DNA of 64,000 nucleotides, taken from positions 3,410,001 through 3,474,000 of the forward strand of contig OZ234494.1 in assembly GCA_965153455.1 (NCBI GenBank). The letters are read 5' to 3'. The translations under genes and the position numbers were made by a program. Positions 1-64,000 of this stretch are shown piece by piece (position 1 is the stretch's first letter; the number at the start of each line of letters is the position of its first letter). The notes below the pieces were generated by a model. That model searched no databases and was not told where the DNA came from. It saw only the letters and a program-made list of their open reading frames with translations. The stretch is from Sphagnum compactum. Taxonomy: Eukaryota.

Positions 1-1312
1 TTATCAAACAAGCTTATTATAACCTTTACCATAGGACACTAGAGCATGCCATTGATGCGGACACTAGTGGCAACTATCGAAAGGTGAGGTCATGTTACTC
101 AAGTTATCATGCCACTTTTGTTTTGAATTTTGTAGTGAACCTTGGACTTGTCTATCACTTGGAAGTAGGCAGGAAAGTTGAACTACAGCTTCTGGTTTGT
201 CATTTGAGGAGGGATCTTTCAATTTTTTTCCTGTCATGCCAGTGGCTGGCAGGTGTAATAATTTTTGTGTGAACTATTCTAGCTAATCTGAGAGAGAATG
301 ATAGTCGCAGTTGTATCTCTAACTACCAGAAATTATGTTTACAGCTCCTATTGGAAATTGTCAAAGGCAACCGTTCAGAAAGCTTGGGGGTAGACCGACA
401 ACTAGCACTAGCTGACGCCCATGCACTATACAAGGCGGGTGAGGGCCGATGGGGCACAAATGAAGACACTTTCATTCATATTTTGGCAACTCGTAGTGCT
501 GCCCACCTGACCACTGTGTCACAATACTACCTGCAAACATTTGGGCACTCACTTGAGAAGGTGAGTTTCACAAGTTCTCCTAGTGTAAGTTCACAACAGC
601 ATGAGGATTCTAGCCACTTTTGCTGTTCCAAAACTAAAAAGCATTTTGTCTTGAATATGTGCAGGCAATCAAGAAAGAAACATCGGGACATTTCGAGGAT
701 GCATTACTGGCTGTTGTGCAATCCACTTGCTACCCTGCAAAATTTTTTGCCCAGGTACTGGCTTCTTCTACTCAAAAGGTGGATGATGTTAGCACATCAG
801 TTTGACACATGTCAAGAGAGAAGGAGATATATCCAGGATTATGGTTTGAGTCATTCTAGAAAAACCCAAGGGTGAATGAGTTCATAAGCTGACATGACAT
901 CTAGTATAAGCACAATTCCTTGTCGCCAGTTACTTCATCTATTTCTGATAATTAGAGGGTGTAAAGAAAGTTTGGGGTGTTCCACATACCTTTGCTGGTT
1001 TTCAAGGTCTTCCTTGCAGTCTCATAATTCGTGTGTTCTCACCTAGGCAATTTCTGAAGCATCAGCTATTCAGTGGCTTTTGATCATTAACTCTTGCATT
1101 TGGTGTTGCAGGAGCTCTACCGATCAATGAAGGGTCTAGGAACAGACAACAGCTCATTAATCCGGGTTGTAACTACTCGAGCAGAAATTGACATGCAGTA
1201 TATAAAGGCTGAATTTGCAAATATGTACAACAAGACCCTGGAGCATATGGTTGCTGGTGATACATCTGGGAATTACAGGCAATTCCTTCTTACCCTTGTG
1301 GGTGGTGCTTAG
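1..1312 (+). CDS. ANN: Annexin, 3' part (5' exons lie upstream of the window). Exons <1-83, 345-560, 665-754, 1112-1312
   Basis: Spliced translation IKQAYYNLYHRTLEHAIDADTSGNYRK|LLLEIVKG...GEGRWGTNEDTFIHILATRS...HSLEK|AIKKETSGHFEDALLAVV...FFAQ|ELYRSMKGLGTDNSSLIRVVTTRAEIDM...GDTSGNYRQFLLTLVGGA*. Annexin repeats, with GxGT and the downstream Asp intact in repeat 4. All introns GT-AG. Confidence 0.95.
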
Positions 1313-2049
1313 TTTACAAACACAGGGCACCTGTTGCAAATGCTGCTTGTAAAATTGTTTCTCTAACACATTTTCACAAAATTGACAACCCCAGTGGAAT
1401 ATCAGGAATTGATCACCAGTATCCAACTGGATGATAGTGTATTATTCTGTGTCGATCACAGGTTCATCAGGCACATATTTTAGTGCAGTTCTGCTTTTAG
1501 GGAAAGAACAATACTGGGTTTGCTTTCTCCATCTTTTGATGGAAGAACAAAATAAGAGCTTAGGATTATAATGAGAAATCTAAGGTCACTGAATGCCAAG
1601 ATTATTTTTTAGAAATGTCCTTGGGCTTAGTTGCTTCCATGGCATAGTGTGGTGGTTGTAGTATGAGGGAACAAAGAATTGCAGGTACCTATTGTAATCC
1701 TGGTATAGCCATTGGGACATGGTTGGAAAGGCTATGTATATACACACTTCAGCAATTCAGGTAATAACTTGTGTCGGACCTCGATATGTTCATTTGGACA
1801 CACCAGCATGTTCTGAGTATGACATATATTTTAATTGATTAAAATTAGAAAAGATGGGTCTTGATAACTTCATTTTTCCTCATATTGAATACTAGATTGT
1901 TATCAATTATGAGGTTTGCAGGAGTATGTATGTATTGATAGTGCACTTTGAGTTTTGGTGGTTACTTAGCAAAATGGGTTGGGTATGTTCCAAGCTTTCA
2001 TGCTACCAAAGACTGCTCCACTGTAGAAAAATAAATGCAGTAATTGCCA

Positions 2050-3250
2050 TTGTGGGTCTTCAACATTTGACAATTTTCTCCATGAACGTCATTGAGGCAA
2101 TTGCAATTCCCCAATTACATCATTATGGGAAAGTTAACAAGAAGAATACATTAAAAAGCCCTTTCATTCTCAACAAATTAATTCTCGAAATGCCATTTGA
2201 GATTTCATAACCATCCTTCATGACAATCTTGATGCTATGATTGGTTGTTAGGTTGCAAGTTACAACTTTATACCGTTCAACCTCCTTTTTGTTAGTGACT
2301 TATAACTTAGTGTAGGTATCCACCTTGGGCTCTCATTGGCCCAGTGATTCCATAACCCTTCATTGCTTGGATGAAAATTTCACAGTCAATCTTTGCATGA
2401 AATGATGGCATCTTAATTCTCATGAAAGATGGTTAGGTCTACAACTAATCCAATTGCATAAGTTTAAGGCACATTTTGGATCAACATGCTCCAAGTTTAT
2501 TATTAAAAGCTATCATGGCCTATCATAATTGTTTCATGATAGAACAAACCCCTCCACATTCACTTTTGATTTTATACAATGATGTTCCCTTATTGCATTA
2601 TTGCATTCCACCAAAAATACAACACCTTATTGCTCCCATTTGCATCACTCATGAATCCCACTACATATCAACTACTCCCATTTAAGATTTTGGTAAGAAA
2701 CTTGTAAAGCTTCAATTTCCACCTTTCTTCAAAAATTCAGACAAGAGAAGAAAACCCTTATATAAAGTTTTGCAATAGTATGAACAAAAGAATTCCCTCA
2801 TGCATATGCCCCAATTTATTACGTTCAGGTTATGTTGCTCACAAAAATAGATCTCACTTCCCATTCATTCCTAAATCTTAGAAAATAGAAACCAAAGTAA
2901 TTTCAAGCACACAAAACTTGAGGTTCTGAAACAATTTCAAACTAGCTCTCAAACTCCCAAGAGATTCTCATCATTTTCTCAAATGTGCTTCTATTGTGAA
3001 ACATTTAATCAACAAACAAACTTTCATTTAAAATTAATAGAGAATTTTTGAAAAATTTCAAACCTAAACACAAGGTTATGCCAAGAGCCTTCATCTCATC
3101 AACATCATACACTAAAAAAAAAAATTGCAAAAATATGTGGTTAGCTTCCAAAAAAACATGCCTCAAAAAGTATCCACTTCTCATTAAATCCTCTTTGCCA
3201 CATCCTAGTAACCTCCACATGATAATTTGCATTCAACAAACATCACACAC
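2050..3250 (-). mobile_element. Possible highly decayed MULE/SWIM-type transposase remnant
   Basis: Minus-strand fragment NCNCLNDVHGENC (about 2070-2108) resembles a SWIM CxC...C motif, and FLVYDVDEMKAL (about 3085-3120) resembles a catalytic-Asp segment. Many stops and no ends found. Confidence 0.2.
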
Positions 3251-6200
3251 CCAAAGGTAGAAAACCTATTTTATGAAATGTACACTAACAAATTCAAAAA
3301 ATAGCACCAACATTCCACCATCACAAACTCCTTATCGAAGAACAACATACAAAACGAAACATCACCTAGAGCAAACAATGAACATAGTCTAATACAAAGA
3401 AAACAATAATGTGGATAAACTCGATCAAATCCCTCTACTTCACATGATCACCAACCATGGTCGAAATTTTTGGCACTTTCTACATTTGTCATCACCCATT
3501 AAGTTAAACCTTCATCCCCCATCCATTCAATAGATTCTAGACGCAATTTGATGCCACACTAGGATTTAGGACCCTCGAACCTAAAGACCTTAAATCCTAT
3601 CTAAACCTAAGACCTTAGCTCCTACCGAACGCTGTAAGTTGGAACCTATTAAAAAAACCCTGAAGACTTGCCGGGTCTTGGTCCATGTGCACCCACCAGA
3701 TCTGGTTCTTAGACTTGGATCCATAACCATTTCTAATTTTGAGCTTACTAGTACGTGGGTGGCAATTATAAAAGTTTCTCTCCATGAATTTGAAGGAAGT
3801 TCATCAATTCTCTTGAGGCCGCAAATTGTTACTGACTGTGTGTTGAAGACGCTAATTATCATCTGTGCTCCTCCAGTTGGATCTTGAATTGAACTCCCCA
3901 TTCCTATCACATTGGAGTTGTCATCGAGGATTTTGCTGGTTTCAAGCAGTGTGACTTAAATGCATCTGAACACAAGAACAGCCATGGTTCGCCATAGCTC
4001 AGGTGCAGAAAGCTCTGAACACACACACACACACACTTCAGAATTTACCTATGAGAGAGAGAACTCTGTCTATTTTATCTTCAGGGCGCCCTGTAATTGA
4101 AGAGAAAAGCTTCGACTATTAAATCAAATACAGCGTAGAGAGATTGCAGAGAGATTCAAGATGGTTTTCTTGTTTCTTTCAAATCCGGTACCATTTTTTG
4201 TTTTAATGCTTCACATCACAACAGACGGTGCAGCAACCCTGTGTGATGAATCATGAGAGAGACCCAATTGCAGTTTTGCTGCCAGAGTTTTAGTTGGGTT
4301 TTGACCATTACAACAGAGAAAACAACAACAACAAATTTTGTCTGGATCCCACCCACCCAGCATGTCCTCTATTCCATTTTCTGACAAAAACCCTAATTCT
4401 CATCAAACTCTCTCATCAATGCAAAGCAGGTCAGCAAAACATGAGCAAAAAAAGAAAAAAAAAGATGGGCTGGCCACCATCCACAAGAGGTCTTAGCCAA
4501 ATTTGGGTACAGAGGTGAGAGAGGTAAGTAATAATGCTGGGAAACTTGCTATTTTATGGCTACAAATTATTCAGAACTAATATGTAAATATGGCGATTTG
4601 AAAACATTTTGCTATAAACCAAATATGAAGTACAAATCTTTAATGATTCTTCTATATTTCGGCTACACACTGTTTAGGGTTTTCCCACAGTTTTCTCAAA
4701 ACTAATAGCCATAAAGCTGAATCTTTTGTGGGTTCATTTCCACTCATGCTAAATCTCTTGGGAGATAATTGCCACCCATGCCATTTTGCAAATGAAAAAA
4801 AAAAAAAAAAAAAAACAAGGCTGGTTGGGTATATTGATTTTAGTATATCAGTTGGACACAAAATTTCAAACAATATATAAGTTGATATGAACTTTAGTAA
4901 ATTTCCAAACCACGTAAGAGTACGGGTGTAAAGGCCTTGCAAAATTATGAATTCAAGTAAAGGCAAATGATGAAGATTTTACCTTATTAACAATGGTAGG
5001 GGCAAATATTTCATCATTTACCTTATACATACCATGTGGGTATAATTGCATAAACATAGGGTTAAAAAATATTTACACAAGTATGGCATAATGTTTCTAA
5101 TTGATGAAAGACAATGACTTGGACAAATGGCGTTGCAAACATAAAAAATTGTGAAAAATTTCAACAATCTTATTTTAAAAACACACACGGAGGCACAATT
5201 TGATCAAATCAATCAATAGTGTTAAAAAATATTTTCAATACAATAATATAATCTTCAAAAATCCTCAAAAAGAAACCAAAATCCTTCAAGTTATTATTAT
5301 AACTCTATTATAACTAATATCTCAAGTTTCAACACAAGCCAAAATATCATCTTTCAAAAGTCCTCATATAAAAATAGACCTATTATTACCGAGGGGCCAA
5401 AATCCCTTAAGCTACTATCATACTCTATAATGAAACACACTAAACACAATATCCTTGCCTTGGTAGGCAAGGCCAACAAACGTCCAACTTTCTTTGAAAG
5501 TAGGATGCCAGCCGAATTTCCCTAAGCTTTGCAATCATCTTCACTTTTGTTTTGGTCCCCAATTTGAGTAAAAAAATTAGGGCAACTGAACTCCAGTTTC
5601 ATGGACTTTAGGGGATAACTTCAATATCCTTGAGATTCAGATGCAAAAAACTCATGTTATTGTTATTTACTAATTTTTTGAGTAGCTGATGATTCTGACA
5701 AGAGCTGGGCAGGAGTGGGCTTCGATTCAAATTGCTTGCACATCCTGCAAATCCTTCAGTATGATTAAAAATCACTGGAAGAATGCACAATGGAATGTGA
5801 AGTTGTTGAAGTTTGTTGGACAGCTTCAGCAATCCATTTGACTGGTCTTTCTGACATTGTTGTGATCTTCATGTCTCTGAACACTTTGCTGCAGTTGCTG
5901 TCTTTTGGAGCAGTGGAGCAGATGAGGTTTGGGGAGAAATTTTTTGCAATTTTCTCGCCAAATTTCAACCTGAAAAATGTGATTAGGAATCGTAGAAAGG
6001 ATTTTTCAAGGAAGCAATGCCCCAAATTCACCAGATTTCAAGGAAATGCCTTCAAATCTCCACATTTCTATACATGATTCAAGTAAGTAGGTAGCCAAAC
6101 ATATATAATGAGGTTTAGACTTTTCCTTTCATATTTTGTTAACAGCCTAAATTTGCTCATGGATTATCACCAACTTGGCCATGTCACAAAACTGAGGAAA

Positions 6201-7757
6201 AAAAAGAAAAGAAAAGAAAACACTGGCTCCTGTAGCTATACAAGAACACAAATGCATCATCATATTTGGTTATTTACCAAATTTGATAAACATTTTACTG
6301 AAAGATGGCCACTTTGGCGACATCACAAAACTGAAAAAGAAAAATGAAAATAAAATAAAATAAAACCACTGCAAGTTTGGTAGATCTGCCTTCCCCACCC
6401 ATTCATTCAACAGCTTGTTGTCTCTGAAATTTTAGGGAGGACTTTTGCAGCCCTTTGGATTTCAGTCCTGAACTGGTAGTTCTCTAACTTGGCATAAACA
6501 ACAAAATCTCTAGACATGTTGTCGAGGTTCTGTACATTTCAAACTTCAAAAGTCTAGTTCTAGAAACTAGTTTTAGAAAACATGTTGTCATCATGCATGC
6601 GCGAAATTACAGTTCAAAAGATGTGAATTGATGTTTTGTCCTCAAAGCTGGACTGTCATTGAAAGCATTAAGAAAAGGACAAAATATTGTCTAAAGCCGA
6701 TCTTTCATCAATGAACATGACAACTTACAAATTATGAACTCTTTCTGAATCATAAAGGTCCTTGCTTTCGATCTCTAGTACAATTAACATTACAAAGGAA
6801 TGTGGTGGGATTCTCTACACATTTCATTACCATTTGGGTGAAATTGGGACATAACAGAATGGGCACCATTTGTGTGAAATTGGGACAATAGTGTACAACT
6901 GAGACAGAATTTCAATGAATGAACAAGCCCCACCCAATTCCTTTCACTTTCAGCACTACTCCCAATTACATGAAAAAACAACGTTAGCTCAATTGATGTA
7001 GCTACCTCCCAACAGTTTGTGTTTGTGTACTCCCTAACTATCAAATTCGAGAAACACAGGATCAATGCACACACTCCTGGAACCTCAATTTGTGAATCTG
7101 AAAATTTTATGAATTCTTGTGAAGTCATGAATTTTGTGCTTGTGCCCACAATACTAGGGAAAGTAACATGTGCATGGGATATTCCACCTCTTTCACCTAG
7201 GTGTAGGCCAAAAGCTTGATAATGAATCATAAAAGTCTGTAACAACTTGAGTGACCCTAAGGTTGGGTGAAGAACTTGCAAATTGAAATCTCCGTTTTTC
7301 TCAACTCTAAGTCATCTGTTATCATCTCTATTGGTATTTGCGACCCTAAGGCTAAGTTTTTGACCCTAAGGTTGGGCAAAGAGCTAGCCAATTGAAATTC
7401 TGTGTATTTCTCATCTCTATTCTCTCATGCTTTTGCTATCAATTTCCAAGATGGTATCAAAGCAAGAAGAAGAGTGCAATTAGCTTGCATCACCAGAAGA
7501 AGAAAACAGACTGTTTTTGCAAAGCAGCAGCTTACAAGACAATTATCATTAATCAGATGAGATCAATTGAAGCTAAGAATTACGACGAGTATTGTGGGGG
7601 GGGTGGAGGGGGGAGGAGGGGACTCATGAGAGAAATGCTTCAAAGTGTACAAAGAAGTGTGCAAGGAATATTATATTCTTATGCAAGGAGTGTTATAGGG
7701 TAGTATATTATAAGGACGTTTTGGTTTTCCGTCACGAGAACCTAGGGTGGTACTAAT

Positions 7758-10022
7758 TTAGGTAGCAGGATAATGGCTGCCGAAGAGCTCGCGCCAGACT
7801 TCAGTGAAGACGTCAACAATCACAGCATGGTACTGAACCCCATTGAGACAGAGGTAGCACTGCAAAAGCTCCTCCAAGTCATTGGAGTCTCGAATGTCTT
7901 TCTCCACAATCATCTCTATCATCGACTCCTTGAAGTCATTGTAAGGATTGCATGACGTTTTCACCATTGCCACGCTCTCCTTCATCACAACTCCATTCAC
8001 GTGAGCTCCAAATCCTACTCCTCCTCCTCCTCCACGCAGCTGTTGTTGCTGCTGCTGCTGCATGAGCTGATTGTATGCACACACAGCTGCACCCATGTCA
8101 AGCTCCTCCTGATCATGTCGCGGATCCTCCATTCGACTTGCAGCTTCTTCATGATATAACTGGAGATCATCATCAGGCTTGTACTCGTAGGTCATCAGCT
8201 TTTGACCTGCAGTAATAGGAAAATATTTCTTCTGTGAGGATCTAAGATCATCCTGAACACTTTCAGCGTCTACGTAATCGAGAATACTGCTCGGAGATTG
8301 TTCATGACTAGTCTCCGCATGAGAACAAGCAGCTGGATTGTGGTGTGTTGCTGAATATAATTCCTGGTCATGCAGCTGCTGGCGAGCTGCGGACTTTCTT
8401 CGTGCGATTGTTAGAGCTTCTAAATTCGCAAGACGCTTCGCAGCCCTGCGTGCCTCCAGCAGCTTCGAGCATCCGCTTGCAGTACTCGCGTGATCAAGCT
8501 GCAGCCGGGAAGCGCCGGCGCGGATTTCTTCTTCTTCTTCTTCTTCTTCTTCGACAGCGGAATCGTCAAGGCATGAGTAATATTTGGGAGTGATCTCCCT
8601 TGGGGTCTCGACAAAAGCTGAACCTATAGCAGCGCCGAAGTCTCGGCTTCTTCTAGCATCGCTAGTTTGGAACACAGGGAAAGTATCGACCGATGATTTC
8701 CGAGACCAATCTTGTGTCTTACTCCGAGCCCCTCTTGCGCCCGAGCTCGTCATCACCAGCTTGTCGAATGATTGCTGCACCTGATTCGAGTTCCTTCTTG
8801 ACGATGGTGGAATGATCTCTAGCTCGGAGTCGAGTTCGGGGTTTGTCTGTTTGCAAACTCGACCGGATGCAACAGTCCTGATCCCTTCTCGACCCACAAA
8901 CCGTACGTCTTGAGCCGCGTGATCGAGCTCGCCTGCTGCACTCGAGGCACTGACGTCGCTGGAATCGGAAGAACTACAAGACCACCCAATTGCAACTGCT
9001 GGAATTTCCTTGGCTCCCTGCAGCTGATCAGCTTGTGAGGTCGTGAAGATGCTCAGCTGATCGTCACTGGCCGGCGGTGAAGACTGCAAGCTCCGTCGAC
9101 CTCGCAATTTTACTCCTACTGCTACAGTATCGTCGACTGCATCAAACCAGTTGCTAAGCGACCTGCACGGGGAAGTACATTCAATGCAATCGCTCGGATC
9201 TTCTCGAACTTCTGGCGTTGTTGCATGATGCTTGTCTTTCTTGGAATTCCGGCTGATCTCTTTGCGTTTCTTGAGTAAGACTTGATTCTTCACCCGCGAG
9301 GGCGCTCCATTAATGTTGGGCGCTACACGTCGCAGCGACAAATCGGGTCGGACGTTCCTTCTCGTGATCTTATATTCCCTAGACGGCCCGCCTGCCTTGA
9401 TACAACCCCATCTGTCAGCCAGGCTATGCGAAGCGAGCTGGTTTCGCGAGGCAACGAAGCAACCGATGTCATACTGCATGTCGAGACTAGGATGTCGAGT
9501 TCTGTTTTTTCTCTGGTTATGATCTCTCACTCTCGAGACAGCACCTCTACTACGCAGCTGAAATCCTGCAGTCGATGTCGAAGTATGTGCCGCCTTTGGC
9601 GTCAGTACCGCCGTCTCATCAACTTGCTTGCCGAGGAAGGATGCGAGCGACCTGTAATCACTACACCCAAATTCGATAGAAACAGGAGGAGAAGAGTTGG
9701 TCTGGTGCTGGCGGCCAATTGCCGGAGCTGCTGGGAGCTGCTTCCGCACCACCGAGGCTATTGATTTTCCTGGACTTGGAGTAGTACATGCCGGCAATAG
9801 CTGGTGCCTTGAACCCGTCGATGGTGCCGGATATGGAGTGTCAAAAACCTTGTGGTTGATATTGCAGGGGCTTCTCTTCCTCCTGCAGTGCTCCTGCTCC
9901 TGCTCCTGCTCCTGGTGCTGCTGCAGCTGGTTTGCTTCATCATCCGGGCCAACGCGCTTTGTCACTGGACGTGGTGGAAGCTGCTGCTGCTGCTGCTTGT
10001 GGCGGTTTGTAGCTGCTGCCAT
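7758..10022 (-). CDS. OFP: OVATE family protein (OFP), single exon, about 754 aa
   Basis: Long ORF from ATG 10022 (MAAATNRH). C-terminal OVATE domain ESVAMVKTSCNPYNDFKESMIEMIVEKDIRDSNDLEELLQCYLCLNGVQYHAVIVDVFTEVW, with a low-complexity Q/E/S-rich N-terminal region. Confidence 0.93.
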   Translation of the reverse strand: MAAATNRHKQQQQQLPPRPVTKRVGPDDEANQLQQHQEQEQEQEHCRRKRSPCNINHKVFDTPYPAPSTGSRHQLLPACTTPSPGKSIASVVRKQLPAAPAIGRQHQTNSSPPVSIEFGCSDYRSLASFLGKQVDETAVLTPKAAHTSTSTAGFQLRSRGAVSRVRDHNQRKNRTRHPSLDMQYDIGCFVASRNQLASHSLADRWGCIKAGGPSREYKITRRNVRPDLSLRRVAPNINGAPSRVKNQVLLKKRKEISRNSKKDKHHATTPEVREDPSDCIECTSPCRSLSNWFDAVDDTVAVGVKLRGRRSLQSSPPASDDQLSIFTTSQADQLQGAKEIPAVAIGWSCSSSDSSDVSASSAAGELDHAAQDVRFVGREGIRTVASGRVCKQTNPELDSELEIIPPSSRRNSNQVQQSFDKLVMTSSGARGARSKTQDWSRKSSVDTFPVFQTSDARRSRDFGAAIGSAFVETPREITPKYYSCLDDSAVEEEEEEEEEIRAGASRLQLDHASTASGCSKLLEARRAAKRLANLEALTIARRKSAARQQLHDQELYSATHHNPAACSHAETSHEQSPSSILDYVDAESVQDDLRSSQKKYFPITAGQKLMTYEYKPDDDLQLYHEEAASRMEDPRHDQEELDMGAAVCAYNQLMQQQQQQQLRGGGGGVGFGAHVNGVVMKESVAMVKTSCNPYNDFKESMIEMIVEKDIRDSNDLEELLQCYLCLNGVQYHAVIVDVFTEVWRELFGSHYPAT

Positions 10023-10937
10023 ATTCTCCCGCAGATTGAGAATCCATGCGGAGGGACGTAGGCGCACCTGTACAAAGAAACCCAACAATGGTTGAACATT
10101 GTAAAAAGATCTGCAACATGCTTAAAGAATACGATCTGTTGCACCAAAGTTTCCAAACTAACTTCATAAAAGACAAACAAAATGAACAACAAAGCTTCTT
10201 CACATAAACAAATCTTCTTCACATACCGTCGTCATGATCTAATATTTTCTCTGTCAATTACTTGATCAACAAGGAAGCTGTGCATGCAATGGCAACTGCC
10301 TGCTTTCTCTCCAGCACTAGTCTAGAGCTGCTTGAAATTCATATTCATATTCCACATTCACTGCTGCAGCTTTGCAACAACTTTGCAAAAGCTAGCAAGA
10401 CAAAAGGAAAACAAAACTCACATTCACATTCACATACACAACAGAAGCAGAAGCAGAAGCAGCACAAGTGCTCTCTAATCTGACTATGTATGTTTTGATT
10501 TAATTACAACAATTTTGTGGTGATTAGAAGTGTGATTAATATCTAAGCCAATTTGAAGTAGTATCTGATTTCTATAAAAGAAAAATTGTAGAGCATGTTT
10601 TAATGATATTTTCTTCCATATTTTGGTCAGTGATTTTTTGGGGGACAAAAATTTGGCGTTTCTTTTTTTTTAAACCAAATTCATTTGGGAAAATTAATAA
10701 TTTTGTTTTCTCTAGTATCAATTTTACTAGTGTTTTGCTATTTATTTTTGGGGAGAATATATAGCATCTGGGAAAATTAATTTTGCCAATTTTTTTTTAT
10801 ATTTGAGAATTGAGGGAAAATACCCCTGATCATGGGACCTCCTCCTAGTTAGTGGCCAATTTTCCCCAAGAAAAAAACCATCACTGGTACTATTAATACT
10901 GGGATGCAACAGAATTCACAAATAGATCCAACTTATA

Positions 10938-11274
10938 GGCCCATTTTAGATGGGGTCCAAGGTACAAATTCCTAAGGAACCAATTTGGACTCATTTGATG
11001 AATCCTTGAGTTGGACCCCCACCTTGGACCCTAGCTTGCATCTTGCTCCTTCAAATTGTGAGCTCTCATTTCTAGCCCCCTTTTTTTTGAGGGGAGAGGG
11101 GGTGTTGAAACCAATTGATTTTCCCTCCAAAATGGTGCCATGTAGGTTTAGCCTCAATTTGCCACTTTTTAATCTTGGACCATCGTTTGTTTGACGGTCC
11201 ATCGTGGGTCCAATTTTATGGCTCTCATCCAATAGGATTGCTCTATTTCATCGGACCCTCATCTAAACTAGCCC
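10938..11274. mobile_element. Tourist/PIF-Harbinger-like MITE upstream of OFP
   Basis: Imperfect TIRs: left GGCCCATTTTAGATGGGGTCC, reverse complement of right end GGGCTAGTTTAGATGAGGGTCC. TTA follows the right end, while the left TSD is imperfect. No credible coding sequence. Confidence 0.55.
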
Positions 11275-14200
11275 TTAAATGACATTTAGTTTTCACATTT
11301 AGCAGGAAAAAAAAAGAAGTAGACTATGGGAGATTAATTTCATTCAAGAATCATATAAGAGTCCTTTTATTCATTGCCCTTTTATTTTTTGTTTTTAATT
11401 ATTTTAATAATTATTTTTTAGGGTTTTTGTTGGAGGGGGGGTTGGAAATCATGTAGAGACAAGCAAGGGTGGTGGCAGTACACCTTTGAACAAGTTAAGT
11501 AACGCAGTTGTGGTACACTTAGAAAGTGGTATTTATTAGTGTTATGACTTATGATAATTGTAATTAGGTTAGCAGATTTCCAAATGCACTTGCTGCTGCA
11601 ACATAAAGGGCAAAGGTTGGGGGGGGAGGGGAGGGGAGTGGATTTGGAGGGAAATTGGAGGTGAGAGGAAGAAGTTTTCATCTGCCACACTTGTTGGGAG
11701 GGTAAAAGGCAAATAGTTAGGCAAAATGGAATTCCCATTTTGTATGTGTGTGTGTGTGTGTGTGTGTCTTTTTTTGTGTTTTAAAAAAAAATTCTGATGT
11801 AGGAAAGTTGCTATGAGATGAATCAAAATATGAAAGTAGAAGGATGTGGGTATCCTTTTTTTTGGGGGGGGGCCTAATCTGAGGCAAAATCTTGCCAATT
11901 CAGACCAAAAAATTGTCTAATTTGACAATTAGAAACCCCAAAAAAAATTTGATTTAAAAAAAAGAAGAAGAAGTTGTGTTTGTTGTGTACAAAGAAGAAG
12001 GCTGGTTTGAGTATAGGCATGTGATGCTACCTAGTGTTCAAAATCATTGAGCTTTCCATACCCAAAATTGACATTAGTAACTTTTTTTAATATTGGGTTG
12101 TGCTCAAATAAATGAACTTCCAGTACTCAAAATCACAAGAGTGATTTACTGTGATCTTGGGTTTGTGTTTGAAATCACTACCTAACTCATAGCGTACTGA
12201 TGGGTAGTGATCAAAATCTGAGCATGGTCTTTATGCTTGGTAAAAGCCCCTCTGCCACAGGCTTTACATGAATTGGGCTCACACCCAACTCCATCTCACA
12301 AGCTCTTTTCTTTCTTTGGGTATACATACTCACCAATTTTTTGTTTTGTTTCTTGGTTTTCCTTAGCTGATGCTGAGAAGACTCTGTTGCTAAAGCTTGG
12401 GCATGTTCCTTGTATCTTCTAAAGTGTTGCAGGGTTTTTCTCGTTTTATTTTGAAACTACATCTCAATTCTCTGCACCCAAGATGCATTCATCATTTGAA
12501 GAGACCTTCCACCATACACAATTTACTAAACATTGCAATGTCTTTCTACTCGATTGTTGAAATGTAGAACACAATTGTTTTCTATGTCAACAAATGCTAT
12601 GAAAAATTCTGATAAATCTCAAAGGGTGCCTAATTAGATTGAACATTTTGTCTTAAGATATTTTGTTCTCCCACATCTTGACCAAAGATTCAAATGTTCA
12701 ATTTTTTAGAGTTGAAGGCTATTCTTGGCTCATTGGATTTGTCTTTTTTTATCTATCCACATGTATATGAAATGTGCAAAATGAAATGATGAATAGAGAG
12801 AAAACCAATTTAAAAAAATCTCATGTGCATCAAAACTTTGGATAATCCTTTTGTGCAAATAAGGTTTTAAAAATTCAATGCTTGAACATTTTGGCCTAAG
12901 GTTATAATATTCTTAGGCAATTTGGCTTATGGTTTGAGCTTTTCGGCATGTGTTTGAAACATATTTCACATATGGTCTTAACATTTCCATAGTTCTAAAA
13001 CAATTGCACCATACATATCTTGCAAAAGAAGACAAATGTTTTGATCCACAAAAGGAACGTCCTTAGGTCTAATGCATGACAAGCGTAGCCTAACACATAA
13101 ATATTTGACATATAAATATAATTTTAAGATTGTGAAATTTATCTCTTTTGGCTCAGTGTCCCAACCTAGGTCAAATCAAATTATTTCAAGACAATATCAA
13201 TTCTTTTTGTATGTTTTAATTTGCAATAAAAGCATTATTTTTTTAATGTGATACATATTGGATATTTTAGGTATTAGTTGTTAATAAGTTCAATTAATAG
13301 TATTGATAAATTGTTTTACATATGTTTAGCATAAATGGAGATTGTGACATAAACATGGGATAGCTTTCATTGATTGGTGTTAAAAATAACTCTATGTATC
13401 CCTCAAGATATTGATGTTTTGGTTGCAAGTTATTGCTATTCGATTGCCTTACAAAACAGACACTCTTTGTTGAGAAGTCTATGCATTAGAATTGTCCTAT
13501 GTGTTTCAAGGTGATTTTCTTGTGCACCACCATATATGGACTAAAACAACACCTTTAGATGTTGGCAAATATTTGTGCATGACATCCTTAATATATAAAA
13601 ATTCAACACGTAGTGATATTTGTTTGTGAAAGAATCTATATGAAATGAAGTTAGATTTTGTTCATTAGGGAATTTTTGTTGATGAATCTTGAGTAGTTTG
13701 TTGAATCATATGTTCATTCCATTTGATATTTATTTGATTTAGTAAAGAATCACGATCTTACAATATGGTGATACAATGCACCTAGATTGCCTATATTACT
13801 AAATAATATTTGTATTAGGTAATGAGCAAGACCTCTCAAGCTGGTTATCAAACATAACCAATTGTTAGGGAACGTTGAACTTACGAGTTATGGGATACAC
13901 AAAAGTTACAAGGTTTAGCCAACTAGTAGAGGAGTGATAGGCTTATGGGTTATGTATGGGACACTATAGAATGGCAAAACATGAGGTGCAGCCAACCAGC
14001 AACCATGAACTAGAACATGTTAGTGAGACACTCCCTACAAATCAACTGTGTGACTGCAATCACATGTTAACTTGGCGGTGAGTTACCAATGTTGTGCAAG
14101 TCTCTCTATTCCAAAGAAAGAACTCATTTGGGAATATGGACCCTTGTCTGATGTTCTCAAAAAATCAGAAAGCCAATTCTGAGTCCTGAGGCGTGATTGG

Positions 14201-15538
14201 CAGTTCTGAAAACCCGAAGGAATTCATCCTATGATCAACCCTAAAATCACCCATCCTCTGCTAAAACCTCCAGTTTTTGAATTTTTTTGAAAAACCATAA
14301 CCGTAGGTTTTTTTGTAGTTCTGAATTAAAAGAATAAAATGAGAGCTGCAAGGTTCTTTGATTCTGATCATTTTCAGAAAATTGGAAGTGAAAGTTACAA
14401 ATGATATAATTCTCTTCAAAAGGTTCTGTAAAGAACATTTGTTGGCTTTCATTAGTCAATCATAACAATCATCCCCTGTCATTACATTTAAATTCCTCGC
14501 TCTACACTACCCTTGTATTTCATGTTTACAGGTGGTGATGCAAAATCAGATGCACACCATTTTGCATCCATAGACATGGGTAGATGATGGGTGTTGATGG
14601 ACAATGACAGACCAACAGAATTCCAATCCACCATTTCCTTCATCTTGGACTTGAAAGGTAAAAGGCTGCTTTGGTCCTCCCATTCTCACTACAGCCACTT
14701 CATGCAATAACCCACTAAAACTTGCAAACCTTTTCATGTTGCTAGTAAAGGCCCAACAGAGCCTACAAAACATGCAAACAATAGGATAAATCAAACAACA
14801 ATCTAAAATGTGCAAAATATGCAAAAGATTGAACAACAATCTGTTGTTGTTCTGAAAGGATAAACTCGGTTTGGACTTCGGACATTTGGAATAGAAGAAA
14901 GAGAAAGAGAACGGGTGGCAACTGGAAACAAAAGACTCTTTCACCTTGCAGCTACTGCCCACTATCCAGGTGGGATCAAAACAAGATACCAACAGAACCT
15001 ATACAGTAAGCATAACATAGAAACATTGTGAACAATTCCAACAGAACATGCATAAAAGGAAAAAAGACATAAAACAAAACTCAGGGGGTTTTCAAAATGG
15101 ACTGGCAAGTTTGTAAATTTCAGTTCTCAGTGGACAATGGTGAGCAATTGGTGAGCAAAGAAAGATTATAATGAACAATTAGAACCAGAATGAAATGAAA
15201 AGATTTTGATGAGATAAGATCTTATCTTTGTTATAGCAATGAGACAAAAGAGATCCCAGCAAAAACAAGCGGTTCATTGCATAATGGCTCTGCCCTTTCA
15301 ATGACATTCATAAGGACTGATAAATATTCAACATACTAAATTGGAAACACTTGGTGATTAGCATGGTGAAGCACAAGCGGATCCTTCATTCAGTAATGCC
15401 AGAAATGTTTCTATAGTGGACTCCACATGACCTTAGAATGTAGGGATACCAAAAACTTTGGCCCGTTTCTGAGTGCACCACAATAATGTCTCTTACCCTG
15501 AGGAGGAGAAGAGCCAATAAAATAATTGTATTTTAGAT

Positions 15539-16553
15539 TTACAATCCAAGGGCACCAAGAGGGGTCAAGCCTTGTCCTGCCTCAAAGTAGAAGATGAGCA
15601 TTGCTACCATGGCAAGCCTGGCGTGCTTGATCTCAGCCAGCTGCAACCTCTCTAGCTTGGTTTGGTCTGGAGTGTACAACCCTCCGCGGATATCGCCTGC
15701 GAAGGCCAGTGGGTCGAAGAACTTGCCGCCCGGGTAGCCTTGTTGTCCGGTAGTGTTGCTGAAATTTTCGGCTGTTCTGGACCATGGAGTGGCCCACTCC
15801 AAAGCTTGTGTCCCTGGGCTCACAAAGTCTGCCCATCTCTTGCTCTCCACCCAGCCCATCAGGAGCAGCTGTGTTCCCAGAAGAGTTCCGAATGAGAAAG
15901 GAGCCACAGCGGCGGGGTCAGCTCCGGCTTCGAACCACGGCACACCACTCCAGGCTTGCCCGACGAATATCCCCACCACGGCAGTCATGGCCCATCGTCC
16001 GTGGATTAGCTCCGCCTCCCTGTACCACTTGAGCGCTGCGGGGTCCTTGCCCAGACCAAGGGGATCAAATCCGTAATCTCCTGGCAGACTGCCACCAAGT
16101 ACGCACACACTTGATCAGCAAATGCACACCGGAATCCAAACAAAAACCCCAAAGAAAAATAACACACAATGCGGAAATGCAAAGCTCTTACTACAGACGA
16201 GGATAATGAACAAACAAAAACAGAGAAAGAGAGAGCCAACAGCACAAAAAGGAGAGAGAGAGAGAGAGAGAGCCCGTTACGTACGAGCCATCAAGCCATT
16301 CGGGATCGACTAAATCGCCACCAGACTTGACGCCGGGGAGCCACGATTTCTTGCCGCTGAACTTAGGCTTGGCAGTCACCTTCTTGGTGGCCATGGCCGT
16401 AATGCGGGAGCACCCATTACCGACCCCGAACGACACGGACGGGGACAAGCGGAGGCCGTTACTACTACTAATACCTACTGTTCCCTTCACGAAAGACGAC
16501 CTGGACACAGCAGCCGTGAGCTGCGACACGGATGCACTACTTGCCACCGCCAT
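15539..16553 (-). CDS. LHCB6: Light-harvesting chlorophyll a/b protein CP24. Exons 16553-16285 and 16088-15539
   Basis: Transit peptide MAVASSAS..., then [57 protein letters not shown]...[34 protein letters not shown]. The C-terminus is characteristic of CP24. One GT-AG intron. Confidence 0.96.
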
Positions 16554-16764
16554 TGCTACTGATCGACGATTCAATACTGTCCTTGTGTTCTTCTTTCTTC
16601 TTTCTTCTTCTCCTTCTTCTTCTTCTACTCCTTCTCCTTGTAGCAAAACTTGAGCAAAAGAAACCCCCAGCTCCCGCAAAGCCAAGCAAAGCAATTGGAG
16701 CTTTGCACTTCGAAGACCAACAACAACACTTTGCTCTTGAGCAAGACGCTGGTGGGCGATGGCT

Positions 16765-16862
16765 GGCCTTATCGGAAGGGAAGGCACCAATTGGTGGTCC
16801 GGGAGATTTATATCCTTTGGACCAATCGGTGGTCCGGGAGATTTATATCCTTTGGACCAATC
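16765..16862 (-). promoter_or_regulatory. Lhcb6 upstream region: I-box-like GATAAGG and a perfect 2x35-bp tandem duplication containing GGATA/TATAAAT and CCAAT
   Basis: GGTGGTCCGGGAGATTTATATCCTTTGGACCAATC occurs at 16793-16827 and 16828-16862. CCTTATC (GATAAGG on the minus strand) at about 16767. Confidence 0.55.
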
Positions 16863-17489
16863 AATGGCTTAGTTGATGGGCCTCTGGGGGCCGCCGGGAA
16901 TTTGGCCCGGTGGTTGGATAAAGCAGCGGCCGTTCCCATTGGCTTCCTCAAATATTACTCTAAACCTTACTCGCGTTCGCCATCTAGTGAACAGTTTAGT
17001 TAGCGTTCCCTTGGTCCTCCAGTGCTTTCACTCCCTGCAATGGACAGGACATAGGACACAGGACACGATGGTCGAGCAGGAAGGGGACTGACTGGCCAGA
17101 CTCCATGCACTGAATAGGACATAGGACATCAAGATGGTCAAGATGGATGTTAACTGGTTAGCTGACAGTTTTCTGTTGGCTTCCAGTTTGCTAGCTAACC
17201 ATGGTGGTTACCTCAGTTGCTATGTTTTGTACTACTACTTACCTACCCTTGGCCCTGGGGATACTGCAGTTCACTGGGCAGGGCAGCACTTAACCCTGGG
17301 TTCCAATATGCAAAATAACCCAAAAACTTGGAAATATCTAACTTTTTTATTTTGATGAAAAATAATATTACAAATGATTGAAAATTCTAAACCATATCCA
17401 TTCTAAATGGCGGTGGTCAAGAATTACATTGAAAACATTTAAAATGGTAATAATCAAAGTAAAAAGGAAGAGCAAACACAATAAGATAT

Positions 17490-17915
17490 TTGGTTCTTGC
17501 AAGCTTTCAAGTGGTAATTTGACCCATGTAAGTGAATATAAGAAAATATGTTTAACACTTATGGATTTTTTGCAAATGATTTTTTTTTTATTCACATAGG
17601 TGAAGAAAGAATGATATTGCACATTTGTGAGCTTGCACATGGTTTTTTGACTCACAAAAGAGAAGAAAAAAAAATGATATTGTACACTTGCAAGCTCGCA
17701 AATGGTTTTCTTAACTCACACATGACAAGAATACAAAGGATCTTGCACATTTGCAAGCTCACAATTGGTTTTTTTGACTCATGCAAAATAAGAAACGAAA
17801 TGACATGCACACTTGTTGGTTCACAAGTGGTTTTTCTTCAATTCATATAGGTGACAAAGCAAAATGATATCTCCCATTTGTGAGTTTGCGAATGATTTTT
17901 TTTTACTCACATAGC
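17490..17915. repeat. Degenerate tandem repeat, about 60-bp unit, about 7 copies
   Basis: Recurring ATGATATTGCACATTTGTGAGCTTGCACATGGTTTTTTGACTCACA-like unit. Confidence 0.7.
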
Positions 17916-19909
17916 TGACATTTTCAAGAAACCGAGCTTGAATAATCTCCTCGGTGAGAAGGAGGGGCCGGCGCCGAGTCACCCGGTTCGTCTCTCTCCT
18001 TTCCCCCCGCTGCCTTTGCTTCCTGAGCTGAGCACAGAGCTGCGTTGGTGCAGACTGCAGAAAGAAATGCCTCACCAAAACTATAAGGAGCTTTTGAGCA
18101 TTGGAGTTTGGAACTTCTTTTGCGTCAGGGGTCTTCTTTTAGGAACTTCTTTTGCGTTAGTGCTCTTCTTTTGGAGCTTCGTGTGCTCTCGTTGGTGCTC
18201 GTCAGCTGCAGCTGCTACTGCTCTTGTGTCCGAAGACACTCCGCAACAACTCCTTGCACAAGATCCTCGATAATTCTATGCTCCTAAGTATAGACGATTT
18301 ATTTATTAACAGCATATATATTCTTCTGGCCTTTTTCCCTTACTAAACACTAAGAATTTTCTCTCCATGCTTCATGCAATTGTAAGAGACCAATAATTAA
18401 ATGCCCAAGAGGAGTGAAACAAAAGTGAAATGGAACTCAAAAGCAAGAACAGACTGCATTCGAGAAATTAAGAAAGGACCTTATTTGGAGCCCTTCTCCT
18501 ACACTTTCAAATCCTAATGGCAGGGCTCTTTATGCACTTAGGATCCAAGAACCCAGAATTCAAAGGCTTGAGCTGTCATAAATGTAGGGCCTTATTTAAT
18601 GTAGAACATGAAGTGGATCCCTTGCGCCATGGCCTTTTAAAGCTTTGTAAAGCATCGTTGCATTTTTTCTTTTGTATATTTTGATCCTTTAGTGGACTGG
18701 CAAAAAATTCTATTCATTGACGTCACAAGAACATTAACTTAACAATTCAAAAGATATTTTCCAGCTTGTTGGGTAATTTTCTCAAGTGAAAGTTACCCAT
18801 CAATCTAGACCTTTTCATTGTTTCAGCAATGACTTTCATGTTACTCAATCCTGCATCAAAACCAACCAACAAGTTGGTTAGTTCACATTCGGGAACACTC
18901 CTGGTGTTAGGACAAGTTACCCATCAATCTACCCCTTTTCATTGATTCCATTATTGCAGCACTATCCTTTTACAATGTCTCGCTATCACAATGGTGCTTT
19001 ACAGAAGAAAAGGGTCTTTCTCCTGTACATTAAGGCACCTCTTGCCCCTCTCAAATTTTTCTTGAGGACAAAGTGTTAGATCTTGCACCATACTCAACTA
19101 TTAGCTTGGAAGTAGGCAGAAGTGGTTGGGGGAAGTGTTTTTTTTTTTTTCTTCAAACAACATGAAAACAAAAAAAGGTGCAACTTGATGAAAAATATTT
19201 TTTAAATAAAAATAAAATTTTTATAACTAAATTATTAATGAGAATATTTAAATTTTAATAAAAGAATAATACTTTATTATTTCGAGCAAAAGCATGGTTA
19301 AGTGTTTCAAAAATGGCATTTAAAAATTCATAATCTAATAGCATCGATTTTTTTTGTGGTTTTAATAACTGTCAAACCATAAATCTTATAATTATCCCCT
19401 CTGCTTTTAATCCTAAATCTCAATAAACCAACCCATGTGATTGATAAAAAAATCCATGCAAAATCACATCATTTAAAACTTATATATATATAAGTTTCAA
19501 TGCATTTCACTAATAAAATTTTCATATTGATGATGTTTTATTTTTTATTTTGACATTTCTTTAAAATCCATATTTTTCATTTCTTTGTGTCACAGTCGTA
19601 ATGTTATCATTTCAAAAGTTAATTATGAATCCATAAATTTTTAAAAATTCATTCAAAAATTGTATAATGATTCCCATTAAAATCTATGACAGCATGAATA
19701 ATTTTAAAAATTAACAATGTTAATTTTGAATATGATTCTAAACTTTACATTTATAAATAATTTAGAATTATTACAAGTGTGACAATCCAAAAAATCCCCT
19801 ATTCATGCTGCATTCACTGTTTCATTTCATAATTATAAATATAATTATTTCGTTTCTTTTGCTCTACCCATCACCATCGACAAATGTGAATATGAAAAAG
19901 CAAATTAAC

Positions 19910-22398
19910 ATGGCAACTTTAAAGAATCTCAAGATCAAAACGGGAATCTGCCGACGAACACTGAAGGAGCTTCATTGATATGAGAGTGAGGTTGAGCAGG
20001 AATTTACCAAAACCATATCCATGAAGGAGTGAAATGCAGATGCATTTGACATCAAGCAGCAGGTTCTCTCTGTTTCTCCCTTCGTTCTGTGTGAACTTAA
20101 TGCCCTAGATTTGCTGCAACACATGAATGCTTGAATACTGCACAGCAATTCTGTACAACATATCAATGATTTTGCAAACAGTTTTAGAGGAGACTTACTG
20201 GAATCACCTTGTTCACTTCACTCTAATTACCAGAGTGAGCTCTCTGAGAAGGTTTGGTCACCAGTCTGCTCAATGTTGTCAATACCCTAGCCCAACCCTC
20301 TGGCCCTCTTCCCCATCTTGCTGTATCCAAGTGGAACAATGGGTTCTGTGGCCATAAGCACCCTGTGTCCATCACTCTGGTCATACTGTGTACAACCCCA
20401 TGATTCAGTTGGTCTGCTTTAACAAGTAATTGGTTGCAAGTCATTTGCAGCATTATGTATGAACATCTGGAAAATGTGATACAGAGGGACATTGGAGTGT
20501 CCAAATAAGATAGTAGTTCTGCTATCTTGTTCAAGACCTGAATATTTCAGACCCTTTTAAATTGAGTTTCATAAGAGTATTGAGTCTTGTGGCAGTTTTA
20601 GAGAGTTCTTTGTACGTCAATGGTGATCTTCTGAAGAACAAAGCTGACTCTGTGAGGCTTGTATCAGTGTGAACCAACAGACTACTTAACAACAAAGTTT
20701 TTGGGTCTGGTGTTTTAGCCTGTGGAATCTCCAAAATGATTCTTCTGAGCACCTCTCACTTCTAAGTAGAGAGCTTTAAAGCCCACAGCTGATATATTTA
20801 TAAATTTCCTGGTGGTTTTTCTCTCTTCTCCTCCTCTTACCTTCTTTTCTCTCTGGCTTTTCCCTTTTCTTCTCAGTTTTCTTTTTGTGTTTCCACAGTC
20901 TTTATATTTGTTGAGCTGGCCAGCATCATGGCTGATTCATTTCTGTTACTTGCAGATTTGTGACAGCTACTCAGTAGATTGCTTAACGTTTGACATCGGA
21001 TTATACCATTTCTGGGAAGTGACAAATTTTAGTGGAGATGTAGTAGTTAGTTACTACTGTTCATGTTGCTTTTGATTGTCACCAAAATCTGAGAGACTGT
21101 GACTGTTTTCACACCACTTTTCAGTTCTGTAAATTTTTTTGGGGGGTCTTTTTCTTCTCTTCCTCCTTCAGCATGCTTTTAAGGTCTCCTGATGCCTGGT
21201 CTGAAATCTTTCTAACCATATTTTCAGGTCATATTACTATTGAGGTTGACTCAAACCATAAGTCTGGAGAGTTCTTGATACAAAAGAAGACATACATATC
21301 TTGTTTGAGATTTGTTTCATACATAGGGTAATGTTATACCTCCAATCCAATAGGGATGTGCCTGACTGTGTATGCCAGTCTGCAGAACTCAAGATTAGAC
21401 AGATGTTCTGTCCTATGTTTATTCAGCAGTGCCTCTAGTGATTCACAGAAGTATTTCATATGAAACCAAGAGACAACTAGTAACATAGACCTTTCTCACA
21501 ATTGTGTTGGCATTGGAGCTTTTCAGGAGAATGTGCTGGCAGAGTCACAGATGATGATTCCAGACTGTAGAAAGAGGTTGGAAGGGGCTTTTACAACTCT
21601 GCAAGCAGCTGTGGTGAAATTCTTCATCCTCATGTTTAATAAATAGAGAAATTCTATATGCAAAAAACACGTTTCAACTCTCGTAAACTAGACTGACTTT
21701 ATTTGGTTGTGATTTAGCATACTCAGAACCAGTGACACTTGTAGACCCTGGGGCATTTGATAGGTATGAACTAATTTAACTGAAGCTGCACATTCCAGCT
21801 TCAAAACATGTTAACATCAACAAAATTGTCGAGGGAAAATCTCAAGGTAATAGTCAGTCTCTTCAACAGCCCAATGTAGGCAGCATACCTTAATGCTGAT
21901 CAATGAAGTTTATGCTAAGCATTCTCATGATGCTTATCCCATGTTGCCTGCATGATTTCTGGTCAGTTGTGGCCTCAAAGTGCTAATTGTGGTGATGACA
22001 GGTGGAGGCTGAAAATGATGCAGTCAGCCTGGACACTGAGGAGCTTAGAGCATCTCCACCTCACACCTGCAAACACCCCTTTTCATTAAATCTTGCAGCA
22101 GGATAGTGTAAATCTTGCTGCGCTCCTGTATTGATGGCAATTTTGCAGTGGTCATTTTAATCCCTTCAAAATCTTTTTTCTACTATGGATTTGGACAGTG
22201 ACTATTACTGGTCCAGATATAAAGACATAAATGGTCTTTGCGTGTTTAAAGGGACTTTTATGACGTTTGTGGGTGGGGACAGTGATCATTAAACACTACT
22301 CTATTTAAACATAGAGGAGTTGTTTACAGTTTTGCGGTGGAGATGTTCTTATAGCTGCAAATGAGCTCATTGCTGAAGTAAAGCCATTGTTTCCATAA
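19910..22398 (+). pseudogene. TBCA: Tubulin-folding cofactor A (KIS-like) pseudogene. Exons 19910-20062, 21527-21613, 22002-22398 (exon 3 split by a MITE)
   Basis: MATLKNLKIKTGICRRTLKELH*YESEVEQEFTKTISMKE*NADAFDIKQQ|ENVLAESQMMIPDCRKRLEGAFTTLQAAV|VEAENDAVSLDTEEL[MITE]IAANELIAEVKPLFP*. Matches plant TBCA. In-frame TGA at 19976 and 20030. Not present in the ORF track. Confidence 0.9.
22048..22348. mobile_element. 301-bp Tourist/PIF-Harbinger-type MITE inside TBCA exon 3
   Basis: TIRs GAGCATCTCCACC and GGTGGAGATGTTC (1 mismatch). TTA TSD at 22045-22047 and 22349-22351. Removing the element plus one TSD copy restores the reading frame. Confidence 0.9.
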
Positions 22399-24224
22399 TA
22401 TCATACACTAGAGACTGTTTAAACAAGGCATGTCTTCTGTCACAGACCTATAGGTGCATTGTCTTCTGCGGAGTCTCAAAACAGAGTTTTGTATGTAGCT
22501 TTGTTTGATGAGCCAAGACGGAAGCATGTGATTTACTGTTTCTGTATTCTTCACAAATCCTTAATCCTACTGTTTCTGTATCCTTCACAAATCCTAAAAC
22601 CTAGAACCATACTGAGTGGTCAAGTTTTCACCTTATTAAGTTGACAGGTGTCTGGTGTAAGTAGCCCTTATGTAGCTGGGACTTCTTTGGCCCGGATTCA
22701 ATACCTTGCATTTTGACAAAGACTACATGATTCTGGTGTTTATGAAAGTGGTCAAAATATGAATTTGGATAAGCAAGTTGCCAACATGGGCAAATTTTTC
22801 TTCCTAAGTGTTGTCAGGAAGTGGTTGTGTGGAATAGTTCAACAGGGCCATGGTTTCCTCACCAAAACAAGTCCTTCACAGGCAAGGACTTTCCTTCAAC
22901 AAGCATGCAATGGGTGTGATGAAACCGTTGGGCCACCAAGATTTCACCAAGTTCTTTTTCTTCAGACTACACTGAGAAATCTCTGACAGATCATTATGTA
23001 GTATAAACAGCCTTTGCCTACTATATATAAACCAACTACTTAGCTAGTAACCACCTATTTTCCTACCTATCTACCTACATATGAGACCTATTTCTTACAT
23101 AGTGGGTTATCCAGGTGTGACCTCATGTTAATTCAGTAGAGGTCCATCCACAACTTAGTCATTACAAACACCGAGTGGATGGCCAGAGCGTTGCAACCAG
23201 TCTTCAGCTCCCAATGGAGGGTGTATCTATGTCTGCAATAGTTTGCCAAAACTTTTGAGAGAAACATTGCACAACCATCAGCATCCTGCATTTTGTTGCA
23301 TTTCCACAAACAAGGGGAAGACTAGTGACCATGTTATCTCCACGAACATAATTTTGGTTTCAAAAAAGTTAGTAGTCTCGTAATTCAAAGCTGCAACAAG
23401 CTCTCACAAGTGTAATGTTCATTTAATTCTAGTTTGAACCTACAGGAGAAAGCATCTATGCCTAAAGAAAAAAAGCTCCTCTGTGGAGAGTAGTAGTTGA
23501 AACCTCGATGCACCCCTGACATATTCTTTAAGCATATGACATAAAGGATGCAGAACTAAATTGCAAGCAGAACATCTGCCCAACACTTTGCAAAGAAAAT
23601 ATATCTATGAGATTGCAAAGAAAATTCCACACCGACACCTTGAAGAAAATAGTTCTGTCAGTTCCAGCAAAATCAAGACTAACAAGTGCCATCATGATGT
23701 TCTTAGTGTCACAAAAGTTTCAGACCATCACCTTAATGAGGAGTAGCAGTGACAGCTAAACATATCAATACTTCTGTACCTACTCACTACTAGGAAGATA
23801 ATGTGTCAGAAGAGACTCTGATCAATCTGTCAAAGGGTACTCAGCTCTTTTGCTTGATGTCATCCTCCTTGCTTGGAGTACTCCCATCCTTCTCACCACT
23901 TCCTGCTTCAATTGCACATTGTCCTAGCAAATTACCAACTGTAAATGCAATGGAGGGGTCTTCAAAAAAGGATATCTCCATGCCTGTCACATTTAATACA
24001 TTCCATTCTTAGCTGCAAGACCTGAGATTGTACAGCAACACCATGGTGCTCCTCACTAAAATGAACCTGAAATAGAGCACTTCTGGGCATTTCTGTTCTA
24101 CTACTTGAATCTCATGAAAATGCAACCTAAATTCAATCAGAAACCAAAAATGTCATTTCAAAACTAATATAGGAATCAAGCTACCAGGACAACACAAATT
24201 CACATGCTGAAAGGGAAAAAGAAG

Positions 24225-26196
24225 CTAATCCACGGGCGTGTCAGTCCGCCGCTTCAACTGAACTGCTAAGCGACCATCCCTTTCTTTCTCATATTCACGT
24301 ATGTCAGAACGCTGTAAGAAGGCAACTTTGTCCAGGTACTTATCCCCACTCTTCTTATATGCCTCAAGCTCCAGATCTAAGCCCTTCTCCTCTTTGAATT
24401 CTCCCCAGTCCTTTCTAGACTTATCTAAGATATTCAATTTTGGTTTTTTACTAATTTGCTGGAGTAAGGCATCCAGCCCTGAAGATGATGCAGCTTGCAT
24501 TTCAGCTCTCCTCTGAGATGCCTGGCCAGCCTTTGAATTGGGATCCACATATTTTGTAATTTGAACCTCCTCTCCAGCAAATTCCCGAACTTCACTTATC
24601 TGCAAGAACAGCCACCATAGCAAGAGTGAGTCCTCTGCTCACAAGAATATCTACTTAGATTGTGGTTTGTGAACCCAGCATTCAGAGTAAGGGACCTCAC
24701 CTCTATCTTCCCCTCAGTGCTTGCAGCTCCAGCAGCAGCCTTCGCAGCTGCTAGAGCAGCAGCTGCAACTTTCCTAGCCTCCTCCTTTTCCGCTTCAATC
24801 TGGTCCTTGTCACTTTCTTTGGCCCCAGTACCTCCATCAGTACTCTTCAAAACTTCACCACCTGCAATTCTATCTCCAGTAGCCAGCTTCGTGCCACTTA
24901 CTCCTTTTGATGATACTATGCCTAGACTTACCATCCACCCCTGAACCAACAAGATGATCCAATAACCATCAGCAGCAGACCATAACTGCAATATTGAAGG
25001 CACAACTAACAACTAACTCTTTCTTTCAATGAAGTATAAAGTGAGCACAGAGAGAATGATCTGGAGAGTTTCATGCCTCCCCTAAAACAGGAAATCAATA
25101 GCAGATACTCCTAACACTTGCACATTACATTCATGAATCATGATAAAGACAAAAGTACTCCTTAGAGATGCAGAGGAATATTGAGGCATCTGATGGTCGA
25201 CTGGCTGATAGATAGAAGAGGTTAATGGAAGCAGAAATATCATTGTGACAAGGCCAACAACCCATTGATAAAGGGCACAGAAGGGATCAACTTACTGGCA
25301 CAGGTTTGGTACTTTTAGATTGGCTTGGGAATGCTGGCACATGCCCTCGGCCACCCTTTGATTGCACAAAAGGGTCTCTAGCCTTAAGCTGCTCCCAAAT
25401 GGCATTAATCTTGGCTTTCTGCCCTGCTCTTCCATCAACCCAAAAAGCACTAAGTCACATTCCCTGCTGAGAGCTACAATTAGGTCAGGAGCAAAAAGTA
25501 TCCAAAACTAGGGTTACAATGATCGGAATTGTACTAAACTGTAAAGCAGTTCACTCTCTGCAAGGATCATTGCCACAAACATTCTTCTTACCAGCTACGG
25601 AAAGAATTCTTTGGTGTCTAGTAGAAATCATACACCATTTTTGGCGAGAGACAAATCCACCAATGCTAGACCGAGATCTCGAAACTATGGACACGTGCCC
25701 CCACATACTCGTGCCCCTAAATTTTTGCTAAGCTTCATCCAGAACACGAAACAAAAAAAGAAGCTGTCACAACCATGCTCTAGCTTCTTAGGATCACCTA
25801 ACCCTAGTCGTTTTGCATTCGCTACAGTTCCAAAACTTGGAATCTACCCCATCTGAAACTCGACGGCTAACTTCTAAGATCTGCAGCCGTTTCAGAATCA
25901 GAAACCCTCGCTGAAGCTTCAGCCATGCAAACTGATGAAACTATATCCGAAACCTTAACCCTAAAGCAAGGTTGTTCCCAGGGGGTGAAGGGGAAAAAAA
26001 AAAAAAAACAAACAAACAACTCAAAGCAAGACGTAAGAGACTTGTGCAAAATACCATCAGCCTTCAACTGTGCAAGGGGGTCCGCGGTCTGTTGCTCATC
26101 CAGCGAGCGCTTGCCTCTCCCGCCGGCTGCAGACTCCGTCTCGGTATCACCACCAGACTTGCCATTCTGCCTGGCACCGTTGTTCTCCACATGCAT
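24225..26196 (-). CDS. SWC5: SWR1-complex subunit SWC5 / CFDP1 (BCNT-C domain). Exons 26196-26055, 25423-25296, 24940-24701, 24599-24225
   Basis: KAKINAIWEQLK in exon 2. BCNT-C domain ISEVREFAGEEV...GLDALLQQISKKPKLNILDKSRKDWGEFKEEKGLDLELEAYKKSGDKYLDKVAFLQRSDIREYEKERD. GT-AG introns keep the frame. Confidence 0.9.
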
Positions 26197-26559
26197 GGCT
26201 GACTAGATACAAACACTCACACAGGGCAGAGAGATGTGAAGAAGCTACAAAGCCGAGAAGAGCACAAGCTGCTGATGATGATGATGATGCCGCTGATCCT
26301 TGCACACTGCTCTTCCTCAAGGACACAAGAACCCTAGATGTTGTTGTTGGGGAGTGCTCGATGTTTGTGCGCAAGCGCGCGCAGGCGCCATCTTCTTCCA
26401 TGCTCGCCGTCTGTATTTAGGGTTTACTAATGACCTAATTAGCACTAAAGTAATGACTTAATTAGAACCAAAGTTCATAAGCCCTAAGTCCACAAAGTGT
26501 GGTGAAAATTGTTGTAACTTTCATCAAAACCTTGCAAAACTTTATTTACAAACATTCAA

Positions 26560-26868
26560 GTTTTTCACATTCAAGTTTAGTTATTTACTTTTTTGCAGCC
26601 CCAATCATGAAACTGAAACTCGGACAGCAAATAGTTGGGGGGACTACTAAAAGCGAACCACCTCAACCAATCATTATGATCAACCAATCCGAACAACCAG
26701 TGAGCAGCAATCATATCATATTTATTACACTCTTTTGTGCATACAGTGTTGCTCCAGCCAAAATGATTTTGCTGAGCTAAACCGGCACATTTTGACTTTT
26801 CTTCATCCAATTTTTACTTGTGTATGGATGGATCACATAGGGAGCACTGCTGGAGATAATAGATGCTC
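26560..26868. mobile_element. Partial copy of a dispersed MITE-like element, same family as 49811-50210
   Basis: Shares CAAGTTTAGTTATTT..., CCAATCATTATGAT, TTTGACTTTTCTTCATCCAATTTT and GATCACATA with the 49.8-50.2 kb copy. Ends in ...AGATGCTC followed by TTA. Confidence 0.65.
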
Positions 26869-27847
26869 TTACTACCTATAAATATGTGGGGGCATGACCA
26901 CAAGGTCAACTTCCACTGCCCAAATTGAGAAAATGAACAATTAATTTCTTCCAAAAAAAACCAATTGGTTTTTTAGCTTTTAAATGATTTTGTGGTTTTA
27001 GAATGGTACAATAATATTGTCATATGATTAATCAAATTATACATATTGTTGTAGCTTGCCATAATTATGTTGGCTTTCATCACCTCATTGTCCTTTGGAT
27101 GACAATTTAACATTGGAAGTTGGAACCTTTTTCATATTTATATTCTTATTATATCATCACTTTTCAATTGTCACATGAAAAATAAAATAAAATTTATTTC
27201 CTCAAAGAATAATATCAACACATATTTTGAATTCAATTTAAGTCACCTCACACTAAATAAAAAGATTAATTTTCTTAAAGTCTTCTCTTTGAGGCTCTTT
27301 GAGATTGATATGGTTTCTTGATGTAGTAAATATAATTGATGCATTATTTTATTTTATTTTATTTTATTTTTAAAAAAGGTTTTCCATAGCTGAAGATTGA
27401 ATTTCTTGTTATAAAATTAATAGAAATGATTTCATGAAAATGCCATGTGATCATGAAATTTTATTTTGATATTGTAAGATTCGAAGAAGAAATGAAAATA
27501 TATTAATATTCTAAAAAATTTGGAAAATTAAAATTAAGAAAATCTAACCTCATTTTCTTAAATAAATAAATAAATAAAAATTCGGCAAAGAAGTGCCAAT
27601 TGTCAGTCAGAGGTACGTTATATGCCTGTACATTACTTGGGGAGTGCAAATGAATGTATTATACGTATGTACGATGTATAATACACATGGTGTACAATGC
27701 ATACATACGTAGACTGCGGAGAGAGGGAGAGAGACAAGAGCGGCGGTCTCCTTCGCGAAGGGCCGATGCGTCTTGCGCTTCGTTTTCGAGGAGTGGAGAT
27801 CGGATTCTGTGAGGGATCCGAGAAGAAGGAGTGAGAAGGAGAAGAAG

Positions 27848-29192
27848 ATGGTTAGCTCAATGGCTGCAAAAAAATTGTGGGTTTTGGTTGTGGTGGCCGT
27901 GATCTTGTTCTGTGGGAAGCAAGTGCAAGGAATCCGGTTCGTGATCGACAAGAAGGAGTGCTGGTCACACGAAGTGCGATTTCCTGGCGACACTGTGTAC
28001 GTCTCCTTCGTGGTCATCAAGTCTGAAAATTCCTGGAACTATGATCATTACACAGTGGGGCTAGATCTCATCGTGAGTTCCATTTACCTCTTTGTCCTTC
28101 TTTTCTCAAGGAGAATAGTAGTTTCTCACTGCTCTCCCCGAGCTCACCACTCCTCCTTCTGGTTGAAGAAATCTCTGTAGAAAGAAAGAGGGATATGTAG
28201 ATATCTATCTTTGCCGTTGTAGACTCTCGCTTTCCAAATTAGGGTTTCACAGCTACTAAGACCATCTCACTCGTACAGAAACTCTAACAAGTTTCAGCGA
28301 TGATGCTCTAGGTTTAATCTTCTTGTTGAAGGGGTCGAAGTCCATAACAAGAGATGGTCGGTGGTGTTGTGCTATTTGGTTCCAAAGGTTGAGGGGCCAT
28401 CAGGTCACCAAGTACAGAACATCAAACAGAAAACAGAGGAGAAGTTTGAGTTTGTCGCAGAGCGGAGAGGCCTCTACAAGTTCTGCTTCTTCAACCTTGG
28501 TTCAATACACGAGACAGTTGACTTTGATGTCCATATTGGCCACCTCTCCAGTCAAGAACACTTGAAGGATGGTATGTAGTTTTTTTCCCAATGTGTGGTC
28601 TTCATTGGCTTTTGTACAGCTGCTATCTGATTTCTTTCAACTGCTGCAGTGGCTGCTTCAGATGTGTTTTTTGTTGCTCATAATGCTGGTCATAAATGTA
28701 TGATCATAATGCTGGTCCTGGTGCAGAACATTTTGAACCTGTGATGATGCAAATTGAGAGGCTCGAGGAAGCCATCTATGCAGTGCAATTTGAACAGCAC
28801 TGGCTTCAGTCCCAAACTGACCGACAGGAAGTTGGTGTGTTCACAAATCCTTCATTTATTTTTGTCAGCAGTAGACTGCTTGTGCATGGGTGGTACATTG
28901 GGTATCATCTCTCTGAGAGAGTATAGAATATCTCAATCTAACTCTCTTTCTAACATAGTGTTGCTTTCTTGGTGTGCGTGCTGTGTTTGTGGGGGCCTTG
29001 AGAGTTCAAAACCGTCATCTCACATTGTGCATTATATGACTGTGGGAATATGCTACAGTGAACCGAGCAATGAGCAGACGAGTGCTGTACAAAGCAGCAT
29101 TGGAAGCATTCGCATTAGTGGGATCCAGTGTGCTCCAAGTTGTGCTGTTGCGACGCCTCTTTGAACGAAAACTGGGTCAATCTCGTGTGTAG
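27848..29192 (+). CDS. p24/emp24/GOLD family cargo receptor, p24beta2-like. Exons 27848-28072, 28388-28571, 28727-28834, 29059-29192
   Basis: Signal peptide then IRFVIDKKECWSHEV, GOLD domain (GLYKFCFFN...ETVDFDVHIGH), coiled coil, transmembrane segment, and tail LLRRLFERKLGQSRV*. GT-AG introns in frame. Confidence 0.93.
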
Positions 29193-30467
29193 TTTTCACT
29201 ACCTCATGCAGGTCCTACTTCAGTATTTTTTGTGGCAGAGCCACCTGAACGTACATCCTGGGAAGTCATAGTCTTTTAATGTTTCTCTCCTTCTCATCAT
29301 ACACATAATGTGTTTGTGATGCATTTTTTTTAATCATCAGCTATGCCTCTTAGATGCTTGCCAACATCAGGACTGACTCTTCCCATTGCTTTTGGAAATG
29401 GGACAGAGTCTCAGGAAGCAGAATGTTTTATCATTGATTGCCCTCATTTGGAGCAGATTATTGCATCCTTATCTACACCCACTGTCAGGAGCTGAAGTCA
29501 GTGGGGAGTAATGGCAGCTAGTCACAGCCATTCATGATGAAGGCAACCATGGTCTGATAATTTGTGACACACAGAAGTTATAACTTATAACCACTCTCAT
29601 TCTTGTTGCATTCTGTTTTGGATCTGGCTGCTGCAACTGACCTATTAGTTAGGTTCAAGTTGTTTTTGTGGAGTTTTCTCTGCATTCTTATAGATGTATA
29701 GTATTTGCTGTCTACTTTTGTCTGAACATGCATAACCCTCCAATTTCTGAGTAACTTCTCCTCTGCCATGTCTAGCCAGAAACCTACATTGGAGTCAGGG
29801 ATGACCTACATTTTGGCCATTCCCCTCAGGTAAATCATATTGAAGTTTAGGCATGCGCACTAGTGTCCTTCAATGCAAATGGTGCTGAATTTTGGGCATA
29901 CCCAATAGTGGTGCTTGCCAACACTAGTTTGACAGGAATGAGAAACTTCAATATGTTATGGACCATCATCTAAGAATTGGATTGATTTGTGCTTACTTAA
30001 TGACATTGAGGTTATAGGACAAAATTGAGTTAAACTAACACCATTGCAACTTCAAGCTAAAGAGTTCACATTCATTAGAGGGCACCTTGAGTTGTAACAT
30101 TAATTAACCTAACATGGGGTTTTAAGGAGAGAATCATTGATCTAAATTTACACACTTTCGAACAAAATGTTGTGCAGCACACTGTTGGTATTATGATAAC
30201 CAGAGCTAGGTTTATCTGAGAGCCCACTTGAAATGGATTGTTCATTGAACATGTTTTCTCACATAAGCTTCATGTGATATGTTTTGAATATATTTGTGTG
30301 ACATTGTTTACTTGCGTTGTTGCTTTGGTATTTGTTTTGTTTTCTGATATTTTTGTAATCTTTTTGACATTAGGGTTGACAATAATTTGTTCTCTAGCAA
30401 TGTTTAAAACGAAGTAATACATAGCAACTAAATATGTTATCAAATTTCGAGGTTGCAATGGGAGGTC

Positions 30468-30650
30468 ATCTTACAATTCTTACACATTCCATAAGGACCG
30501 GTTGTTTACTCTTTGTGCATGTGGTAGGCTCTTACACATTCCATAAGGACCTGTTGTTTGTTCTGTGTGCATGTGGTGGGCTCTTAAACATTCCAGAGGA
30601 CCTGTTGTTTATTCTTTGTGCATGTGACAGGTCTTTCTGCATGGTAAGGA
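30468..30650. repeat. Tandem repeat, about 52-bp unit, about 3 copies
   Basis: TCTTACACATTCCATAAGGACCTGTTGTTTGTTCTGTGTGCATGTGGTGGGC-like unit repeated. Confidence 0.7.
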
Positions 30651-32233
30651 CCTCAGAAGGCGGCGTTACTAGAGTTTGATGCTGCCATTGGACAGGTGCC
30701 TTATTCTGGTTACACCCCCATCCGCAGGCCTTACCTACCACATAATCATCAATGAATCCAAAGTGAAGCCCATACCATAAACCCTTACCCTTAACAGACG
30801 CACAATGGCATGGCTATGAGGACAATCTAATCCATGATGGCAAAGCCCATGAGTATACGAGAAGGGGAGCCCTAGAGGCCCTTCCTTGTTTTGAGGTGCC
30901 TAGGCACAAGGGAAGCAGCAGGCGTGATGAGCAACAAAAAACATGGAAGGGCAGAGAGAGCTACCTTTCTCTTGCATAAAGCACCATGCTTGAAAAAAGC
31001 CCAGTGCTTCACAGCATGCAAATGCAGGTAGATTGGATCATGGCTGTGCACAGAATCATTGTGCACTAATAAACAACTAGTGTTGCCAGACCTTGTCATG
31101 GGGTGTATTAGGCAAAATTTAGCTTATTTGTCAACCTCATTTCCTTAATTGAGATACCGATAACCAATTATTAAAAAATGTATTACTTCACAACTCCATT
31201 GCCCCTCGATGTAATCCAAAGGGAAGTGCAATCCTCTATTTGGGGAAGTTACAGAATGTTTTTGTGATGGACCCAGGAAAGTGGCTCATTGCAACCAAAA
31301 AGAAACAACTTTTCAAGAACACCCCACTCCTTGAGTGTTGCCGTACGTGATATGGCTAGCGACAAGTATTACATGGATGGTTGGTGCTATTTATATCCAT
31401 GCCAGTGGAAAAGGTTGTATCAAAGACATTGAGAGATTACAAACAACAGCCAATGAGCTGAAAACATCACTTCAATGACATGCATCCTACCATTCCCGAA
31501 GGACGCATTCATATCCAAGGTGCAAGAACTAATTTCCAATTGGGATTTGTTGATTTCTTTCTAGCTATGCACATCACTTTCTTCAATGAATCTGACAAGG
31601 TCTCTCTCGCACTCACTCTGAACTGCCCTCTTCTTCCTCTCTAACGTATTAGTTCACCTGCATCTTGCTAACATTTTAGTGACAAACAATTGATCACATG
31701 TGCACAACAATGTACATACATTTCCTTCCAAGTTGTCCAATTGATCTATAAAACTTGATGATAAGGAGTTCAATAATTTCCTATGTAAACCCCAACTCTG
31801 TCTGCCATTCTCCTAAGGCTTGGTCTTCCTATTTCCTACTTCTCTTTCTCCTACAAAACAAGCTGCAATCACTACTCTGCCTAGAGTACTCTAGAACAAA
31901 AAGTTCAGGTGTGATCTGGTTTCTTCAGAAAACCCAACTCAACCCAACCTATTGGTGTTCAAGGACAGTGTATGTATTACTTTTTGCGCAAATCATCAAT
32001 TGCATTTGTACTATAAGTACAAGTGTTGTGTATGGAGGAAGGCTAGCCTAGGCTTCAAGAGTCTTTTTTGGGGAAAAGAATTGAACAAGCTAAATAGAGT
32101 TAGCCAATTTGACTAAATTTTGTATCCCTGAAAAAAATGCGAAGTAAGGTGTGGCCTGGATCAACTGTTTTTCTCAAACCATTCATCATTTTTCTTATAC
32201 TACACACTAATTTTTAAGTGTAGACTAAGCTGC

Positions 32234-34065
32234 TCAGTTCACAGCTGAGCAAATTCTTCTCACTTCTCCATCTGATCCTAATTTGACTCCTACCCGACCC
32301 AATTTGAGCATAGCTGCAATAAACCGCTTGAAGAATGCATCTGTGTTTTGTGAGTACTCTGTTACGTAACGAGCTGTGTGTGGGTCAGCCACGAGTGCAG
32401 CATCTGATGACATCAATCCCTTACCTTGCAATAAATCTGAGTAGTAAACCTCATCAAAGGTGTTTGGAGTTGTTGGGTCAAGTGGTACAGATGACCCTGG
32501 ATTGAGTGGCTGTGGACACAAAGACCTGAGAGTCTGTCCGTATGCGACAGAGAGTGATGGGTCCATCCCATTGCTGCTGTTGTAGCCATAGAACCTTCTT
32601 GCCACCTCTGTGCAGTGAGCTCTTCCAAAAGTATGTGCTCCTGGACAACAATATATATATATATATACAAATCCAAGCTCCAATCTTAGCAGACAAACTA
32701 TGACAAACTTCAACATGCAGGAAAGTCAGGTACAAATCACAATTGGAAGAGACAGTCGCACGATCTGCAATCGATCATCCTTCAATTCTTGGAAATTGAA
32801 TTTGCTACAAAACCGTAATCCAAGTCTATGGGTCAAAACACTTTGGGTACTAACTCGTGTTTGTTTGCTAAGAATTAGACATGTGAACATCCAGCGCTTA
32901 CCAGATAGTGTGACCATGTCACGGGATGTCAAGCCAAGTGCAGCAAAACTGGCAACGAGTGTTGCAGCATCGGAATGTGATGAAGGTAGTAGAGCCTCAG
33001 CTTCTGCAGCAGATGACACAACACCATCCTTTCGTCCCAATTCCACAATCCAATCAGGTCCTCCTTGCTGGAAAAAAAAAAGGTCCATGAGACAAAAAAA
33101 ACTATGCAAGTCCAGGATTGGTTGGAAAAAAGAGTATGAGACAAAACCATGTGAGGAGGATTTGCTGCAAAAAAGTCCATGAGACAAATACTATGTGAGG
33201 AGGATTTGCTGCAGAAAAGTTCATGAGACAAAAAACTATGTGAGTACGATTTGCTGCAAAAAAGTTCATGAGACAAAACACTGTGAGTACTTACCTGGAA
33301 AACAGCATCTTTAGCAGCAAGAGCTATGATGTCAGCACATGAAACAATGCCAGGGCAAACAGCTTCCACCTGACTCTTGATCTCATCTACAATATTGAAT
33401 CCCCTCAAGGTTTGGTTGGGGATTGCATCTCTCTCTGCCGTGTTGTTTGGAGTGGACTTGATCAGAACTGATGCATCACAACCCTGCACAAACAAATCAC
33501 ATGAAACTGTGCATCAATTTACTTCCGGGTCAACCTCATGGGTGTCTGTCATGATCCATCTTGCACTAAGCAGGCTATTGAGAAATTGCAATAGCTCAGT
33601 TGGGCTCCCCCCTAAAGTATATAGGATAAGGGAAGTCAAAATTAGAATGGTAGGAAATAGAGGCTGTTGCAAAATCAGAAAATCACATTTGGGTAGTCTT
33701 ACATTAACAGCACAATCGTGGAAGAACATGCGCACAAGAGGAGCTCCAGCTGTTGGGTCCTGTTGGATTTGGCTTGCGACCACTGATGCGGTGATTTGCT
33801 GTAAACTAGGGCATGAGGAGTGATAGAATCTAGTATCCAGTTTCGTAAGAGTCCCATGACTCCTAGGACTCCTCACAGCTTCTTGGGATTCCACACAGCT
33901 GCAAAACAACAGAATTCCAATAACCAACCAAAGAAATTCACAACCCTGGAACTTTACTGAAGAAGAGCATGCAGGCCGAGCTTGCAGTAGCAGCTGTTGT
34001 GTCTTCTTGCACTCATGGGGCACTACGTTGTGTCTTCGGCACATTGAACTGCAATTCAATGCCAT
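32234..34065 (-). CDS. Class III secretory plant peroxidase. Exons 34065-33703, 33483-33295, 33067-32902, 32640-32234
   Basis: Distal motif [39 protein letters not shown], and proximal motif [16 protein letters not shown]. Canonical 4-exon class III peroxidase layout, ending [11 protein letters not shown]. Confidence 0.95.
33083..33290. repeat. Tandem repeat (about 45-bp unit, 4-5 copies) filling peroxidase intron 2
   Basis: CATGAGACAAAAAACTATGTGAGGAGGATTTGCTGCAAAAAAGT-like units. Confidence 0.8.
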
Positions 34066-34453
34066 ATTGATCAAAACTTGCATTCTTCTTGCTAGAGTTC
34101 CCAGCTACCAAGTCTTGTCAGCTCTGTCTCTCTGTCTCTCTCGGTCTCTCTCTCGGTCTCTCTCTCTCTCTCTGGACTCTGGACTCTGTGTATGTGTGTC
34201 TCTGGATGTGGGTTTCATATGCCAGATCTCTCAGGCCTTGATCAGCAGCTGTGAGGTGGAGTGTGCAATGGGCACTACTACTAGAGTCTTGGAGGAAATT
34301 ATAACTCAATCCAGCAATGATCTGTATCTATCTGAGCTGTTTTTGACAACCAAGAATTCAAGGAGGTCTTCTACAAGATTCAAGAGCATCTGAGATCATG
34401 ATTAGCCTATATGGTACAATGTACACTAGTGTTGTGTCTCTCATGAGTTTTTT

Positions 34454-34486
<33 letters not shown>

Positions 34487-35472
34487 GGCCCTTCTTACTT
34501 ACTATAACAGCTCTCTCAGCAGCTACAGTTCGAAGTTAGTATCTTCCTCTCTTGCTCTTGCAGCAGCCCATGGAGTTAGCCAGCTGCTGCTGCTGCTGCT
34601 GCTGCTCCACCCTGTGACCAGCCTGAGTTTTGTGTGCTGCAAAGACAAAATGTCTGGAGCATCATGACTGAGTATGTCTGTCTCTGTCTGTCTGTCTTTT
34701 CTGTCTCTTTGTAAATTCCTTCATTCCCCATTCCCAGTAGCTACAACTATCATCACCACCAGATCAGCTGACCAAACACCCACATCAAGAAGTTTCCTTA
34801 ATAATAAAATTACTCCTCAAAAACCAACAACAAGTAGGGATCAGTCTTCCATAAAGTAAGCGAAACACAGCACCAGAACCCTGAGTTTGGTCATACACAG
34901 GGTGAGATTCAAAAAAAACCTGCAAAATAAACTGAGTTTCATCCTGTCTTTCCTCTTTCCTGAGCGCCTCCACTGCTGCTGCTACATATATTTTCACTTG
35001 CTCCTAACTGTACAACTACTATAGTTAGTCTCGTAAACCTTGTGCATTAAATGCTGAGTATCAGCATTTGGTTCGTACTGAGTAAGTAGTAGGAGCATTT
35101 CATACTGAGATTTATTAAAATGTCTTTACTTTGCGGATACCACTGAAAGAGGGGATATTGGGTGAAAGGGGGCCCAAAGACAGGGTAAAAAAGACAGGAC
35201 TTATTTTAAGGATAACTCCAGTATCTTAAATTTTCTTGGAGACTGAAAACCTCTTCTTGAAAAAAAAATTCGGTTCATGCTCAGGGCCTCTAAATCTTGC
35301 CTTCTTGAACACTCTTTCTCTCTCTCTCTCTCTCTTTATATTGACTCTTTATCATCACTCAACCTTGTTCAACAAAGAGATTGACACTCTTCCAATTTCC
35401 TTGTGAAACAGCAGGCCTACATAATCAATGGTGTACCTCTGCAAGAAAGAAGTATAAACTTCAAAACTAAAA

Positions 35473-35760
35473 TGTGATTAGGATTAAGTTCAAAGGTGGT
35501 GTGATTAGGATTAAGTTAAAAAGGTACCTAGTGTGATTAGGATTAAGTTCAAAGGTGGTGTCATTAGGATTAAGTTCAAAGGTACCTAGTGTGATTAGGA
35601 TTAAGTTCAAAGGTGGTGTCATTAGGATTAAGTTCAAAGGTACCTAGTGTGATTAGGATGAAGTTCAAAGGTACTTAGTGTGATTAGGATTAAGTTCAAA
35701 GGTACCAAGTGTGATTAGGATTAAGTTCAAAGGTACCAAGTGTGATTAGGATAAAGTTAA
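35473..35760. repeat. Minisatellite, 10 units of about 27/31 bp
   Basis: GTGTGATTAGGATTAAGTTCAAAGGT followed by G or ACCTA/ACTTA/ACCAA, repeated. Confidence 0.92.
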
Positions 35761-36859
35761 CTTGGTGATATGAATTAATGAAATTAAGTTAATTACTACC
35801 TTAGTATGACAAGAAAATGGAGGAAGAGAGAGAGAGAGAGAGAGAGAAAAAAAAAAGGGAGGGGAGAGGGGGAAACAAGTTAAGAACTAATTGGGCCAAA
35901 CTTGTGAAGAGTATTGTACTATGTTTGCTCTCATTGTGTAAGTTAGCTTCTCAATCAAGTCATCATTAAATTGGATGCCTTGAAGAATGAAGCAAACACC
36001 TGTTTTGGAAGAGGTAGGTAGAGAGAGTAGTACTACAAGGGCATGCCAGGTCTAGCCAGTCTGGCCCTAGTCTGGCCTTTGTACTTTCCTCCTACCTTTC
36101 TTCCCCATCCCCTAACTAACCCATGTAAGGGGGAGTTAGTTACATGCCAACTAAGTCCTCTACCCCACCCCAAACCCTAACCCTAAATTTTTATTTTTAT
36201 TTTAAAACGACTAATTCAAATTCTAGAGAAAGGGAAATGAACAATGAACCTTCAGAAAATTTGCACATTTTAGGGTGTTATGCATATTTGGGGAGATGGA
36301 GATAATTGAGAGTTCAAGTTTAAATAGGGTTTAGTGTAAAGCAAAAACAACTATACACAATATAACCTAACCCTACCTATAACTTTTTGAAAACAACTAA
36401 CTCTATTGTGAAATTTGATACTTACAAATTTAAGTTTAGGATCTGCACTTATTATTCAAGGTTGTTTTGGATTTTTGACATAACCAGGCTTCTTTTTGGT
36501 TACATTCCATGAATCTTTTGTGCACTCTCACAATCTCCAATTGGAAAACAATGGGTACTTCAAATTGTGGGACAATCCCATTGGATTTTTGGGCTTGTCG
36601 AATTGTCTAAATAATTCCGGAATGGCAACATATTTCTTTATTATTTATACAAGAAATATATTCCCAAAAAGGGTATATGATAAGGGTGTTCAAACCCTAT
36701 CGTAAACCCTAAACCTTAAATTTTTTGTATACTCAAAATCTTAATGTAATGGAAAAACTTGGGTGGTAATAATTATTTTATCCTATGGGTAAATCAAAAT
36801 TTTAAAATTTTGGGCTCCACACTAGTGTGCACTATTAATAACAATCAACTAATGGAATT

Positions 36860-38900
36860 TTTGTTTGTTGTCTTTTCTTTTCTTTTTGCGCAAATTAAGT
36901 TCCATTTGACTGAAAATATTGAACAACATTGCATGCAACTTGAATTATATTCAAATTTAGTTGAAAAGGAATGGGAAGCAAAATTGGTGTAAAAATTGTA
37001 TAATAATTCTACTTGTGTATTATCGTTGAACCAAAAAAGAACTTTGAAAAAACGTAAATTTAAAATGCCACTTTTAATTCCATTCCTCTTTACTTGACAA
37101 GTAAACAATCACTCAAAATTATATAAAAAATTTATGAGACTATATCAAAAACAAATTACTTGCACAACATTAGTAGATACTAAAGAAATGTAATGAATGC
37201 AATGCAATCCTTTAGTGTTCTTTTCTCAAAAGCTTGTGATGTAGTAGTCAAAAGTGGGTACCATCATCCATAAGATGATTTAACCAAATTTTGGCTATAA
37301 ATGCAATATGAAAAGTTTTTAAAATAAAGCATCCACCTATTATTGGCTACTTAGAGTAACCTAGTAATGAAAACTAATTATTCAAATTTCTTTATTTTTT
37401 AGAGAATTGGTGATTAAAACCTCAAAAACAAACTTTTTCACATTTTCTATTCTTAAATTTCACAAGATTTTTTTTTTAAAAAACTTAAACATTTTTTTTC
37501 AATCAACTTTGGTACACTCCTATGTTAATGGATTGTTAATGGCCATAAGTTTTGATCAATTAAAGGTTGATGTTTGGTTTAAGGCATATTCATAGTGACC
37601 TTGGCAAACATGCATAATGTATTTTCAAAGGCACCTTACAAGGCACAATTCCCTTGCCAGCTTAAAACAAGAGGTTTCTTGTAAGAAAAACATAAAAAAT
37701 AATTATAAGCTAATATGGGTCATCATTGTTGTGCAAATAAAGTTTGTGTAAATGCATTTGGGCCTTTGATCATTATGCAAGTCAAATTTATATTTTAAAA
37801 AACCCCAAAAAAAATAAATAAATAAAAATCCCAAGCTTTTGCTTGAAAAAACAACAAAAAAAATTATCCCCCCAAAAAAAACCACAAGTATGAGTGTGGG
37901 TTTCTATTCACTATTGTTGAGCACTAATAGTGATGATCAATTGATTAATTGATGACAAAAAATGAATTGATTTTACAAAAAATCAAGTTCCATTTGAATG
38001 AAAATATTGAATGACATTGCATGCCTTTTGAATTCAATTCACATTTAATTTAATTTAATTTAATTTAATCCAAATTCCTAAATTCAATTCAAATACATTG
38101 ATTGGAACTCCCATTCCAATTCAACAATTGAAATTAAGATTGAATTGAATTGAAATGAAATGCAAATTGGTGGAAAAGGTATGGAAAATCTCTTTGTGAA
38201 TATGGTGTTGAAAACAAAAACTTTAAAAGTACATAGATCCAAAAAGACGCCTTTCCATGCCTCTTTACTTAGGAATGGGCTAGACATATTCCAATTTGAA
38301 ACTATCCAAATGATGACTTTAGGTTTATGGAACTTAAAGTTGTCCTACTTAAATCAATTCCGATGAATCGTCTTCACTAAAATTGTGTAATTTGGTATTG
38401 AAGTTATTTTCACATGTCTTTAAAATTTTAAAAAATAAAACAATGTAATTCTTAACATTTAAAATTAAAGAAATTATAAATTTTTATCAAATTATGGAAA
38501 ATAATCTTCATAATTAAATAAAACTTTATAATTTTTTTAATTTTAAATGTTAAGACATTACATTTCTAAAAATCCTTTGGGTGGGCTCATAAATCCAAAT
38601 TAACAAATTTTTAATTGAGTTAAATATTTTAATTGAAAATTAATTTAACATGAAACTTGCTGGAATTCATGGCCAAGGGGGAAATTATGGATTTAAATGG
38701 AATTTATTTCAATAGTCCAATTAATCTTTAAATTTTAACTTGGGTTCCACGCTACCAATGACAATGAAATGATAAAAAGAAAAAAATTATTTTGTGAAGA
38801 TTCAGTTCCATTTGAATGAATTTGCATAATGCAACTTGAATTCAATTCGATATCCTAAATTGAATTCAAATCTTGCATTGAATTGAATATTTGAATTGAA
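36860..38900. repeat. Three fragments of a dispersed AT-rich repeat (about 36870-36990, 37960-38390, 38800-38900)
   Basis: Shared GTTCCATTTGAATG...ATGCAACTTGAATT-like core followed by AATTC/AATTG-rich tracts. Confidence 0.55.
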
Positions 38901-41900
38901 CACAATATTCTTCTTTTTTGGATTCAACATAGTTAATGTTTATGAGCATTAGTAATTTACAAGATCTACATTTAAATACACAAGAGAAAAAATGGTAATT
39001 AACTTGTTAGAAATTAAGGAGAAACTTATGACTAAATTGTTTGACTCCAAGGAAAAAGTTTCCAAATCGGAACAATAAAATTTCTAAAGTTACAACATGT
39101 CTTTTCTAATTATACATATAAAAGATTTGAAATGTTTTTTACAAAAAAAAATTCCATCATAATATTAGTTTAGGATGTTTGTAAAGACAACATGTGTACA
39201 AAGACAATGCCACACCCACGTTGATTTAATGGTTTTTGATTTTGCATTGAACATTCACCTAAACCATGTAGTCTGCATGGACAACATTATACACATATTG
39301 TTTTAATGATTTTTTACTTTGCATGCAACATTCACTAAAGATGACAATGCACCTATAATGTTTCACTATTTTTTCACTTCACAATGAACATTCATAAAAA
39401 TTGTGTGCATTGACTTTGAATTGAATAATCACCTAAAACATGTTTCCAAAGACAACGCTCCACGCATAATGTATCAATGGTTTGTGATTTTGCATTAAAC
39501 ATTCACATAAAGCATGTTCACATACACAACACCACATCCACACAAACTCTAAATAGATTTCATTATAAGTTCTTAGTATGCTTAGATTTAGTATTATACA
39601 ATAGACATTTTGAGTCAATGTTGTTAACCATATGTGTTCTAAATGTTAATTTGCAAAACTAAAAATTTATGATGTAACTTTCACCTACCATCCTACAACT
39701 TACATATCTACCTCCAACCTACCTACTAATTACCTATTTAACCACATAACTAATGATGTGAAATAAAAGGACTTGACAAAATTTGTAATATTATTATGAA
39801 AATGTGGTATATCGGTTAAGGACTTGATTTATTTTTGTGAATGTATGAAAGGTTCAATTCCTTATACTTGTAACTTTATGTACATGTTTAGGTGTTAAGT
39901 TAAGCATGTTCAATTAAAATAGGTATGTTAATTAGCTATCACCCACCTAAACCAATTTACACTATTACATGAGATGGTTTTGATGTTGGTTTATTTGATT
40001 GAAATTTGAAATTTGTGGACAATGGACAAAAATGTCCTTAGGTAAACAAACCAATTGTTTTAAGCAAAAAATTAACTAAGTTTATTTCATTGAGATGACT
40101 AAAACCAAAAGTTGACATCGAAATACTAACTTAATTATCAAAAATAAAAATAGAAAATTATTTTCAATTCATTTATTATTGTTATTATTATTTAAGATTG
40201 AATTATGGAAGAATCTAAAACATGATCAACTTGACCTATGATTCTAACACCCAATTTTCTAGTTCTTTCTATTGAGTTGATTACCAATAGTTAATTGAAC
40301 CTACAATAGATCTTCATTATCATAACATGTCCAAAGTGAACTTTGAAACCCTCACCTACTTGGTCCCAATTTACAACCTTTACCATTCCACCACCACTTC
40401 ATGTGGTGATTTTATCACAAAATATATAAAAACACAATTTTTTTAATGTTACGATTTCATAATGACACTAGTTACACATTTACATCTTTAATGTCATTAT
40501 TATTTTTTTAAGTTTTTGGTTTGATATTGAAAATTCTCAAATGTTTTTTAAATTCAAAATGTAAAATGTATTACATTAGTTTTTCAGTATATTCATTTAT
40601 AATTAACTAATTAAATGTATTACTTGATTCAATCATGTAATCCTTAAAATTCACCAAAAAAGTAAATTTTTATTTTTATTTGGAAAAAAATTCAAATATA
40701 ATTATTGTATTAAATTTTACTTTAAAAATTTTCATATTGAAAGGAATTTCACTTCTGAAATTATATAATTCAAATTCACATGTCTTTAATTTTATAAATG
40801 TAGTTAAAATTTAAATCTAAAAAATTGCATTAGTTTAAGTTTCATATGTACATTAGTTATGTTCAATTTTGTGCAATAAATTAAAATAAAAAACTTCAAT
40901 TTGGTCTTCAATTTTCTCACATGTCATTTTGTCGTATTTCGATTTGTGTGCCCTATCTTTATTTTTACATGAAACAATACAAACAACAAATGAAAAGATA
41001 AAATTTGAGATTTACTTTCATTTATTTTAGTAATTTAGTTGAAAAATTAATGAAATGATATTTCTTATTATTTTAGTATTGTTACCTCACCAAAAGTAAC
41101 ATTATAGTTGCAATTAATCATATCTAAATGATTAATTTCAATCCCATTAATCAAGTCAAAAAATTCCATGTGGGTGCTATATATGTCATGCATCCAACAT
41201 ATTTTGCGTTTAGACTATATAATTATTATTTTTCAATCAAAATGGACATACCTCATGTTGATTTTAATCAAATTGAACATAGTCAATCATTTCGTAAAAA
41301 TGGACTTGAATCTATAATCAAAATAATCATAATGCCCCTAATGAAAAAACCATGTTTTTATATAATGTTATTACCTAACTACTTAATATTTACACCAAAA
41401 AATATTTAAATTTAAAATGATTTAAAGAAAATAAAATTGGGTATGGATTGAAGTAGTCAAATGATTTGTTGTTTACTAATCACTTTGACTAATCAAATGG
41501 TTCATTATCCACTAATCAAAAAGATCATCCTAATCACAATAGACATGTTGAAAACAACTTTTCCACAATGACTAAATGGTATTTTTTGACAGCTATCCAA
41601 ATGGGATTTTAAAAAACTAGATTCTCTAGTCAAATAAACCCAAAATTCTAATAATGAAATCTAACCTAGGAAATAATGTACTTGCACAAGTTGATGTCAT
41701 TACCCCATTTGCATGCAAAACACACGAAGGGCAAAGAAACATTAGTAGATTACTTAGAATTGCATGTTGTGATGTTTGATGAGTACTTAGATTTTCTAAA
41801 AAAAAATCATGGACAAGGTAGGAACATAAAAAATAGAGAAGCAAAATAGAAGGAAAGGGAGGAACGGGGTTAAAAAATACTAAAATTCCTTGATTGTGGT

Positions 41901-42936
41901 AGAGTTAGTAGCTCAAATAATAGTTTCAAAAAATGTGATAGGATGGAATTTGCTTTGGCTTGGTTTATAGTAACTTTCAAGGAGGTCGGAGACCTCTTTC
42001 ACCACAACTTTCAAGCATGCTTATGAACACATCCATTGGGGTTTAGAGGTGTAAACCATGGAATCATAATAAAAGTTCAACAAGAAGTCATGCAATGAGC
42101 AAAAACTAGAATGTGAGCATGAGGCCATATGTTAAACCATGGAATTTGCCAACCTAGTTACCATCAAGGAAAAAGGTTGTTGGATAAAGAAAGGAATAAG
42201 AAAAAAAATGAAAACACATGAAAGTAAGACTTGTTTATTGTTTGCTTACCATCCTACAGCAACTACCATCCTATAACAGCTATCATCATGTAACAGACTT
42301 GAAAGAATACCCACAACCACTTGCGGACCTTTGATAGTTGTTGTCTATCGTCTACAACACTTGCAGACCTTTTGTAGTTACTACCTACCATTTGGGACCC
42401 TTTGTGACTATTGCCTATTGTTTGCAACAATGTTACCTTCCCTATAGACCTCAAATATCATGTCTACCTCTTTGTTGTTGCCTTTTAGTGGTAACTACCA
42501 TCCTATGGTAGAAGGTAATTTGTATTCTAGAGAGAAAGAAGAAAGAAAGAATATCCTATTGCTCTTGTAGAAGAAACAAAAACTATTACATAACAAAACA
42601 TTATGCAATCTTAATGTGTACTACCTTCCCCAACTATCTAGCATCCTCCAAGTAAAACAAAATAAAAACAATATGATATGTTTTCAACCATTTTCCATTG
42701 CAATAATCAAAGTACAAGATATTCCATACTTTCTACCTCTATCTCCAATGTCACATACACACTTTGTCCCAAGAGAACTCTCCTAACCACATCTAATCAA
42801 GAATCATATTAAGGAATGATTCACAATCCTCCTTTTTAAAGGATAAATAAAGAACCCAAAAAGGATATTCACCACACAAGGGTTGAATCCTTATTTTCCT
42901 AGATTTTTTTATCTTTCTAAATCTCTTTATCCTAAT

Positions 42937-45431
42937 CAGGCCTCTCTATCTACGGAACAATCCCTATGTTCCGTTTTTCAATAAAATATGGCGCGCTACA
43001 GAAATAAAATATGGAATATACGGAATTTATTCAGAAATCTCTTCTATCATTGGCTTTCATTGCTAATTCTTCAGCAAAGAGCGAATCTGACGGCAGTGTA
43101 AGATCCCTTCAAGTGAAAAAGGAGTAATATTCGATCAGTGTAGATCCTTTTCCCATTTCAAAACTGAGAAATCGCTTTCAACGGTGGCCGTGTCGGGGAA
43201 AGGAAAAGCCAAGCCCCCACAGAACTCCATTAGCTTAGGAAATCGGTCCTTAATGGATGGGGTCTTCCAAGCGTCGCTGAAGTCTGTCTGCTCACTGTGA
43301 CGAGCCAAGGCAGTTTGGAGCCTTGGCTCCTTGCTGACGACATTCAGAAGCTTCTTGTGCTGATCCACAATCAAATCAATGGAATTCTGAGTCAAGGAAA
43401 CCGACAGTCGATCGTGGAATTTCAGGACTAACTAAACGACGTCGCGTGGTTTCAACGCTAGCAGTTCGTGCGGCAAGTAAGGAGGCATGCCATCGGTACT
43501 GGCGTCGTTCACTTCGTCGCGCAAAGCCTCGACTGAGCTCAACCCGTTGACGATCGACAGAACGATTTCGCCAACGGCATCCAGAACTTCAGTGCATTTT
43601 TCTGGCTCTAGCGCATCAAGAATTTGGCTGGCGAAGATGCCCTAATCTTGAATGAATCCCCTTAGGTCAGCGTAACTGACCTGCCTCTCCCCAATAACGA
43701 CGACGTCCTGCACGGCCGGTAAAGTGTCATCATCGGGAGTGAGTTCCACGAAAGCAAAACGCTGTAAAGAATCCAGCAGTGATTGAACGGCAGCCGTTTG
43801 CTGCTGTAAAGTCACCCGCCGGCCTTGCAAGCTCTCGACGCACTCACTAACGTGCGTTGAGATCTCGCTAATGACAGAGATCAAGATCCAGAAAGCAGGA
43901 GTTGGAAGCTGGTCAAAACGATCGGATGGTTCCGTTTCAGCAAAATATGTTACAATTTCCGATCGCTTCTCAACTAGAAATCGAGCAACGCACGACATAG
44001 AAGCCCACTGAGTGGCTGAAAGGTTCGGACAGATGGCTTGCATTTCCTCAACGAGGTTCTTCTGGCGCCTCAAGAACGAAATAATGGAGGTAAGCGTCTT
44101 GTAAAAGTTACAACCTACTTGCTTGTAAACCTTCTGCATAATGATGTCTATTTAATGCAACAGACACCACATTCGCATGAAGTTTGGCTTCACAACGTTT
44201 TGGATCCGTGTCACAACTCCAGAAAGATGCCCAGTCATATTTGCTGCCCCGTCCGTAGAGCAACCAATCAACTTGTCTTTCCATAAAGGACAAACAGCGT
44301 CAAACAGTTTCTCAAACATCTCGAACGTGGCCAAGCCAGTGTGCCGACCAGCAAATGGGAGAGTAATCAGATGAAGGTTTTCCAGAGCAGAGTTCTGATA
44401 GTACCGAATGCGAACATCAACCCAAGAGGTTTGCTGAAGGTCGGTTGACGTGTCAAACGCCACTGAAAACGCCCATTTGCTGCATAGAACTTGCGAAATG
44501 TGTTTAATTGAAAGCTCACATGCAATTCTGGCGTAGGAAGCAACCAAGTAATCACTACAAGCGCCGAGCTTTGGAATGTCGCAAACCTCTTTTGCATCAT
44601 GAATTGCATCTGCAGCCATGGCAAACGACATTCCACGTCCAACATAACGTGTCGCTAGCGAGAATTGCTTTGACTTGGTGATCTCTACGAGATAGCTACC
44701 GTCTTCCTTCCGTTTAAAAAGAGACAATGCGTTTTCACGTGTTTGCCCTTCCATGTCGGTTGGATGCCAGAGCATGTCGCCAATCACAACATCAACGATG
44801 CTGCTGCTGACGGTCAATTGATAGCTTCAGATCGGGGCTCGATGTAATGGCATATAGTTTCAGCGTGCTTGACAGCGACGTCGAAATATTTCGATTTCTC
44901 CTGATGTGCCAGCCCTTGGTATTCTTCCCATCGAGTTTTGTGATTCAGGCGAAGGTGCTGCGTGTAATTATCGGTTCGAAATGGAGGTCCTTCGAACGTC
45001 CAAATCGTCAACGATTTTTTAGAAGAGCCTTCGCGACCAAAGCATATGCAAAATTGGCAGCGGACAGCAACAACTTCAGAAGACATCGGGTCGCGGGCTG
45101 TAATGGAAAGTCCATATTGTATGGCATGTTTCGTCTGGAAGGGCGTCTTGCGAGCTCCAGCTTTGCAGGGACGCTTCGGAGCAGGCTCAGAGGTCTTCAT
45201 CGATCGAGCAAGAATGCAGTAAATGGCAAGGGAACGTCGTTTGGTGATCCGGAAATGCGCCACGGACTTTCAAAACTGAAATAAAGTTTTTTTTTTATAC
45301 CGTTAAAAAACGGCACCCTACGAAAATGAAATACAGATTTTTTTTGATACCGTTAAAAAACGGCACCCTCCGAAAATGAAATACGGAACTTACGGATTTT
45401 ATTAATAGATTTTCGTATATAGAGAGGCCTG
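42937..45431 (-). mobile_element. Full-length hAT-superfamily DNA transposon, 2495 bp
   Basis: TIRs CAGGCCTCTCTATCTACGGAA and (reverse complement) CAGGCCTCTCTATATACGAAA. Perfect 8-bp TSD ATCCTAAT at 42929-42936 and 45432-45439. Subterminal 2x60-bp direct repeat near 45290-45385. Confidence 0.95.
43063..45200 (-). pseudogene. Disrupted intronless hAT transposase, about 712 codons
   Basis: BED-like Zn finger (RCQFC...QHLRLNH), catalytic-type motifs VAFDTST, CSTDGAANMTG, CxxH (WCLLH) and TATVESDFS, and C-terminal FSLEGILHCRQ. One frameshift near 44815 and stops at 44152, 43642, 43432 and 43135. Confidence 0.9.
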
Positions 45432-48400
45432 ATCCTAATCCCTTACATACATCATAATTAAAATAAATCCACCCATCCCTTATCCATTTAGATTAATTAA
45501 CCTGAATGACTTCACCCCTTAGTAAATAGAAGATGATAAGTAGGATATTTACCACTAATAACTAAATAATTATTGGGATGCCCTTCTAAATGAATTAAAC
45601 AAGGATATTATTTATAATAACAAATATTATTTTTATTATAATTTTTCCTAGAATCAACTTTTGATTATTTTGCCCCATGAAGGTAGTTCACTGTATTAAC
45701 AGTATTATCATCAGAAAACACTTTCACTCTAGAATTCTCCTGAAATTATTTTGCCATCTGATGGTAACTACCATCTAATGAAGGTGCTACTGTCTTTTAA
45801 CACCCATGGTGTTTAATCAACATAGGACAATTTACTATCATTAACACCATATTTTAGCAATGTTGCACCTTTCTAATTTCTAACTAAAAGAAAAGGGCAG
45901 TGGGATAGGGGATCAAAACTAAGATTAAAACCTTAAAAACAATACTAGGATCAAAAGTTTAAGATTGTCAAAAGGACTAGGGCTAGGATTGACAGCTCAA
46001 GAGTAGGATGAAAATAAAGATATGAAACATTGATACATATGACATTGACATTTAATATTTAAATCTTGTGTGTGTGTGTGTGTAGGGTTTAAATTATACA
46101 TTTTGGGAAATTCATTATTTTGATGTTCAAGTTGTTTTGTGTTTAAAAAGTTTAACTTTTAAGGATTGTTATGTTTAAAGGTTCGAAGGTTTTACAATTG
46201 TAATATCATTTATATAAATTACAAGGTTCAAAATTGTAAAACTTTAAGGTTCAAATATGTCACATGATTATGTTTAATTCCATTTATTTTATATATACAT
46301 TTAAATATTCAACTAAACAAGTTAGATTACAATTATTCTATGTGACTAATTTTTCAATAGGTTAATAGGTAGTTTTTTTGAATTATTATAATACCATTTT
46401 AGAATTTCACTAATATTTTAGCAATATTTAATTCTTGCATTTTTTAATGGATGTGCTTGTTCACCTTTGCCAAGCAACACCCACATTCATACCATTGTGG
46501 AAAAAGTAAAACATCATTTATTGTTTACTTACTTAAAGGTTACAAATATCTAGCCCTTTAACAAAAAAATAAAACTTACCTTGTGGCCTTATTGCCATTT
46601 TAGAATCATCATTAATTGCACCTGAACCAAAAACAAAATAATTTTCCAAATGGTGTTACACAAACAAACAATCAAAAAAAATTACATCACCACTAATAGT
46701 CTAAAAAACTTTAATCACCATCATTCAAAGCAACTCCTAAACCCACTCCTTCATAACCAACCCTTAATGTGGCATTTGCTTGCATCAGCATTGTTCAATA
46801 AACCAAAAAAAAAATTGTGCTCAAAACCATTTTTCAAATACCTCCTAAATAGTTGAACCATAATTACATATTTGATTTACATCAATACCGTTCAAAAACA
46901 CTGGAACTCACATCACACATGTATCGCCATCTTCAAATTATCATCGCAATCAACCATTAACAAACAAACAATGTATAAACAAAAATGTTCAGAAGTTTCA
47001 AGCAATAGGGGTCAAACGTCTTGCTTTACACACACCACAAACAAAGAAACAATAAACAAAAACATGCACAAAAAATAAGAATAGTAAGTTCTTACAAGCA
47101 ATGGTCTCATGGGATTCCAAAACCTTGCTTATCACCACCATTTGTGACTACACAATGCCAAAACATTGAATTTAAGACACATTTTGAACCTCCACCCAAA
47201 CCTATAAGGGCAACCAAACCCCAAACTAAACTCTAAGCCAAAATGAACCAAACATTTGTGAATGTCAACAAGTCAAAAATCAAATTAGTTTCCATGTTTG
47301 AACAACTCATGCTCCTATTAATAATCTTCTTCCTACTATGCTCCACTTCAAGCTCCTGATAGAGTTTTTCGAGCTCCTTTCACATCTCCCTTTTTCATGA
47401 TCCTATCCTAGCTCAAATGGATGTTTTTTTGCATTTTTATTTTGGTTCCTCTTCATGATGATCCTCTTGCAAGTTTGAGTGGTGGATGAAGGTGCTTAAG
47501 TAGGTGATATTGATGCTCATCAAGATCCTATTTTGTTTCCTTTTTTAGTGAGTCCTATTGATTTTTTGGAGCTTGATTTTGTCCTTGTCCACTTAATACT
47601 TTTAAAATTTGATTTCCTCTTAATGTTATTTAATTTCAATGTCCAACCTAGTCCTCTTAATGCTCTTGAATTTCAATATCCTTGTGATTTTCTTGAGTTT
47701 TTATTTTGCTTCTAGCCCCCTTGGGTGCTCTCGAGTTTTGGTTTATACTAGTGTTCTTGAGGTTTCAATCTTGGTCTTAGTCCTTGTCTCGCTTTTGAGG
47801 TTGAATATTAAGAATCACTTGCCTTGATGACTACATTTTCAAAGAATCCGTAAAATAGAATATGTAAATGAAAAAATAAAAATTTGTCAAATGTTTGCAT
47901 AATACATTTTGAATATTAATTGTTGTAAAATTTCATTAAAAATTTCAATGTCAACTTAAGTAACCAATCACCAAATGGAAATTAAGTAGTGGTTACATCT
48001 TGCAATGGCTCCTTTTACCCAATTTGAACCCATTTGAATATGGTTTACAAAATAAAATAAAATAATGAGAGTAATGAATCTTTAAACTATCCATAAATTA
48101 AAATTGGCACATAAATAAGTAAAATTTATTATTTATTAAATCTTAAATGTCAATGGCATGCATATTATAATGTTATAAGTATTATAGGATTGGAACAGTA
48201 GTATGTTTAATTTTGGTCTATATGATGATTTTGTAATTCATGGTATGTAATAAGAACCCTAGATCTTTTAGGTCTACAACCAAATCCTAATAGATCAATA
48301 TGTTATTTATTAAACCCCTAAAACTTCCTTACATATAGGCAAAACTTATATATTTAATGAAGTTATGTACTATAAATATGGTCCTAAAGGCTATAACCAA

Positions 48401-49810
48401 GGGAAAGTTATAATTAATTAATGTTATGCAATAATTCCCTAGAATTATGGGCAACCAAAAGTCAAAACATTATTTCACAATAATTGAATCTATTCACAAC
48501 TAATACATTAAATCTTTAACGCACATGCTATTTTTTTTAATAAAAACATTTATATATTAGAGATTTGCACATACCCTGTATTATTATAATTTTACTTTCA
48601 AAATATACATAATCCCATTTTTGAACTAATAAACTTATAACTTATACTCAACAACCAATATATTGCACTTTATATTTTTACTCGTGTATTTTCTACTTTT
48701 TTCGAATAATGTCCCCTTGGAATACCAGTGTATCTTTAGAACTCATGGTGGAATAGGTAGTAGAATTGTACATTGTACAAAGAATGTTATATCTTTGATT
48801 TTTGATCTTGTTTGCATAAACATTATATAGAGTTTGTGAAATTTTATGACGATTAAATAATTTGCAATAAAACCCACAAGGAAAGTAAAGTTAGGATTAT
48901 CTTGGAACTTAGAAGTTAAAATTACAAATGTGACACCTAAGAAATGATTAAAACCTATTATAAATCTTTAAACATTTTGAATCCTTAAGCCTTAAAGGTT
49001 TGAATCAATGTATATGTTTTGATTATTTGGAGTTACAATGTGGAAGCTATTGAATATTGAACCATTTTTTCAGTGAAAACTAAATAAAATTGAAACTGAA
49101 AATGATATTGGAATTTGGGGGCGTTCTTGGGGGTTGCTGGAAAGCCCTGAGCGAGTCAAATTTAATACAGTTTATTTCATAATTTTCAAAGCTAAGGTGT
49201 AAAAGGTATTGATTTTTGGGTGGATTTTGTTGTTGGAAATTCTAACAAAGTGCAAAAAAAATAAAATTGGGTTTGGAATGAAAAACCAGTTGAGCCCTCA
49301 ATGTGTTCACACTTGGGCCAACAACAGCACAGGCTACACTATGATTCATTATGACTTCTTAACATTATGGTTGTTAAAAATAATAATTTCATGGGTGTAT
49401 TTTATTTCTAAATATTATTATTAGATATAACTTTTGTCCTAGGACCCTCTCGGGTTTCATAGTATAACTTCTTGCTGGTTTAGTTGCAGAGCTTGAGATT
49501 TGGTAGTAAGTTGCACCTTGCAAGACTAATACACTTTGTCAAACAACATTAAAATACAAACAAATAGGGTTGATGGATGTATCATGGATACCTTGATGCT
49601 TCATCCATTTTGTGGATGGGGTAATAAATGCTCAACCTTCAACATTTGACTTGATTTCTTGTTACACATGACAAATGTATCCAATGTTGAGCTTGTAGCC
49701 ATGTGTTTTATGATTGATTTGGAGGGCCATATGTCCCCCTTATCTCTTAACCTTTTGGAATGATTTAAAAAGCTATACAAATGCAAACCCATTTGATGGT
49801 CTACTTGTTA

Positions 49811-50210
49811 GAGCCATTTGGAGGGATGATGATGCTCAGTATGTGACACTGCAAAAATATTTTTCACATCCAAGTTTAGTTATTTGCTTTTTTGCAGACC
49901 TACCCATCATCAAACGAGGTAAGGCACTACTAATAGCAAACCAGCTGGACCAATCATTATGATGGGCAAATCAGAAAAACCCTAAACCCACTGAGCAAGC
50001 AGCAGTGAGATCATATTCATTACGCTCTTTTCTGCAGGTGCACAGCAGAGTTGCAACTCTAGTTTGTAACAAACAGCCACCACAAACTGTGCAATTATGC
50101 GGAGCCAAAACCATCGTCCTGAGCCAAACGGGGCAGATTTTTTTTGACTTTTCTTCATCCAATTTTATCTGCACAGGATCGATCACATACTGAGCACCAC
50201 TGGAGATGCT
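49811..50210. mobile_element. MITE-like element with about 30-bp TIRs (left one decayed)
   Basis: Left TGCTCAGTATGTGA (about 49833) is the reverse complement of right TCACATACTGAGCA. The right end ...CCACTGGAGATGCT reads AGCATCTCCAG on the minus strand. Interior similar to 26560-26868. Confidence 0.65.
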
Positions 50211-50470
50211 GACTTAGGTGCAGGATCACATACTGAGCACCACCGGAGATGCTTACTTAGTCGCAGGATCACATACTGAGCACCACTGGAGATGCTTACT
50301 TAGTTGCAGGATCACATACTGAGCACCACTGGAGATGCTTACTTAGGTGCAGGATCACATACTGAGCACCACTTGGAGATGCTTACTTAGTTGCAGGATC
50401 ACATACTGAGCACCACTGGAGATGCTTACTTAGTTGCAGGATCACATACTGAGCACCACTGGAGATGCTT
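50181..50470. repeat. Tandem array of 7 x 43-bp units, followed by (CTTA)n
   Basis: CAGGATCACATACTGAGCACCACTGGAGATGCTTACTTAG(G/T)TG repeated almost perfectly. Confidence 0.93.
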
Positions 50471-50629
50471 GCTTGCTTACTTACTTACTTACTTACTTAT
50501 TCACAGTTTGTGTTTGGACCCCAGAAACAAAAGAAAGGACGGGTGACCAGGAAGAGAGGAGAGAGGTGGGCCTTGAGACACTGAAAAGTGTTCAGTTCAC
50601 TGGCCTGGATATGGTACTTCGTAGCGAGC

Positions 50630-50669
<40 letters not shown>

Positions 50670-50989
50670 CGAGCAGCAGCATGATTTGAAGCATGAAAAG
50701 CGTGGGGGCGGCGCCATGGCTCTCTCGATTCTCCTAGTGGCTGCGAAAAGGAACCCGCATGGCGTGCGGAAATCTCACGAATGGTAACAGCCCACCAGGA
50801 AAGCTTAAATTCCGCAACTCTAGGAACGGAAGAGGCGTGGTCGGCGTCCGCCGCTGCACTTGGAAGAAGATGTAAAGAAAATGGCGATCAGCCACCCCAG
50901 CCTACCCTAGGAAGATTTAGCCAAATCTGGCTACGAAACCCCACATATCTGGCTACTAACAAAATTTTAAAGACAATTTTCTACCTATT

Positions 50990-52050
50990 CATTCTCGTGG
51001 GTTGTTGCACACTGAAAACCTAATATATGGAAATCTGGCGATTATTATTATTACTATTTTTCTCACTTCTGGCGGATGAAGCCAAACTTTTTTCGATATT
51101 TCTAATTATGTATTTCGGTTTTTGGTGAAATGTCGTCAGCTCATGGCTACACACTTGATGCAAACCTAATATAGAATTATGGCGATTCTTTTATATTCTT
51201 TTCTCACTTATGGCCATTGAAACCAACTGTTTCTTGATTTAATTTTTAAAAAATTTCGCTTTGTGGCGAAACTACTCCAGCTGATGGTTACACACTGAAA
51301 ACCCAATATAGAAATCTGGCGATTTTTTATTTTTTTTTCTCACTTGTGGCAATTGAAACCAACTTTTTTCGAATATATATTTATTTCGCTTTTTGGCGAA
51401 ATCACTCCAGCTGATGGTTACACACTGAAAACCCAATATAGAAATCTGGCGATTTTTTTCTTTTTAATTGAAACCAACTTTTTTCGAATATATAGTTATT
51501 TCGCTTTCTGGCGAAATTACTCCAGCTGATGGTTACACACTGAAAACCCAATATAGAAATCTGGCGATTTTTTCCTTTTTTTTTTCTCACTTGTGGCAAT
51601 TGAAACCAACTTTTTTCGAATATATATTTATTTCGCTTTTTGGCGAAATTACTCCAGCTGATGGTTACACACTGAAAACCCAATATAGAAATCTGGCGAT
51701 TTTTTCCTTTTTTTTTCTTACTTGTGGCAATTGAAACCAAATTTTTTCGAATATATATTTATCGCTTTTTGGCGAAATTACTCCAGCTGATGGTTACACA
51801 CTGAAAACCCAATATAGAAATCTGGCGATTTTTTCCTTTTTTTTTTCTCACTTGTGGCAATTGAAACCAAATTTTTTCGAATATAAATTTATTTCGCTTT
51901 TTGGCGAAATTACTCCAGCTGATGGTTATACACTGAAAACCCAATATAGAAATCTGGCGATCTTTTCCTTTTTTTCTCATTTGTGGCGATTGAAACCAAC
52001 TTTTGTCGAATATTTTTATATTTTATATTTCGCTTTTTGGCGAGATTTCG
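50990..52050. repeat. Tandem satellite-like array, about 130-bp unit, about 8 copies
   Basis: TTACTCCAGCTGATGGTTACACACTGAAAACCCAATATAGAAATCTGGCGATTTTT...TTGAAACCAACTTTTTTCGAATATA...TTCGCTTTTTGGCGAAA. Central units are near-identical and outer units are diverged. Confidence 0.92.
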
Positions 52051-52239
52051 CCAGGAAAAGAACCGCTCCCTCTCCTCCCCACATACGGACCTATCTCTCG
52101 TCTCTCGTCTTGTGCGCGTGGGAAGGGAAAAGGAGCAAATGCATTTGCGAGAGAGAGGGAGAGAGAGAGAGAGCGGATTGTGTTTTTGTGTCTATGAGCG
52201 CGCGTGTGCGCGTGCGCGCGTGCGTCGTTGCTTGAACAG

Positions 52240-55200
52240 ATGGGCTTACCTCAGCCCCTCGGTCCTTACGGGGTCTCGTTTGCGGACTTTGAGCTGCGGC
52301 GCACGGAGGAGCTGCAACCAAGCCAATCAGGAGGAGGAGGAGGAGCAGCAGCGGAGCCGCAACAGAAGCAGCAGCAACTGGAAACGAACGGAATCCAGCA
52401 AAACGGGGGACAAGCGCTGCCGCAAGACCTTGAAGAAACAGCAGCAGCAACAGTAGCAGTAGCAGTAGCAGCTCCACTGATGCGCATTTTCTATCCCACA
52501 GAAGCCAACACCAGATGGTCTGCATTGGATGCTAAACAGCGATGTTGGGTTCCCAACTACAACTACATGTGGGGATTCGTCGCAAGAGCAATTCCTCCCA
52601 CTTCATTCTTTGTCAAGATTTGCATCTCGTTCATTGCCTGTAAGAAGCTTTATACTCTTCCACTTCGCTCTCCCCCTCTTGTCCCCATTTTTCTGCATCC
52701 ATCAACATCTGGATGACATTGAGACCCGCCTCTTTTCAGCTGTAAGAATCACAAACAAAAAAGAAGTTTTACTCCCACTTCTCCCCCCCCCCCTTGTCCC
52801 CGTCTTTCTGCATCCACCCAAATCTGGATGCATCAAGATCCAGCTCTTTCAGCTGTAAGAATCACAAACAAACATCTGCTGGCAAATATGCAGACCTAGT
52901 CTGATGCATTTCTATGATGTATTCCACTAAGAGCTTCTGTATTCTCTCTGGTCAAGATTCCCTATCTCTGTCTTCTGAGCCAGACTTCACATCTGCTGCA
53001 CATGTTGAAGGCACAACAGGTTTGATCAAGTTCTGCATTGAAATGTGAAGCTGTCAAGTTGTGTTCATAGCTGTTGAATTTCAGCTTTTGAAAGTGCGTG
53101 TGGCAGTGAAGAAACTGCACTGCAATGCTGAATTGTCATCCCCTCATTGTGGTTGCTTTGATTGAAGAATACCAAAATGCTGAATTCTATCCTCTCATTT
53201 TGGTGGCTTCAATTCAAGGAACCCCAATGCTGAATTCCATCCTCTCATTGTGGTGGTGTCGATTGTGTGTAAACCATCCTGAAAGAGTGTCCTTTCATTT
53301 TGCACTTCTTGTTCCAAATTGGATCATAGACTGAATGCAGCTTCTATACAACTTTCTTTTTAGTGCAGCTTCGATTGACATTTCCATCTTTCTGGACATG
53401 TTCTCCTTGTTCTGTCAAGTACTTCTTTGCTCTGACTGTAAAGGTCTGAGTGGTGGTGCAGCGATTATGTACTCATTGATGTGGTTTCGGCTGCAAATCA
53501 AGGCATCTGTGCGGAAGCCACTTTTGGTGCCTAAAGGAGAGGGTGACAAGCAGCGGTTGCCAGTAGTGATATTCTCACATGGCATGTGGGCTTGCCGCAC
53601 CACTTATAGTTCTACATGCATTGATGTTGCTTCCCATGGTTACAGTTACGGTCGCTTCTTACACTGCTCCCCTGTTTCAACGCCATTCCTGTGTGCACCT
53701 GTTGAGCATCAAATGAATGAATGTGTGTATTATACTTGTTTGTGGATTTTGTGATGTGGTGGATGTCTGCACAATTTGGTACTTGAATCTTAAATTGCAT
53801 TTTCCATTGATATTGAATGACAGTTGTAGTGGCGGTGGAGCATTTAGATGGGTCAGCAGTGATGGCTCAGTATCATGACCATAGAGGAAAGCGAAAGTGG
53901 GTAGATCACGCTTTTGCTGATAAACCCTTTGATGACACACCGATGGCTGAACGCACCAAGCAACTTAGACAGGTAACAGAAAATCACAGTTTCTAATGCT
54001 TCCCTCTCACTTTCTAGGTGCCAGCTCCTTTGAAGTATTGTGTTCTTGGTTATGCACATCTATAGGATTGCACTGTAAGTGAGAGTAAGTGAGATTATCT
54101 TCTCAGGAAAGAGTTGAAAGACCTAAACCCACTAGTAAGGGAGAGAGCCTGTGCCTCTTGACTTTCCCCCTCTTGGCAGTGTGCTTGGTTGTAAAAAGTG
54201 TCATGTTGTTTGTTGTGAGCCCATCATTCCTTGGGCAAATAAGATGGACTAGGAACTACGAAAATCACATCACTTCACATGGCAGAAGTCATAGAATAAT
54301 TACAGGCATTTTCCTTTACACATCTGCCACTGTGGTGATTTGAACTCTCAGTAGGGCTTAGATGGAAAGGAAGTCTAGGTCTTATGGAATTACAAATACC
54401 CTCAAGAGGACTCTATTGATAACTTCTTTGATTTTGAAGGAGAATATTGAGCCAGAGACTATACTTCAACAGTATCAAACACTGGGATTCTTGAGCCAAC
54501 TGTATTACTTCTAACTTTTCTGTCTGCAAGACTAGAGAGGATTTGATGTTGTCATATGGGTAATTTTTTATATAACCATTTCTAAGAGCATGCCATTTTC
54601 CTTTGTGGTGCAGAGGGTTCAGGAGATTCAGAAGGTGATTGATGTGCTTGAGAGGTTAGATCAGGGCTCACTTACACAGGACTTCAACAATGTGACAGGC
54701 AGGGTTAGCCTTGACACCAAATTTTTCCAACAGCGGCTTGATTTGAACCATATTGCAATTCATGGGCATTCATTTGGAGCAGCCACTGCAATTGTTGCTT
54801 CTGGTGTGGATAAAAGAATCAAATGTTGTGTGGGAGAGGATGTTTGGTGGTCCCCTGTGGAGGAGGTATGGTTATTTTTTGTTTAGGAATATTATGACAT
54901 TGTGTTTCTTGTTATTTCTCCTGCCTTGAGGAGTTCTTTGGTGTTTTAACAGTCATCATATGGTTGGTTTTGTCCTGTCATCCTTGTGCCATTTTTGTCT
55001 CTAATTTGTCTCTTTGTGTTGACTTTGAGTCTGTTGGAACTGTAATACATTCACAGGTTGATTACTCTATATTGGTGGGCAAATCGCCTGTTTTACTTCT
55101 GAACACCGAGGGTTTTGATTGGGCTTCCTTGAGAGATTGTCGCAACAAGTTTCTGGAGGGAAGAGCGAAAGCCGACAATGTGGACACCCCATTGGTTACT

Positions 55201-57018
55201 TTGCTGATGACAATCAAGGTTAGCAGCCACTTGAGTATTTCCATGTCCCCAAATTATTTGTCACAGAACAATGGTATGTCGCATCCTTGAGGTCCCAAGT
55301 CAAGCAGAAGTTGCTTCCTTGAAACACCTGCTTTCAAAGCATTCAGAAGTATACATGGCTATCTAAACATGCCACACAGAGCATTTTCAGATGGACTGAC
55401 AGTAGGGCAGAGGCACAATGGGTCAAAAGCTAGGTAGTACACTATTATGCTTCTTGACTTTTGCACATGCTTTATGAGGCTGTAAGAATTGATACTTTTT
55501 CTCACTTTCAATTAGGGTTATGAAGGCCATGTTGGAATCATTGCTGTGACAGGGCACAGAACACATGGACCAATCTGATTTTCCACTCCTGTTTCCAACT
55601 ATTGCTAAGAGAGCAAGGTATGTGTTGATGACTTGAAAGGAAGGATAAGTTTGCTAAGCAATCCATCAGCAGCTAGATCACCTTATTTCAAAACCACCCT
55701 TTACATTACCAGATCATATGCTCTATATTTCCCAGCATGAAATGTAGTGCATCAGACACCCACCTTTATTTCAAACAACCTTTCACATCTATACCCAGAT
55801 TGTATTCTACATTTGCCAGCAGGAAAACTAGTGCATCAGATAACTGCCTCATTTCAGACAAACTTTTCACATTACCCAGATTCACATTTCCAATAGGAAA
55901 TCTAGTGTGTCAGACACTGCCACCTTATTTCAAACAACTTTTCACATTACCCCAGATTGTTTTCTACATTCATCAGCAGGAAATCTAGTACATCAGACAC
56001 CTCTTTTGGGAGGAGCATGGGCTCTGGATGTGTGCCTGGAAGTTTCCTTTGATCCACAAATGTTAGGATTGTTTCATGATTCAGTTGACTCCCTTGATTA
56101 TGTCACAGCCTTTGTTGTTGGGTTCTGAACACAAGAAAGTTGTGTGTATATGTAAGTGAAGTTATGATCTTAAAGTTTGAGATTTGCAGGATGACGGGTG
56201 TACTGGATCCCACACAGACAAAGGACATAAACAGCAGAGCGTGCCTTGATTTCTTGTACAGGAATCTTCTACCTCCTGGTATGGTTTTCCCACAATAACC
56301 CACTCAGCATCAGTTGTAGGATGTTGGGGTTTAGTCTCAACACTTTGTTGGGTGTTGATAAGGTGAAGACCCAAATCTGATCTCTCAGTGTGTTAAGGCT
56401 GTTGCATGAGGAAAATCTTGGAACACAGTCCCAATGCTTGTATTCAATTGCTGCATGTGGGTGGTGGTGAGAGTTATGTAAAGAACTGGCACTAGAATGT
56501 GGAGGGCATCTTGCTCTCAGAAGAGTTTCTGCCTCAACAGAGGAGACACCTTAAGCGTCAGGTGCCTCCTCTCCTCTGAAAATTCAATCAAAGCCATCTG
56601 TTTGAAACATTAAATTCTTCCTGATCTTCATGCCGGGTAAGAGCCTCAAATGAGGCAGTTCTGGGAATTCAGGTCACACACTTGGCTCCTGCTTGGTGCC
56701 AGGCCCTCCTCATTCCCAGAGCATATAACCCTGACCATACCCACCACTTCCAAGTTCCAAAAAGAAGGAATAGCCTCACACGGGGATATACATGGCACTG
56801 TTTTTTTGGGGATTCTGTGTTGCCAACATCATAGCAGCTACTGTTTGCTTTTTAGTGGTATGTTTGTGAGATTCTTTGCTCAGAGCTGACTTTGTCCATG
56901 TTTTGATTCATGTACAGGAACAGGAGCTCCATATGTAGTGGATTCTGTGAAAGAAGATGGTGAGCATCTTGTAATTGCAAAAGCTGCTAATCAATCTGCA
57001 TCCTCCAATTCCGTCTGA
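52240..57018 (+). CDS. Platelet-activating-factor acetylhydrolase-like alpha/beta hydrolase (PAF-AH II / PLA2G7-like). Exons 52240-52639, 53462-53644, 53824-53972, 54614-54865, 55057-55218, 55553-55617, 56190-56278, 56918-57018
   Basis: LPQPLGPYGV...MRIFYP, LPVVIFSHGMWACRTTYSSTCIDVASHGY|IVVAVEHLDGSA, nucleophile GHSFG, acid GEDVWW and His GTEHMDQSDF. All 7 introns are GT-AG and keep the frame. Confidence 0.88.
55665..56000. repeat. Degenerate tandem repeat (about 80 bp, about 4 copies) in PAF-AH intron 6
   Basis: CATCAGACAC..CACCTTATTTCAAACAACTTTTCACATTACCCAGATT...CAGCAGGAAA.CTAGT recurs. Confidence 0.7.
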
Positions 57019-57452
57019 CTGCACACTATTCATGGGGCCCTTTCGATGGGTATTTTTGATTATTGTAGGATAGGTATGTGGAGTGGGTTTTCAACACGTC
57101 TTTTGTGTACCTGGTTGGTTCTTTATTGGAGCAATTTTCTTGTCAAGCTATTGCTGCAGGTTCATGATTATAAAACAAAGAAACTCTCTTGTATTCTAGA
57201 GGATGGAGTAAACTAATAATGAGGGGTGCAATTGATGCAGATTACTGCCAAGAATGCTTTTGTGTGTAAATGATGGTTCAATAGTGCCACATAGAGTATG
57301 CTTCTGTCCAGCAGGAAAATCCAATTGGTGAGCACAATGTTGTTAGGAAGTAACCCTAATTTTCCTCCTGAGAGGTGATATACCTATTGATAAAAAACGA
57401 AGAACTAAAAACAGCACAAAGTGATATGACAAGTAGTTAGTGAGGTCAGTCA

Positions 57453-60400
57453 TTAACCTGTGTTTTGCATGCCTGCGGCAATTCCCTTCATGGTAAGGAT
57501 AAGTGTGTCCTCTAATCCTGGTGGGTATGCAGTTGTGGTATTCAATGTTACCAACTCAGATGAGACCTTCCCGGAGTTCAATCCCTCCTGAACTGCATTG
57601 TCATTGTTCTGTGTACAACTTGAAGACCGCATTTTCTTCAAACTGTATGCTTGCTGCACGTTGAGAGGAGTAATGTAGCGATCTCGTAGTTGCAAACGTT
57701 GTTTCAATGTGGGGTTTCCCTCTAACACATCCTCATGTCCAGCAACCTGCAACATAGTTCTTGTTACACCAATGGGCTATAAGCCAGAGGTAGAACCTAC
57801 AATTGCATTCTGGATCCAAATTTCACCACCCAAAAGAAATCAACATCAGACACAAACGCTGACACTTGTGGCAAATAACATTTTCCAATAATTCCACCTG
57901 ATTGCTCTTCTCAGCAATGAAACTGTTACCTGTAACAACAGAGCCCTAGTTTCATTGTACTTGCATCTCAAGTCTTCGCCAAGATTCTTGAGCTTTTCTT
58001 GATCTACAAGGAGATGGTCATAGAGTGCAGCAATTCGAGGATCACCTTTAGCAAACACCATCTCAATAAGATCAATAGTCACCCGGAAAAATGGCCATTC
58101 ATCATACATCTTGCGGAGTATTATAATGCGAGTTGAATCCCTTTCCAATACATGCTTCAGTGCACCACCAAGTCCCAGCCACACTGGCAGATGGAACCGG
58201 GTTTGTGTCCATGCAAAGATCCAAGGAATGGCACGCAGTGCTTTGATGCCTCCTTGGGGTTTCCTCCTTGAAGGCCGACTACCAATGTTCATGCGACCAT
58301 ACTCCTGCTCTGGTGTGGACTGCCACATGCAGCACAACACATTTGGGATGAATATCATTGTCAGTTTACTGATCAATGCTGGGAAAGACCAGAAATGTTT
58401 GCAGATACAAGATGTCAATGTAATGCAATGAAGCACTTGTAAGTTTGGAGTTAAGAGATAGGAATATCACAGCATTGTCAATGGAAAATTTCACTGTCAC
58501 ACCATCATGGACAAGAAGTTATCAATTGCTTGGTTTTCTGTCTCTTGGGTGGAGTGATCTCACAACTTCCTCCACATTTCTTTGAGTTCTTCCCTTCAAA
58601 TAGAGGCATGCATAATGACATTGTACATCTATAATGTAACCCTGAAATAAAAAGCTCAGGAACAGATTTTACCGCACGAAAATAAGGCACAAAAAGGGGG
58701 TTCTCAAATACTATTGAGCGGTATTCCTCAGTTGCGACCACAGCCATATCATCCATCAAACTACGCCATACTGGTTTAGGAGCAATTGGTGGGTGCATGC
58801 CATGCTCAAGGGTGGCTGCTGTAAAGCGTTGTAGTGTCCTGAAACACAAGTTTTCTTCCCCAAAAGATTGTTCAATGACTTCTCCTTGAATGGTGACACG
58901 CAGTGACCCATTGACTGTGTCAGGTGGTTGTGACAATATGGCAAGATGTGTGGGACCACCACCCCTGCCAACAGTTCCTCCACGTCCATGAAACATGGTC
59001 AAATGGACTCCATACTGTTTAGCTACTTTCACAAGATCTTCCTGGGTCTTAAACATCTGCCATGCTGCTGACAACCTTCCAGCATCCTTCCCTGAGTCGG
59101 AATATCCAATCATCACCTGCACCCAGGGGGAGAAGAAGACAAGACTAGAGGAACAAAATTTTTTTTTGCATTCACAGCACTTACGGAGACATTCAGAAAG
59201 GTAAGCACATGCTTCTTAGTTGTATTGGTCTGTGTAGCTGTGAAGCACTGATCTGGTATTCTGGAAACTACATATGCAACTTAGTTGAAGTGGGCAAGGG
59301 AAGAATGTCCCACCTCCTGCTTCCCATCAATCCGACTTAAGTACCAGTCAATGGAAAAGAGACGTGACATTGAAGCTGAAGCAGACTCCAGATCGGCTAG
59401 CTTTTCAAACAAAGGGACCACTCGCAAGGGCTTGGCAACTAAACATTCACGCTGCAATAGCTCAACAACAAGAACATCTGATGGTGTTGTTGTCATAGAG
59501 ATGACATAAGCCCCAAAGCAATCAGACGGCATCTCAGCAACTACTCGCAAGGTGTCCAACACATCTTTGATCTCAGCAGTCATAGGTAGGTCGGCACCAA
59601 AGAGTGGACGCTTGCCACAGAGCTCAGAGATCAGCCATTCCTGGCAACATGGATCAAACAACCACCACATGACATGTTATTTCTGAGCATCCTGTGCAAC
59701 AATGCTAAAGATGTCATAATAACTGCCAGTGAATCTGACGTGCCTCTAACTGAAGAATTCTTTGCTTGCTATACAGGAGTCCAACGCCCACGTTAAGAAC
59801 ATCTCTAACTGAGGTCTTGCAAATGTTGTCAGTATACCTGCCGTTGTTCTTCAGGCCAGTCCCTGTATGAACCAATGCCAAGATGGGTGGTGATGGTGTC
59901 CATGACATCAGTGTGCCGTTCAGACTCCTGCCGAATGTCCAGCTTCACTAGGCTCAAACCAAAGCATGAGACCTGACGCATGAAGTCCAACAGGCTACCA
60001 TCTGCAATGGATTTATCACCAGTCTCACAGAGTGATCTATAACACAGCTCCAAAGGCTCAAGAAACTGCAGTGTACAACCAAGCATTCCCAAGAGGAATT
60101 TGTTTAGCAGCACCAAGATTATGTAGAATTTCAGGATTCAAAATATCTATGTGGAGAGAGTTCAGGGCCAGCAATAACCAGAAAAACCAAAATCCTTGAA
60201 AATTAGCAATTCTCTTGGCCTCTTTGAGGTCCTGTTGTTGTAAGGATATTTTGTGTTGGATGTGTGATAGTATTGTGAAGGGGTGGGAATGATGATCTTG
60301 TTTGTAAGCGAAACACCTGTACATAGAAAGATTAGAAACTCATGCCATACATGGACTAGTACAAAACGCCTTAAAATTTTTCCCTCCCCATGGCCTCAAG

Positions 60401-63362
60401 ATTGGGAGGTGCTGTTCCACAGACACAGAAACATCAGTAAATATTTTGTTGTAGGTGCTTATTCAGATTTTTCAAATGACAATGATCAATTGAGTTCGAC
60501 ATGATGGTGGGAACCTCACCTGTCCCACTTTAGTGAAAGTTTCTTCCACAGGGATCTCACTCTTTCCACTGGCCAGCAGCTGTCGCATGCGCTCACGGGT
60601 CTGGTAGAGCTTGTCACGAATATCTGCTAGTACCACTCTGAAAGGTTCAGTGGCTGGTATTGTCTTCCAAAATTCTGCCACCAGGAGTGTATTCCATCAA
60701 AATCTTCCAAATAAAACTCACAATCAATAAGTCTCTCTCACCTGTAGACCCAGATGAATCAGAATTCATTATCAAGCTTTTAAACGACAGAACTTTTTCC
60801 ACACAAATGGATTCGATAAGTGCATACACACATCAGGATATTTGACTTATGGAAAACCTGGTTGGTAACAGTTCACAGCAAGAAACCCTGGAGGGAGGGG
60901 AGCCAGCAGGCCCCAATTAATGAGAGAGTAATGGTTCACAGGAACATTTTCACTTGAGGGTACTAATGTGCTGCACAGAAACATAGGTGTATGTGATCAA
61001 GATACTTTACCAATGAAATGCTTGGCCTCTTTCTTAGTGGATACCTCTAGCTGGACAACCCTGGCACGGAGTTCCTCACTGCAACGCCACATTGATAACT
61101 GCAAAACCCACCCATCAAGTTGCATTTTGTTTGTAACCAGCTCTCAGGCTGCTTGTGCCAGCCGCAAGGACGCAACCATAATCATGTCCATTCAAAGTGA
61201 TGAATCTACCATAAGTTTTATCAGCTGTGGTGAAGAGTTTAATACAGCTTGTTGATATCATATGACAACGTTTAGTTAGCAAATATCAAGATTGAGGGAG
61301 AACATCATCATATGCAAAAAAAATCATATCTTTGCCTCATAAATAGTTTGGATTACTTCAGCAACTATGAGAAGTTACTGCTGCTCAACCTCAAACATGA
61401 GATCTTCAATCTGTCCAAAGTAGAGATTTGCTGCCATTAGTCTTGCCAGAAGACAAACATCTCTTGTGACCTCTGGGGTGACTTGGGGATTCCCTGCAAA
61501 ATGCTCCATACCAAGCAGGCATATAAGCTGAACAGTGTTCATTCCTGACAAGCATCTCCAACAGAAATGTTCTGCCCAACTGACACACTTTTTTGATCAG
61601 AAGGAGCTTTGGAACACTGAATTGAGTCAGTAAACCTATAGAATGACAAGTTCCAGAAACATAATTCCAAAACCACCAATGAATAGATTTTTCTATAATA
61701 ACAGAATTAAAAAATTCATCTACACCAACTGTCTTGAGATCCATGAAGCAGCTCATTGAGAGGTAGAATGCAAAGAGATTCACCATCACGATCACCACCC
61801 ATCCAAGAGGAAAATTGAATAAGGGGTACATTGTATGGCAATCGCTCCTCTAGACCAATGGTTTTAAGAGCAGTGTCAACACGGCGCAGGAACGTAGGCA
61901 GTCCATTCCAGATCGTCTCGTGAAAGTAACTCATGCCAGCACGCATCTCATCCTGAGGTGTTGGTGGTGCCCGTCGAATTTCATCTGTTCGAAATGCTGC
62001 TTGAATCTGAATTCATCAACCGAAGGACGATCATATGCAAAACAGCAATTGCCACCAAACAGGTATGACAGGGACGTGGAAACTACAAATCATCAGCTCA
62101 AGTACTGAAATAGGCCCAGCTTGTGGGTTACAATGTGAATACACACATTGGACAGCCAAAGAACACCCCCCATAGCGAATCCTATCATTTCTAGAGTAGG
62201 ATATTCTACTGATAAACTGGTGTTTCCACATCAAAGGCAAAGGCACAATCTTCAATCTTCCCTGCATGTTATAGGACATCATCTCTATGACATTGCAGAG
62301 ATTAATCACAACAACAACAAAAACAATTGTTGAAGGGGTAACATGACAATTTGAGTGTGGCAGTCATAACCTCTATGAGAGAGAAAGAGACTTTCCACTC
62401 ACAAAGGTGTCAGACCAGCCATCATCACCTTCTTCATCATGAATAGCATCGATAATAAGCTGCCATGACTACCAAGCACCTCTGACTTCCATCAGCTCCT
62501 GACAGTAGGTGGGTGTAATAGATGTCATTGCACAACATGTTGCAACATCATCAACCTTTCCAAATTCATGGCTTTACATAAATGGGTTGGGTGTAAACAT
62601 GTTGCAACATCAGCCTTAACAATTTCAAGGCTTTACATCAATGCGCTCTTTGCATCTAAACGATGGATCCTGTCATGTGAAACAGCCACATCCGCCATCT
62701 ATGCCTAACAAAAAATTATACCCTACTCCACTTGCAAGCAGGATATCGAGCTTCATTGGCATCGTGGTTTACTTATGGGAATGCCTAGTTGATGTTGGAG
62801 AATGTTGAGAATTCACAAAAGAAAAGAAGAAGATTCAAAGGCACAAGCAAGCAAAGCAAAAGCCAAGCCAAGCCAAGCCAAGCCAAACAAGCAAAGGATC
62901 AGATGATCTCCTACCTCACGATGAAGAGCCTCATCCAGTTCCTGCCTCTCGTCACTGGTAATGTCACTTTGGTGTAGTTGTGACAAGCAACTGCGAATCC
63001 TGCCATCATCATCATCATCACCATCATCACCCAAACACAGTTGTTGAGTGTTCATTGGCAACAAAAACTCTTTCAAGCTCTGAGCTTGCTTGCATGCATA
63101 CGACTATCGCCTGGGATTGCCAACAAAACTCTTCAAGATCCAAGCTTTCTTGCATGCATGCTACTATTGTCTAGATTGCCAACAAAACTCTTCAAGATCG
63201 GAGTTTTCTTGCTTTCTTGCTTGCTTGCTACTGGTTTGTCTGCAGACTTCCTTCCTAGTGAAATGTCCAACACCTGCTTGAACATCCATTCCAATTTCCT
63301 ACAAAGCTTCTTGCCAAGAGTGCTGCAGCAGAGTGTTGTGAACAAGCTTCTGCTTCTTCTTA

Positions 63363-63416
<54 letters not shown>

Positions 63417-63874
63417 GAGGAATGAGGAGGCATTGGTACACACACACACCGGGTGTGCTTCTGAAGCAAAGATCGGCGAACGGATTGCGTAGGATGCGCA
63501 GTAAGCACCAGATCGACAGTCTGATTCTTCAAGGCATGGAAGATCTCAACAGGACTCTTGCCGAGTTGGTTCACCAAGCGTCGGAAAGTCTCTTCCAAAT
63601 CCGACTCGGTGAGTGCACTGTTCTCGTCTCCGATGTCGCCTTTCTTGGCCTCCTGCTTCACGCGTCGCCGGTCCGCGATCTGCACTTCCTCCGCTAAGTT
63701 CGCCAAGTTGAGCAGGTGCGAGAAGGAACTAGCCACCAGTATGGAGTCTCCTGCGTCCAGCGCGTTGAGAAGCTCTCCCAGTTGTTCCAGTTTTCGGAAA
63801 TCCCCCGCTCCTTCTTGTTCTCCATCATCGTTGATCTTGCTATACATCCCCGATATCTCGTAACACTTCTGCAC
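57453..63874 (-). CDS. PPC: Plant-type phosphoenolpyruvate carboxylase, C3-type (first exon outside the window). Exons 63874-63450, 62999-62915, 62006-61784, 61493-61390, 61098-61011, 60674-60520, 60065-59838, 59640-59314, 59116-58673, 58319-57930, 57746-57453
   Basis: [62 protein letters not shown] and C-terminal [11 protein letters not shown]. Exon sizes 85/223/104/88/155 match plant PEPC genes as I recall them. Confidence 0.97.
63053..63215. repeat. About 60-bp tandem repeat (about 3 copies) in a PEPC intron, with a (GT)n(GA)n microsatellite nearby at 63367-63414
   Basis: TTG(G/C)CAACAAAACTCTTCAAG...TTGCATGCAT-like unit recurs. Confidence 0.7.
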
Positions 63875-64000
63875 CTGCAACAACAATTGCATACAACCTT
63901 AGCGCAATTTTTTTGCATGCTCTTCTTCACATTCTTCGCAGTTTCTTCTTCATCTTCTATCGCCAAAAGCTGCACCTGCTCTTCTTCACATTCTTCGCAG

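Follow-up and report, generated by a model that had tools for sequence, protein, structure and literature searches.

A Mutationally Dead Copy of a Compact, Intronless hAT Transposon Family in the Moss Sphagnum compactum

The stretch of Sphagnum compactum DNA analysed here (contig OZ234494.1, 64,000 nucleotides, called the window) contains an element that is read, with a probability of about 0.9, as a mutationally dead, non-autonomous copy of a multi-copy, compact and intronless hAT DNA transposon in a Sphagnum-type moss genome. This reading is carried by the structure and boundaries of the element, its family of copies, their decay spectrum and the fold of the transposase, all of which could be demonstrated.

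Element Structure and Insertion Site

The element and its surroundings consist of the following parts.

42937..45431, minus strand (the strand that carries the transposase): entire hAT element of 2495 bp
42929..42936, no strand: left copy of the target-site duplication (TSD), ATCCTAAT, read off the sequence and placed by the empty-site joint
45432..45439, no strand: right copy of the TSD, ATCCTAAT, from the sequence and the empty-site joint
42937..42957, plus strand: terminal inverted repeat (TIR) at the element's 3′ end relative to the transposase, with a perfect 13-base core
45411..45431, plus strand: TIR at the element's 5′ end relative to the transposase, from the inverted-repeat search
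45273..45372, plus strand: two tandem 50-bp subterminal repeats, 90% alike, upstream of the transposase start
42043..42936, no strand: left stretch of an AT-rich host repeat that is older than the element and present in many copies, recognised by contig depth (CpG observed/expected ratio, o/e, 0.08)
45440..45843, no strand: right part of the same AT-rich host repeat, recognised by contig depth (CpG o/e 0.00)

The inverted-repeat arms (42935-42957 and 45411-45433) are 23 nt long, two flank bases counted in, and are 91% complementary, with a match of 13/13 in the core and 21/23 overall. Together with the exact 8-bp TSD, this bears out the intact TIRs and perfect duplication described in the first-pass annotation. 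The TIR ends are conserved across 19 metagenome loci, where they begin with CAG or TAG, in agreement with the short repeats of about 10-25 bp with C/TAG starts that characterise hAT elements, and the region 45273..45372 varies in length among the copies in other loci. No second copy of the element was found within the 64-kb window.

Contigs from two of four public runs (X10 and X8) join 42928 directly to 45432, which is the exact empty site. Since the 2503 bases skipped at this joint are equal to the 2495-bp element plus one 8-bp copy of the TSD, the boundaries of the element are independently supported. The search for an empty site, proposed as a check of the first reading, has given an exact joint in two runs, which may stem from another copy of the host repeat, because the flanks are themselves a multi-copy repeat. 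In all four runs, the summed contig depth over this repeat exceeds that over 41500-42042 by a factor of 10-30, and X10 and X8 hardly cover the sequence that follows 45844 on the right. X4, which matches the window exactly in its unique flanks, had no contig bridging either junction among those listed. Other copies of the surrounding host repeat were found neither in the 64-kb window nor in the 57 metagenome loci described below.

Transposase Pseudogene

The coding region of the element has been reduced to a pseudogene, in which the following features were located.

43063..45200, minus strand: transposase pseudogene of about 712 codons, with no intron, colinear with the intact 734-aa protein P0045
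44940..45059, minus strand: N-terminal CxxC...HxxxxH zinc-finger-like (BED-like) motif (hand-counted coordinates)
44818..44819, minus strand: 1-bp deletion (frameshift), private to the window copy; 12/12 other copies have the base
44452..44454, minus strand: putative first catalytic Asp in the AFD motif, invariant in family alignment A3 (hand-counted)
44251..44253, minus strand: putative second catalytic Asp in the TDG motif, invariant in A3 and common to the related protein P0030 (hand-counted)
44152..44166, minus strand: CxxH motif with nonsense codon 1 immediately after it, from the alignment to relatives
43642..43644, minus strand: nonsense codon 2, TAG, which is CAG in other copies
43432..43434, minus strand: nonsense codon 3, TAG, which is CAG in other copies
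43177..43179, minus strand: putative catalytic Glu in the TVESDFS motif of the hAT C-terminal region, invariant in A3 (hand-counted)
43135..43137, minus strand: nonsense codon 4, TGA, which is CGA in other copies; 23 further codons follow in frame

The reading frame runs from an ATG at 45198-45200 to a final stop at 43063-43065, and its 2135 coding bases plus the one deleted base make up 712 codons. The window transposase is 88% identical to P0045 over 584 aa, and the same 90% cluster contains intact 734-aa proteins; because the frame is colinear with the two uninterrupted 734-aa proteins P0042 and P0045, the description of the gene as intronless is supported. The element had also been called complete, and this part has to be withdrawn, since the ORF is broken by four in-frame stops and the 1-bp deletion. 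Nonsense codon 1 is the TAA at 44152-44154, where other copies have CAA (A>G at 44154) and relatives have Gln. All four nonsense codons are C>T changes, and the stops and the frameshift are private to the window copy; an extra G stands behind 44818 in all four runs compared. As a result of the four stops and the frameshift, the window copy cannot make transposase. A domesticated gene was also considered as a candidate, and it was ruled out by the ends, the TSD and the broken frame.

Despite this damage, the conserved positions can still be recognised by alignment. The D, D, E, CxxH and RW motifs are invariant in A3 (an alignment of 10 relatives), and the window copy retains D, D, E and CxxH, with Q replacing the invariant R of RW. 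The catalytic role of the AFD Asp is putative, as judged from sequence conservation. The TVESDFS motif was aligned to the SERTFS motif of the Hermes transposase by a profile search, in a weak second stretch with an i-Evalue of 45. In the N-terminal motif, none of the C and H columns varies among 40 relatives, and the region forms a beta-beta-alpha unit (strands plus helix) in the AlphaFold model of P0045.

Placement within the hAT Superfamily

In a Pfam scan, the window's two reading-frame pieces matched no family at E ≤ 1, and the membership of the element in the hAT superfamily therefore rests on fold, motifs and end structure. The hAT dimerisation family PF05699 does not match the window copy (E ≤ 1) and is matched by one of 33 relatives (E 0.0068); the UniRef label of a further protein, P0082, reads 'HAT C-terminal di...'. 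Neither zf-BED nor, in the local Pfam search, DUF4371 gave a match in the window copy or in the 33 relatives scanned. The CxxC...HxxxxH finger-like motif, the D-D-E triad and the CxxH motif become visible only when the copy is aligned to relatives, and no Pfam BED or hAT domain appears at E ≤ 1. A single-sequence search of the PDB sequences gave a chance match only (E 0.41).

The fold was tested on the intact relative P0045, not on the broken window copy. Its AlphaFold model has a pLDDT of 85.9, and the 11 best listed Foldseek matches were all Hermes transposase, the Ac-type hAT transposase of Musca domestica (PDB 2bw3, 4d1q, 6dww, 8sjd), with E from 5e-11 to 4e-8 and TM of 0.50-0.68 on the target; the best structural alignments cover about 510-550 columns. 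In addition, the family profile matches Hermes by sequence (E 0.002) over the stretch from CxxH to RW and, weakly, at the C-terminal Glu motif. Since the predicted fold matches that of the Hermes transposase (an RNase-H-like DDE core into which an all-alpha domain is inserted), the element is assigned to hAT, although it differs from Hermes in sequence (12-14% identity) and in target site, as described below.

The relatives of the window element also show a possible link to the Buster group (TcBuster, AeBuster and Mar, with the domesticated ZBED5, FAM200 and GTF2IRD2). PF27073 (FAM200-ZBED5 RNase-like, Buster-type) is a precomputed domain on these relatives, and the Buster-type protein P0030 (DUF4371/FAM200-type, carrying DUF4371, PF27073 and PF27046) was matched at E 1e-6. 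P0030 has the AFD, TDG, CxxH, RW and E motifs in common with the window family, but only about 23% identity; both systems have an 8-bp TSD and short terminal repeats starting with CAG. In the ESM Atlas, the nearest large cluster is mostly Oomycota (score 0.96), and the neighbours include FAM200/ZBED5/GTF2IRD2 clusters (0.90-0.93).

With Ac, Tam3, Tag1 and Tip100, the family shares the 8-bp TSD, the short terminal and subterminal repeats and a DDE transposase. It is different from them in being intronless and in that PF05699, a typical domain of those elements, misses the window copy and is found in one of 33 relatives; nor did any protein search bring up a named angiosperm relative. The suspicion that the transposase was not of the Ac/Tam3 kind agrees with PF05699 missing the window copy and with PF27073 on its relatives, and a hAT-type element unlike Ac/Tam3 is thus supported. 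The proposed resemblance to oomycete proteins is likewise supported, by the mostly oomycete Atlas cluster and by named relatives that include chytrids, a diatom and an oomycete.

Copy Family and Decay

The 57 metagenome loci retrieved carry copies of the family that are about 85-96% identical in DNA sequence and form several sub-lineages. Both ends are present in 19 loci, and all 19 have an 8-bp TSD (16 perfect, 3 with one mismatch); these loci represent 13 distinct insertions. None of the 13 distinct full-length metagenome insertions is intact, the longest ORF being 418 aa. One insertion is common to two contigs, whose flanks are 95-97% alike.

Of the 13 copies compared, the window copy is the least decayed, with no more than 31 private changes over its 2495 bp. 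This, together with the empty-site form in two runs, lends some support to the earlier statement that the element moved fairly recently. Private substitutions of the C>T/G>A type account for 26 of its 31 changes and for 84-92% of those in the 12 other copies. By context, 366 changes fall at CG, 305 at CHG and 216 at CHH, against 318, 246 and 633 available sites, respectively. Decay is thus concentrated at CG and CHG sites, a pattern known from plant transposons that are methylated, and cytosine methylation is its probable cause.

The same data bear on whether the element belongs to the moss at all. Related sequences occur in fungi and protists, and many related contigs are metagenomic, as would be expected of contaminant DNA or a chimeric assembly. 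Against such an origin, the element sits in the 64-kb window between ORFs read as plant-type genes; 8 bp of host sequence are duplicated exactly at its ends, and the empty site is likewise exact; Sphagnum records of chromosome scale (15-27 Mb) include annotated copies; and the decay at CG and CHG has a spectrum like that of plants. Contamination or chimerism is accordingly considered very improbable.

Target-Site Preference

In total, 33 distinct insertion sites, the window included, were tallied by eye as raw counts. AT stands at TSD positions 4-5 in 28 of them, and the TSD of the window copy itself is one of the five without the central AT. For Ac-type hAT elements the TSD consensus is nTnnnnAn. 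The combination of T in position 2 and A in position 7 occurs in 6/33 sites, the window TSD among them, so the family as a whole does not follow this rule, and in this respect it also departs from Hermes. The Buster consensus is nnnTAnnn, as given in PMC3517528, and the family does not follow it either, since TA occupies positions 4-5 in only 2/33 sites. A literature search, mainly at the level of abstracts, found no paper on nnnATnnn as a hAT target rule.

Distribution and Origin

All close relatives that carry an organism name (61-92% identity) are from Sphagnum, and named copies of the family occur in five Sphagnum species. The nearest sequences outside the family reach 43-50% identity; they are taxon-unassigned and could be from plants. 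At 35-39% identity to P0045 follow chytrids, an oomycete and a diatom. The named relatives include Batrachochytrium, Globomyces, Fragilaria, Nothophytophthora and MMETSP and EukProt protists. The hypothetical proteins of Batrachochytrium salamandrivorans, Globomyces pollinis-pini, Nothophytophthora sp. and Fragilaria crotonensis are about 690-730 aa long and have the motifs in common from end to end; they belong to the same large clade, but to other sub-clades than the window family. Among named plants outside Sphagnum nothing is closer than about 28-36%, and no named angiosperm relative appeared in any protein search. In searches of the hAT literature, mainly at the level of abstracts and with passages of PMC3942097, PMC12637253 and PMC3517528, no description of the Sphagnum family was found.

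The tree, which covers the window family and its relatives, groups the window family (SH-aLRT 99) only with taxon-unassigned sequences. A second lineage of the same clade unites Sphagnum fallax and Marchantia at about 85% amino-acid identity (ungapped columns). It is 28% identical to the window family and not its sister in the tree, and in an AU test, monophyly of the named bryophyte sequences is rejected (p 8e-83, for a group picked after the tree had been seen). The whole clade is very large and spread over the eukaryotes: a threshold of E ≤ 1e-3 yields 10343 representatives, and 1235 remain at E ≤ 1e-30.

As for composition, the element was first noticed as GC-rich, and its GC content is indeed 0.467, whereas the 5-kb flanks have 0.275 and 0.316. 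This is ruled out as an indication of foreign origin, because the transposase region (0.48) lies inside the range of the host exons in the window (0.43-0.58) and the flanks are a decayed AT-rich repeat. Over the coding region, CpG o/e amounts to 1.05, as opposed to 0.29-0.87 in the host exons and 0.40 in the window, which suggests that the lineage perhaps spent little time in a CpG-methylating genome. Undepleted CpG is the sole remaining compositional hint of transfer and is suggestive.

On these data, the somewhat favoured account is that the family is an old vertical resident of bryophytes or streptophytes, lost or decayed in most land plants and recently re-amplified in Sphagnum. The great size of the clade across eukaryotes fits such an age, and the second lineage in Sphagnum fallax and Marchantia, as well as the several sub-lineages in the metagenome contigs, point the same way. 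The low identity and non-sister position of the two moss-containing lineages speak against it, as do the undepleted CpG and the fact that close members occur in no named plant except Sphagnum.

Horizontal transfer from a microbial eukaryote (a chytrid, oomycete, diatom or other peat-moss-associated protist), with subsequent amplification, is regarded as rather unlikely. It would explain the patchy spread of named relatives over chytrids, a diatom, an oomycete and protists, the distance to named plants outside Sphagnum, the mostly oomycete Atlas cluster, the CpG value, the star-like pattern of private changes among the copies and the result of the AU test. Plant annotations frequently mask transposon proteins, so that a lack of named plant proteins counts for little. 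The first-pass annotation had put forward horizontal acquisition as a candidate reading, which is not upheld: no donor was found, the closest outside sequences at 43-50% could be from plants themselves, and the GC content is host-exon-like. Moreover, selection acting on a coding lineage that stays active could likewise preserve a high CpG, and no relative was seen in viral contigs as a possible vector (0 among 40 pattern matches). The sub-lineages at 85-89% DNA identity, the shared insertion and the presence in five Sphagnum species fit residence for some time and argue against a very recent arrival.

A wider version, held still more doubtful than a single transfer, would see a deep, so far unnamed hAT clade with its own central-AT rule moving among distant eukaryotes, the moss copy having come through a peat-dwelling donor and the Marchantia/S. 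fallax lineage through another transfer. The clade so pictured is compact (about 2.5 kb), intronless and missed by the Pfam hAT dimerisation model.

Proposed Mechanism and Significance

The biochemical steps of transposition can be proposed by analogy with known hAT elements. The transposase, of about 712-734 aa, would consist of the N-terminal CxxC...HxxxxH finger, an RNase-H-like DDE core and a hAT insertion domain (CxxH, RW), with the C-terminal region supplying the catalytic Glu. It would bind the ends of the element through the 13-bp terminal repeat and the subterminal TACGGA-type and 50-bp repeats. The element would then be excised and re-inserted across an 8-bp staggered cut, with a strong preference for targets that have AT at octamer positions 4-5. 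The window copy inserted into the older AT-rich host repeat and was then presumably silenced by cytosine methylation, after which C>T/G>A changes gave rise to all four stops, with the 1-bp deletion in addition. Because its ends are intact, an intact family member could still move this copy in trans.

The window copy itself is an ordinary dead transposon. Its family, however, reveals a hAT lineage in bryophyte genomes that differs strongly from the Ac/Tam3/Tag1 elements of flowering plants and has relatives in chytrids, oomycetes, diatoms and other protists. In the C>T decay at CG and CHG sites, the silencing of transposons in a moss can presumably be read directly. In addition, the 33 sites point to a central-AT preference that differs from two published hAT rules; if this is confirmed, target choice would become a third diagnostic character within the hAT superfamily, and the family would supply a small transposase that prefers other integration targets.

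Structure of the Element

The element is delimited by its ends and by an 8-bp direct duplication, and its features, in window positions, are as follows.

Features of the hAT element and its transposase gene
42937-45431, transposase on minus strand: whole hAT element, 2495 bp, recognised by ends and duplication
42935-42957 and 45411-45433: inverted repeat arms, 23 nt, 91% complementary
42929-42936 and 45432-45439: 8-bp direct duplication ATCCTAAT, identical copies directly outside the element
45273-45372: two 50-bp tandem repeats inside the right end
45198-45200 (ATG) to 43063-43065 (stop), minus: transposase frame with five interruptions
44152-44154, minus: nonsense codon TAA, Gln in relatives
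43642-43644, minus: nonsense codon TAG, Gln in relatives
43432-43434, minus: nonsense codon TAG, Gln in relatives
43135-43137, minus: nonsense codon TGA, Arg in relatives; the same frame continues 23 codons beyond
near 44818, minus: frameshift separating the N-terminal piece (44814-45269) from the remainder

As read from the sequence, the inverted repeat has no mismatch in the outermost 13 bases of the element itself, and the hexamer TACGGA occurs four times in the 440 terminal bases versus once in the 2055 inner bases. The GC content is 0.467 in the element and 0.275 and 0.316 in the 5-kb flanks. The full-length copies (the window copy and the metagenome contig loci L001-L040) fall into two length classes, 2441-2446 bp and 2495-2516 bp, and the difference is mapped by overlapping BLAST pieces to the subterminal 50-bp tandem-repeat region.

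Classification of the Transposase

At E<=1, Pfam assigned no family to the window copy, and PF05699 (hAT dimerisation) matched only one of 33 relatives (E 0.0068). PF27073, labelled FAM200-ZBED5 RNase-like in the Atlas, is precomputed on many relatives in a large protein database. The window protein matches the DUF4371/FAM200-type protein P0030 (DUF4371 + PF27073 + PF27046) with E 1e-6, and the AFD, TDG, CxxH, RW and E motifs are common to both in the alignment. In addition, a profile of the 33 relatives matches the Hermes transposase (E 0.002) in the CxxH...RW region, with a weak match at the C-terminal Glu motif. The AlphaFold model of P0045, an intact transposase of the window family, was built from a 40-sequence alignment (mean pLDDT 85.9), and its best 11 listed PDB matches in Foldseek are all Hermes (E 5e-11 to 4e-8), aligned over about 500-600 columns with a target-based TM of 0.50-0.68, followed by the ISCth4 transposase (3e-4) and then RAG1 (0.025). 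These fold, domain and motif matches, the 8-bp duplication and the ends beginning with CAG or TAG place the element in the hAT superfamily, probably on its Buster/FAM200/ZBED5 side rather than among Ac-type elements; the first-pass annotation had likewise called it hAT but not Ac-like.

Inactivation and Decay of the Window Copy

The first-pass annotation had also described the element as complete and its transposase as intronless. The latter holds: a single long frame runs on the minus strand, colinear with full-length relatives and without an intron. The former holds for the intact ends but not for the transposase gene, which is dead through four stops and a frameshift. In contigs of public sequencing runs, other copies carry a plus-strand G at 44154, 43644, 43434 and 43137 and an additional G behind 44818, and when 13 copies are aligned, none of the five lesions recurs outside the window copy. 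Each of the four stops is a C>T change on the coding strand, and in the RW motif Gln replaces the family-invariant Arg.

The 13 full-length copies differ pairwise by 4.6-9.6%, and the differences are mostly private. When substitutions are scored relative to the majority state of these copies, the window copy has 31 private ones, 26 of them C>T or G>A, and the other 12 have 64-104 apiece, 84-92% of the same type. By context, 366 changes fall in CG, 305 in CHG and 216 in CHH, with 318, 246 and 633 sites available, respectively. Such a spectrum is what methylated cytosines of a silenced plant transposon are expected to leave on deamination, with methylation itself presumed. Of the copies compared, that of the window has decayed least, which fits a comparatively late insertion.

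As for the surroundings, the window as a whole has a CpG o/e of 0.40, against 0.18-0.23 for its AT-rich stretches 36000-42000 and 45900-50000; some exons, at 0.29-0.34, are strongly depleted, and others, at 0.80-0.87, are not. The pattern suggests methylation of gene bodies as well as repeats. Long open frames resembling plant genes lie at 7758-10121, 15539-16868, 32234-34104 and 57846-63898; among the window frames we recognise what we take to be a Gln/Ser-rich protein with a terminal OVATE-like domain, a chlorophyll a/b-binding protein, a class III peroxidase and a phosphoenolpyruvate carboxylase.

Copies of the Family

A contig scan with P0045 as query gave 57 metagenome loci, whose copies share 85-96% DNA identity with the window element. 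Both ends are present in 19 loci, all with the 8-bp duplication (16 perfect, 3 with one mismatch), and 13 distinct insertions are left once identical loci are removed. The frame is broken in each of the 13 distinct full-length metagenome copies, whose ORFs reach at most 418 aa. P0042 and P0045 (intact, 734 aa) and P0035 (a 775-aa read-through) belong to one and the same 90% protein cluster, and because intact proteins sit in it, autonomous copies apparently exist somewhere.

Internal-deletion derivatives of 1062 bp (L054:2868-3929, also L055) and 2370 bp (L012:1471-3840, also L013), as well as a 3163-bp copy carrying an insertion (L019:2879-6041), have the family ends and an 8-bp duplication. 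L025:2780-5295 and L040:757-3270 lie on two metagenome contigs and represent one insertion: the 8-bp duplication is identical, the flanks are 95-97% alike and the copies differ by 4.6%. They are probably one locus in two related genomes or subgenomes, and the insertion would therefore be older than their split. Many relatives in Logan, ENA and JGI assemblies lie on contigs of about 2.3-3.5 kb, roughly one element long, which suggests that in many samples the compact multi-copy elements of the clade come out of assembly as contigs of their own.

Insertion Site and Its Empty Form

Logan contigs of four public runs were aligned to 41500-46900. Contigs of two runs, X10 and X8, carry the joint 42928->45432, skipping 2503 bases (2495 + 8), with shorter sides of 92 and 71 letters and 9 letters that fit on either side. 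This joint is the exact pre-insertion form of the site. In all four runs, 42043-42936 and 45440-45843 have 10-30 times the depth of 41500-42042, which marks the DNA surrounding the element as a multi-copy repeat in its own right. This repeat is AT-rich, with CpG o/e of 0.08 on the left and 0.00 on the right, and the element is inserted within this older sequence; no further copy of it was found within the window or among the 57 metagenome loci. Since the flanks are multi-copy, the empty-site contigs could derive from other copies of that repeat. Counting towards the same locus are their difference from the window of about 2-4%, a similar difference of the single-copy left flank in X10 and X8, and their depth, which is near that of single-copy sequence.

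Relatives and the Question of Transfer

The close named relatives (61-92%) are exclusively from Sphagnum (magellanicum, troendelagicum, jensenii, balticum). A profile search of 1.84 billion representatives gave 10343 proteins at E<=1e-3 and, at the stricter E<=1e-30, 1235; the clade is large. More distant named members, at 35-39% to P0045, come from the chytrids Batrachochytrium salamandrivorans and Globomyces, the oomycete Nothophytophthora, the diatom Fragilaria, and MMETSP and EukProt protists. The resemblance to oomycete proteins noted in the first-pass annotation is borne out, as the nearest large Atlas cluster, both for P0045 and for P0016, one of the nearest relatives, is mostly Oomycota (0.96).

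In a tree of 47 rows (quick search, SH-aLRT support only), the window copy is joined by P0045 (99), then by the near relatives P0033 (100) and P0016 (99), and beyond these by the database relatives P0049, P0050, P0345, P0083 and P0094; the chytrid/oomycete group and the Marchantia/S. fallax group are placed elsewhere. Constraining the five named bryophyte rows together, a group picked post hoc, costs 185 log-likelihood units (p-AU 8e-83).

A second bryophyte lineage of the clade comprises P0326 and P0327 (Sphagnum fallax) and P0332 (Marchantia polymorpha Mp_2g02130), and shares only 28% identity with the window family. Its S. fallax and Marchantia proteins share 438 identities over 594 columns (74%; about 85% of ungapped columns), with some motif-breaking differences, and S. 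fallax contributes two almost identical copies. The lineage represents a domesticated gene that has been conserved or else a transposon that passed between bryophytes.

Transfer of the window family into the Sphagnum lineage would agree with the patchy named distribution, with Sphagnum being the only plant among the named close relatives, and with a coding-region CpG o/e of 1.05 versus 0.29-0.87 in host exons and 0.40 in the window. However, plant annotations usually mask transposons, no donor was found (the nearest outsiders are 43-50% identical), no relative appeared among the viral contigs searched, and the element GC of 0.48 is matched by host exons, which span 0.43-0.58. The sub-lineages, 85-89% identical in DNA, and the insertion common to L025 and L040 likewise weigh against transfer or are neutral. 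We regard horizontal acquisition as possible but less likely than not; the window copy is an ordinary decayed transposon.

A Possible Target Site Preference

The target consensus of Ac is nTnnnnAn. For this family, 33 distinct insertion sites were counted by hand, with two one-base-mismatch pairs merged and one internal false match dropped. Position 2 is T and position 7 is A in 6 of them. AT occupies octamer positions 4-5 in 28 (12 of the 14 verified at both ends), against a roughly estimated chance of about 1 in 10 for a given dinucleotide in DNA this AT-rich, and the window's own site is among the five exceptions. The published Buster consensus is nnnTAnnn (PMC3517528), whereas TA stands at positions 4-5 in only 2 of the 33 sites. 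From these hand counts, made without a background model, the family seems to have its own target rule, nnnATnnn. No description of the family was found in the literature searched, Repbase and Dfam lying outside that search, and it appears to be a new member of the hAT superfamily with a possibly distinctive target preference.
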